In this document: positions 1 through 43,747 of the stretch, in pieces
Position numbering within the stretch: position 1 is the first letter of the stretch
How the letters are laid out: every line of letters begins with the position of its first letter
Origin: Flavobacterium sp.
GTDB lineage: Bacteria > Bacteroidota > Bacteroidia > Flavobacteriales > Flavobacteriaceae
Length of the DNA: 43,747 nucleotides
NCBI GenBank assembly: GCA_039933895.1
Contig: JBDTNG010000271.1
Location: 1 to 43,747 of the forward strand
Direction of reading: 5' to 3'
The notes under the pieces: generated by a model
Databases searched by the model: none
Told to the model about the DNA's origin: nothing
The model's input: only the letters and a program-made list of their open reading frames with translations
Made by a program: the position numbers and the translations under genes

Positions 1-1798
1 CTGCTGTATTTTGTGAAGATACCGAAAAAGCTCCTCCAGTAACATTCGTAGCAACAGTCATATTTGCAAAAGCAGTTTGACCAACTTTTGATGCTGGGAC
101 ATAAGCAGCATTATCCCTAACTGTAACTCTAAAATTTAATGTTCTTGCAATAGAAAGCAAAGCTTCAGACTGCATTCCAGCATCACCATTAATTTGGGCA
201 GTAGCTGTTAAGTTTGCCATAATAGTAGTCATTTTTGGAAGATACCTGGTATTTGAAGCAGTAGCTGACCATGATGCAAAATTTGGTCCACTTGCTTTAG
301 TTGCTGTTGCACTACTTACAGTACTATTAGCAAATTGAGCAGCAGCTGGAACATCCATTTGTTCCCAACTGTATGTCAAAGCATCCCCATTCACATCTGC
401 ACCAGCTCCAACAAGAGCAAATGGCGTACTGATAGGAATAGTTATGTTTGCACTAGCAGCAATTGTTGGTGTAGCATTCGCAGCACTAATATTAGTATTT
501 ACAGGACACGTTTTTGTAGCTAAATTTGCTTGAATTTGAGCAATTGTTATAGCGTGATACGCATCAATAGAGTGATTTGTAAAATCCGCAGAAGTAATAC
601 CAGCATAACCCATGATAGTTATTCCTGAACCAACTTCCATATTAGCTCCTGTTCCTTCATCTTGAATGGTATATGTATGATTTCCTCCCATTTGATGTCC
701 TACTTCATGAACTACATAATCAATATCAAAATTATCTCCTTGTGGAATTCCATCAGCAGGAGAAGTGATTCCTGATCCTTTATTTAAGTCATTTGGTGAA
801 TTTGTATCATCTACGCAAACACATCCTATACAGCCTGCATTACCACCACCACCTGAAGCACCAAACATGTGTCCAATATCGTAGGCAGCATTGTTTGCAG
901 CCAATGTAGTTCCAACTCCAGTTAAATTCCCACTTAATGTTTGTTGCAATTGTTTATTCCAATTGGCCAATGTAGTATAAGGATCTGATCCTGAATTATA
1001 GTAAATTACATTTGTAGTACTTGCAACTAAATTAAGATGTACTCCTAAATCTTTTTCATAACACCCATTACAACGTGTAAGAGTATTATTGAAAGCTGCT
1101 AATACAATTGTTTGATCGGCAGCAGTTCCTGCAGTTGATGCTCCAAAATAAGCAGCATACTCTCCATTACAAGATTGTGCTAAACGCATTACTTTTAATT
1201 GACCTGCAGATGATTTTTGAGTGTTTTGTAGTTGAGAATTTAAATCTACAACCATTTTTTTATCGTCAGTAGAACAGTTCCATGCTAAATCACCTCTTTC
1301 TCTTTGCGATTTAAATACTGAGTAAATAGTATGGTCCTGAGAATAAGCCTCGATAAATTCGTTTTGTTTATCAGTTCTGAAAACCATCGTTTGAATGCCA
1401 TTAGGCGCGATGCTTATTTTTAATGTCGCATATTTATCAGTAATTCCTTTTCCGGAATAAGCTCTAATTTCAGGAAAACGAGCTTGTAAATCTGCTTCAA
1501 AATTTGAAGCCTCAAACACTTCAAATTGTTCCATTTGCCCATCAGCATTTGGTAATGTAATTACTGTTGATTGCTTTTTTGCAGTAGCACCAACAATCGA
1601 AAACAACTCCGAACGGAGTGGTTCAATGTTCAATTGGAACAGTTTAAATTCTTTAGGGTAAGCTTGCCTTGCCACTCCTTTATCAGTAGGCACATTCCCT
1701 TTGCTGGTTTCGCTAGAAAACCAATAGTTTCCGTTTTGCGCTTGCGTTTGATTAAAAGCAAAACCCAAAAGAAACATAATAAGTAATTGTTTTTTCAT
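1..1798 (-). CDS. Reprolysin-like (M12B) zinc metallopeptidase, partial (3' end outside the window); paralog of 1919..4720
   Basis: Not in the ORF track. Read manually from ATG at 1798: MKKQLLIMFLLGFAFNQTQAQ (signal peptide), later HEVGHQMGGNH zinc motif and TIMGY Met-turn. Collinear with the neighbouring paralog. Confidence 0.9.
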   Translation of the reverse strand, partial: MKKQLLIMFLLGFAFNQTQAQNGNYWFSSETSKGNVPTDKGVARQAYPKEFKLFQLNIEPLRSELFSIVGATAKKQSTVITLPNADGQMEQFEVFEASNFEADLQARFPEIRAYSGKGITDKYATLKISIAPNGIQTMVFRTDKQNEFIEAYSQDHTIYSVFKSQRERGDLAWNCSTDDKKMVVDLNSQLQNTQKSSAGQLKVMRLAQSCNGEYAAYFGASTAGTAADQTIVLAAFNNTLTRCNGCYEKDLGVHLNLVASTTNVIYYNSGSDPYTTLANWNKQLQQTLSGNLTGVGTTLAANNAAYDIGHMFGASGGGGNAGCIGCVCVDDTNSPNDLNKGSGITSPADGIPQGDNFDIDYVVHEVGHQMGGNHTYTIQDEGTGANMEVGSGITIMGYAGITSADFTNHSIDAYHAITIAQIQANLATKTCPVNTNISAANATPTIAASANITIPISTPFALVGAGADVNGDALTYSWEQMDVPAAAQFANSTVSSATATKASGPNFASWSATASNTRYLPKMTTIMANLTATAQINGDAGMQSEALLSIARTLNFRVTVRDNAAYVPASKVGQTAFANMTVATNVTGGAFSVSSQNTA

Positions 1799-1865
1799 AT
1801 TTTAATATTTTGTAATTAATTACCTCTAAAGTATTAATTAATTACAAATAACACTTGCTTTTAAC

Positions 1866-1899
1866 AAAAAAAGCGCAAAGAATTGAATCTTTGCGCTTT
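1866..1899 (-). terminator. Rho-independent terminator
   Basis: 12-bp stem aaagcgcaaaga/tctttgcgcttt; the A-run at 1866-1872 gives a U-tract on the minus strand, just after the 1919 stop. Confidence 0.8.
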
Positions 1900-1918
1900 A
1901 TTAGACTTAAAGTTGTAG

Positions 1919-4720
1919 TTATTCTATTACAATACGTTTTACGGTTTTCTTAGCACCATCAATAATAGATACTAAATAAATTCCTGCCTGTACTTTATCT
2001 AAAGTAACATTTTGATTGAAAGCACCTGTGTTAGAGAATGATTTCTCATACACTTCTCTTCCTCTCATATCATGTACATTGATTTTAATGTCATTGTTTG
2101 AAGCTGAAGTAAATTTTACTATAAAGCTTCCAGTATTTGGATTTGGATACAGTGAAAAGTCTTGAAATTCAAATTCTTCATTAGACAATGTAAAACTTTT
2201 ATTACACAAAGTTACTGCCCATGAATTAATACTACCTACATCACCATTATAATAATCCGCAGTAAATAACCTCCAAGTTCCATTAGCTGTCAATCCATTA
2301 AATACTGACAAAGGAGAAGAAGGAGCAAATGTTCCAGTCATATTCGCAACACATGTAAATCCAGCAGCACCGTCACTTAAAGTCACGTTAAAGTTGTCAT
2401 TACCAGCACAAGCTCTATTCCAAACACTTGAAAAAGTAGTAGTATTTGGGTGAACAATTTGTATCACTAAGTCATTTGGCCAAGTGTGAGAAACATTCAA
2501 GGCAACATCTACATCAGTTAAATTATAAGTAACTGGAACAGCAATTGAATTTGTAACTACAGCTCCTGGCACTTCAGCACCTGTACCATCTGGGATAGCC
2601 AAAGGTGTGCTGTTAGTATAAGTATTACAAGTATTTGTAATTGTATAACCAATAGCGATGTCTTGTCTGTTTATGTCATAAAATATATGAGTGTGTGCTT
2701 TAACCATAATACGAGCGTTAGTAGCCGTAATATTTGGAACAGTAATATTCTCAGTACCGTCATTAGCTGTATTGCTAACTAAAACAGTTGGAAATGTTAA
2801 TCCTCCGTCTGTAGACAATAAAATATCTACGAATTGATCACCAGCAACGTTAGCAGCATAAGCTACATTTGTACCATTTACAGACCAAGTAACTGCTTGT
2901 ATAGAACCTTGAAGCCAAGTCTGATCAATCACAGCTTGAGAAGTCACATCAAAAGGACCGTTTGTACCACTCACGGTAACAACCATATCATCAAAACTAG
3001 TTTGACCAACTTTTATTGGAACAATCGCACTGTATGGTGCATTATCTCTAGTTGTTAATCTAAAAGCTAATGTTCTTGCAACTGAGCTTAATGCTTCTAC
3101 ATTAATATCAGCTCCAGCTGTTGTCACAGAATTTGCTAAAGTTGTAGACAATCTTGGAAAGTTACGTGATGGAGTTGTTACTGCATCATAAGATCTCCAG
3201 TTTGGACCTGTTGCTTTTGTAACAATTGCCGCACTAGCAGCTCCAGTTTGTGCTGCACTAGCATTATCCATTTCTTCCCAGCTATATGTTAAAGCATCTC
3301 CAGCGTTAGCATCTGTAGCAGATCCTGTTAATTTAAATGGAGTACTTTTTGGTATCGTAAAATCAGACCCAGCATTTGTAACTGGCGTAGCATTATTTGC
3401 AACAATACTAGTAGTAACTGGACATGTTTTACCAGCTAAATTAGTTTGTATTTGAGCAATAGTCGCAGCATGGTATTTATCAATAGAGTGAGCAGCAATA
3501 TCTTGAGGAGTAATTCCAGCATAACCCATAATGGTAACTCCAGATCCTGGCTCAACATTAACACCTGATCCTTCATTAGACATAGAGAAAGTATGATTAC
3601 CTCCTAATTGATGTCCAACTTCATGCACTACATAATCAATATCGAAATTATCTCCTTGAGGAATAGCATCGGCAGGAGAAGTAAATCCACTTCCTTTATT
3701 TTGATCTGTTGTACTTGCCGTATCATCTGTACAAACACAACCAATACATCCAGCGTTTCCACCTCCACCATCAGCACCAAATAAGTGACCGATATCATAA
3801 GCAGCATTATTAGCTGCCAAAGTAGTAGCAGGTCCTGTAAGGCTAGAACTCAATGTGTTTTGTAATTCAGCATTCCAAGTTCCTCCAGCTCCAGCAGCAG
3901 AATCAGAATAAGGATCCGTAGCAGGATTGTAATAAATTACATTCGTTGAAGACGCTACTAAATTCAAGTGTAATGCTAAATCTTTTTCATACACACCATT
4001 ACAACGTGTTAAAGTAGCATTAATCGCAGCTAAAACTAAAGCAACTTGCCCCACAGTTGTTGCTCCAAAATAGTTTGAATATTCTGCAGTAACCGATTGA
4101 GCCAAACGCATTGTTTTTAATTGTCCAGCACTAGATTTGTTTGTACTTGGTAATTGAGAAGTTACATCTGTTGTCATTTTTTTATCATCAACAGAACAAG
4201 TCCAAGCTAGTTTTCCTTTTTGTCTTTGAGATTTAAAAACAGCATACACTGTATGATCTTGAGAATAAGCTTCAATAAATTCATTATCTTTTTCAGTTCT
4301 GAAAATCATAGTTTGAATTCCTTGAGGAGAAATACTCAACTTTAATGTTGCATATTTATCAGTAATTCCTTTTCCAGAATAAGCTCTGATTTGTGGGAAT
4401 TGTGCTTGTAATTCTGTATCAAAATTTGAAGCTTCATACACTTCAAACTGTTCGATTTGACCATCAGCATTTGGCAAAGAAATGATAGCTGCATGTTTTG
4501 CCGCTACACCTGCGTTAATCGAAAATAAAGTTTCTCTAAGTGGAGTAATATTCAAATCATATAATTTGAACTCCTTTGGGAATGATTGTCTGGCAACTCC
4601 TTTGTCGGTAGTGATTTTACTACTTTCACCATTGTGCGAAGACCATACTTTGCCCGTTTGTGCTTGCAGTTGGCAAACAGCGAAAACAGAAGCAAATACA
4701 AATAGTAATTGTTTTTTCAT
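1919..4720 (-). CDS. Reprolysin-like (M12B) metallopeptidase with proprotein-convertase P-like domain and T9SS type A C-terminal domain
   Basis: Signal peptide; HEVGHQLGGNH; TIMGY; P-domain-like segment (HTWPNDL...NGTWRL...DVGSINSW); C-terminal LYPNP...GIYLVSI...KRIVIE. Confidence 0.92.
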   Translation of the reverse strand: MKKQLLFVFASVFAVCQLQAQTGKVWSSHNGESSKITTDKGVARQSFPKEFKLYDLNITPLRETLFSINAGVAAKHAAIISLPNADGQIEQFEVYEASNFDTELQAQFPQIRAYSGKGITDKYATLKLSISPQGIQTMIFRTEKDNEFIEAYSQDHTVYAVFKSQRQKGKLAWTCSVDDKKMTTDVTSQLPSTNKSSAGQLKTMRLAQSVTAEYSNYFGATTVGQVALVLAAINATLTRCNGVYEKDLALHLNLVASSTNVIYYNPATDPYSDSAAGAGGTWNAELQNTLSSSLTGPATTLAANNAAYDIGHLFGADGGGGNAGCIGCVCTDDTASTTDQNKGSGFTSPADAIPQGDNFDIDYVVHEVGHQLGGNHTFSMSNEGSGVNVEPGSGVTIMGYAGITPQDIAAHSIDKYHAATIAQIQTNLAGKTCPVTTSIVANNATPVTNAGSDFTIPKSTPFKLTGSATDANAGDALTYSWEEMDNASAAQTGAASAAIVTKATGPNWRSYDAVTTPSRNFPRLSTTLANSVTTAGADINVEALSSVARTLAFRLTTRDNAPYSAIVPIKVGQTSFDDMVVTVSGTNGPFDVTSQAVIDQTWLQGSIQAVTWSVNGTNVAYAANVAGDQFVDILLSTDGGLTFPTVLVSNTANDGTENITVPNITATNARIMVKAHTHIFYDINRQDIAIGYTITNTCNTYTNSTPLAIPDGTGAEVPGAVVTNSIAVPVTYNLTDVDVALNVSHTWPNDLVIQIVHPNTTTFSSVWNRACAGNDNFNVTLSDGAAGFTCVANMTGTFAPSSPLSVFNGLTANGTWRLFTADYYNGDVGSINSWAVTLCNKSFTLSNEEFEFQDFSLYPNPNTGSFIVKFTSASNNDIKINVHDMRGREVYEKSFSNTGAFNQNVTLDKVQAGIYLVSIIDGAKKTVKRIVIE

Positions 4721-4865
4721 TGGTTGTTTTTTTTAATTGAATAACAAAAATACTAATTTTAAATTTATTTATTAAAATTTTAACAGGTATTTTATAGGTA
4801 ATCATGATTTTTTACACCATAAAGCATTTTAAAATTCCATTACTTAATATTTAAAACTAAAATTT

Positions 4866-4873
4866 TATCTTTG
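4866..4873 (+). promoter_or_regulatory. Bacteroidota sigma-A -7 element of ribF
   Basis: TATCTTTG matches TAnnTTTG, 20 nt before the start codon. Confidence 0.6.
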
Positions 4874-4892
4874 CTCTTTAAAATTTCTAGCC

Positions 4893-5825
4893 TTGAAAGT
4901 ATTCCGTTCCATATCTGAATTTTCTTGTAAAAAAAGAACCGTCGTAACACTTGGCACTTTTGATGGGGTTCATTTGGGACATCAAAAAATCATCAATCGA
5001 ATTTTAAACAGCGCCGCTCACAATAATCTAGAAAGCGTTGTACTTACTTTTTCACAACATCCAAGAGCTGTTTTACATGCCGATAGCAACATAAAATTAC
5101 TCAATACGAATGAAGAAAAAATAGCACTTTTAGAACGAAAAGGAATCGACAATCTAATTATCCATCCTTTCGATTCAAAATTTTCTGAATTAACGGGAGA
5201 AGAATTTGTAAAATCAATACTGGTTGACAAACTCAATATTAAAAAAATAATTATCGGATATGATCATCGTTTTGGAAAAAACAGGGCTTCCGACATACAC
5301 GATCTGATTCAATTTGGTCAAAAATACCATTTTGATGTAGAACAGATTTCCGCCAAAGAAATTGATGAAATATCTGTAAGTTCGACCAAAATTAGAAATG
5401 CAATTGCAGAAGGAAACATTGCATTAGCCAATCAATATTTAGGCTATCCTTATGCTTTTACCGGGAAAGTAATCAGAGGCAAACAACTTGGAAGAACTAT
5501 TGATTTTCCAACAGCCAACATTTTAATTGAAAATTCTCAAAAAATAATTCCCAAGAACGGCGTGTATATCGTGGAAGGCTCATGGAAGAACACAACACGT
5601 CAAGGTATGATGAACATAGGCACCAAACCTACTGTTGACGGTAAAAATTTGTCTGTTGAAATTCATTTTTTCAACACAGATGAAGACTTATACGACACCA
5701 ATATTACGATCACCGTGCATGAATTCATAAGAGATGAAGTCAAATTTAGCGGGATAGATGAATTAAAAATTCAACTCAAAAAAGACAAAGCAACTTCACT
5801 GGATTATTTTTCAAATCAAAAATAA
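4893..5825 (+). CDS. ribF: Bifunctional riboflavin kinase/FAD synthetase
   Basis: GTFDGVHLGH, GYDHRFG, SSTKIR, GRTIDFPTAN and GTKPTV motifs. Confidence 0.97.
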   Translation: MKVFRSISEFSCKKRTVVTLGTFDGVHLGHQKIINRILNSAAHNNLESVVLTFSQHPRAVLHADSNIKLLNTNEEKIALLERKGIDNLIIHPFDSKFSELTGEEFVKSILVDKLNIKKIIIGYDHRFGKNRASDIHDLIQFGQKYHFDVEQISAKEIDEISVSSTKIRNAIAEGNIALANQYLGYPYAFTGKVIRGKQLGRTIDFPTANILIENSQKIIPKNGVYIVEGSWKNTTRQGMMNIGTKPTVDGKNLSVEIHFFNTDEDLYDTNITITVHEFIRDEVKFSGIDELKIQLKKDKATSLDYFSNQK

Positions 5826-5955
5826 AACACAACACTATTTGTGTTAAAAAATTCGGCATTATCTTGTTAAATACTTGCTTCTTATATATTATTTGAATAC
5901 TTTTGATATACTTTCTTTAAGTTTTTAACCGATTGTTTAATTAAAAATTGCAGCC

Positions 5956-6399
5956 ATGAGTATATCAAAAGAAGTTAACAACGGCATTATGATTTTTATT
6001 GGAATTGGAATTTATTTCCTTACCATGGAATTATTGGGATTATCAGGAATATTTTGGCTTAGAATACTAAACATTTTTATTGTTGTTTATTTTGTAAACA
6101 AAACTATAAAATCAAATTACAAAGAAGGCAAAACTGAATACTTAGGGAATTTAATCTCCGGAGCATTAACATCGTTAGTAGGAGTAGTCTTGAGTGTCGC
6201 CGGTTTGCTGGCTTATATTAATATGAGAGGCGGTAGCGCTTATTTAGAAAAACTTTCCGACAGTTTTCTTTTTGGCGGCGGACAACCCTCAATGTATCAG
6301 TACTGCATCGGAATGCTTTTTGAAGGTTTTGCTTCTTCCATCATCATAACTTTCGCATTAATGCAATATTGGAAAGACACGACTATAAAACAACATTAG
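5956..6399 (+). CDS. Small membrane protein, DUF4199-like
   Basis: 147 aa with about four hydrophobic helices; family call is by resemblance only. Confidence 0.7.
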   Translation: MSISKEVNNGIMIFIGIGIYFLTMELLGLSGIFWLRILNIFIVVYFVNKTIKSNYKEGKTEYLGNLISGALTSLVGVVLSVAGLLAYINMRGGSAYLEKLSDSFLFGGGQPSMYQYCIGMLFEGFASSIIITFALMQYWKDTTIKQH

Positions 6400-6422
6400 T
6401 CTATTTTCCATCAAATAATATC

Positions 6423-6462
6423 GAAAATGTTTTTAGTAAATCCGTTTACTAAAAACATTTTC
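6423..6462. repeat. Perfect 18-bp inverted repeat (terminator or operator) upstream of bioB
   Basis: gaaaatgtttttagtaaa-tccg-tttactaaaaacattttc. Confidence 0.75.
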
Positions 6463-6504
6463 TAGTTTTATGCATATCAGTACAATAGTTTAAATCGAAA
6501 TCCT

Positions 6505-6512
6505 TATTTTTG
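6505..6512 (+). promoter_or_regulatory. Bacteroidota -7 element of bioB
   Basis: TATTTTTG, 24 nt before the ATG. Confidence 0.55.
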
Positions 6513-6535
6513 GCACGTATTATTAAGATGCTATT

Positions 6536-7633
6536 ATGAGTGTAACTAGAAATAATTGGACAAAAGAGGAAATCATTGCCATTTATAACAAGCCTTTAAT
6601 GGATTTGCTTTACGAAGCAGCAAGTATCCATAGAGAACATCACGACCCAAATGTCGTTCAAGTATCAACATTACTTTCTATAAAAACAGGTGGTTGTCCT
6701 GAAGATTGTGGTTATTGCCCACAAGCTGCACGTTACCATACTGATATTCAAGGAAATGATTTGATGAGTGTACAACAAGTGAAAGCACAAGCGCTACGGG
6801 CTAAATCATCAGGTTCTTCAAGAGTTTGTATGGGTGCTGCGTGGAGAAATGTGAAAGACGGTCCAGAATTTGATCAAGTATTGGAAATGGTGAGAACCAT
6901 CAACAAACTAGACATGGAAGTGTGTTGTACCTTAGGCATGATTACAGAAAATCAGGCACAGCGTTTGGCTGAAGCAGGACTGTATGCTTACAATCATAAT
7001 TTAGATACTTCTGAAGAATATTACAAAGAGGTCATCTCTACAAGAGGTTTTGAAGACAGAATTCAAACCATTGAAAACGTTAGAAAAACCAATGTTACTG
7101 TTTGTAGTGGCGGAATTATAGGTATGGGTGAAAGTGTTGAAGACAGAGCAGGAATGCTTGTTGCGCTATCTACTTTAAACCCACAACCGGAATCAGTACC
7201 TATCAATGCTCTTGTTGCTGTTGAAGGAACACCAATGGAAGAAGAAAAACCAGTTGAAATTTGGGAAATGATCCGTATGGTAGCTACCACTCGTATTATT
7301 ATGCCTGAAACACAGGTTCGCCTTTCTGCTGGAAGAATGAATATGACTAGAGAAGGACAAGCCATGTGCTTTTTTGCGGGCGCCAATTCTATTTTTGCTG
7401 GAGATAAATTATTGACAACGCCAAATCCAGATGTAAACGAAGACATGAAAATGTTTGAAATGCTTGGATTAAATCCACAAAAACCATTTACGAAGGTATC
7501 ACAACCTAAAACTATTGAAGCAGAAGATTCTCAATTTCAATCTTTAGGTGAAAAACCAAAATGGACGAGACCAAGTCACACCATTGACCGAAACATTGAA
7601 GTTTCCTTAAAAGGTAAAAACGAAAAAGTATAA
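6536..7633 (+). CDS. bioB: Biotin synthase
   Basis: Radical SAM CPEDCGYC; YNHNLDT; VCSGGIIGMGE; PESVPIN; RLSAGR. Confidence 0.98.
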   Translation: MSVTRNNWTKEEIIAIYNKPLMDLLYEAASIHREHHDPNVVQVSTLLSIKTGGCPEDCGYCPQAARYHTDIQGNDLMSVQQVKAQALRAKSSGSSRVCMGAAWRNVKDGPEFDQVLEMVRTINKLDMEVCCTLGMITENQAQRLAEAGLYAYNHNLDTSEEYYKEVISTRGFEDRIQTIENVRKTNVTVCSGGIIGMGESVEDRAGMLVALSTLNPQPESVPINALVAVEGTPMEEEKPVEIWEMIRMVATTRIIMPETQVRLSAGRMNMTREGQAMCFFAGANSIFAGDKLLTTPNPDVNEDMKMFEMLGLNPQKPFTKVSQPKTIEAEDSQFQSLGEKPKWTRPSHTIDRNIEVSLKGKNEKV

Positions 7634-7638
7634 GAAAT

Positions 7639-7669
7639 AAAAAAGCTCCTAAAATTTAGGAGCTTTTTT
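7639..7669. terminator. Bidirectional terminator
   Basis: aaaaaagctcctaaa-a-tttaggagctttttt between convergent genes. Confidence 0.85.
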
Positions 7670-7884
7670 TATTTAGAAGCTTGAAGCTTAAATTTATTCA
7701 GTGCATAGATACCATATACAATTGCAGCAATTATCAGCAACCCCAAGCTGCCATCAATAGGCAATCCTGGCGGCGGCGGTGGCGTAGGTGGAGGAGGTCC
7801 ACCTGCTGGAGCCTGAGCATATGTACTCAAAGTTATTAGAACAACTAATAAACTTAGATTAATCTTATTGGGAGCAATATTCAT
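7669..7884 (-). CDS. Small proline-rich protein with PID-CTERM-like sorting signal
   Basis: 71 aa from ATG 7884: signal peptide, GGPPPPTPPPPPG, PIDG, hydrophobic helix, basic tail. Confidence 0.8.
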   Translation of the reverse strand: MNIAPNKINLSLLVVLITLSTYAQAPAGGPPPPTPPPPPGLPIDGSLGLLIIAAIVYGIYALNKFKLQASK

Positions 7885-8069
7885 AGTTGGTACAAATATA
7901 AAAAAACTTTTTAACAAATCCTTTTAGGAATACAATTTCCTGTAATTTTACAATCCTTCTTAGGGACAATATTAAGCGAAAAAAATGATTCGACCAATTA
8001 ATTTTTTAAAAAAAATAAAATATTTTAAATCAACAATTTATTAATCATACCATCACAACACTAAAAAAT

Positions 8070-8099
8070 AAAAGCCTCTCAATTTCTCAAAAGGCTTTT
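8070..8099 (-). terminator. Probable terminator downstream of the tRNA
   Basis: aaaagcct...aggctttt arms with a long loop. Confidence 0.5.
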
Positions 8100-8109
8100 C
8101 TAAACTAAG

Positions 8110-8183
8110 TGGTCCCACCTGGGCTCGAACCAGGGACCACCTGATTATGAGTCAGGTGCTCTAACCAGCTGAGCTATAGGACC
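8110..8183 (-). tRNA. tRNA with CAT anticodon, most likely tRNA-Ile2 (lysidine-modified); CCA end not encoded
   Basis: Reverse complement GGTCCTATAGCTCAGCTGGTTAGAGCACCTGACTCATAATCAGGTGGTCCCTGGTTCGAGCCCAGGTGGGACCA folds as a cloverleaf. The GACTCATAATC arm resembles Ile2 more than elongator or initiator Met. Confidence 0.93.
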
Positions 8184-8228
8184 GGTTTAGAGAGTGCAAT
8201 ATTACTATATATTTTACTATTCTCAAAA

Positions 8229-8633
8229 TTAATCTTGAATTTCTTGACACAATTCTATCAAGACACCATTAGTTCCTTTTGGATGTAAAAAGGCAACGAG
8301 TTTATTATCAGCGCCTTTTTTAGGAATTTCATTCAAAACAACAAAACCCTCAGCTTGCAAACGAGCAATTTCTAAGACAATATTTTCAACATCAAAGGCA
8401 ATATGGTGTATTCCTTCTCCTTTTTTTTCAATGAATTTAGCAATGGGGCTCTCAGGATTAGTAGCTTCAAGCAATTCTATTTTATTGGGACCGTTCATAA
8501 AAAAAGATGTCTTCACTCCTTCGCTTGCTACTTCTTCCTGTTTATAGGCCGGAGCACCAAAAAGTTTTTCAAAAAGAATATTTGACACTTCCAGATCTTT
8601 TACAGCAATTCCTATATGTTCTATTTTTCTCAT
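8229..8633 (-). CDS. mce: Methylmalonyl-CoA epimerase (VOC family)
   Basis: IEHIGIAV, KIELLE, GEGIHHIAF and FLHPKGTNGVLIEL motifs. Confidence 0.93.
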   Translation of the reverse strand: MRKIEHIGIAVKDLEVSNILFEKLFGAPAYKQEEVASEGVKTSFFMNGPNKIELLEATNPESPIAKFIEKKGEGIHHIAFDVENIVLEIARLQAEGFVVLNEIPKKGADNKLVAFLHPKGTNGVLIELCQEIQD

Positions 8634-8727
8634 TTAAACGTAATTTATAAAATTGGTCATTTTAAAACCTCAAGACATTCATTTCTAATATTTACACAAA
8701 GATAAATACTTTAAAACTTAAAAGTCG

Positions 8728-8735
8728 TATTTTTG
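8728..8735 (+). promoter_or_regulatory. Bacteroidota -7 element of rbfA (near-leaderless)
   Basis: TATTTTTG ending 5 nt before the ATG at 8740. Confidence 0.6.
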
Positions 8736-8739
8736 CAAT

Positions 8740-9132
8740 ATGGAAACAAATAGACAGAAAAAAATAGGTGGTGTTCTACAAAAAGATTTAGTAGACATCT
8801 TGCAAGGGGAAATCCGTAAAAATGGAATTACAAATCTTGTAATTTCAGTTTCTAAAGTTAGCGTTACAACCGATTTAGGTGTTGCCAGAGTTTATTTGAG
8901 TGTTTTTCCTCAAGACAAAGCACAAGAAATTTTGGAAGCTGTTAAGTCAAATATGCCTTTAATCAAACACGATTTATCTCAACGTGTTAAATTACAACTA
9001 CGAAAAGTACCAAACTTGTCTTTTTATATTGACGACAGTTTAGATTATATTGAAAAAATTGACAATGCGCTTGCTGGGAAAGAAAACCCAATCGAAAATC
9101 GTGATTTATTAGCAAAAAGAAAGAAATTTTAA
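8740..9132 (+). CDS. rbfA: 30S ribosome-binding factor A
   Basis: VTTDLGVARVYLS and LRKVPNLSFYIDDSL motifs. Confidence 0.96.
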   Translation: METNRQKKIGGVLQKDLVDILQGEIRKNGITNLVISVSKVSVTTDLGVARVYLSVFPQDKAQEILEAVKSNMPLIKHDLSQRVKLQLRKVPNLSFYIDDSLDYIEKIDNALAGKENPIENRDLLAKRKKF

Positions 9133-9133
9133 T

Positions 9134-10333
9134 TTGAATTTTTCGCTATACATAGCCAGGCGTTATCTGCGTACTTCCAGTAAAAATAACGCCATAAACA
9201 TCATCACAAGAATTGCTTCATCTGGCATTATTGTTGGCGCAATGGCTTTGTTTGTAGTGCTTTCTGTATTTAGCGGATTAAAAAATTTTAGCTTATCATT
9301 CAGTAATGACTTTGATCCAGATTTAAAAATCATCCCTAAACATGGCAAGTCTTTCTTAATTACTCCCGAGGAAAAAGAGAAAATAAAATCAGTAAAAGGC
9401 ATTGCTTTTTACAGCAAAATTATTGAAGAAAAAGTACTTTTTGTTTACAAAAACAAAGAGCAAGTGGCTTCCATAAAAGGCGTCGACAACCAATACAATT
9501 TGGTTAACAATGTTCAAAAAGTTTTATACCAAGGGCAATGGCTTTCGCCAAAAACACCGCAAGTTGTTATTGGAAATGGAATTACCCAAAAATTATCTAT
9601 GGGCTTATATGATATGAATAATGCCTTTGAAATTTATGTTCCAAAGCCAGGAAAAGGCTCCATTTTGAATGCTGAATCTGCTTTCAATAAATCAAATCTG
9701 GTTCCCATTGGCACCTATGCCGTTAGTGAAGAATTAGATTCTAAATATGTATTTGCCGATTTAGAATTAACGCAGGAATTGTTAGAATTTAAACCCAACC
9801 AAATTACTGGTATTGAAATTAAATTAAATTCGCCAACCCAAGAGCAAAAAGTAATCAAAGATTTAAGCACTATTTTTGGAAATAAAGTAGAAATTAAGAC
9901 AAGAGTACAGCTCAATGATAGTTTGCACAAAATGCTCAACACCGAAAACACAGTCATTTACCTGATATTTACACTTGTTATTATCCTTACTTTATTTACC
10001 CTTGCTGGAGCTATAATCATGATGATTTTGGACAAGCAAAGCAATCTGAAAACCTTATTCAGTTTAGGAACACCCATCAGAGATATTCAAAGAATATTTC
10101 TGCTACAAGGCATTTTATTGACCACTATTGGAAGTTTTTTTGGTTTACTATTAGGGATTATAGTTGTTTTAATCCAACAATATTTCAAAGTGATTATGAT
10201 TACCGAATCTTTGCCATACCCTGTTGTTTTCAACATACAAAATGTTGTCACCGTACTTTCTACCATTATAATATTGGGCTTATTAGCCTCTTGGATTGCC
10301 AGCAATCGTGTAAGTGAAAAATTATTATCTTAG
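9134..10333 (+). CDS. LolC/E-like (FtsX/MacB family) ABC transporter permease
   Basis: N-terminal IARRYL, TM helix, large periplasmic domain, three C-terminal TM helices with LKTLFSLG...IFLLQG. Confidence 0.88.
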   Translation: MNFSLYIARRYLRTSSKNNAINIITRIASSGIIVGAMALFVVLSVFSGLKNFSLSFSNDFDPDLKIIPKHGKSFLITPEEKEKIKSVKGIAFYSKIIEEKVLFVYKNKEQVASIKGVDNQYNLVNNVQKVLYQGQWLSPKTPQVVIGNGITQKLSMGLYDMNNAFEIYVPKPGKGSILNAESAFNKSNLVPIGTYAVSEELDSKYVFADLELTQELLEFKPNQITGIEIKLNSPTQEQKVIKDLSTIFGNKVEIKTRVQLNDSLHKMLNTENTVIYLIFTLVIILTLFTLAGAIIMMILDKQSNLKTLFSLGTPIRDIQRIFLLQGILLTTIGSFFGLLLGIIVVLIQQYFKVIMITESLPYPVVFNIQNVVTVLSTIIILGLLASWIASNRVSEKLLS

Positions 10334-10388
10334 ACCAGTGCTAGATTTGAAATAATACTTACATTTACAACTACAAACTCGAACGTTT

Positions 10389-10500
10389 ATGATTGTTTCT
10401 GTCTAGTCCTTACTTTATTTAAAAATAATTAGGACTTATTTATCTCACTTTTAAGTTCAATCCTATGGGTTGGACAAATATTTTTATTATCCTAATTTAT
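10389..10500 (+). promoter_or_regulatory. Putative leader-peptide attenuator of the MATE gene
   Basis: uORF ATGATTGTTTCTGTCTAG (MIVSV*) at 10389-10406 plus mutually exclusive helices (see findings). Confidence 0.45.
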
Positions 10501-10501
10501 C

Positions 10502-11929
10502 ATGACAGAAACAACTATAGAGAACAATTTATTTTCTCGAATTTATACTACATTAAAACAAGCTATTAAAGGCGACGAATCCTTTGACTATACTTCCGGA
10601 AGCATCAAAAAAGCAGTAATTCTTTTAGCCATTCCTATGGTTTTGGAAATGCTGATGGAATCTGTTTTTGCATTAGTCGATTTATACTTCGTAGGTCATT
10701 TAAAAGAAAGCAGCTATGCCATACAAACTGTTGGCTTAACAGAATCGGTAATTACCATTATCTATTCATTAGCCATTGGAATCAGTATGGCCGCCACAGC
10801 AGTAGTAGCACGTCGTATTGGCGAAAAAGACCCTATTGCAGCGGCAAAAGCGGGAATGCAGGCCATTATCATCGCTTTTGTAATCAATACCGTTATTAGC
10901 ATTTTTGGATTTATTTATGCCGAAAATATTCTATTGCTTATGGGTGCTTCTGCGGAAGCCGTAGCTTACGGGGTTAATTTCACCCGAATTATGATGGGCG
11001 GAAGCTTGTGTATTATGCTCCTATTTCTAATCAACGGAATATTCCGTGGTGCCGGAAATGCAGCCATCGCAATGAGAAGTCTCTGGCTGGCCAATATTTG
11101 CAACATTATTTTATGTCCGATATTAATTAACGGATTAGGACCTATTCCTGCTTTCGGATTAATGGGAGCGGCAATTGCGACAACAACTGGTAGAAGCATT
11201 GGTGTTTTGTACCAAGCTTACCATTTATTTAACGGCAGAGGAATTTTGAAAATCATCCCCTCTTATTTTATTCCTGATTTCGAACAAATCAAAGCATTAG
11301 TAAAAATTGCAGCTCCAGGTGTATTGCAATTCGTTATTGCTTCTTGCAGTTGGATTTTCTTAGCACAATTGGTAGCCACTACTGGAGGTGATCATGGTTC
11401 GGCAGGATACCAAACGGCATTACGAATCATGATGTTTTTTATTCTTCCCGCTTGGGGTTTGAGCAATGCTGCTGCGACTTTGGTAGGACAGAATTTAGGA
11501 GCGAAAGAAATTGGCCGTGCCGAAAAATCAGTTTTTACCACAGCAAAATACAACGTCATTTTTATGGCTACGATAATGGTTGTGACCTTATTTTTTGCCA
11601 GTAATTTCATTTCTTTTTTTACCAATGATGTTATCATACAGAAAATAGCAGTGGAAGCATTACAAACTATGAGTTTGGGTTACATATTCTACGGGATTGG
11701 AATGGTATTGATTAATACGTTCAATGGTGCTGGAGATACTTGGACGCCCACTTTAATTAACTTTTTTGGTTTTTGGTTGTTTCAGATTCCATTGGCATAC
11801 TTATTAGCCAAACATTATAAAATGGGACCAACAGGCGTTTTTATGGCCGTGCCCATTGCGGAAACCGCCATCACACTAGCCAGTATTGTATTGTACAAAA
11901 AAGGTAAATGGAAAAGTATGCAAGTATAA
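10502..11929 (+). CDS. MATE family efflux transporter
   Basis: About 12 TM helices; LAIPMVLEM, VARRIGEKD, IFRGAGNA, LVGQNLGA and NGAGDT motifs. Confidence 0.95.
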   Translation: MTETTIENNLFSRIYTTLKQAIKGDESFDYTSGSIKKAVILLAIPMVLEMLMESVFALVDLYFVGHLKESSYAIQTVGLTESVITIIYSLAIGISMAATAVVARRIGEKDPIAAAKAGMQAIIIAFVINTVISIFGFIYAENILLLMGASAEAVAYGVNFTRIMMGGSLCIMLLFLINGIFRGAGNAAIAMRSLWLANICNIILCPILINGLGPIPAFGLMGAAIATTTGRSIGVLYQAYHLFNGRGILKIIPSYFIPDFEQIKALVKIAAPGVLQFVIASCSWIFLAQLVATTGGDHGSAGYQTALRIMMFFILPAWGLSNAAATLVGQNLGAKEIGRAEKSVFTTAKYNVIFMATIMVVTLFFASNFISFFTNDVIIQKIAVEALQTMSLGYIFYGIGMVLINTFNGAGDTWTPTLINFFGFWLFQIPLAYLLAKHYKMGPTGVFMAVPIAETAITLASIVLYKKGKWKSMQV

Positions 11930-11932
11930 AAG

Positions 11933-11963
11933 AAAAGGCTCAACATTTTGTTGAGCCTTTTTT
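11933..11963. terminator. Bidirectional terminator
   Basis: aaaaggctcaaca...tgttgagcctttt between the convergent MATE gene and dusB. Confidence 0.85.
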
Positions 11964-11965
11964 AT

Positions 11966-12958
11966 TTAAACAAACTGATAATCCGAATATACTTGTTCGA
12001 CTTCCTTTAATACATCAAATAATGCTTGTGGATCGTCTAAAGTAACTAGTTTTTGTTTGTATTCTTTAAATGAATGAATTCCTTTGAAGTAATTCGTATA
12101 ATGACGGCGCATTTCAACAATTCCTACGCGTTCGCCTTTCCAATCCATAGACCATGTTAAGTGATTTCTGGCAGCTTCTACTCTATCGGAAACTGTTGGC
12201 GAAGGCAAATGTTCTCCTGTTTTAAAGTAATGCTTAATTTCATTAAAAATCCAAGGATAACCAATGGCAGCACGACCAATCATCATTCCGTCAAGACCAA
12301 ATCTGTTTTTATATTCCAAGGCTTTTTCCGGAGAATCGATATCACCATTTCCGAAGATAGGCATTGTGATTCTTGGATTGTTTTTTATTCTTTCAATATG
12401 TGTCCAATCCGAATGTCCTTTATACATTTGCGCTCGGGTTCTGGCATGTACCGTCAGCGCTTGCACACCAATATCTTGCAATCTTTCGGCAACCTCATCA
12501 ATATTGATAGAACTTTCGTCCCATCCCAAACGGGTTTTTACGGTTACTGGCAAATTTGTGCTTCGGATAACGGCTTTGGTTAATCTTACCATCAAATCGA
12601 CATCTTTCAAAACACCAGCACCTGCTCCTTTACAGACTACTTTTTTAACTGGGCAACCAAAATTAATATCAACCAAATCAGGATGAACTGCATCAACAAT
12701 TCTAGCAGACATGGCCATAGCTTCTTCATCGCCACCAAAAATCTGAATTCCAACTGGTCTTTCGTAATCGAAAATATCGAGTTTTTGTCGGCTTTTAATC
12801 GCGTCACGAATCAATCCTTCCGAAGAAATAAATTCAGAGTACATCAAATCGGCGCCGTGTAATTTACACAAACGGCGGAATGGTGGATCACTCACGTCTT
12901 CCATAGGCGCAAGTAAAAGCGGGAAATCAGGTAATTCTATGTTGCCAATTTTGGGCAT
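11966..12958 (-). CDS. dusB: tRNA dihydrouridine synthase B
   Basis: LAPMED, DINFGCPVKKV, VTVKTRLGW, HARTRAQMY, GNGDI and MIGRAAIGYPWIF motifs. Confidence 0.95.
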   Translation of the reverse strand: MPKIGNIELPDFPLLLAPMEDVSDPPFRRLCKLHGADLMYSEFISSEGLIRDAIKSRQKLDIFDYERPVGIQIFGGDEEAMAMSARIVDAVHPDLVDINFGCPVKKVVCKGAGAGVLKDVDLMVRLTKAVIRSTNLPVTVKTRLGWDESSINIDEVAERLQDIGVQALTVHARTRAQMYKGHSDWTHIERIKNNPRITMPIFGNGDIDSPEKALEYKNRFGLDGMMIGRAAIGYPWIFNEIKHYFKTGEHLPSPTVSDRVEAARNHLTWSMDWKGERVGIVEMRRHYTNYFKGIHSFKEYKQKLVTLDDPQALFDVLKEVEQVYSDYQFV

Positions 12959-13036
12959 GGATTCAATTTTTTTGCAAAAGTACTAAAGAATATTTAATGT
13001 TTCGCATTGTAAAACAACACTTTATGATTTTTTGGC

Positions 13037-14674
13037 TTATTTTAAGTCAACTTTAATCATAATATCTTCTTTCTTCTTTTTGTAAACTTCTAATAGGAAA
13101 GAACTTTCACTTGTTTTAACAATTCTGTTTGTTGAAAATTGGTAGATTTTAAAATCTTCCACATCACGAGAATTTAATATAGAACCTTTGGTTAAAGCAC
13201 CATCAGTGTCAGAAATTTTAACAGCGGTTAAATACCCACCTTGTCCATCACTATGTCTTACAGGCTCTTTATCCAATGTCAGTTCAATGTTTTTAACATT
13301 ATCCAAAAACACAAAATAATGGTTTCCATTAGCGTTAAAATATTTGTATGACATTCCACCTTTACCTCTACCACCTATTTGATTTTTAGGGATTTTTTTC
13401 ATCCATCCTAATTTACCATCAGCATTGATTTTAGAAGCTAGAATATCACAATAATGATATGTTACTGTTGTTCTAGTTCCCATTTGTGGACTATAAGAAG
13501 TGTGCGTCACAATAAAATATTGCTCTCCAACCAATACGATACTTCCATCTTCATTTACGGCAAGATCTTTAAGTTCTAAGTCAGAGAATTGAGCATCATC
13601 ACCTTTTCTTTCTTTTCTTTCGTTTCTTTTCTTGGTTCTTTCAGATTCATATTGATTTAATACTTCTAATGGAATTTCGTGAAAAGACTCGTCATAAATA
13701 GAACCATCTTCTTTAATTTTGAAAGCGAGAATTCCGTCGCAATCATCAAAATCACCTTTACCATTACTATAAAATCCACCACAAACTAGAAAATCCTTGT
13801 TGGTATCAAAAAGCCATAATTTATTAATAAACTTGTCTTTGTTGTCAAATTTTGAAATTTCAATTTTGTCTGACCCCGCTTTGATGATCATCAATTCAAT
13901 ATGATAATTGGCTTCTGTATCTTTTCTGTGTTTCTTATCGTCATTACTGTCGTCATGAAAAACTTTGGTAAGCATATATAAATCTCCTTTTTTATCCAAT
14001 TGATAATCTAGGTTATTCATTCTTCTTTCCGTGTAAGGCATTGTTACTTCTTTTCCAGAAATTTTGTTTAAATTTCCGTCATAAGTGTACATTCCAATAA
14101 TATCAAAACTTTTAGTATCGCTTTTAACCTCAGGCTTTTTTCTGTATTGAATCAAGACGCTTTTTTGATCTCTCGCTTGAAAGAAATCAAATTTATCTTC
14201 AATAGAATATGAAAATCCCATATTCCCCATAGTTGGAGTTCCAGCAATTCTACCTTCAACTTGGAAAACTAATTTTGGCTCGCCTGCGAATTCACCTTTG
14301 GCAAAATCAATTTCAGCAGCAAACAATTGCTCCTTCTTATTGTCTCCATCCCAAGAGGAATAAAAAAAGTAATATTTGCCATCAATTTCCAAGACTTCTT
14401 CTACTGAATAATTTTTTGGGAAGTATTTTTCGTATTTAGTTTCTTTTATAAATGCTGGTGCTTCTGAATTGAATTTTTGAATTAGAATTTCTTTTCCATC
14501 CAATTTTAAAGCCAATACTTCGTTTCCTCTTGAAAAATATATTTTTTCTTTGGCATCAAAAACCTTATATGGTTCACTCACTTTATAAGTATAATCATTT
14601 GATAATGTTTTTTGTGCGTATCCTTGAGTCAGTAGCAAGGCAAAAAACACTACTGTGTAACATAATTTTTTCAT
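13037..14674 (-). CDS. Hypothetical exported beta-rich protein
   Basis: Signal peptide ending GYA-Q; Lys/Asp-rich with repeated beta-strand patterns; no motif recognised. ATG 14674 preferred over TTG 14677. Confidence 0.8.
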   Translation of the reverse strand: MKKLCYTVVFFALLLTQGYAQKTLSNDYTYKVSEPYKVFDAKEKIYFSRGNEVLALKLDGKEILIQKFNSEAPAFIKETKYEKYFPKNYSVEEVLEIDGKYYFFYSSWDGDNKKEQLFAAEIDFAKGEFAGEPKLVFQVEGRIAGTPTMGNMGFSYSIEDKFDFFQARDQKSVLIQYRKKPEVKSDTKSFDIIGMYTYDGNLNKISGKEVTMPYTERRMNNLDYQLDKKGDLYMLTKVFHDDSNDDKKHRKDTEANYHIELMIIKAGSDKIEISKFDNKDKFINKLWLFDTNKDFLVCGGFYSNGKGDFDDCDGILAFKIKEDGSIYDESFHEIPLEVLNQYESERTKKRNERKERKGDDAQFSDLELKDLAVNEDGSIVLVGEQYFIVTHTSYSPQMGTRTTVTYHYCDILASKINADGKLGWMKKIPKNQIGGRGKGGMSYKYFNANGNHYFVFLDNVKNIELTLDKEPVRHSDGQGGYLTAVKISDTDGALTKGSILNSRDVEDFKIYQFSTNRIVKTSESSFLLEVYKKKKEDIMIKVDLK

Positions 14675-14802
14675 CAATCGTAAGTTTATTTATTAAAATA
14701 TTTTAGGAGCGCAAAAGTAGGTATTTTATTTTAAGCCGTGTTTTTTAACTTGTTTAAACATGCCTTTTATCCTGCAATCCTTTTTAACTCATTAATTTGA
14801 AT

Positions 14803-14810
14803 TATATTTG
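14803..14810 (+). promoter_or_regulatory. Bacteroidota -7 element upstream of lepA
   Basis: TATATTTG, with TTTG-like sequence upstream. Confidence 0.5.
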
Positions 14811-14946
14811 CAGATTAATTCCTAATGTTATTGCGTTTTCATTCTTCAGAGATGAAAAGTAAAGCATTGAGATTTACAGAGAAATTTGAAAAAAGAAGAT
14901 GGCATGGGAGCATGATATGTTCCAAAAAAAGCAATATAGAATACAC

Positions 14947-16743
14947 ATGAAGCATATTAGAAATTTTTGCATTATTGCACACATTGATCACGGAAAAAGT
15001 ACATTAGCTGACCGTTTGCTTGGCGCTACACAAACCGTTACGGCTCGTGAAGAAAAAGCACAATTGTTAGACAACATGGACTTGGAACGTGAGCGTGGAA
15101 TTACGATTAAAAGTCACGCCATTCAAATGGAGTACACTTATAAAGGAGAACAATATATTCTAAACTTAATTGACACTCCCGGACACGTGGATTTCTCCTA
15201 TGAAGTTTCTCGTTCCATTGCGGCCTGCGAAGGTGCACTTTTGATTGTTGATGCAGCACAAAGTATTCAGGCACAAACGATTTCAAATTTATATTTGGCT
15301 TTAGAAAATGACTTGGAAATTATCCCGGTTTTGAATAAAGTTGATTTACCAAGCGCTAATCCAGAAGAAGTAAGCGACGATATTATCGATTTATTAGGTT
15401 GTAAATTAGAAGATATCATTCACGCTTCAGGAAAAACTGGTTTTGGTGTGGAGAATATTCTAGCAGCTATTATCGAGAAAATTCCTGCGCCTAAAGGAAA
15501 TGTTGACGAACCGTTACAAGCCTTGATTTTCGATTCACATTACAATCCGTTCCGTGGTATTGAAGTTATTTTCCGTGTAAAAAACGGGGAAATCAGAAAA
15601 GGTCAGAAAATTAAATTCATGGCAACTGGCAATGAATATTTTGCCGATGAAGTAGGTACATTAAAATTAAATCAGGTTCCAAAAAACGTTATTTCTACAG
15701 GAGATGTAGGCTATCTGATTTCTGGAATTAAAGAAGCAAAAGAAGTAAAAGTTGGTGATACCTTAACGGATGCAAAAACGCCAACGACCAATATGATTAC
15801 TGGGTTTGAAGATGTAAAACCAATGGTTTTCGCCGGAATTTATCCTGTTGACACCGAAGATTACGAGGACTTGCGTGCTTCGATGGAGAAACTGCAACTG
15901 AACGATGCATCGTTGGTTTTTACGCCAGAAAGCTCTGCAGCTTTAGGATTTGGTTTCCGTTGTGGATTTTTAGGGATGTTACACTTGGAGATTATTCAGG
16001 AACGATTGGAACGCGAATACGACATGACTGTAATTACTACAGTACCTAACGTTTCTTATTTGGCTTACACTAAAAAAGAACCAGACACTTCGTTTGTAAT
16101 TAACAACCCATCCGATTTGCCAGAACCTTCAAAATTGGATCGCGTTGAAGAACCATTTATAAAAGCTACCATCATTACAAAAGCCGATTATGTTGGAAAT
16201 GTAATGAGTTTGTGTATCGAAAAACGTGGTGTTATTACCAATCAAACGTACTTGACAACAGAAAGAGTTGAATTGAATTTCGACATGCCTTTGGCTGAGA
16301 TTGTATTCGATTTTTATGACCGATTGAAAACGGTTTCTAAAGGTTATGCTTCGTTTGATTATTCGCCAATTGGGATGAAAGAATCTAAATTGGTAAAATT
16401 GGATGTCTTATTAAATTCACAATCTGTTGATGCACTTTCAGCTTTAATTCACGAAAGTAATGCCTATAATATTGGTAAAAAAATGTGTGAGAAATTACGT
16501 GAATTGATACCAAGACAGCAATTTGATATTCCAATTCAAGCGGCAATTGGAGCAAAAATTATTGCACGTGAAACGATCAAAGCTTTACGTAAAGACGTTA
16601 CCGCAAAATGTTATGGTGGTGATATTTCTAGAAAAAGAAAATTACTTGAAAAACAGAAAAAAGGTAAAAAGAGAATGCGTTTGGTAGGAAATGTAGAGAT
16701 TCCACAGGAAGCTTTTATGGCCGTGTTGAAATTGAACGACTAG
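14947..16743 (+). CDS. lepA: Elongation factor 4
   Basis: [39 protein letters not shown] and [18 protein letters not shown] motifs. Start set at ATG 14947. Confidence 0.98.
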
Positions 16744-16769
16744 TTTTTTTAGATAAAAAAATAGAATAT

Positions 16770-16802
16770 AAAAAACCCGATGACTTTTCCATCGGGTTTT
16801 TT
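16770..16802 (+). terminator. Rho-independent terminator of lepA
   Basis: aaaaaacccgatg-acttttc-catcgggtttttt. Confidence 0.88.
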
Positions 16803-16868
16803 ATTTAAGATTTTAAATAGGTAAGAAATTTTTTATAAATTCGCAACTCACAACTTAACCATTTTATT

Positions 16869-18209
16869 ATGAAAAAAACTTTATTCTTCTTATTGCTCTT
16901 TACAAACAGTATACTTAATACAATTCAAGCGCAAACTACAATACCAGTCTACAATAATGCTTTGTTCTATGATGGATATGCAGGAATGGTAAACAACCCA
17001 ACAGATGCTGGAGTAATAAGATTAAGAAATGATCTTTTTACAACAAAATTATCTACGGCTCAACTTTCATCCATTGGAAGCACTCTTACCTTAAATATTA
17101 CGATTACCGCAGCATGCGACAACTACGACAGAATAGGAAATATTAATTTGGTATTGGTTCCAAAAGGAAATACATCATATGATACTAACACAGCACAAAA
17201 GATTGAAATGGGAAGATTTATCACCCCATTCATGGACAAAAATGCAACACTTAATTCTGTTCCGTATGTTTTTGTAGTTGACAACATTACCAAGATCTTA
17301 AAAGATAGCGCAATAAATTCATCTTATGACTTTTGGGTTGAATTTGAAGTTTTTGGAGTTCCCTATGCAGCACAAACTCAAATTGCTGGTTGTACTGGCA
17401 GAAATGATGTGTTTTATGGCTCTTTGAACTTTATTACTAATACCAACACAACAATTCCAAACGATACTTTTTTATTGCCTTTAAATTTTAAAAAGAATCT
17501 AAATAATTATGAGGCAGGAGCTTCCGATGCCATTGGAACAACTGTCAGAACCATAAACTACACCTTACCGCAAGCCATAAATTCAGCAAAATATTATTTT
17601 ATCACATCCAATCATGGAGCCAATAGCGGCGGTGAAGAATACAATAGAAGAGTTCATAATATATACCATGATGGTGTTTTAAAATCAACTTATAAACCTG
17701 GAGAAAATACCTGTGAACCTTATAGAATCTATAATACGCAACCAAATGGAATTTATGGATCAACCCCGATGACCAATGGGAATTGGCAATCTTTCAGCAA
17801 CTGGTGTCCCGGAGCAATTATCCCTATAAGAAGTATTTCTTTGGGCAACCTAGCAGCGGGAAGTCATTCTTTTAAAATAACCGTACCAACAGCTGTTTTT
17901 ACAGGAGCCCAAGGATATTTCCCTGTGTCTTTATATTTACAAGGTCTAAACACTATCCTTGGTGTTAATGAATTCAGCAGTTACAGTTACGATTTGTACC
18001 CAAATCCTACTGCAAACTTTATTAATGTTAAATCATCTGAATTGATCAATTCTTACCAATTATTTGATTTTCAAGGAAAAGTACTACTTTCCAAAAACCA
18101 CAATGATAGCAATTTAAGTATCGATATTTCGAATTATCCAAAAGGCGTTTATTTCTTAAAAATGGATTTTGATAAAGGAACCAACACTGAAAAAATAATA
18201 AAAGAATAA
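16869..18209 (+). CDS. Peptide-N-glycosidase F-related protein with T9SS type A C-terminal domain
   Basis: CDNYDRIG, EMGRFITPF, GGEEY and WCPG motifs resemble PNGase F; C-terminal LYPNP...GVYFLK...EKIIKE. Confidence 0.85.
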   Translation: MKKTLFFLLLFTNSILNTIQAQTTIPVYNNALFYDGYAGMVNNPTDAGVIRLRNDLFTTKLSTAQLSSIGSTLTLNITITAACDNYDRIGNINLVLVPKGNTSYDTNTAQKIEMGRFITPFMDKNATLNSVPYVFVVDNITKILKDSAINSSYDFWVEFEVFGVPYAAQTQIAGCTGRNDVFYGSLNFITNTNTTIPNDTFLLPLNFKKNLNNYEAGASDAIGTTVRTINYTLPQAINSAKYYFITSNHGANSGGEEYNRRVHNIYHDGVLKSTYKPGENTCEPYRIYNTQPNGIYGSTPMTNGNWQSFSNWCPGAIIPIRSISLGNLAAGSHSFKITVPTAVFTGAQGYFPVSLYLQGLNTILGVNEFSSYSYDLYPNPTANFINVKSSELINSYQLFDFQGKVLLSKNHNDSNLSIDISNYPKGVYFLKMDFDKGTNTEKIIKE

Positions 18210-18218
18210 TTTTACTCC

Positions 18219-18249
18219 AAACCCGATAGCGAAAGTTATCGGGTTTTTT
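18219..18249 (+). terminator. Rho-independent terminator
   Basis: aaacccgatagc-GAAA-gttatcgggtttttt. Confidence 0.88.
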
Positions 18250-18318
18250 GTTGGTTCTGTTTTTTTTGGCAAATCTTCCCAAAACTGTATCTTTGAAAGA
18301 AAAGCTGCACTCTTTACC

Positions 18319-19284
18319 ATGGATGATTCTCCGAAAAAATTTGACCGTGTTGTCGCTATTCTAATTCAATTGCAATCCAAAAAAATTGTAAAAGCACAGG
18401 AACTAGCCGATCGTTTCGATGTAAGTCTACGCACCATTTATCGCGATATTAGAACATTGGAAGCCTCAGGCGTGCCTATTTACAGTGAAGCAGGTGTTGG
18501 TTATACTTTAGTGGATGGTTATCGTTTGCCTCCCGTGATGTTTACCCGAGAGGAAGCCGGGAGTTTTATTGCCGCAGAAAAACTCATGCAAAAATTTACA
18601 GATACAACCTTGGGCAATCATTATGCTTCAGCGATGTACAAACTCAAATCGGTACTCCGAAGTACGGATAAGGATTGGATTTCGGCTATCGAATCTAAAA
18701 TACTAATGCAGCCTTCTCAAAAACTATTCAACGAAAAAGCACCTAATGCCTTAAACCTTCTTTTTGAAAGTATTGCCGAAAAAAAACAAGTTACTCTTTT
18801 ATATCAGGCTTTTGGCGCCGAAGAAAACATTGAAAGAGCTATTGAACCTGTAGGTGTTTTTCATGACAATAACTTTTGGTACGTATTTGGTTACTGTCAT
18901 TTGCGAAAAGATTACCGCCAATTTAGAACAGACCGAATTCAGGAGATTAAAAAAACTGAAAATCCTTTTACATTAGAACACAACACTTTGGAAACGTATT
19001 TAAATGAAGATAAAAACAAAGCCGTCACAAAAGTTCGTATTCTGATGAATAAAAAAGAAGCAAGATATCTTACTTGGGAACGAAAATACCACGGTTTTGT
19101 TTCGGAAAAAGACATGGGTGATCAATTGGAAATGACTTTTATGTGTCCCGATATTGAAGAAGGCTTTCCCCGCTGGTACATGATGTTTGGCGATTGTTGT
19201 ACCATACTAGAACCCGAAAGACTCAAAAAACGTGTATTGGAATTATTACAACTAAACAAAGACAAACTGCTACAAAAACAATAA
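18319..19284 (+). CDS. YafY-type HTH-WYL-WCX transcriptional regulator
   Basis: HTH_11 (LADRFDVSLRTIYRDIRTL), LPPVMFT linker, WYL domain (IEPVG...WYVFGYCHLRKDYRQFRTDRI) and C-terminal ILEPERLK. Confidence 0.95.
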   Translation: MDDSPKKFDRVVAILIQLQSKKIVKAQELADRFDVSLRTIYRDIRTLEASGVPIYSEAGVGYTLVDGYRLPPVMFTREEAGSFIAAEKLMQKFTDTTLGNHYASAMYKLKSVLRSTDKDWISAIESKILMQPSQKLFNEKAPNALNLLFESIAEKKQVTLLYQAFGAEENIERAIEPVGVFHDNNFWYVFGYCHLRKDYRQFRTDRIQEIKKTENPFTLEHNTLETYLNEDKNKAVTKVRILMNKKEARYLTWERKYHGFVSEKDMGDQLEMTFMCPDIEEGFPRWYMMFGDCCTILEPERLKKRVLELLQLNKDKLLQKQ

Positions 19285-19316
19285 TCCTGAAAACGGGTAC
19301 GTCATTTTCAGGATTA
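19282..19316. terminator. Hairpin between the convergent WYL and DinB genes
   Basis: 12-bp arms taatcctgaaaa/ttttcaggatta. Confidence 0.65.
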
Positions 19317-19323
19317 AGTCTAA

Positions 19324-19824
19324 TTATTTTGAGGCATTAACAACGTTGTAAAAATTGTAGTCCGTGTTTGATGCATCGGTAATACCAATATTTCTTCCAA
19401 TGGTCACGATTTGCCCTCGATGATATGTTCCATGATTGACTATCTGCATGAGATAATCGCATTTTGGCAATTCGCATTGAAACCAAGGGCTTTCAATTTT
19501 AACTTTTTCGGACAGTTCTTCTTCGGATAATGAGTCAATAAGTTTTGCTAATTCAGTTGATCTGTTTACTAATCCTTTCAATATTTCATCTGTTACTAAT
19601 TCGACATTTTCTCTTGTGTCAAATTCAGGAGTTTCTGCGATTATAGCATACCAATATTCTTCTGTGGCCCAAATATGATTCAGCGTTTTAATGATACTTG
19701 AATAACTTGAAGGCAGTTCCTTATGAAGTAATTCGTCTGATTTTGGCGAAAGCCAATTTGCAAATTGCTGATTTACCCAAACATTATAATTCGCATAATT
19801 TGTCATTAATTTCTTTAAGCTCAT
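19324..19824 (-). CDS. DinB/YfiT superfamily protein
   Basis: YNVWVN, SIIKTLNHI and NHGTYHRGQ (His triad). Confidence 0.92.
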   Translation of the reverse strand: MSLKKLMTNYANYNVWVNQQFANWLSPKSDELLHKELPSSYSSIIKTLNHIWATEEYWYAIIAETPEFDTRENVELVTDEILKGLVNRSTELAKLIDSLSEEELSEKVKIESPWFQCELPKCDYLMQIVNHGTYHRGQIVTIGRNIGITDASNTDYNFYNVVNASK

Positions 19825-19898
19825 GATGTATTGTTTTTGTTCGAATGAAAAAGAGTTGATTGATTTAGTATGACTGTTCGTTTTTATCTTTTAACTGA

Positions 19899-20387
19899 TT
19901 ATTGTCTTTCCCAGAAGAAAGGTGGTTCGATACCCAAAGCACGCAAATAAACGTATCCTTGTCCGCGGTGGTGCACTTCGTTATCAATAAAATAAAGAAT
20001 GTTATGAATGATTGGGAATTCGTATTGCCCGAAAAGATTGAAGGTTTCATTAAAATCTTCCACAGTTAATTTCTCCCAGTTTTCGTTAATTTCCTTGGTT
20101 GACTGATCCCATTTTTCCAAATATTGTGCTTTGGTTGTTAGATTGTCTGTTGCTTTTTCGGTAAAAGGCTCACTGATACGATTTACAATTCCATACAAAG
20201 CAGGTGAAGCAATAGCTAAAAGTTCGTCAGTCAACTTAGCAAACGTTCGCATTCCGGCGATAGAAAATTCGAAGAAATCTTTTTCAGGAAAAAGCTCAAT
20301 TGTACGACGGGTTAAAGCACGGTGTCCTTGCCAATGTTTTAATAAATCCTGAGAACTGATGACTTGTGGTACTGATAATGTGTCCAT
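19899..20387 (-). CDS. DinB/YfiT superfamily protein
   Basis: Start set at ATG 20387 (MDTLS); HWQGHRALTRR, GMRTF and DNEVHHRGQGYVYLRALGIEPP motifs. Confidence 0.92.
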   Translation of the reverse strand: MDTLSVPQVISSQDLLKHWQGHRALTRRTIELFPEKDFFEFSIAGMRTFAKLTDELLAIASPALYGIVNRISEPFTEKATDNLTTKAQYLEKWDQSTKEINENWEKLTVEDFNETFNLFGQYEFPIIHNILYFIDNEVHHRGQGYVYLRALGIEPPFFWERQ

Positions 20388-20416
20388 GATATTTGTTGTT
20401 TTAATTATTAATACTC

Positions 20417-20451
20417 CAAAATTAAAAGGGGTTGGTGACAACAGTTTGTCA
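20417..20451 (-). promoter_or_regulatory. Promoter of the DinB pair with a palindromic candidate WYL operator
   Basis: Minus strand reads TGACA-AACTGT-TGTCA-C-CAACCCCTTT-TAATTTTG: a TGACA-N6-TGTCA palindrome (20436-20451) followed by a TAnnTTTG -7 element. Confidence 0.7.
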
Positions 20452-20537
20452 GTAGTATTTTCCTTTTTTATTTTTTTTTTAAAATAAATTGAAAACAGAT
20501 GCTGAAGACTCTTATTTAAAAGCGAAAAAAATCTTCG

Positions 20538-20545
20538 TACCTTTG
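20538..20545 (+). promoter_or_regulatory. Bacteroidota -7 element of thiL
   Basis: TACCTTTG. Confidence 0.55.
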
Positions 20546-20577
20546 CCCCTTTATAACAAAAAATTAGTGACTGAAGC

Positions 20578-20601
20578 GATTGCTTCGTTCCTCGCAATGA
20601 C
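20578..20601 (-). repeat. REP-like element (GTCATTGCGAGG...GCAATC family)
   Basis: Reverse complement gtcattgcgaggaacgaagcaatc shares both ends with the copies at 38316 and 42538. Confidence 0.75.
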
Positions 20602-20602
20602 T

Positions 20603-21652
20603 ATGATAGAAGATAAAACTCCACAAAGAACAAGTATAGCACAATTGGGCGAATTTGGCCTGATAGACCATTTGACCAAGCATTTTGAAATTACGCAAGA
20701 ATCGACTTTGAAAGGCATTGGTGACGATGCGGCTGTTTTGGATTTCAAGGATAAAAAAGTCGTGGTTTCAACCGATTTATTAATTGAAGGCGTACATTTC
20801 GATTTGGCTTACATGCCATTGAAGCATTTGGGATACAAAGCTGTTGTAGCGAATGTTTCCGACATCTGTGCAATGAATGCCAAAGCAACTCAAATTACAG
20901 TTTCGGTAGCGGTATCGAATCGTTTTCCCTTGGAAGCTTTAGAAGAATTATTTGCCGGAATTACATTAGCATCAAAAGAATATAATGTAGATGTGATTGG
21001 TGGTGACACAACTTCATCGCAAAAAGGATTGATTATTTCGATTACTGCTATTGGTGAAGCCGATGAAAATGAAATCGTATACCGAAATGGTGCCAAACAA
21101 ACCGATTTATTAGTGGTTACTGGCGATTTAGGTGCCGCGTATATGGGATTACAGGTATTAGAGCGTGAGAAACAAGTTTTTCAGGTGAATCCGAATTCGC
21201 AACCAGATTTAGATGCTTATACCTATTTGATAGAGCGACAATTGAAACCGGAAGCCAGAAAAGACGTTAGAACTTTATTGTATGCTTTGGAAATCAAACC
21301 AACATCGATGATTGATATTTCTGATGGATTGTCTTCGGAAATTATGCATTTGTGTAAACAATCGGGTGTGGGTTGTAATTTGTATGAAGATAAATTACCA
21401 TTAGATCCTCAGTTTATTTCGGTGTGTGAAGAATTTAATATAGACAGTACTACCGTTGCTATTAATGGTGGAGAAGATTACGAATTACTTTTCACTATCG
21501 CTATGGATGATTTTGATAAAATTAAAGGAAATCCGAACTTTTCTGTTATTGGTCACATGACTCAGGAAAGTGAAGGAATCCATTTAGTGACCCGAGCGAA
21601 TACCAGAATTGCTTTGAAAGCGAGAGGTTGGGATGCTTTGGCTGAGGAATAA
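20603..21652 (+). CDS. thiL: Thiamine-monophosphate kinase
   Basis: LGEFGLI, GIGDDAA, STDLLIEGVHF, SDICAM, GGDT, IDISDGL and GGEDYELLFT motifs. Start set at ATG 20603. Confidence 0.96.
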   Translation: MIEDKTPQRTSIAQLGEFGLIDHLTKHFEITQESTLKGIGDDAAVLDFKDKKVVVSTDLLIEGVHFDLAYMPLKHLGYKAVVANVSDICAMNAKATQITVSVAVSNRFPLEALEELFAGITLASKEYNVDVIGGDTTSSQKGLIISITAIGEADENEIVYRNGAKQTDLLVVTGDLGAAYMGLQVLEREKQVFQVNPNSQPDLDAYTYLIERQLKPEARKDVRTLLYALEIKPTSMIDISDGLSSEIMHLCKQSGVGCNLYEDKLPLDPQFISVCEEFNIDSTTVAINGGEDYELLFTIAMDDFDKIKGNPNFSVIGHMTQESEGIHLVTRANTRIALKARGWDALAEE

Positions 21653-21658
21653 AAAAAC

Positions 21659-21689
21659 AAAAAAGGAGCTATTGCAGCTCCTTTTTTTT
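21659..21689. terminator. Bidirectional terminator
   Basis: aaaaggagct-attgc-agctcctttt with A and T tails. Confidence 0.85.
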
Positions 21690-22086
21690 ATAATCGTTTT
21701 ACCAGTTCTTTAATTCTTTCACCAACAAATTCTGATTTCTTATCTGTTACTGCCATCTTAAAATCTTCTCCATCTGCACTCCCAAAATTTACTAATATTG
21801 CTCTATATAGTTCAATAAAATGCTTGTCTCTTTTTTTGAACCAAAGCAGTTGCTCTTTTTTTAATTTCTCTTTTTCGTCAGAAGACAGAGTTGACCTCAC
21901 ATTATTGTACACTGTATTTAATAAGGCGTCCATTTGTTTGTAATAATCCTCCAAACAACCTAACATACTCACACCACTCTCAATACAATCTTCTTTAGTT
22001 ATTTCCAAATCCAGGACTGTGGGTATCGTTTGAGAAAATCCTATAGCACTGCATAAAAACAAAACTAAAAAAACTAGTTTTTTCAT
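21688..22086 (-). CDS. LprI/DUF1311-like exported protein
   Basis: Signal peptide; C...M..C...D..LN..Y...L..EQ..W...RD pattern. Confidence 0.8.
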   Translation of the reverse strand: MKKLVFLVLFLCSAIGFSQTIPTVLDLEITKEDCIESGVSMLGCLEDYYKQMDALLNTVYNNVRSTLSSDEKEKLKKEQLLWFKKRDKHFIELYRAILVNFGSADGEDFKMAVTDKKSEFVGERIKELVKRL

Positions 22087-22095
22087 CCCGGTAAA

Positions 22096-23070
22096 TTAAT
22101 ATCCTAATTTGACTCTAACTCTATTTAAAACACCATTCGCGACAGTTGTTGCTTTTTTGGCACCTTCTAGCAAAGCTTCTTCCAATTCTGGAAGATTATT
22201 CATATAGTAATTATATTTTTCTCTTTCTACCACAAACTTCTCCGTGATTAATTCGAAATACGCTTGTTTAGCATGACCGTAACCAAAATCACGATTCACG
22301 TTTTTATATTTTTCAGTCATCGCAACGATTTGTGCTTCGCTCGCCAATAATTTATACAAAGCGAAAATCTTGCACGTGTCTGGATTTTTAGGTTCTTCTA
22401 ATGGCGTGCTATCGGTTTCAATACCCATAACCTGTTTACGCAAAGCTTTGTCATCCAAAAAGATATTAATAATATTATTTCTAGACTTGCTCATTTTCTG
22501 ACCGTCAGTTCCTGGAATAAGCATAGTATCCTCCTGCACTTTGGCTTCAGGTAATACAAACGTTTCTCCCATTTGGAAATTAAATCGTGAAGCCACGTCA
22601 CGCGTGATTTCAACGTGCTGCATTTGATCTTTTCCCACAGGAACGACTTCTGCATCATATAATAAAATATCGGCCGCCATAAGCATCGGATACGTAAACA
22701 ATCCCGCATTGACATCTTCTAATCGGTCAGCTTTATCTTTAAATGAATGTGCTAATGTTAATCTCTGGAAAGGAAAAAAGCAACTCAAATACCAAGACAA
22801 TTCTGCCGTTTGAGGCACATCACTTTGGCGATAGAAAATTACTTTATCGGTATTCAAACCACAAGCCAACCAAGCTGCTGCAGTACTGTTTGTATTTTGT
22901 CTTAATGTAGTTCCGTCTTTTATTTGAGTAATCGAATGCAAATCGGCAATAAAAAGAAACGATTCGTTTCCTGGTTCGTTTGCCATTTGGATTGCTGGTA
23001 TGATTGCACCTAATAAATTTCCTAAGTGTGGAGTTCCTGTACTTTGTATTCCAGTAAGAATTTTTGCCAT
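22096..23070 (-). CDS. trpS: Tryptophan--tRNA ligase
   Basis: TGIQSTGTPHLGN, YPMLMAADIL, VPVGKDQ and KMSKS motifs. Confidence 0.98.
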   Translation of the reverse strand: MAKILTGIQSTGTPHLGNLLGAIIPAIQMANEPGNESFLFIADLHSITQIKDGTTLRQNTNSTAAAWLACGLNTDKVIFYRQSDVPQTAELSWYLSCFFPFQRLTLAHSFKDKADRLEDVNAGLFTYPMLMAADILLYDAEVVPVGKDQMQHVEITRDVASRFNFQMGETFVLPEAKVQEDTMLIPGTDGQKMSKSRNNIINIFLDDKALRKQVMGIETDSTPLEEPKNPDTCKIFALYKLLASEAQIVAMTEKYKNVNRDFGYGHAKQAYFELITEKFVVEREKYNYYMNNLPELEEALLEGAKKATTVANGVLNRVRVKLGY

Positions 23071-23146
23071 TGTGATTTTAATACTAATTTCAGCAAAGTT
23101 AGTTAATAATTAAAAAAATCAACATTGATTCCTTATTTTTGGAACT

Positions 23147-23893
23147 ATGAAATTACTTAAAATACCTTTTTGGATTATTTGGCGGATTTGGTTTTATATA
23201 ATGGTGCTTTTACCCATCATTATTCTGTTCCCTTTTCTTTTTATTTCACTATTGAAAGAATCGTGGTATCCATATTTTTATAAATTGGCCAGAATATGGG
23301 CAAAGTTCATTTTATACGGCATGGGGTTTTATTACACCATAGAAGCCGAAGAAGAAATCATCAAAGGCAAAAGCTATATGTTTATTGCCAACCATACTTC
23401 TATGACCGACATTATGTTGATGCTGGCTGTGACTAAAAACCCATGTGTGTTTGTTGGAAAAAAAGAATTGGTTAAGATTCCTTTGTTTGGATTTTTCTTC
23501 AAACGTTCTTCTATCATGGTCGACAGAGACAGTCCAAAAAGCCGACTTGCAGTTTACGAAAGAGCTCAAAAACGCATCAGTCAAGGTTTAAGTATTTGCA
23601 TTTTTCCTGAAGGCAAAGTACCTGATGACGAAAGCATTGTATTGGATGAATTTAAAAGCGGCGCCTTCAATTTGGCCATCGACCACAAATTACCAATCGT
23701 TCCAATGGCTTTTGGTGACAATAAAAAACGCTTTTCTTATACTTTTTTTAGTGGAAGCCCAGGAAAAATGAGAGTTAAAATTCTTCCTTTTATTCAAACT
23801 GAAAATCTCGTACATCACGATCGCAAAACAATCAGAGATGAAGCACGAAATGTGATTTACAATCAATTGATCGCCTTTGAATCTACCAAATAA
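23147..23893 (+). CDS. Lysophospholipid acyltransferase (PlsC family)
   Basis: ANHTSMTD (HX4D), IFPEG, FKSGAF and LPIVP motifs. Confidence 0.92.
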   Translation: MKLLKIPFWIIWRIWFYIMVLLPIIILFPFLFISLLKESWYPYFYKLARIWAKFILYGMGFYYTIEAEEEIIKGKSYMFIANHTSMTDIMLMLAVTKNPCVFVGKKELVKIPLFGFFFKRSSIMVDRDSPKSRLAVYERAQKRISQGLSICIFPEGKVPDDESIVLDEFKSGAFNLAIDHKLPIVPMAFGDNKKRFSYTFFSGSPGKMRVKILPFIQTENLVHHDRKTIRDEARNVIYNQLIAFESTK

Positions 23894-23918
23894 AAAAGTG
23901 CCCTGGCGAGGCACTTTT
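23892..23918. terminator. Bidirectional terminator
   Basis: aaaagtgcc-ctggcga-ggcactttt. Confidence 0.75.
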
Positions 23919-23986
23919 CCACATGTTGTATAAAACAACATTACTTAACTAAAAAATATTATTACAAACATTAACTAACTCCAAAT

Positions 23987-25921
23987 TTAAAACTTGAAAC
24001 TCAACCCAGAGTACAGCCCTATTAGATAGGGCTTGAATCCTCCAGAGTTATCATTGAACGTATTGATCTGATATTTGAATGTTGGCTCAAAATTGGCTTC
24101 AAATGATTTCCAAAAACTATATTTGAATCCTAATCCTATATTGGTACTAAAGTGAACTTTATTCAAGTTATTTGCTTCTCCAAGAACAGTTGTTAATCCA
24201 GAAGAAACTACCGAAACCTGATTGTCATTTAAAAACAAGGTACTCACCCCTGTAATAAACTGAATCCCAAATTTTTTATCTAATAATTTATAAGAAACCT
24301 CAACAGGAACCTCAACATAACCCATACGTTGACTTAGGTATCCAGTTTCTTTGTTTTGTATAGCCAATTCTTGTGAAGAGGCATTTTTTCTATCTTCAAT
24401 AACTATTGATTGTGCATCAGGTCTTAAATCGATTGTTGTAATTGCATTATGCCCGCTTAATCCTTTTGAATTCAAATCAGCATAAAAAGCAATATCATTG
24501 GTGTTGTAGCCTAAATCAAATTGATTGATTCCAGTTCTCAACGAAACTTTAGAACTTAAAGCATAATCTACCCCTAAACCGATACTCATTTTATTTTCGA
24601 ATTTTTTAGAGTTATCCGCAAATTGTGCATCAATAGGAGAACCTTCTGGAGAATTCATATAAAGTGGCGCAACATTGGGTTTGATTTTCCATTTTGGAGT
24701 GCTTTCTACCAATACTTTTTCTTCTTTTTTCTGAAGTTCTTTTTCTTTTAGAATTTTTTCCAGTGGATTTTCTTCTGCCGCAACTGCAACGGAATCCTTA
24801 GCAATTACTGCCAAAGGATTCACACTTTGATTTGTTGCACTTGCAATAGAACTTTTCTGATTGATGTTGTCAGAAGAGTTCTCAATCGGATTTGTATTCT
24901 CGGTTAAATTGACTACTGATTTAGCATCCGAAGCATTAGTATTTTGTGCCACAGATTGCGTTTCTTTATTTGAATTATCAAAAGAAGTATTCTCTTTACT
25001 TAAATTATCACCCTTAAGTGACGCTTTCTGATTTACAGTTTGGTTGTTTTGAGCAACTGACTGCGATTGTGTTTCTTCATTTGAATTGTCAAAAGAAGTA
25101 CTCTCTTTACTTAAATTACCATTCTTAAGTGAAGCTTTCTGATTTACAGTTTGGTTGTTTTGAGCAACTGACTGCGATTGTGTTTCTTCATTTGAATTGT
25201 CAAAAGAAGTACTCTCTTTACTTAAATTACCATTCTTAAGTGAAGCTTTCTGATTTACAGTTTGGTTGTTTTGAACAACAGACTGCGATTGTGTTTCGTT
25301 ATAAGAAGGAGAAATTCCAGCAACTTTTTCATCCTCGGAAAGAAGTGATTTAGTGCTGTTTGATTTTTTATGCTTATTGGTATGAACGGCTACTTGATTC
25401 GTTATATTAGATTGAAACGATTGGACAACTCTATTCGATTTTGCTTTTTTATTTTCAACTACTGAGTAGTTTGAATTTGATTGATTTGATTTTGAGTTTT
25501 GATTACTAACATTATTGTCTTCATTCACAACTACTACATTGTTTTGATTTGGTTTTGTTGAAATGGCATTGTTAGTTGGAACTATCGAGCTGTTCTTTTG
25601 AAGCTCTTTTACTGAAGTATTTTGTAGGTTCTCTTTTTGAAGAAGTTCTTTTTCCGAGGATTCAGAAGAAACAACTTTTTCAGCATTATTTTCTGTCGAA
25701 TTAGGATGTCCACCATTTGTATAAGTGTCAATGGCAAAATAACCCAATACTAAAGAAGCTGCAATCCCTGAAGCTTTAAACCAAAAAGGAATGACACGTC
25801 TTTTATTTTCTTTCTTCTCTAATTTTGAGGCAATATTTTCCCATGCTTGAGGGGCTGGAGCCACTTCAAAATCTTTGAATTTTTCTTGGAACAATCGTTC
25901 TATATTTTTTCTTTCGCTCAT
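23987..25921 (-). CDS. Putative anti-sigma factor fused to a C-terminal outer-membrane beta-barrel
   Basis: N-terminal LFQEKFKDFEVAP...WENI (anti-sigma-like), one TM helix, long N/Q/S-rich linker, amphipathic strands ending GLSFKF; ATGA overlap with the ECF sigma gene. Confidence 0.8.
   Translation of the reverse strand: MSERKNIERLFQEKFKDFEVAPAPQAWENIASKLEKKENKRRVIPFWFKASGIAASLVLGYFAIDTYTNGGHPNSTENNAEKVVSSESSEKELLQKENLQNTSVKELQKNSSIVPTNNAISTKPNQNNVVVVNEDNNVSNQNSKSNQSNSNYSVVENKKAKSNRVVQSFQSNITNQVAVHTNKHKKSNSTKSLLSEDEKVAGISPSYNETQSQSVVQNNQTVNQKASLKNGNLSKESTSFDNSNEETQSQSVAQNNQTVNQKASLKNGNLSKESTSFDNSNEETQSQSVAQNNQTVNQKASLKGDNLSKENTSFDNSNKETQSVAQNTNASDAKSVVNLTENTNPIENSSDNINQKSSIASATNQSVNPLAVIAKDSVAVAAEENPLEKILKEKELQKKEEKVLVESTPKWKIKPNVAPLYMNSPEGSPIDAQFADNSKKFENKMSIGLGVDYALSSKVSLRTGINQFDLGYNTNDIAFYADLNSKGLSGHNAITTIDLRPDAQSIVIEDRKNASSQELAIQNKETGYLSQRMGYVEVPVEVSYKLLDKKFGIQFITGVSTLFLNDNQVSVVSSGLTTVLGEANNLNKVHFSTNIGLGFKYSFWKSFEANFEPTFKYQINTFNDNSGGFKPYLIGLYSGLSFKF
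24965..25297 (-). repeat. In-frame tandem repeat, 3 x 111 bp (37 aa)
   Basis: gctttctgatttacag recurs at 25023, 25134 and 25245; unit ETQSQSVAQNNQTVNQKASLKNGNLSKESTSFDNSNE. Confidence 0.95.
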
Positions 25922-26457
25922 TTTACAGAAGGTACTATTTTATCTTGTAATGCGTCAATCTTCTCTTTCAATATCATTTTGGCTCGAGCCAAATTAGATT
26001 TACTGGTGCCTATCGAAATACCTAACATTTCCGCAATTTCTTTGTGTGAATAATCGTCTAGAACATATAAATTAAACACAAGTCTATAGCGATCCGGTAA
26101 TTCTTGAATCATTTTTAACAAAACATCCAAACTTATATTCTCATCATCAATTTCTACCGAAGCTTCGTCTACAACATCATTGACCAACTCTAGAAATGTT
26201 GTCTTTCGGTATTGTTGTAAAACGTGATTAACCATAATCCGCTTTGCCCAACCATCAAATGAACCTGTAAAATTATACTGGTCAATCTTATCAAAGATAA
26301 TTAAAAAACCATCTTGAAGGTTATCTTGCGCTTCTGCATAATTCCTTGAATACTTCAAACATACAGAAAACAACTTAGCAGCATACAACTGGTATAATTG
26401 TTCTTGTGATTTGGTATTTCTTTCTAGACATCCTTGTATGAGCGCTGATAAAGCCAA
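25918..26457 (-). CDS. ECF-type RNA polymerase sigma factor
   Basis: AQDNLQDGF and SFDGWAKRI (region 2); LPDRYRLVFNL...YSHKEIAEMLGISIGTSKSNLARAK (region 4). Confidence 0.96.
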   Translation of the reverse strand: MALSALIQGCLERNTKSQEQLYQLYAAKLFSVCLKYSRNYAEAQDNLQDGFLIIFDKIDQYNFTGSFDGWAKRIMVNHVLQQYRKTTFLELVNDVVDEASVEIDDENISLDVLLKMIQELPDRYRLVFNLYVLDDYSHKEIAEMLGISIGTSKSNLARAKMILKEKIDALQDKIVPSVK

Positions 26458-26471
26458 ATTAAATCAATTAC

Positions 26472-26885
26472 TTATGGTACAACTGGAATTTCAACTTCTT
26501 GGTAAACATCAACTCCATTTTCATCTTTCCCTTTCCAAAGTTTAAAAATATAACTGGTTTGATTTGTTGGTTTGAAATTTAAAATCTCTGTAATTGGCAC
26601 ATGATTTGTTTCGGTGCAATTGTTTTGTTCAACAACCATCGTTTCAATAGCTAGAGTCCTAACATTTAAGTTTTGATTGTAATAAAACCCATTAAAAATA
26701 TGACAGGTAGTTGGTCTTATATACTGAATATGCAATTCATAAAGACTATCTCTTTTAAACTCAGCAGGTAAGTCTGCACTATCAACAGGAAGCAATTCCA
26801 CATGGAATTTAGTACCATCATCGGCATTCAATTCGCACCCGGCAAAAGCTAGCGCGACACCTAAAAGTAACAAAATCTTTTTCAT
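26472..26885 (-). CDS. Hypothetical lipoprotein
   Basis: MKKILLLLGVALAFAG-C lipobox followed by acidic residues; two further Cys. Start set at ATG 26885. Confidence 0.85.
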   Translation of the reverse strand: MKKILLLLGVALAFAGCELNADDGTKFHVELLPVDSADLPAEFKRDSLYELHIQYIRPTTCHIFNGFYYNQNLNVRTLAIETMVVEQNNCTETNHVPITEILNFKPTNQTSYIFKLWKGKDENGVDVYQEVEIPVVP

Positions 26886-26907
26886 AAAATTATCATTTAT
26901 ATTTTGT

Positions 26908-26933
26908 AGATGCGTAAACATTAAAAAGGTTGC
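26908..26933 (-). promoter_or_regulatory. Candidate ECF-sigma promoter
   Basis: Minus strand GCAACC-N14-GCATCT, 23 nt upstream of the lipoprotein ATG; resembles the AAC/CGT-type ECF consensus. Confidence 0.55.
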
Positions 26934-26977
26934 GTCAAAAAATAAAAAAACCCAAAATAAATTTTGGGCTTCTTAAA

Positions 26978-27982
26978 TTATGCGTTTGATTCCTTAATAA
27001 ACTGTTTGATTTTAATTTCTAATTCGTCAGCTAATTCTGGATTATCTTTTATTAAAGCTTTTACAGCATCACGTCCCTGACCTAATTTTGTATCACCATA
27101 ACTGAACCAAGATCCTGCTTTTTTGATGATTTCAAATTCTACTGCAAGGTCTAATATTTCTCCTGTTTTAGAAATTCCTTCTCCATACATAATATCGAAT
27201 TCGGCAGTTCTAAAAGGTGGAGCTACTTTATTTTTAACGACTTTTACTTTGGTTCTGTTACCTAAAACATTATCTCCGTCTTTAATTTGTGTTGCACGAC
27301 GAATATCTAAACGTACCGAAGCGTAAAACTTTAAAGCATTTCCTCCAGTTGTGGTTTCAGGATTTCCAAACATCACTCCAATTTTCTCTCTTAATTGGTT
27401 AATAAAGAAAACGGTACAATTTGTTTTGCTAATAGTTCCTGTTAATTTACGAAGTGCTTGCGACATCAATCGAGCGTGAAGACCCATTTTAGAATCCCCC
27501 ATTTCACCTTCAATTTCACTTTTTGGTGTCAATGCAGCAACCGAGTCAATGACTACAATATCTATAGCTCCTGAACGGATAAGATTTTCGGCAATTTCTA
27601 ATGCTTGCTCCCCATTGTCTGGTTGTGAAATAATCAAATTGTCGATATCAACCCCTAATTTTTGAGCATAAAAACGATCAAAAGCGTGTTCTGCATCAAT
27701 AAATGCTGCAATTCCACCTGCTTTTTGTGCTTCAGCAATAGCGTGTAACGTTAACGTTGTTTTACCTGATGATTCTGGTCCATAAATTTCAATGACACGA
27801 CCACGAGGATAACCGTTTACCCCTAATGCTAAATCAAGACCCAATGACCCAGAAGAAATAGTTTCTACTTCTTCAACAGCTTTGTCTCCCATTTTCATTA
27901 CGGTTCCTTTTCCGTAAGTTTTGTCTAATTTGTCTAATGTAAGTTGTAAGGCTTTTAATTTGGCTTCTTTTTCTGCGCTCAT
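26978..27982 (-). CDS. recA: Recombinase A
   Basis: [26 protein letters not shown] and [17 protein letters not shown] motifs. Confidence 0.99.
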
Positions 27983-28059
27983 TTTATATGGATTTTATAT
28001 CAAATTATTTTTAGTAAAAATAAGTTTTTTTTATCATTACAGGATAACAAGTTTTCAAC

Positions 28060-28091
28060 AAAAAAGAAAATCCCTCTAAACAGAGGGATTT
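28060..28091 (-). terminator. Rho-independent terminator
   Basis: aaatccctct-aaac-agagggattt with an A-rich flank. Confidence 0.75.
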
Positions 28092-28113
28092 CATTTATAC
28101 AATTTTAAAAAAT

Positions 28114-30681
28114 TTAGAAAATAATTTTTCTGGTCACTACAAGACCATCTTCTAAAGTTACTTTTACAATCAATGTTTGGTTGTTTTTCATGATCGAAGT
28201 CACTATAGATTGACTGGCATTTACTTTTTCATTGGTAGCTAAAACCTGCCCCAAAACATTATAAACAATATACTTTTTAATGTTTTCTACTTTGGAATCC
28301 ATTTTAATTTCATTGTTTGATGGGTAAATGAATACGCCATTTTCAATGTTAGAAGGATCTTGAGTCTGTAAGGACGGATCAGCATAACGCAACACGAAAC
28401 GATCATTAAACACTCCTGCTTCAGAAGAAAAACTATATGGAGCATTTTTTAAATCATGAATTACATGTAAGGTTTTATCTTCTAGATAAACATGCTGTTC
28501 TCCTGCAAACACCCCATCCAAATGATCAATACTTAACGTTAATGCTCCCAGAATATTAACTTTAAAACCTAATGGAACAACATCCTGATCCGAAAAAGGT
28601 AGTGCTTTGGCTTGTATTGTATACGATTCATTATTGATCAAACTATACAACACAAACTGATCGGCACCGTAATACAATCCGTCATACCCAGGATTATAAT
28701 CGTTTGTTGCTCCTTCAATATAACCAACTAATGCTTGGCTAAAATTGGAATTATTTTGAGTCGTCAAATTAAGCCATATTCTATTTCTTTCTACAACACC
28801 TTCTTCTGCTTTGGATGCATTACTGGTTTTATAGAAATTAGTATTATTAGTTCCAAGTCTCATAGTATTTCTGAAATCTACATTCCCAGCAGCGACAGTG
28901 TGAATAAAAAATCCTTGTCCGGCTGCCATATATTGAGTTGGCGCAGTGGTATTACCGGTTCCAGTTGAAACCGCAGTACCTCCAGAAAGGTTATACGTTG
29001 CATAATCTGTTGCTGTATAATTATTCGCACTTATAGCATGATTGTGCGTCCAAAGATACAGTGTTCCTGAAATCGTTTTATTGATAGTTCCAGTTCCTAT
29101 AACGTTGGCATTAATAAATGCATTAGCGTCTAAAGTCGATGGATATGGATTCCCTAACAATCGATTGGCAATAGGCGGTCCTAAAATTACAGCTACAGTA
29201 ACATTTCCATTATTGGGAACTCCAACAAATTGATGAGCCAAAACAGTCGGCACACTAGGACTTAATCCTTGAGGTGCTCGAATGGCATATCCAATTCCTT
29301 TTGTAAAAGTAACTACGTTGGGATTAGGATATGCCCACGCATTATTATAGGTAAGGAATTTATCCGGAAGTGTGCTAGGTGAAAAATTAAATAAGGTTTG
29401 GGATCCTGTTGTTGGTGAAGACCAAAAAGTATAATCAAAGGAAACAATAGGAGTCGAATTTCTGGTATAAGTAATATTCCCAGAGTTTGCCACACTATTA
29501 ACCTGAATCAAACTTGCATTATTATTAAAATTCAATGACCCTCCAGATACATTTACAGCATCGGTTACGGTTAGTGTATGTCCGGCATTGAATACAACAT
29601 TACCTGAATTCACAGTACAACTACATCCTGATAAATTTCCTGGTGAAGAATAATTGCCATTAAAGACCAGGTTTTTAGCTATCGAAGGCGCAACACTCCA
29701 TGACACTCCATTCCAAATTGCCGAAGCAGATACTATGACAACACTACCCGATGCCACTGAAGTACAAGTGCCATTAGAAACTGTAAAAGTGTAAGTCCCA
29801 GCTGCAAGTCCAGAAATAGTTGTAGTGGTTCCTGTTCCGGTAGTTGTTGCGCTGGATGTACCACTTCTTGTTAGCGTCCATGTACCACTGGCAGGTAATC
29901 CGCTTAAGTCTACACTTCCTGTTGCTAATGCACATGTAGGTTGTGTAATAGTTCCGACAACTGGCGCTGATGGCAATGGATTTACAGTAGCTACTACTGA
30001 TGTTCTTGGTGTGGTAAATCCACTTGAATTATAATACGCCTCTACATAATAAGTTGTTGTTGAAGCAATAACCGGAGTCACATAAGGATTTGCGCTTGAA
30101 AAAGAAACCCCCCCACTAGGAACAGTATACCATTTAATGGCCGCACCACTCGCTGGAATGGGTATTGCCGTTAAAGTAAAACTTCCTGAACCACAAACGG
30201 CAGTTGGTGAAACCTTAGCTGTAACAATATTATATCCTCCTTGATCTAACAATTGTTCAAAGCTATAATCGGCTCCTGGACCATTACCGTTGCAACTTGC
30301 TAATAAATCGGTTCCAATATAAATTCTTTCTGAAGCATTACAAGAACCTCCAATAAGACCAGCACCTGGCATAAAAATAAGAGAAGAACCAGTAGCAAGT
30401 GTCAAATAGCTGTTTCCAGGTGAAAAATCTAAAGAAGCTGCATTTCTAACAATCAGTTGTATGGGACCCAGACAGGTTAAGTTTAATGAAGCGTCCATGT
30501 TAAGTACCATAGCGGCTGATCCATCCCCTATGTATACAATTCCTCCGCACCCACTTAATGGAGCGACTCCGCAAGTTAAAGCACTTGAATTTATTGATGA
30601 TGTAATGGAACATTGTGCAACTAGATTTTCGGAAAAACCTATTGACAACAATAGCGAAAATAATAGTAATTTTGATCTCAT
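28114..30681 (-). CDS. T9SS-secreted modular surface protein (Ig-like modules; C-terminal domain possibly of ChiA/type C)
   Basis: Signal peptide; WYT...TTTYYVEA Ig-like module; QPTC repeat; FWSSP, LLGNPYPS and GQGFF motifs; C-terminus LIVKVTLEDG...RKIIF. Confidence 0.85.
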   Translation of the reverse strand: MRSKLLLFSLLLSIGFSENLVAQCSITSSINSSALTCGVAPLSGCGGIVYIGDGSAAMVLNMDASLNLTCLGPIQLIVRNAASLDFSPGNSYLTLATGSSLIFMPGAGLIGGSCNASERIYIGTDLLASCNGNGPGADYSFEQLLDQGGYNIVTAKVSPTAVCGSGSFTLTAIPIPASGAAIKWYTVPSGGVSFSSANPYVTPVIASTTTYYVEAYYNSSGFTTPRTSVVATVNPLPSAPVVGTITQPTCALATGSVDLSGLPASGTWTLTRSGTSSATTTGTGTTTTISGLAAGTYTFTVSNGTCTSVASGSVVIVSASAIWNGVSWSVAPSIAKNLVFNGNYSSPGNLSGCSCTVNSGNVVFNAGHTLTVTDAVNVSGGSLNFNNNASLIQVNSVANSGNITYTRNSTPIVSFDYTFWSSPTTGSQTLFNFSPSTLPDKFLTYNNAWAYPNPNVVTFTKGIGYAIRAPQGLSPSVPTVLAHQFVGVPNNGNVTVAVILGPPIANRLLGNPYPSTLDANAFINANVIGTGTINKTISGTLYLWTHNHAISANNYTATDYATYNLSGGTAVSTGTGNTTAPTQYMAAGQGFFIHTVAAGNVDFRNTMRLGTNNTNFYKTSNASKAEEGVVERNRIWLNLTTQNNSNFSQALVGYIEGATNDYNPGYDGLYYGADQFVLYSLINNESYTIQAKALPFSDQDVVPLGFKVNILGALTLSIDHLDGVFAGEQHVYLEDKTLHVIHDLKNAPYSFSSEAGVFNDRFVLRYADPSLQTQDPSNIENGVFIYPSNNEIKMDSKVENIKKYIVYNVLGQVLATNEKVNASQSIVTSIMKNNQTLIVKVTLEDGLVVTRKIIF

Positions 30682-30912
30682 AATATCTTGTTTTTAAGTG
30701 AATTTTTCAATTAAAAAAAAATACAATCGATCTTTGGGAAGTGAAGAACGTAAAAATAAAAACACGTAATAAAACGTGATTATCTTTTTTGGAAATTATT
30801 AATTTCGCGGTATCTGATTCAAAAATACAATATTAAATCAAAAAAATATTATGCTGTGACGAATTCTAGTTCAAGTGCAATGTTTTGACGTTAACCAGCA
30901 ATTATTTAAAAC

Positions 30913-30942
30913 AAAAACCCGTTCGATGTGAACGGGTTTTTT
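30913..30942. terminator. Rho-independent terminator
   Basis: aaaaacccgttc-gatgt-gaacgggttttt. Confidence 0.88.
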
Positions 30943-30959
30943 GTTTCTGATCTAAAAAT

Positions 30960-33900
30960 TTAGAACATAATTTTTCTGGTTATTACATAACCATTTTCTA
31001 AAGTTACTTTTACAATCAAAGCTTGGTTGTTCTTCAAAATAGAAGTTACCACTGATTGGTTCGCATTTAATTTGTCTTTGGTTGCTAGAACCTGACCTAG
31101 GACATTGTAAACAACATAACCTTTAATATTCTCTTCTTTTGAACCAATTTTTATTTCATTGTTTGACGGATAAACTGCTACACCATTTTCAATACTAGAA
31201 AAATCTTGAGTCTGTAAAGCCTGATCTCCGTAACGCAATACAAAACGATCATTTATGATTCCTTGATTTGTGGTAAACATATATGGAGCAACCGTAATAT
31301 CATTGATAGTATTCATCAGTTTATCTTCAATATATATTTTTTGTGACGTTGTTTTAAACAATCCGTCAACAGCAGCGATAGCAATAGTATACGTTCCATT
31401 TGTAGGTACTTTAATTCCCATTGGTACAATATCATTAGCATCGAATGGCAAACTTCTCCCTTGAATAGTCATCGGATCATTACTGATAAGTGAATAGAAA
31501 TTTTGATTGTTTTTATAATCTGCGAAAGCATCAAACAATCTGTCTCTTCCAGCAGTTGCGCCTTCAACATAAGCAACCAAAGTTCTTGTTGTTTCTCCTG
31601 TAGCAGAAACCAAATCCATCCAAATTCTATGGTGCTCCAAATCTGTATCTAAATTCTGAGAATCATTTTGAAGATTTGAAGATTTATAAAACTGACTGTT
31701 TGAGAACGCTGTATTTCGCATCGCATTATTAAATGTAACCGAACTTGTAGTGGCTGCACCTGGGTTCATCAATACAAAAAATCCTTGTCCTGCTCCAATT
31801 ACACTCAATACACCAGGACCACTTGTGGCTCCAGCTCCATTAACAGCAATATAATCTGAGGCTGTATAATTAGAAGTGAAATTACCATAATACGGATTTG
31901 AAGTGCCTGCATTTGGCAATGTACCATGTGTCCAAAGTCTCACAAATCCATCAATCTCTGAATTGGCAGCTAAGAAAGCACCAATTCCTATCGCTGAAGG
32001 ATATGGATTTCCTAGTAAGTTCCAATTATCATCTGTTGTTGTTCTTAAAACGCCGTTTGGACCATTACTTCCTGCTCCTAAATCACTTCCGCGACTTATG
32101 GCTGGTGTTACTACACCATTATTAGGTACTCCTGTAAAATTAGCAGTATATGGTGTTGTACTAGAATTACTATATCCGTTAGGGGCTCTCACAATATATC
32201 CTTCACCTAAATTCATATTTCCTAATCCACTCTCCCAATATCCTTGTCCTCCATTTGAATTGACAACTGTTGGGTTCCATTTCCAAATTGCATTAGATGG
32301 TGTACTTGGTGAAACATTCGCTACAGCAAAACCTGCTACTGGTGATGACCAATACACATAATCCTGTAGTTTAACGTTCGTCGTACGGTGCATCACGATG
32401 TTCCCTGTATTTACGCCTGTATCATTAACTTGAACTAACGATCCATTATTTTGAATATCTAAAGTTCCACCAACCGTTACGGTTACATTATTTTGAACAT
32501 TAAGATACATTCCATCTGTAATGGTGGCCGTAAATCCTGTATTAACAAACAAACTATTTGCATCAATATTTCCATTCGTTGTTGTATTATAGTTTCCGTT
32601 AATTACACCAACTGTATTTAATGTTGGCACTCCATTTGACCAAGCTGAACCATTCCAAACTGTCGCACAAAATACTTCCAGATCATCAAATCTCCATGGT
32701 GAGGTAGTCGCTGACGTTTTAACGAAGCGAATCCAAACATTAGGATAAATAGTATAAGCCGACAAATCAACAACATATTGGTTGTAAGAAGCTGAAGGTA
32801 CATTCGAATGATCATATGTTGCAATAGCTGCAAAACCTGTTGTTTGTGATGTTGTTGAAATTTCAACTGTAAGTGTTTTTGCCGAAGCATTCCCAGATCT
32901 TCCTAAGTAAAAACGAAGTTGCGTCGGATTGGTAACCATACTTGTAGTCAAAGATCCATTGTTTGAAGCAAATGTTGCTGCAGCAGGTCCTGTATTATAA
33001 TCTCCTACGGTAGTACTTCTCGTAACGCTAGTTGCTAACCATCCTGCTGGAGGAAAAGTAACTGAGGTGAAACTATCATTTAAACATGGAGGAACGGTAA
33101 CCACTTGATTTTGATTTACATCCACAGCTGCCGCATAATTCCCATTTCCTGTTTGAGAGGCTGTAATAATTGCTGTTCCAACACCTACAATTGTTACTGT
33201 GTTTCCAGCAACTGTTGCAACTGCTGGGTTTGAGCTCACATATGTAACAGTCAAACCTGAACTGGCTGTTGCGGTAAGGTTAAAATTGGCCGCTCCTGTA
33301 TATTGATTAACTAGTGGATTAAAAGTAATGGTTTGAGAAGCCTGAGTAATATCGGCAGCTAAACCTGTTGGCTGTGTCAGACTATAATTGCTTGAATCTG
33401 CACCAGAAATCGTACTTGTTGAGGTAACTGCAATAGCCGTTCCTGCATTTGCAGTAGCGAATGTTCCTGATGGCGTAATATTAACAACATCCGGAGCAAT
33501 AACACCTACTAATGTAGCGCCAGTGATCGTAGCCACAGTCGTTCCATTGTATACTTTATTATTGGCAACAGCACCTGAAACCGTTAATGGTTTTGCAGTG
33601 ATATTAGCTGTGAATCCTGTAGGTTGGCTTACTGTATAATTAGCAGCTTGTGCTCCAGAAAGTGTGTATCCAGAAACTGTAACTGGTTTTGCCACTCCTA
33701 CAATCACTGTAGCGAAAGTAGGCAATGGTGTTCCCGAAACGGTCACATCATCTGAGCCAACAATACCTACCAAAGTAGCTGTTCCTGATAAAGTAGCAGT
33801 AAGTGTTCTATCATACACCTTGTTATCAGCTGTTAATCCTGTTATTGTTAAGTTTTTGGCAGTAATGGTCAATACTAATGTTTTCGTATCAGTAGTTCCA

Positions 33901-35897
33901 TTCGTTGCCGATATATCGATATTATACGTACCAACACCCACTGTAGGTGTTCCAGATATAATTCCAGTATTTGTATCTACCGTTAATCCTGCTGGCAATC
34001 CTACTGCATTATAGCTTGTTGGAGAACCAGAAGCAGTAATGGTATAAGAATAAGCACTCCCATAAACTGACGAAGAGGTTAAACTACTTGTAACAACTAC
34101 TGCTGATGCTGTAGTAGTACAATTTGTTGAAGGAATAACGCCTCCAGTATAGTAATTAATTGCTTGTGGTACACTCAAATAATCATCCCAAGGAATTAAT
34201 GTAAAATAATAATTTGTTCCCGGTGTAAGTCCTGTTACCGAAAAAGTAGTGTCAGTTCCTAGCAATGAAGTACTTCCAGCAACCGTTGCATCTCCAAAAA
34301 CAGTTCCAGGTGTGTGATAAGCACCATCTGTTGGAACTCCTGTTGGAACTGAACCAATTTTTTGTAATATTATGTAAGCCCTACCATTGGTAATGGTATT
34401 GGCAGCCGAAAAAGTAAGATCTATTTGAGTACTTGAAACAGTATTACAAGTAAAACTTGCTGCATGTGCTGTTGGCTCTAAACTCAAAGTGTAAAAAGTT
34501 GTACTAACTGGAGATGCTGTATTATAACAATTTGTTGCACTGTTATACTCGTATGCTGTAACCGTATATTGTGTACCAGGTGTTAAACCAGTTATTGGTC
34601 CCACAGTAGTTCCTGCAGCACTAAAAATCACTCTGTTATTTGCATCTATTTGTCCGGCTAAAGCCCAAGCCAAGTTCGCTGTATAAGGTGTGCCACTTGA
34701 AGGTAAAGTATTTGCTGATGCTGTAGGACGAACCACAATCATAGTTCCAGTACCGTTCCCAGCTGTCCAGTTTACATTACAACCATCAGTAGTTATTATG
34801 TTTGTTGAGATTGCTGAAGCTTGTGTTGATGGTGGTGTACAAGCTGTAGACAACCATTGTGCGTATAAAGTTGTATTTGCAGCAATGTTAAAAGTGTTTC
34901 CTGCCACATAAGATGTACCTGAACCATTCGCTAAAGTATTCCACCCATTAAATGAATAACCTGTTTTCGTCAAACTATTTACATTGCCAAGAACCGTAAC
35001 CGTTGCACCTGAGTTGTATGGACTACTAGCATCAACCGGAACAGTTCCTCCATCATTGGTATTACCGTTGTAAGTCACTGAATAGGTTATTGGAATAGCA
35101 TTATAAATCTTAACGTCATCCACAAAAACATTTGCAACATTAGCCGTACTGCTAATCCCAATAAAAGTAGTAGAGTTAATGGCTGTATTATTAGGCAATG
35201 CAGCCTTAGGCAAATCATCCCCCACCAAAGTTCCATTTATAAAGAGATCAAAAGTATTTATTGCAACCGTATTAACAGTAACCCCATAGTTATAATTGAT
35301 TGTACCAGTTGCCTTATTGTTAGCAAAAATTTCAACAGTATAAACTGTTCCTTGATTCAATGAAGTCGTTGTTAACCCTGTTGTGTTCCATGCAGCACCA
35401 TTTCTGTTCAGTATTGAAACTACTCCTGCACCATAAGTAAAACGCAATCCTGTAAAAACCTGAGCTCCAGCAAAGTCATTAGCATCAGAATACATTGCAC
35501 CATTTCCTTGATAAAATGACCAAATTCCCGACGCAGCAGTTGTTCCTGCAGAAGCATCTCCGAAAAGCACTTTAAAAGAGGTATAAAATTCTGTTCCAGA
35601 GGTATAACCAACAGCTGGAGAGAATTTCGATACTGATGTACTAGTTGAAGATACTGCTCTAACATAAGCTCCAGTAGTCCCCAAAGGATTAGATGCTGTT
35701 ACTAGATTTATTGGTGCATTAGGAACAGTAACTCCTCCTCTTGCCCAAGTTGTCCCAGATGTTGGATTGGGAATAAATGCTGTACTCCCTGTACCTGAAG
35801 TATGAGAACCTGTGCCTGCTCCAAAATTTTGAACAGAGGTCTGACCCCAGCTCATCACACTAAACAACAGTGAAAAAATAAGTAATTTAATCTTCAT
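30960..35897 (-). CDS. Large T9SS-secreted adhesin-like protein (InlB B-repeat, two FN3-like, Ig, two YDG-type and Big-like modules)
   Basis: KTGYSFNGWNT...TLYAQW; two GLTPGT.Y; GLPAGL...GIISGTP; NKVYD and NKVYNG; YWSSP, LLGNPYPS, GQGFF; C-terminus ...RKIMF. Confidence 0.88.
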   Translation of the reverse strand: MKIKLLIFSLLFSVMSWGQTSVQNFGAGTGSHTSGTGSTAFIPNPTSGTTWARGGVTVPNAPINLVTASNPLGTTGAYVRAVSSTSTSVSKFSPAVGYTSGTEFYTSFKVLFGDASAGTTAASGIWSFYQGNGAMYSDANDFAGAQVFTGLRFTYGAGVVSILNRNGAAWNTTGLTTTSLNQGTVYTVEIFANNKATGTINYNYGVTVNTVAINTFDLFINGTLVGDDLPKAALPNNTAINSTTFIGISSTANVANVFVDDVKIYNAIPITYSVTYNGNTNDGGTVPVDASSPYNSGATVTVLGNVNSLTKTGYSFNGWNTLANGSGTSYVAGNTFNIAANTTLYAQWLSTACTPPSTQASAISTNIITTDGCNVNWTAGNGTGTMIVVRPTASANTLPSSGTPYTANLAWALAGQIDANNRVIFSAAGTTVGPITGLTPGTQYTVTAYEYNSATNCYNTASPVSTTFYTLSLEPTAHAASFTCNTVSSTQIDLTFSAANTITNGRAYIILQKIGSVPTGVPTDGAYHTPGTVFGDATVAGSTSLLGTDTTFSVTGLTPGTNYYFTLIPWDDYLSVPQAINYYTGGVIPSTNCTTTASAVVVTSSLTSSSVYGSAYSYTITASGSPTSYNAVGLPAGLTVDTNTGIISGTPTVGVGTYNIDISATNGTTDTKTLVLTITAKNLTITGLTADNKVYDRTLTATLSGTATLVGIVGSDDVTVSGTPLPTFATVIVGVAKPVTVSGYTLSGAQAANYTVSQPTGFTANITAKPLTVSGAVANNKVYNGTTVATITGATLVGVIAPDVVNITPSGTFATANAGTAIAVTSTSTISGADSSNYSLTQPTGLAADITQASQTITFNPLVNQYTGAANFNLTATASSGLTVTYVSSNPAVATVAGNTVTIVGVGTAIITASQTGNGNYAAAVDVNQNQVVTVPPCLNDSFTSVTFPPAGWLATSVTRSTTVGDYNTGPAAATFASNNGSLTTSMVTNPTQLRFYLGRSGNASAKTLTVEISTTSQTTGFAAIATYDHSNVPSASYNQYVVDLSAYTIYPNVWIRFVKTSATTSPWRFDDLEVFCATVWNGSAWSNGVPTLNTVGVINGNYNTTTNGNIDANSLFVNTGFTATITDGMYLNVQNNVTVTVGGTLDIQNNGSLVQVNDTGVNTGNIVMHRTTNVKLQDYVYWSSPVAGFAVANVSPSTPSNAIWKWNPTVVNSNGGQGYWESGLGNMNLGEGYIVRAPNGYSNSSTTPYTANFTGVPNNGVVTPAISRGSDLGAGSNGPNGVLRTTTDDNWNLLGNPYPSAIGIGAFLAANSEIDGFVRLWTHGTLPNAGTSNPYYGNFTSNYTASDYIAVNGAGATSGPGVLSVIGAGQGFFVLMNPGAATTSSVTFNNAMRNTAFSNSQFYKSSNLQNDSQNLDTDLEHHRIWMDLVSATGETTRTLVAYVEGATAGRDRLFDAFADYKNNQNFYSLISNDPMTIQGRSLPFDANDIVPMGIKVPTNGTYTIAIAAVDGLFKTTSQKIYIEDKLMNTINDITVAPYMFTTNQGIINDRFVLRYGDQALQTQDFSSIENGVAVYPSNNEIKIGSKEENIKGYVVYNVLGQVLATKDKLNANQSVVTSILKNNQALIVKVTLENGYVITRKIMF

Positions 35898-36222
35898 AAA
35901 ATTCGGTTTTATTTATATCCCCCTCATGAATTTCAATGACTTAAAATTTAAAAAGGGACGCAAATATATGGGAAAGTTATATCAAACGTTAAAATTTAAC
36001 TAAAATAATTGTTATCTTATCGTTAATATTAGTCTTTGGTCGATTTTATTTTTAATATCTATATGGAATTTCTTACGTGTGGTTAAAAGGAAACCTGATT
36101 CTAAATAAATCAGCATACTATATTTCTTATCAAATTCAGAATTTTAGGCTAATTGTCGTATTTTTGTTTTGTCAGTTTATCCCGATATTTAGGATGTTGA
36201 AGATTATTTCCCAAAAATTCTT

Positions 36223-36702
36223 ATGCAAAAAAATACTTTTACCGTGGCGGAAGCCGTACAAAAATTAGAGTACTATTGCAGTTATCAGGAACGATGTCAT
36301 CATGAGGTGGAGGAGAAATTGAAAACCCTAAGAATGACCTCTTCAGAAATCGATGAAATCATCGTGCATCTAATCAACAACGATTTCCTGAATGAAGAGC
36401 GTTTCGCCTGTAGTTTTGCTCGTGGAAAACATAACATCAAACATTGGGGCAAAATCAGAATCGTAAACGAGTTGAAATTTCGAAGCATTTCCAAATACAA
36501 TATCGACAAAGCACTGCAGGAAATTCCACCAACTGTTTACCTCGAAAAATTCCATTGGCTGGCCGAAAGAAATTGGGAATCCATAAAAGAAACCAATCTG
36601 ACTAAAAAGAAGAAAAAGTTTTGCGATTTTCTACTTCGAAAGGGTTGGGAAAGTAATTTGGTTTTTGAAAAAATGAAAGAGCTAAGCAATCCCTCTGACT
36701 AA
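36223..36702 (+). CDS. recX: Regulatory protein RecX
   Basis: YCSYQERCHHEV, FLNEERFA, WGKIRI...LKFRSI and FLLRKGWE motifs. Confidence 0.93.
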   Translation: MQKNTFTVAEAVQKLEYYCSYQERCHHEVEEKLKTLRMTSSEIDEIIVHLINNDFLNEERFACSFARGKHNIKHWGKIRIVNELKFRSISKYNIDKALQEIPPTVYLEKFHWLAERNWESIKETNLTKKKKKFCDFLLRKGWESNLVFEKMKELSNPSD

Positions 36703-36950
36703 AAATACAATAGCAATAAAAATGGTATTCTGCATTTAACTACAAAAATTAAGATGGCACAATAAACATATACATCCTTTATTGACTACATCAACAACCT
36801 GACATTCGATTATGTTGAAACCTATTCTTTGCAACGGGGAACTGAATAATTTTCAACTATAATAGGATTTATTTAATAACCTTGATAGTTATTTAGGACG
36901 GGTCAAATTCTGCTTTACTAGGAGGTTATAGCGTACTTACTCCATAGATG

Positions 36951-36994
36951 CGCCGTACATACGCCGTACATTAGTCATGGATGAGTCATGGATG
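36951..36994. repeat. Two adjacent tandem duplications with 11-bp period
   Basis: cgccgtacat-a-cgccgtacat-t-agtcatggatg-agtcatggatg. Confidence 0.8.
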
Positions 36995-37033
36995 CCATAC
37001 TAAAAAATAAGTCTTCTTAGTTTCTTAAAAAGT

Positions 37034-38182
37034 TTAAAGTTTGCTGCTTAAAAGTACACTCACCGCATTACCACCAAAACCAACAGCGTTTATCAATACC
37101 TTTCTAATGGCTTTTCGTTCTTGCTGCTCAGCTGCAAAAGGTACCTTGATAAACTTTTGATGTTGCAGCATCATAACAGCCAATTCAATACTTAATATTC
37201 CTGAAGAACCAAAAGTATGGCCTATTTTCCATTTGTTGGTCGTTAACATCGGAAGCTCAGTGCCGAATACTTTTTGTATCGCTTTGTATTCTGACAAATC
37301 CCCTTTTATGGTTCCTGGAGCGTGCATTACAATGACATCCACTTCAGATAAAGGAGTATTTTCCAAAGCCATCTTCATCGATTTCTGAAAGCATTCCGCT
37401 TCCGTAGAAATAGAAATATTGTGCTCTAAAATATCAGTAGCATAACCAATGCCTTCAATATAAGCCAAAGCATTTTCTTTTTCTCCCATTTCCAAACAAG
37501 CCATAGCCGCACCTTCTCCCAATATCATAGCGTTTTGTTTTTTCTCCAAATCGAAAGAACGACATTCAGGGCTTTTGGCATAAATCTTCAAAGCCTGCAT
37601 TTGAGCAATCGTAAAAGCTGTCAAAGGCGCTTCACTTCCACCCACTAAGAACTTATCTACCATTCCGGCACGAAGCCAGGCGATTCCATTTAAGATGGCA
37701 TGTAATGCTGTCGAACAAGTTATGGAATGGGAAACTTCTGGTCCTACTGCTTTCAAATCATGGGCAATCCAAGAGGAAATATTCCCTAATGTGGTAGTAG
37801 GCGAAGCCAATGTGGCGGTTTTTCCGGTTTGAACAAATTCCTGATGGTGTTTCTCAAACAATTCGGTGGCACCACGCGAAGAACCCACATTGATCCCGAA
37901 AACAGCATCCTCCGACCAACCTGCCTTTTTTATGGCTTCCCTTGAAGCTAAAATACCATACAGAACAGAATTGTCTAATGCTTTATATTTGGTTTCAGAA
38001 GTGCGCAACTGCGCCACCATTTCCTGCAACTCATTCGGAATTGTGGCAACCGGAACAGTTTGATTGCCTATTTGTTTTTCCGTAATCCTCGACGTTTCTT
38101 TCAGGTATTCGGCCCAAATCAATTCAGGTTTATTTCCTAAAGAAGAGAACGACGACAAGGCAGTAATGGCGATTGGTTTCAA
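37034..38182 (-). CDS. FabF/FabB-type beta-ketoacyl synthase, biotin-cluster associated
   Basis: Cys156 (SITCST), His287 (MHAPGT) and His322 (KWKIGH); GGSEA, LGEGAA and GFGG motifs; TTG start. Confidence 0.92.
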   Translation of the reverse strand: MKPIAITALSSFSSLGNKPELIWAEYLKETSRITEKQIGNQTVPVATIPNELQEMVAQLRTSETKYKALDNSVLYGILASREAIKKAGWSEDAVFGINVGSSRGATELFEKHHQEFVQTGKTATLASPTTTLGNISSWIAHDLKAVGPEVSHSITCSTALHAILNGIAWLRAGMVDKFLVGGSEAPLTAFTIAQMQALKIYAKSPECRSFDLEKKQNAMILGEGAAMACLEMGEKENALAYIEGIGYATDILEHNISISTEAECFQKSMKMALENTPLSEVDVIVMHAPGTIKGDLSEYKAIQKVFGTELPMLTTNKWKIGHTFGSSGILSIELAVMMLQHQKFIKVPFAAEQQERKAIRKVLINAVGFGGNAVSVLLSSKL

Positions 38183-38280
38183 AGTCTTTTTTTATTTAGT
38201 ACAAAGGTCGCAAAGTTTTCCAAATAGTTTGCTTTTTTAGCAAACAGATGGAACAGATTTTGTGAGTTTTCAGCATATTC

Positions 38281-38384
38281 TAGCCCCGATAGTAGTGAAA
38301 ATCCTTTTTATTTTTGTCATTGCGAGGAAGTATGACGAAGCAATCTAAAATAAAAAGATTGTAACGAATAGCGGGAATAGCTCC
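38281..38384 (+). ncRNA. Structured element resembling the Flavo-1 RNA motif, copy A, with REP-like insert
   Basis: tagccccgatag...atcctttt...aaaagat...gcgggaatagctcc; homologous to 42504-42605 with a compensatory change. The family name is from recall. Confidence 0.6.
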
Positions 38385-38388
38385 AAAA

Positions 38389-39660
38389 CTAAACGATAGT
38401 CAAAGCTTCTTCTATAGTTTGGTATACTTTTTCCAACTGCGTATTTGAAATCACATACGGCGGCAAAACATAAACTATATTGCCAACAGGGCGCAAAATG
38501 ATGCCTTTGTCGATGAAGAAATTATACAGTTTGTTGCGTAAATTACCATAATAACTTGCTGCCGATTCCGTCTTAATTTCGAGCGCAAAAATAACGCCGA
38601 GTACACGAGTGGTTTTTATTTTTGGATGGTTTTTAATTTTGTACTGAAAGGCCAAATGTTGTTGATTGATTCTTTGAATATTCTCTTGCATTTCTTCCGA
38701 TTCCAACAATTGCATACTGGCCAAAGCGGCCGCACAACCTGTTGGATTCGCCGTAAATGTATGTCCGTGGAACAAAGCTTTATTGATATCATCATCATAA
38801 AATCCATCGAAAATCTGTTGTGTAAAAGTGGTAATCGCCATTGGAATGGTTCCGCCTGTTAACGCTTTCGACAAGCACATCATATCGGGTTGTGTTTGCA
38901 AATAATCGCAAGCAAAGTTTTTTCCTGTTTTTCCAAAACCGGTCATGACTTCATCGGCAATGGTAAAAACCTGGTGTTCCTTACACATGGTAATCAACAC
39001 ATCCAATGCTGCTGCTTCATACATGACCATGCCTGCAGCACCTTGTACTAAAGGCTCAAAAACAAATCCAGCAAACTCATTAGTGTTCATGCATTTTTCC
39101 AGCGCCTCATAACTGGTTTTCTCATTCCCTTTTGTGGGAACAGGAATACGTATAACTTCGATTAAAGAACCCTGGAAAGCTTCCGTAAAAAAGGAAATGC
39201 CACTGGCAGCCATGGCGGCAAAAGTATCTCCATGAAAAGCATTTTCGAAGGCTATTATCTTAGTTCGTTTTTCTCCTTTGTTGTAAAAATATTGTAGCGC
39301 TACTTTAATCGCAATTTCTACAGCAGTTGACCCATTATCGGAAAAAAACAATTTCTTTTGGTTGTTGGGCAAAATGGTCATTAATTTCTCCGCCACTTGC
39401 ACCGCCGGCTCGTGTGTGAAACCACCAAACAAAACATGTTCTAAAGTCATGAGTTGTTTGTAAATGGCGTCTGCGATAAAAGTGTTGGAATGTCCATACG
39501 GATTCACCCACCAAGAAGCAATCGCATCGATGTATTCTTTACCGTTTTCGTCCCAAAGCAAGGCTGCTTTCCCTTTCGTAATAGCAATGTGAGGTTGGGC
39601 AGTTTTATGTTGTGTATAGGGATGCCAATTGTACTGGATGTCTCTTTCGGATAAATTCAT
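38389..39660 (-). CDS. bioA: Adenosylmethionine--8-amino-7-oxononanoate aminotransferase
   Basis: WHPYTQ, DAIASWW, SDNGSTAVE, FHGDT, IADEVMTGFGKTG, LSKALTGG and HGHTF motifs. Confidence 0.98.
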   Translation of the reverse strand: MNLSERDIQYNWHPYTQHKTAQPHIAITKGKAALLWDENGKEYIDAIASWWVNPYGHSNTFIADAIYKQLMTLEHVLFGGFTHEPAVQVAEKLMTILPNNQKKLFFSDNGSTAVEIAIKVALQYFYNKGEKRTKIIAFENAFHGDTFAAMAASGISFFTEAFQGSLIEVIRIPVPTKGNEKTSYEALEKCMNTNEFAGFVFEPLVQGAAGMVMYEAAALDVLITMCKEHQVFTIADEVMTGFGKTGKNFACDYLQTQPDMMCLSKALTGGTIPMAITTFTQQIFDGFYDDDINKALFHGHTFTANPTGCAAALASMQLLESEEMQENIQRINQQHLAFQYKIKNHPKIKTTRVLGVIFALEIKTESAASYYGNLRNKLYNFFIDKGIILRPVGNIVYVLPPYVISNTQLEKVYQTIEEALTIV

Positions 39661-39674
39661 TTTTTCTTAGATAA

Positions 39675-39748
39675 AAGAAGAAAGAGACAAGAGGAAAGAT
39701 TAATCCTTACGGAAATCTTGATTCTTGATTCTTGCTTCTTGATTCTTC
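39675..39748. repeat. Degenerate heptamer repeats (ATTCTTG-like) with a purine-rich complementary block
   Basis: aatcttg-attcttg-attcttg-cttcttg-attctt at 39714-39747, preceded by aagaagaaagagacaagag. Confidence 0.7.
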
Positions 39749-40375
39749 TTATAAACTCAATAGATTGTCTCTAAATTTATCGGCGTAATATTGTATTACA
39801 TTGGAATCAAAGTACGGTTCTTCTTCAATTCTTCCAATTAATTTGAGTCCTGTTTTCTTTAAAATAATAGCTTCTGAAGATGCATTTTCATCACCGGAAA
39901 AAATAATCCCAGCCACCGTCAGTTTTCTGTTTTGTAATGCTTCAACTGTAAGTAACGTATGGTTGATGCTTCCCAAATAATGTCTGGAAACCACAATAAT
40001 TTTGTAGTCTTTTTGAATCAAATCAATAACCGAATCGGTATCATTTAACGGAACAAGAATACCTCCAGCGCCTTCAATGACCAAATTGTTTTTAGTAGCA
40101 GGTTCTTTTATTTTTTTAAGATCCAAAGCAATTCCATCTAAGGCTGCAGCCAAATGTGGACTCGCTGGTGTATTCAATTGATAGCTGTTTTCGTGCACTA
40201 CCGTTTTGTCATTCGAAATGTAATTCTTAATTTTATGACTGTCCGAGTATTCTAAATCTCCCGCTTGTATGGGTTTCCAATAATCGGCCTCTAGCGCTTC
40301 TGTGATGATGGCAGATGCAATAGTTTTGCCTACATCAGTTGATATTCCCGTAATAAATAGTTTTGTTGTTTTCAC
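39749..40375 (-). CDS. bioD: Dethiobiotin synthase
   Basis: TGISTDVGKT, YWKPIQAG, SPHLAA, EGAGG and LGSINHTLLT motifs; GTG start. Confidence 0.97.
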   Translation of the reverse strand: MKTTKLFITGISTDVGKTIASAIITEALEADYWKPIQAGDLEYSDSHKIKNYISNDKTVVHENSYQLNTPASPHLAAALDGIALDLKKIKEPATKNNLVIEGAGGILVPLNDTDSVIDLIQKDYKIIVVSRHYLGSINHTLLTVEALQNRKLTVAGIIFSGDENASSEAIILKKTGLKLIGRIEEEPYFDSNVIQYYADKFRDNLLSL

Positions 40376-40400
40376 GCAGATTTTGGCAGGGGCGCCTATT

Positions 40401-40820
40401 TTAATTATTTATATCAAATTCGAAATGACAAGAATCACATTTGTATTTGTGCTTGGCATGAAAGGGTAATAGCGCAATAAGCATTGTAAAAATAAACGAC
40501 AAAAACGATTTGACATCAGTAATTGAAGTGACCATATCAACCTGTTTTTCACCACATCTTGGACATTGAATTAACTCATTGTTTGCATCTAATGAATATT
40601 GGCTAATTCCTGAAAGAATGTGTGTGGCTTTCAGAAGGTCTTTATTCATTACAAACAATTTCACACCGCCTACCGCATTACTATAGATTGGATTAGAATC
40701 TACCGTATTGTTGTCGCGCATAAAAACTTCAATGCCTTCTGATTCTAATTTTCCTTTGAAAATAACAGCTTCAGAAGAATATTGAAAAGTGGCTATTTTT
40801 TGAAAAGTGGTTTCGTCCAT
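40401..40820 (-). CDS. DUF2007-like protein with a split zinc ribbon around a hydrophobic segment
   Basis: EAVIFKGKLESEGIEVF...GGVKLFV...DLLKA; CPRCG...TM...CDSC. Start set at ATG 40820. Confidence 0.82.
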   Translation of the reverse strand: MDETTFQKIATFQYSSEAVIFKGKLESEGIEVFMRDNNTVDSNPIYSNAVGGVKLFVMNKDLLKATHILSGISQYSLDANNELIQCPRCGEKQVDMVTSITDVKSFLSFIFTMLIALLPFHAKHKYKCDSCHFEFDINN

Positions 40821-40824
40821 AATA

Positions 40825-41970
40825 TTAAAAAACAAAGTTACTCAACAATTGCAATACTTTAGAGATTTCTTCTTTAGAATTATAACTGTGGAGGCAAATT
40901 CGAAGTCTTTCTTGTCCTTCTGGAACTGTTGGTGATAAAATAGCTTTGACATCAAACCCTTTTACCTGCATTTGTTGTGCTATCGATTTGACCTTTTCAT
41001 TTCCAGGAATGATAGCCGATTGTATGGAAGATTTACTTCTGACGAATATCGGTTTCAATCCCAATAAATTCTTCTCTTGATTGAAGTGAATAATGTTTTC
41101 GCGAAGCTGATTTATATTTTGCCCTTCGGTTTCTAAACTTTGGTATGCCACTAAAATGGTCGCTATCGAATGTGGCGGAAGTCCAGTTGTATAGACAAAA
41201 CTTCGGGCAAAATTGACCAAATAGTCTTTCAATTCCTGACTTCCTAAAATAGCAGCACCGTGACAACCCAATCCTTTTCCAAAAGTCATGATTCGGGCAA
41301 AAATTTGACTCTGAAGTCCCAAACTCTGAATTAATCCTTCTCCTTTGTCACCAAAAACACCTAAAGCATGGGCTTCATCAACCACCAGAAGGGTATTGTA
41401 TTTTTGTGTCAATTCGGTCATTCTTTCCAAATCCGGGCAATCGCCATCCATAGAAAAAATGCTTTCTGTAACAATATAAATTTCGCTTTCTTCCGATTTA
41501 AATTTTTGAATCAAATGCTCTAAATCCTCCAAATCGTTATGCTCAAACTTATAAGATTTTGCGTTCGATAATTGAATGCCATCGCGAATGGAAGCATGAC
41601 ACAACGTATCGTATAGAATCACATCGCTTCGCTGTGGAACAGAACTAAAAAATCCAACATTCGCATCGTAACCGGAGTTAAACAATAGGGCTGATTCAGT
41701 TTGATGAAAATTAGAAATAAAAGATTCAGTTTCCGGATATAATGTATGATTTCCGGAAAGTAAACGCGAACCGGTAGCACCGTTAGTTTTGATATTCCTA
41801 TCAAGTAAGAGTTGGTGTGTTTTTTGGAAAATAGTTTCAGAATGCGAAAATCCCAAATAATCATTAGACGCAAAATCGATAAGATCTTTGGAAGACGGTA
41901 AAGTACGCAAGGCATTGTTTTGCTTGCGTTGGTCTAATTTTATTTGGAGTGATTTTGGAAATTGTTTCAT
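40825..41970 (-). CDS. bioF: 8-amino-7-oxononanoate synthase
   Basis: DFASNDYLG, GSRLLSG, SGYDAN, HASIRDG, ESIFSMDGD, DEAHA, TFGKG and PTVPEGQERLR motifs. Start set at ATG 41970. Confidence 0.95.
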   Translation of the reverse strand: MKQFPKSLQIKLDQRKQNNALRTLPSSKDLIDFASNDYLGFSHSETIFQKTHQLLLDRNIKTNGATGSRLLSGNHTLYPETESFISNFHQTESALLFNSGYDANVGFFSSVPQRSDVILYDTLCHASIRDGIQLSNAKSYKFEHNDLEDLEHLIQKFKSEESEIYIVTESIFSMDGDCPDLERMTELTQKYNTLLVVDEAHALGVFGDKGEGLIQSLGLQSQIFARIMTFGKGLGCHGAAILGSQELKDYLVNFARSFVYTTGLPPHSIATILVAYQSLETEGQNINQLRENIIHFNQEKNLLGLKPIFVRSKSSIQSAIIPGNEKVKSIAQQMQVKGFDVKAILSPTVPEGQERLRICLHSYNSKEEISKVLQLLSNFVF

Positions 41971-41974
41971 AGGG

Positions 41975-42472
41975 TTATTTTTCAATCCATTTTGAATCAC
42001 CTTTCACAGTGGCATCTAACAAATCTAAATTTAATTTATCTGAGAATTTTTTACCACATTCGAAAGCTTGCTCAAATTTTTCAAAGCTGTCTATACCAAG
42101 ATGTTTATTCTTTTTATACCACAGATTTACCTCATGTTCTTCTGAACTTGTATTCCTGAACACTGAAATATATTTTAAATCAGTAATCCTTTCAGCATCA
42201 AATTTCAATGTTCCAATACTAAATTCAATTTTGAGACTTTTGCTTTTAACATCTAAGATTATTGTTCTGATTGTAGAAAAAATTACTGCTCCCAAAATCA
42301 ACAATAACCCCAACTCAAGAAATCTATTCCCTACAGCAATCCATCTGATAGACCAATAATGAAACACTAAATAAAAAACATAAATTGAGCACGTATATAG
42401 AATTGAAGCTAAAACGAGTTGCCAAAAAGGCTTTTTATTTTTACTTATTATTATCTCTTCTGGGGTTTTCAT
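41975..42472 (-). CDS. Hypothetical membrane protein (two TM helices plus a beta-rich C-terminal domain)
   Basis: 165 aa; ends 4 nt before the bioF ATG. Confidence 0.75.
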   Translation of the reverse strand: MKTPEEIIISKNKKPFWQLVLASILYTCSIYVFYLVFHYWSIRWIAVGNRFLELGLLLILGAVIFSTIRTIILDVKSKSLKIEFSIGTLKFDAERITDLKYISVFRNTSSEEHEVNLWYKKNKHLGIDSFEKFEQAFECGKKFSDKLNLDLLDATVKGDSKWIEK

Positions 42473-42477
42473 GAGTA

Positions 42478-42485
42478 CAAATATA
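42478..42485 (-). promoter_or_regulatory. Bacteroidota -7 element heading the bioF cluster
   Basis: Minus strand TATATTTG, 6 nt before the ATG at 42472. Confidence 0.55.
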
Positions 42486-42503
42486 TTAAAGGTGCTGGGA
42501 ATT

Positions 42504-42605
42504 TAGCCCAGATAGCAGCGGCATCCTTTTTCTTTTTGTCATTGCGAGGAGGAACGACATGGCAATCTAAAAGTAAAAGATAGAGCGGATAACTGGAATA
42601 GCTCC
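42504..42605 (+). ncRNA. Structured element resembling the Flavo-1 RNA motif, copy B, with REP-like insert
   Basis: tagcccagatagcagcggcatcctttt...aaaagatagagcggataactggaatagctcc. Confidence 0.6.
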
Positions 42606-42637
42606 TAAAAAAACCTTAGCTTTTCAAAAGGTAATTA

Positions 42638-43111
42638 TTAAAATCTAACGCTTAATTTTTTGATTTTTTTAGCTGCATCGACTTCAGCAAATAAGATAGC
42701 GCTAGAATCTTTGACTTTGAAACGGGGATCACCGAAATAATCGAATTCGGATCTTTCGAATTTAGTAATCATTTGCGCTAAAGTGATACCAACTGACGCA
42801 GTGTTTAACTTCCATTTTGCGTTGGTAATACTCAGATTACTAATCTTGTCGTTTTGCATTTCGATAACCAAACCATCGAAAGTAAAAGTAAAAATAGGCT
42901 CTTCTTTATCATCTGGAAGTTCTTTATCCAATGTTATGGCTTTACCTAATATGGCTTCAATTTTCTGGACAGAATTCTTCTCGCAAATATTGATGCTTTT
43001 ATTTGTTTTAGTGTTTGTTAATAGCAATTTGCAGGTTGCTTGTTGGTTTTTAAAGCTGGACAAAAAACAGCTCAAAACAACGACTAGGATAGCAAGTATT
43101 TTTGTTTTCAT
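42638..43111 (-). CDS. Hypothetical exported protein
   Basis: Signal-peptide-like MKTKILAILVVVLSCFLSSF; start set at ATG 43111. Confidence 0.72.
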   Translation of the reverse strand: MKTKILAILVVVLSCFLSSFKNQQATCKLLLTNTKTNKSINICEKNSVQKIEAILGKAITLDKELPDDKEEPIFTFTFDGLVIEMQNDKISNLSITNAKWKLNTASVGITLAQMITKFERSEFDYFGDPRFKVKDSSAILFAEVDAAKKIKKLSVRF

Positions 43112-43139
43112 GGTATTAATTTTTTCTAAAATAAAAATA

Positions 43140-43170
43140 TAAAAAAAGCCAAACAATACTGCTTGGCTTT
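43140..43170 (-). terminator. Terminator of atpD-atpC
   Basis: aaagccaa...ttggcttt with an A-run that gives a U-tract on the minus strand. Confidence 0.75.
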
Positions 43171-43191
43171 CTCTTTTTATTTTGAATTGTT

Positions 43192-43473
43192 TTAGTCGGC
43201 TAAAACAATTACTTTATTGTCATTCATTTCGATAGTTCCAGAATTGATTGGTAACCAAAATGTCTGTTCGTTAATTTTATTGAATTTAGCTGCAAATTCT
43301 TTAGCTATTTTCAAGTTTGAACCTACAATTTTTACGTTTCCTTCTTTCAACAACGACACGATTGGTGCGTGGTTATTAAGCATTTGGAACTCACCATCTA
43401 CTCCTGGAACAGCTACTGAAGTAACTTCTCCTGAAAATAAGGTGGCTTCTGGTGATACTATTTCTAAAATCAT
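43192..43473 (-). CDS. atpC: ATP synthase F1 epsilon subunit (short form, beta-sandwich only)
   Basis: LEIVSPE, VPGVDGEFQMLNNHAPIVSLL motifs; ends at VIVLAD. Confidence 0.95.
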   Translation of the reverse strand: MILEIVSPEATLFSGEVTSVAVPGVDGEFQMLNNHAPIVSLLKEGNVKIVGSNLKIAKEFAAKFNKINEQTFWLPINSGTIEMNDNKVIVLAD

Positions 43474-43484
43474 ACTTTAATTGA

Positions 43485-43747
43485 TTAAGCTTCCGCTAAC
43501 ATTTTTTGTCCAGCTTCGATAGCATCTTCGATAGTACCTTTAAGGTTGAACGCTGCTTCAGGAAGGTGATCTAATTCACCATCGATAATCATGTTAAATC
43601 CTTTGATAGTATCTTTAATATCAACCAATACCCCTGGAATACCAGTAAATTGCTCAGCAACGTGGAATGGTTGAGACAAGAAACGTTGTACACGACGTGC
43701 TCTTGATACAGATAATTTATCTTCTTCAGATAATTCTTCCATACCTA
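43485..43747 (-). CDS. atpD: ATP synthase F1 beta subunit, C-terminal part (5' end outside the window)
   Basis: ELSEEDK...[21 protein letters not shown]...LPEAAF. Confidence 0.97.

Follow-up and report, generated by a model that had tools for sequence, protein, structure and literature searches.

The stretch of DNA analyzed here, referred to below as the window, comprises 43,747 nucleotides of a Flavobacterium contig and carries on its minus strand a 382-amino acid ORF with a TTG start (37034..38182), which encodes a ketoacyl synthase of the FabF fold belonging to a biotin cluster (hereafter KAS). On the same strand, the order is bioF (40825..42000), a DUF2007-like ORF (40401..40835), bioD (39749..40375), bioA (38389..39660) and then KAS, and these coordinates agree with the initial annotation, which had placed KAS directly downstream of the other four. 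Both bioA (TIGR00508, 544 bits against a cut-off of 405) and bioD (TIGR00347, 125 bits against 83) score above their models, while the DUF2007 match is weak (20.5 bits versus 25.7). For bioF, TIGR00858 is the top match at 353 bits, below the cut-off of 426, and the assignment is supported by its location next to bioD and bioA. The remaining ring gene, bioB, recognized by its Radical SAM and BATS domains, lies on the plus strand of the same window (6536..7633), about 29 kb from KAS, and recX is convergent with KAS on its 3′ side. The claim that no acp, fab, bioC, bioH or bioW gene is nearby was borne out by the scan, which took in 34 of the 53 ORFs listed for the window and detected no P450 family either; the other 19 are frames overlapping scanned genes, short frames, or the end of atpD. 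The window also contains no adjacent ketosynthase partner subunit or dedicated ACP, the hallmark of type II polyketide KS-CLF pairs and of AmcF-AmcG.

KAS is separated from bioA by a gap of 206 bp, for which a structured element had been noted. The element is present, but it corresponds to a Flavo-1 RNA repeat (RF01705; 38278..38382, plus strand, 76.2 bits against a gathering threshold of 42) that occurs genome-wide, and not to a biotin-specific regulator. Partial copies are found on 13 contigs of the same genome, leading to the rejection of a biotin riboswitch at this site; this reading is also countered by the orthologous gaps, 35 of 158 of which span 50 bp or less (median 121 bp, as estimated from aligned starts). 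A second Flavo-1 copy is located at 42501-42603 on the plus strand, upstream of a 165-amino acid ORF that overlaps the start of bioF, and the two repeats are thus interleaved with the bio cluster of the window. Scans for sigma-70 promoters and terminators performed at chance level (18 versus 19.2 and 2 versus 4.6, respectively), and no terminator was called within the gap. An exact TAnnTTTG motif is absent inside the bioA-KAS gap.

At the protein level, both the N- and C-terminal ketoacyl-synt domains of Pfam match the KAS ORF. Its top NCBIfam model is fabF (TIGR03150), although a score of 147 bits, where the cut-off is 494, marks the protein as divergent from FabF, and a weak match to an AmcF-AmcG-type model is also detected (79.6 bits against 325). 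An AlphaFold2 model built from 149 sequences (pLDDT 97.3, pTM 0.95) has FabF as its top structural match in both Foldseek and VIA (VIA Z 53.1, rmsd 1.9 over 373 residues; Foldseek TM about 0.9; PDB 1KAS and 9LPL), while identity to E. coli FabF (b1095) amounts to 22%. The catalytic apparatus of the KAS I/II fold is complete. As previously claimed, the triad is intact, with the nucleophile Cys156 (37715..37717; E. coli Cys163), His287 within the motif HAPGT (37322..37324; His303) and His322 (37217..37219; His340), all of them minus-strand codons whose positions were computed from the ORF start, and the motif NKWKIGH reads as described. Lys317 corresponds to FabF Lys335, the GFGG gate loop is kept, with Phe369 equivalent to Phe400, and both catalytic histidines together with Lys317 are invariant in the family alignments. 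At the positions of the ACP-FabF interface taken from the available text of PMC7138838, Lys or Arg is found among 149 rows in 104 at Arg206, 89 at Lys128 and 78 at Arg68 (52-70%). On the other hand, Pro289 replaces FabF Thr305, Val367 replaces Phe398, and loop-2 Asp265 is mostly Glu or shifted in the family, changes that could denote a chemistry other than condensation.

BLASTP and MAFFT alignments to E. coli FabF (locus L159, mature numbering) give the same placement as the by-eye alignment of the initial annotation, with Arg103 (codon CGT, 37874..37876, minus strand) at the position of Ile108. In FabF, the acyl pocket has the Ile108-Phe202 pair as its back gate, and an Ile108Phe substitution lessens long-chain elongation and yields shorter products (bioRxiv 2021.02.13.431092, PMC5206705, each as far as its accessible text goes). 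The arginine of KAS is accompanied by a set of near-invariant swaps from FabF (Leu111 to Thr106, Val134 to Ser127, Ile138 to Thr131, Ala162 to Thr155 and Gly201 to Gln194), Phe202 is changed to Met195, and the polar residues Ser102 and Thr130 stand at FabF Gly107 and Thr137. By alignment, then, KAS departs from a housekeeping FabF in lacking the hydrophobic pocket with Ile108, having Arg103 and polar neighbors instead, and in falling below the TIGR03150 cut-off. The geometry of this pocket and the direction of the Arg103 side chain are what we infer from the alignment.

KAS belongs to a family of at least 150 members among representatives clustered at 50% identity, and those covering the Arg site are 37-67% identical. 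Conservation of the arginine, which the initial annotation had made a test of its proposal, is complete both in the distant representatives that cover the site (147/147; 150 examined, three of them fragments) and in the individual loci that do so (224/224; 225 examined, a few genomes having been fetched twice). None of 25 control ketosynthase rows, two of which are the same gene, has Arg at the Ile108 position, where they carry Ile (9), Val (5), Ser (3), Lys (3), Met (3), Gln (1) or Tyr (1); the three lysines indicate that a basic residue alone is no proof of carboxylate binding. In locus L042, what looked like Ile at position 103 came from a canonical FabF also located there and represents no true family variant. 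In agreement with the expectation that orthologs would form their own clade, the family is resolved as one clade apart from FabF (26 family and 25 control rows; FastTree support 0.981), and a canonical FabF coexists with a family member in two genomes (G120 and G502). The nearest named relatives of the window protein are from Flavobacterium (64-82% identity). In a phylum-wide sample of 400 genomes, matches were found in 20 of 28 genomes of the Flavobacteriaceae and in 4 of the 372 others, and all four members outside Flavobacteriaceae keep the arginine and are placed within a bio cluster or next to bioA/bioF.

Several minor observations concern the extent of the family. One member (P0213) is named from a Candidatus Dadabacteria assembly, and the family may therefore reach beyond Bacteroidota. 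Another (L240 in G486, 7745-9322) has a lengthy insertion of low-complexity repeats ahead of the Arg motif, and in four genomes (G374, G377, G384 and G415) the family gene was matched in two pieces. A search for fused forms yielded, as weak evidence, one UvrA-KAS chimera and seven distant proteins of 773-778 amino acids with 22-26% identity, none of these longer candidates carrying a Bio domain; the chimera (P0275), from an animal assembly, is probably bacterial contamination. A separate clade of ketosynthases from multi-KAS clusters (L004, L259 and L260) has Lys at the Ile108 site (STTKGN), which suggests another polar-pocket specialization.

The association of KAS with biotin genes was analyzed in 160 Flavobacteriaceae genomes, one per genus and at least 97% complete. 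Of the 103 genomes that encode KAS, 96 have it no more than 10 kb from bioD, and in the other 7 it is farther away than that or on another contig. In the closest loci, bioA is present in 79 of 80, the remaining one having KAS at a contig edge, and the proposal that orthologs stay linked to bio genes is thereby upheld. At least one bio gene is detected in 71 of 80 metagenome loci, most misses having short upstream sequence, while L177, with 3.9 kb upstream of KAS and no bio genes therein, is a true detachment. The order bioF-bioD-bioA-KAS-bioB recurs in many genera, and in 21 loci bioB follows KAS on the same strand at a distance of 28-265 bp. Among the 45 commonest ORF clusters of 181 loci, whose identities were judged from BLAST labels and sequence heads, no ACP, methyltransferase, esterase, CoA transferase, ligase or P450 was recognized. 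The DUF2007 ORF, considered as a possible required part, was rejected as a variable passenger (39/181 loci). A 289-amino acid ORF follows bioB in 18 of the 181 loci (e.g., L147 9326-10195 and L283 2334-3209), and two of its members gave no NCBIfam match.

The co-occurrence with bioD is nearly complete. KAS is found in 103 and bioD in 105 of the 160 genomes, with both genes present in 103, KAS alone in none, bioD alone in two and neither in 55; these are given as counts with no P value, since the genomes are related and the 103/55 split does not represent 160 independent events. The two exceptions carry an alternative pimelate route inside their bio cluster. In G304 (L138, 7349-12775), the order is bioF, a 213-amino acid gene in the esterase slot, bioC and bioD, with BioC over the cut-off. 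In G440 (L139, 5393-11666), a MocR regulator and a 211-amino acid gene, which shares 54% identity with its positional counterpart in G024, precede bioF, a layout that fits the bioL-bioE arrangement in the available part of PMC12704756 and by which the gene is considered bioE-like. Ring genes of the bioC-type cluster of G304 are 32-35% identical to those of the window and those of the bioE/MocR-type cluster of G440 39-63%, the range for KAS-type clusters being 41-87%; both clusters may possibly have been replaced by transfer.

The initial annotation had asked whether the synthase anticorrelates with bioC, bioH, bioW and bioE; for BioC over the cut-off, BioW and BioE-like genes, no co-occurrence was found. 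BioC is over the cut-off in none of the 103 KAS genomes, with up to 15 methyltransferase candidates scored per genome, and sub-cut-off matches of 86-88 bits were obtained in G342 and G403. BioW is missing from all 160 genomes, BioE-like proteins from all 103, and 44 of the 103 lack P450 altogether. This genome-wide search for rival routes covered the BioC, BioW, BioE-like and P450 families. In the genome of the window itself, BioC, BioW, BioE-like and P450 gave no match, the BioC and esterase-slot proteins of G304 had no tblastn match, and 14 weak methyltransferase matches reached at best 58 bits against the BioC cut-off of 185; this assembly is 72.6% complete, so its blanks count little and the argument rests on the near-complete relatives. 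A further constraint comes from six genomes with bioB and no bioD (G048, G490, G323, G395, G435 and G446), four of them among the 55 double negatives and two further Flavobacterium, which are likely dethiobiotin scavengers of the kind described in the accessible text of PMC9561691. None of them has KAS, which places its action upstream of dethiobiotin.

The co-occurrence with bioD, the exclusion of BioC and BioE, and an active site for condensation that bears a charged cap are most simply accounted for together by a dedicated synthase of an unmethylated chain. We consider it probable that KAS is the biotin cluster's own ketosynthase and makes the C7 pimeloyl precursor by elongating an unmethylated dicarboxylic chain; the substrate, the role of the arginine and the product are what we infer from these data. 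In such a mechanism, a primer with a free carboxyl would first move onto Cys156, and its omega-carboxylate would be bound by Arg103 together with Ser102, Thr106, Ser127, Thr130, Thr131, Thr155 and Gln194 (Ile108, Gly107, Leu111, Val134, Thr137, Ile138, Ala162 and Gly201 in FabF, respectively). Malonyl-ACP decarboxylation and C-C bond formation would then proceed via His287, His322 and Lys317, and the cycle would be completed by the housekeeping FabG, dehydratase and enoyl reductase. The Arg cap would finally halt growth at C7, leaving BioF, BioA, BioD and BioB to complete biotin. With an Arg-capped C7 product that has a free carboxyl, neither BioC methylation nor BioH-type demethylation would be needed.

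An odd-carbon primer is required, namely malonyl or glutaryl. The initial annotation had proposed a convergent FabF-fold analogue of BioZ acting on unmethylated chains; linkage, clade, arginine and the exclusion of BioC, BioW and BioE-like routes support this general reading, while its strict form with glutaryl-CoA becomes one of two options. We hold tentatively, as a serious possibility short of an even chance, that a malonyl primer undergoes two rounds (C3 to C5 to C7) on a single Arg-capped FabF-fold enzyme that stops at pimeloyl. The strict analogue of BioZ, itself a sub-case of the unmethylated-chain synthase, would instead perform one condensation of catabolic glutaryl-CoA and malonyl-ACP, yielding 3-oxopimeloyl-ACP, and we regard it as possible and only slightly less likely. 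Glutaryl-CoA dehydrogenase is encoded in 150 of the 160 genomes and in 100 of the 103 with KAS, which favors the glutaryl start and counts against malonyl, and the genome of the window carries this enzyme and saccharopine dehydrogenase. According to the available part of PMC7645780, the free-carboxyl C7 product is processed by E. coli FabG, FabA and FabI, and no BioZ product is obtained from malonyl-CoA; a type II ketosynthase, AmcF-AmcG, accepts a C5 dicarboxylic acyl-ACP (PMC10698177, accessible text). The site of the Ile108 gate also seems better suited to a C5 than to a C3 carboxylate.

Against the glutaryl-CoA start stand three genomes (G303, G325 and G401) that keep the full biotin pathway and in which none of the six glutaryl-CoA-related families searched was found: glutaryl-CoA dehydrogenase, saccharopine dehydrogenase, kynureninase, CaiB-type transferase and Orn/Lys/Arg decarboxylase gave no match, and no lysine aminotransferase was over the cut-off. 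In the same search, four of the six families were detected in genome G011, the aminotransferase cut-off and the decarboxylase giving no positive in any tested genome. In addition, no recurring CoA transferase or ligase was recognized in the clusters of the 181 loci, and the usual substrate of FabF-type enzymes is an acyl-ACP, not an acyl-CoA. The three complete-pathway genomes incline us to malonyl over a BioZ-like glutaryl-CoA start, although they are drafts of 20-40 contigs, and bioC bioH mutants of E. coli are complemented by BioZ, so glutaryl-CoA can be enough even in traces. A pimelate route from three malonates is an old idea that was dropped because fatty-acid enzymes were thought intolerant of a free carboxyl (PMC7645780, available part). 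If true, the two-round malonyl start would realize it and would represent a fifth entry into biotin synthesis, free of SAM, esterase, oxygenase and lysine catabolism.

Other roles for KAS fare worse. It is unlikely that KAS serves pimelate supply as a transacylase, for example by moving pimeloyl from ACP onto CoA where BioF is specific for CoA, or as a chain-shortener, and forms no C-C bond. A CoA-specific BioF has some precedent, as that of Elizabethkingia appears to be so (PMC12704756, available part), and the pantetheine-site and gate residues are unlike those of FabF (Pro289 and Val367). Nevertheless, decarboxylative condensation depends on the two histidines and Lys317, all of them invariant; among BioC, BioE-like and BioW, the 103 genomes yielded no further gene for making pimelate; and the clusters of G304 (bioC) and of G440 and G024 (bioE-like) do without KAS.

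Lower still, and improbable in our view, is the elongation by KAS of methyl esters made by an unrecognized BioC substitute, with an equally unrecognized esterase elsewhere in the genome. E. coli elongates its methyl-ester intermediates with the housekeeping synthases and no dedicated KAS, and such a route would not need an invariant arginine. The weak methyltransferase matches of the window's genome and those below the cut-off in G342 and G403 would be compatible with it, and unrelated BioC substitutes (Tam-like, BioT) exist, as stated in the accessible portion of PMC12704756; against this, no recurring methyltransferase or esterase was recognized in the 181 loci, and the G304 pair gave no tblastn match in the window's genome. 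Finally, a late or side step (a BioB accessory, lipoate or lipid metabolism) with KAS merely sharing the locus could be read from its frequent position directly upstream of bioB and its occasional detachment, but is very unlikely given its presence in 103 of 105 bioD genomes and its absence from 6/6 bioB-only and 55/55 bioD-less genomes.

Among known systems, one close in concept to the proposed unmethylated-chain synthase is BioZ, an alpha-proteobacterial KAS III (PMC7645780, PMC8024396). As far as the available parts of these reports indicate, both are condensing enzymes in a bio cluster of genomes without recognized BioC, and in both a free omega-carboxylate is proposed to be held by Arg plus Ser/Thr residues. 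The claim that the BioZ arginine holds the carboxylate is nevertheless softer than the initial annotation had it: in the accessible text of PMC8024396 the contact rests on docking, and R147A is partly active while S84A and S287A are not. The two enzymes differ in fold and triad, KAS being of the FabF/FabB type with Cys-His-His and BioZ of the FabH type with Cys-His-Asn, and the KAS III Pfam domain does not match the KAS ORF. They also differ in the site of the arginine, which here occupies the Ile108 gate, in the host phylum, here Bacteroidota, and in that some KAS carriers appear to lack the lysine-catabolic genes on which BioZ depends. With FabF (KAS II), KAS shares the fold, the catalytic residues and the GFGG loop, but it has the polar Arg pocket, forms a separate clade and is not beside acpP/fab genes.

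A 3-oxoacyl-ACP synthase within a bio operon has a precedent in Desulfovibrio (Rodionov et al. 2004, PMC545781), whose extended operon, per the available text, lacks bioC, bioH, bioG and bioW and was proposed as a new pimeloyl route; compared by description only, it includes its own ACP, reductase and dehydratase, whereas KAS stands alone. AmcF-AmcG of cispentacin synthesis (PMC10698177) is likewise a type II ketosynthase elongating a free-carboxyl C5 dicarboxylic acyl-ACP, but, from what its accessible text describes, it is a heterodimer with a cyclization factor, with a dedicated ACP and ligase, in secondary metabolism, and no such partner genes occur here. The BioE-BioL system of Weeksellaceae (PMC12704756, PMC12915131, in part), in related Bacteroidota, occupies the same place in the pathway, with bioF, bioD, bioA and bioB as neighbors; BioE is a diiron oxygenase that cleaves long chains, a protein unrelated to KAS, and the BioE-like gene and KAS are mutually exclusive in the 160 genomes. 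No description of this KAS family was found in the full-text literature searched, a coverage that leaves out most subscription journals. The available parts of PMC9909488, on Balneolaceae bioC clusters, and of PMC13336041, on Streptomyces antibiotic clusters, do not cover it, and the protein atlas contains only generic names for the family.

In Flavobacteriaceae, KAS is a widespread candidate for the pimelate step that has been missing. According to the accessible text of PMC9561691, 69.3% of Flavobacteria have all four ring genes, in line with the presence of bioD in 105 of the 160 sampled genera (about two thirds); 103 of these 105 had no recognized pimelate-making route, and for them KAS now names a candidate. 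If true, KAS would be an added route beside BioC-BioH, BioI-BioW, BioZ and BioE, and carboxylate binding would have arisen convergently on a second condensing-enzyme fold. Under the same condition, it could take over from the BioC/BioH pair, which is costly in SAM, in strains used for biotin production and provide a template for dicarboxylic acid-making synthases.

Apart from the biotin genes, the window contains, between recA and recX, two large secreted-looking proteins of 855 and 1645 amino acids (28114-35897, minus strand) with Ig-like, YDG and fibronectin type III repeats and similar C-terminal regions. On the plus strand, the gene at 16869-18209 encodes a protein that resembles Peptide-N-glycosidase F and ends in a C-terminal sorting domain of the secretion-system type. 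At 18319-20597, a WYL-domain HTH regulator is followed by two DinB-family genes on the opposite strand.
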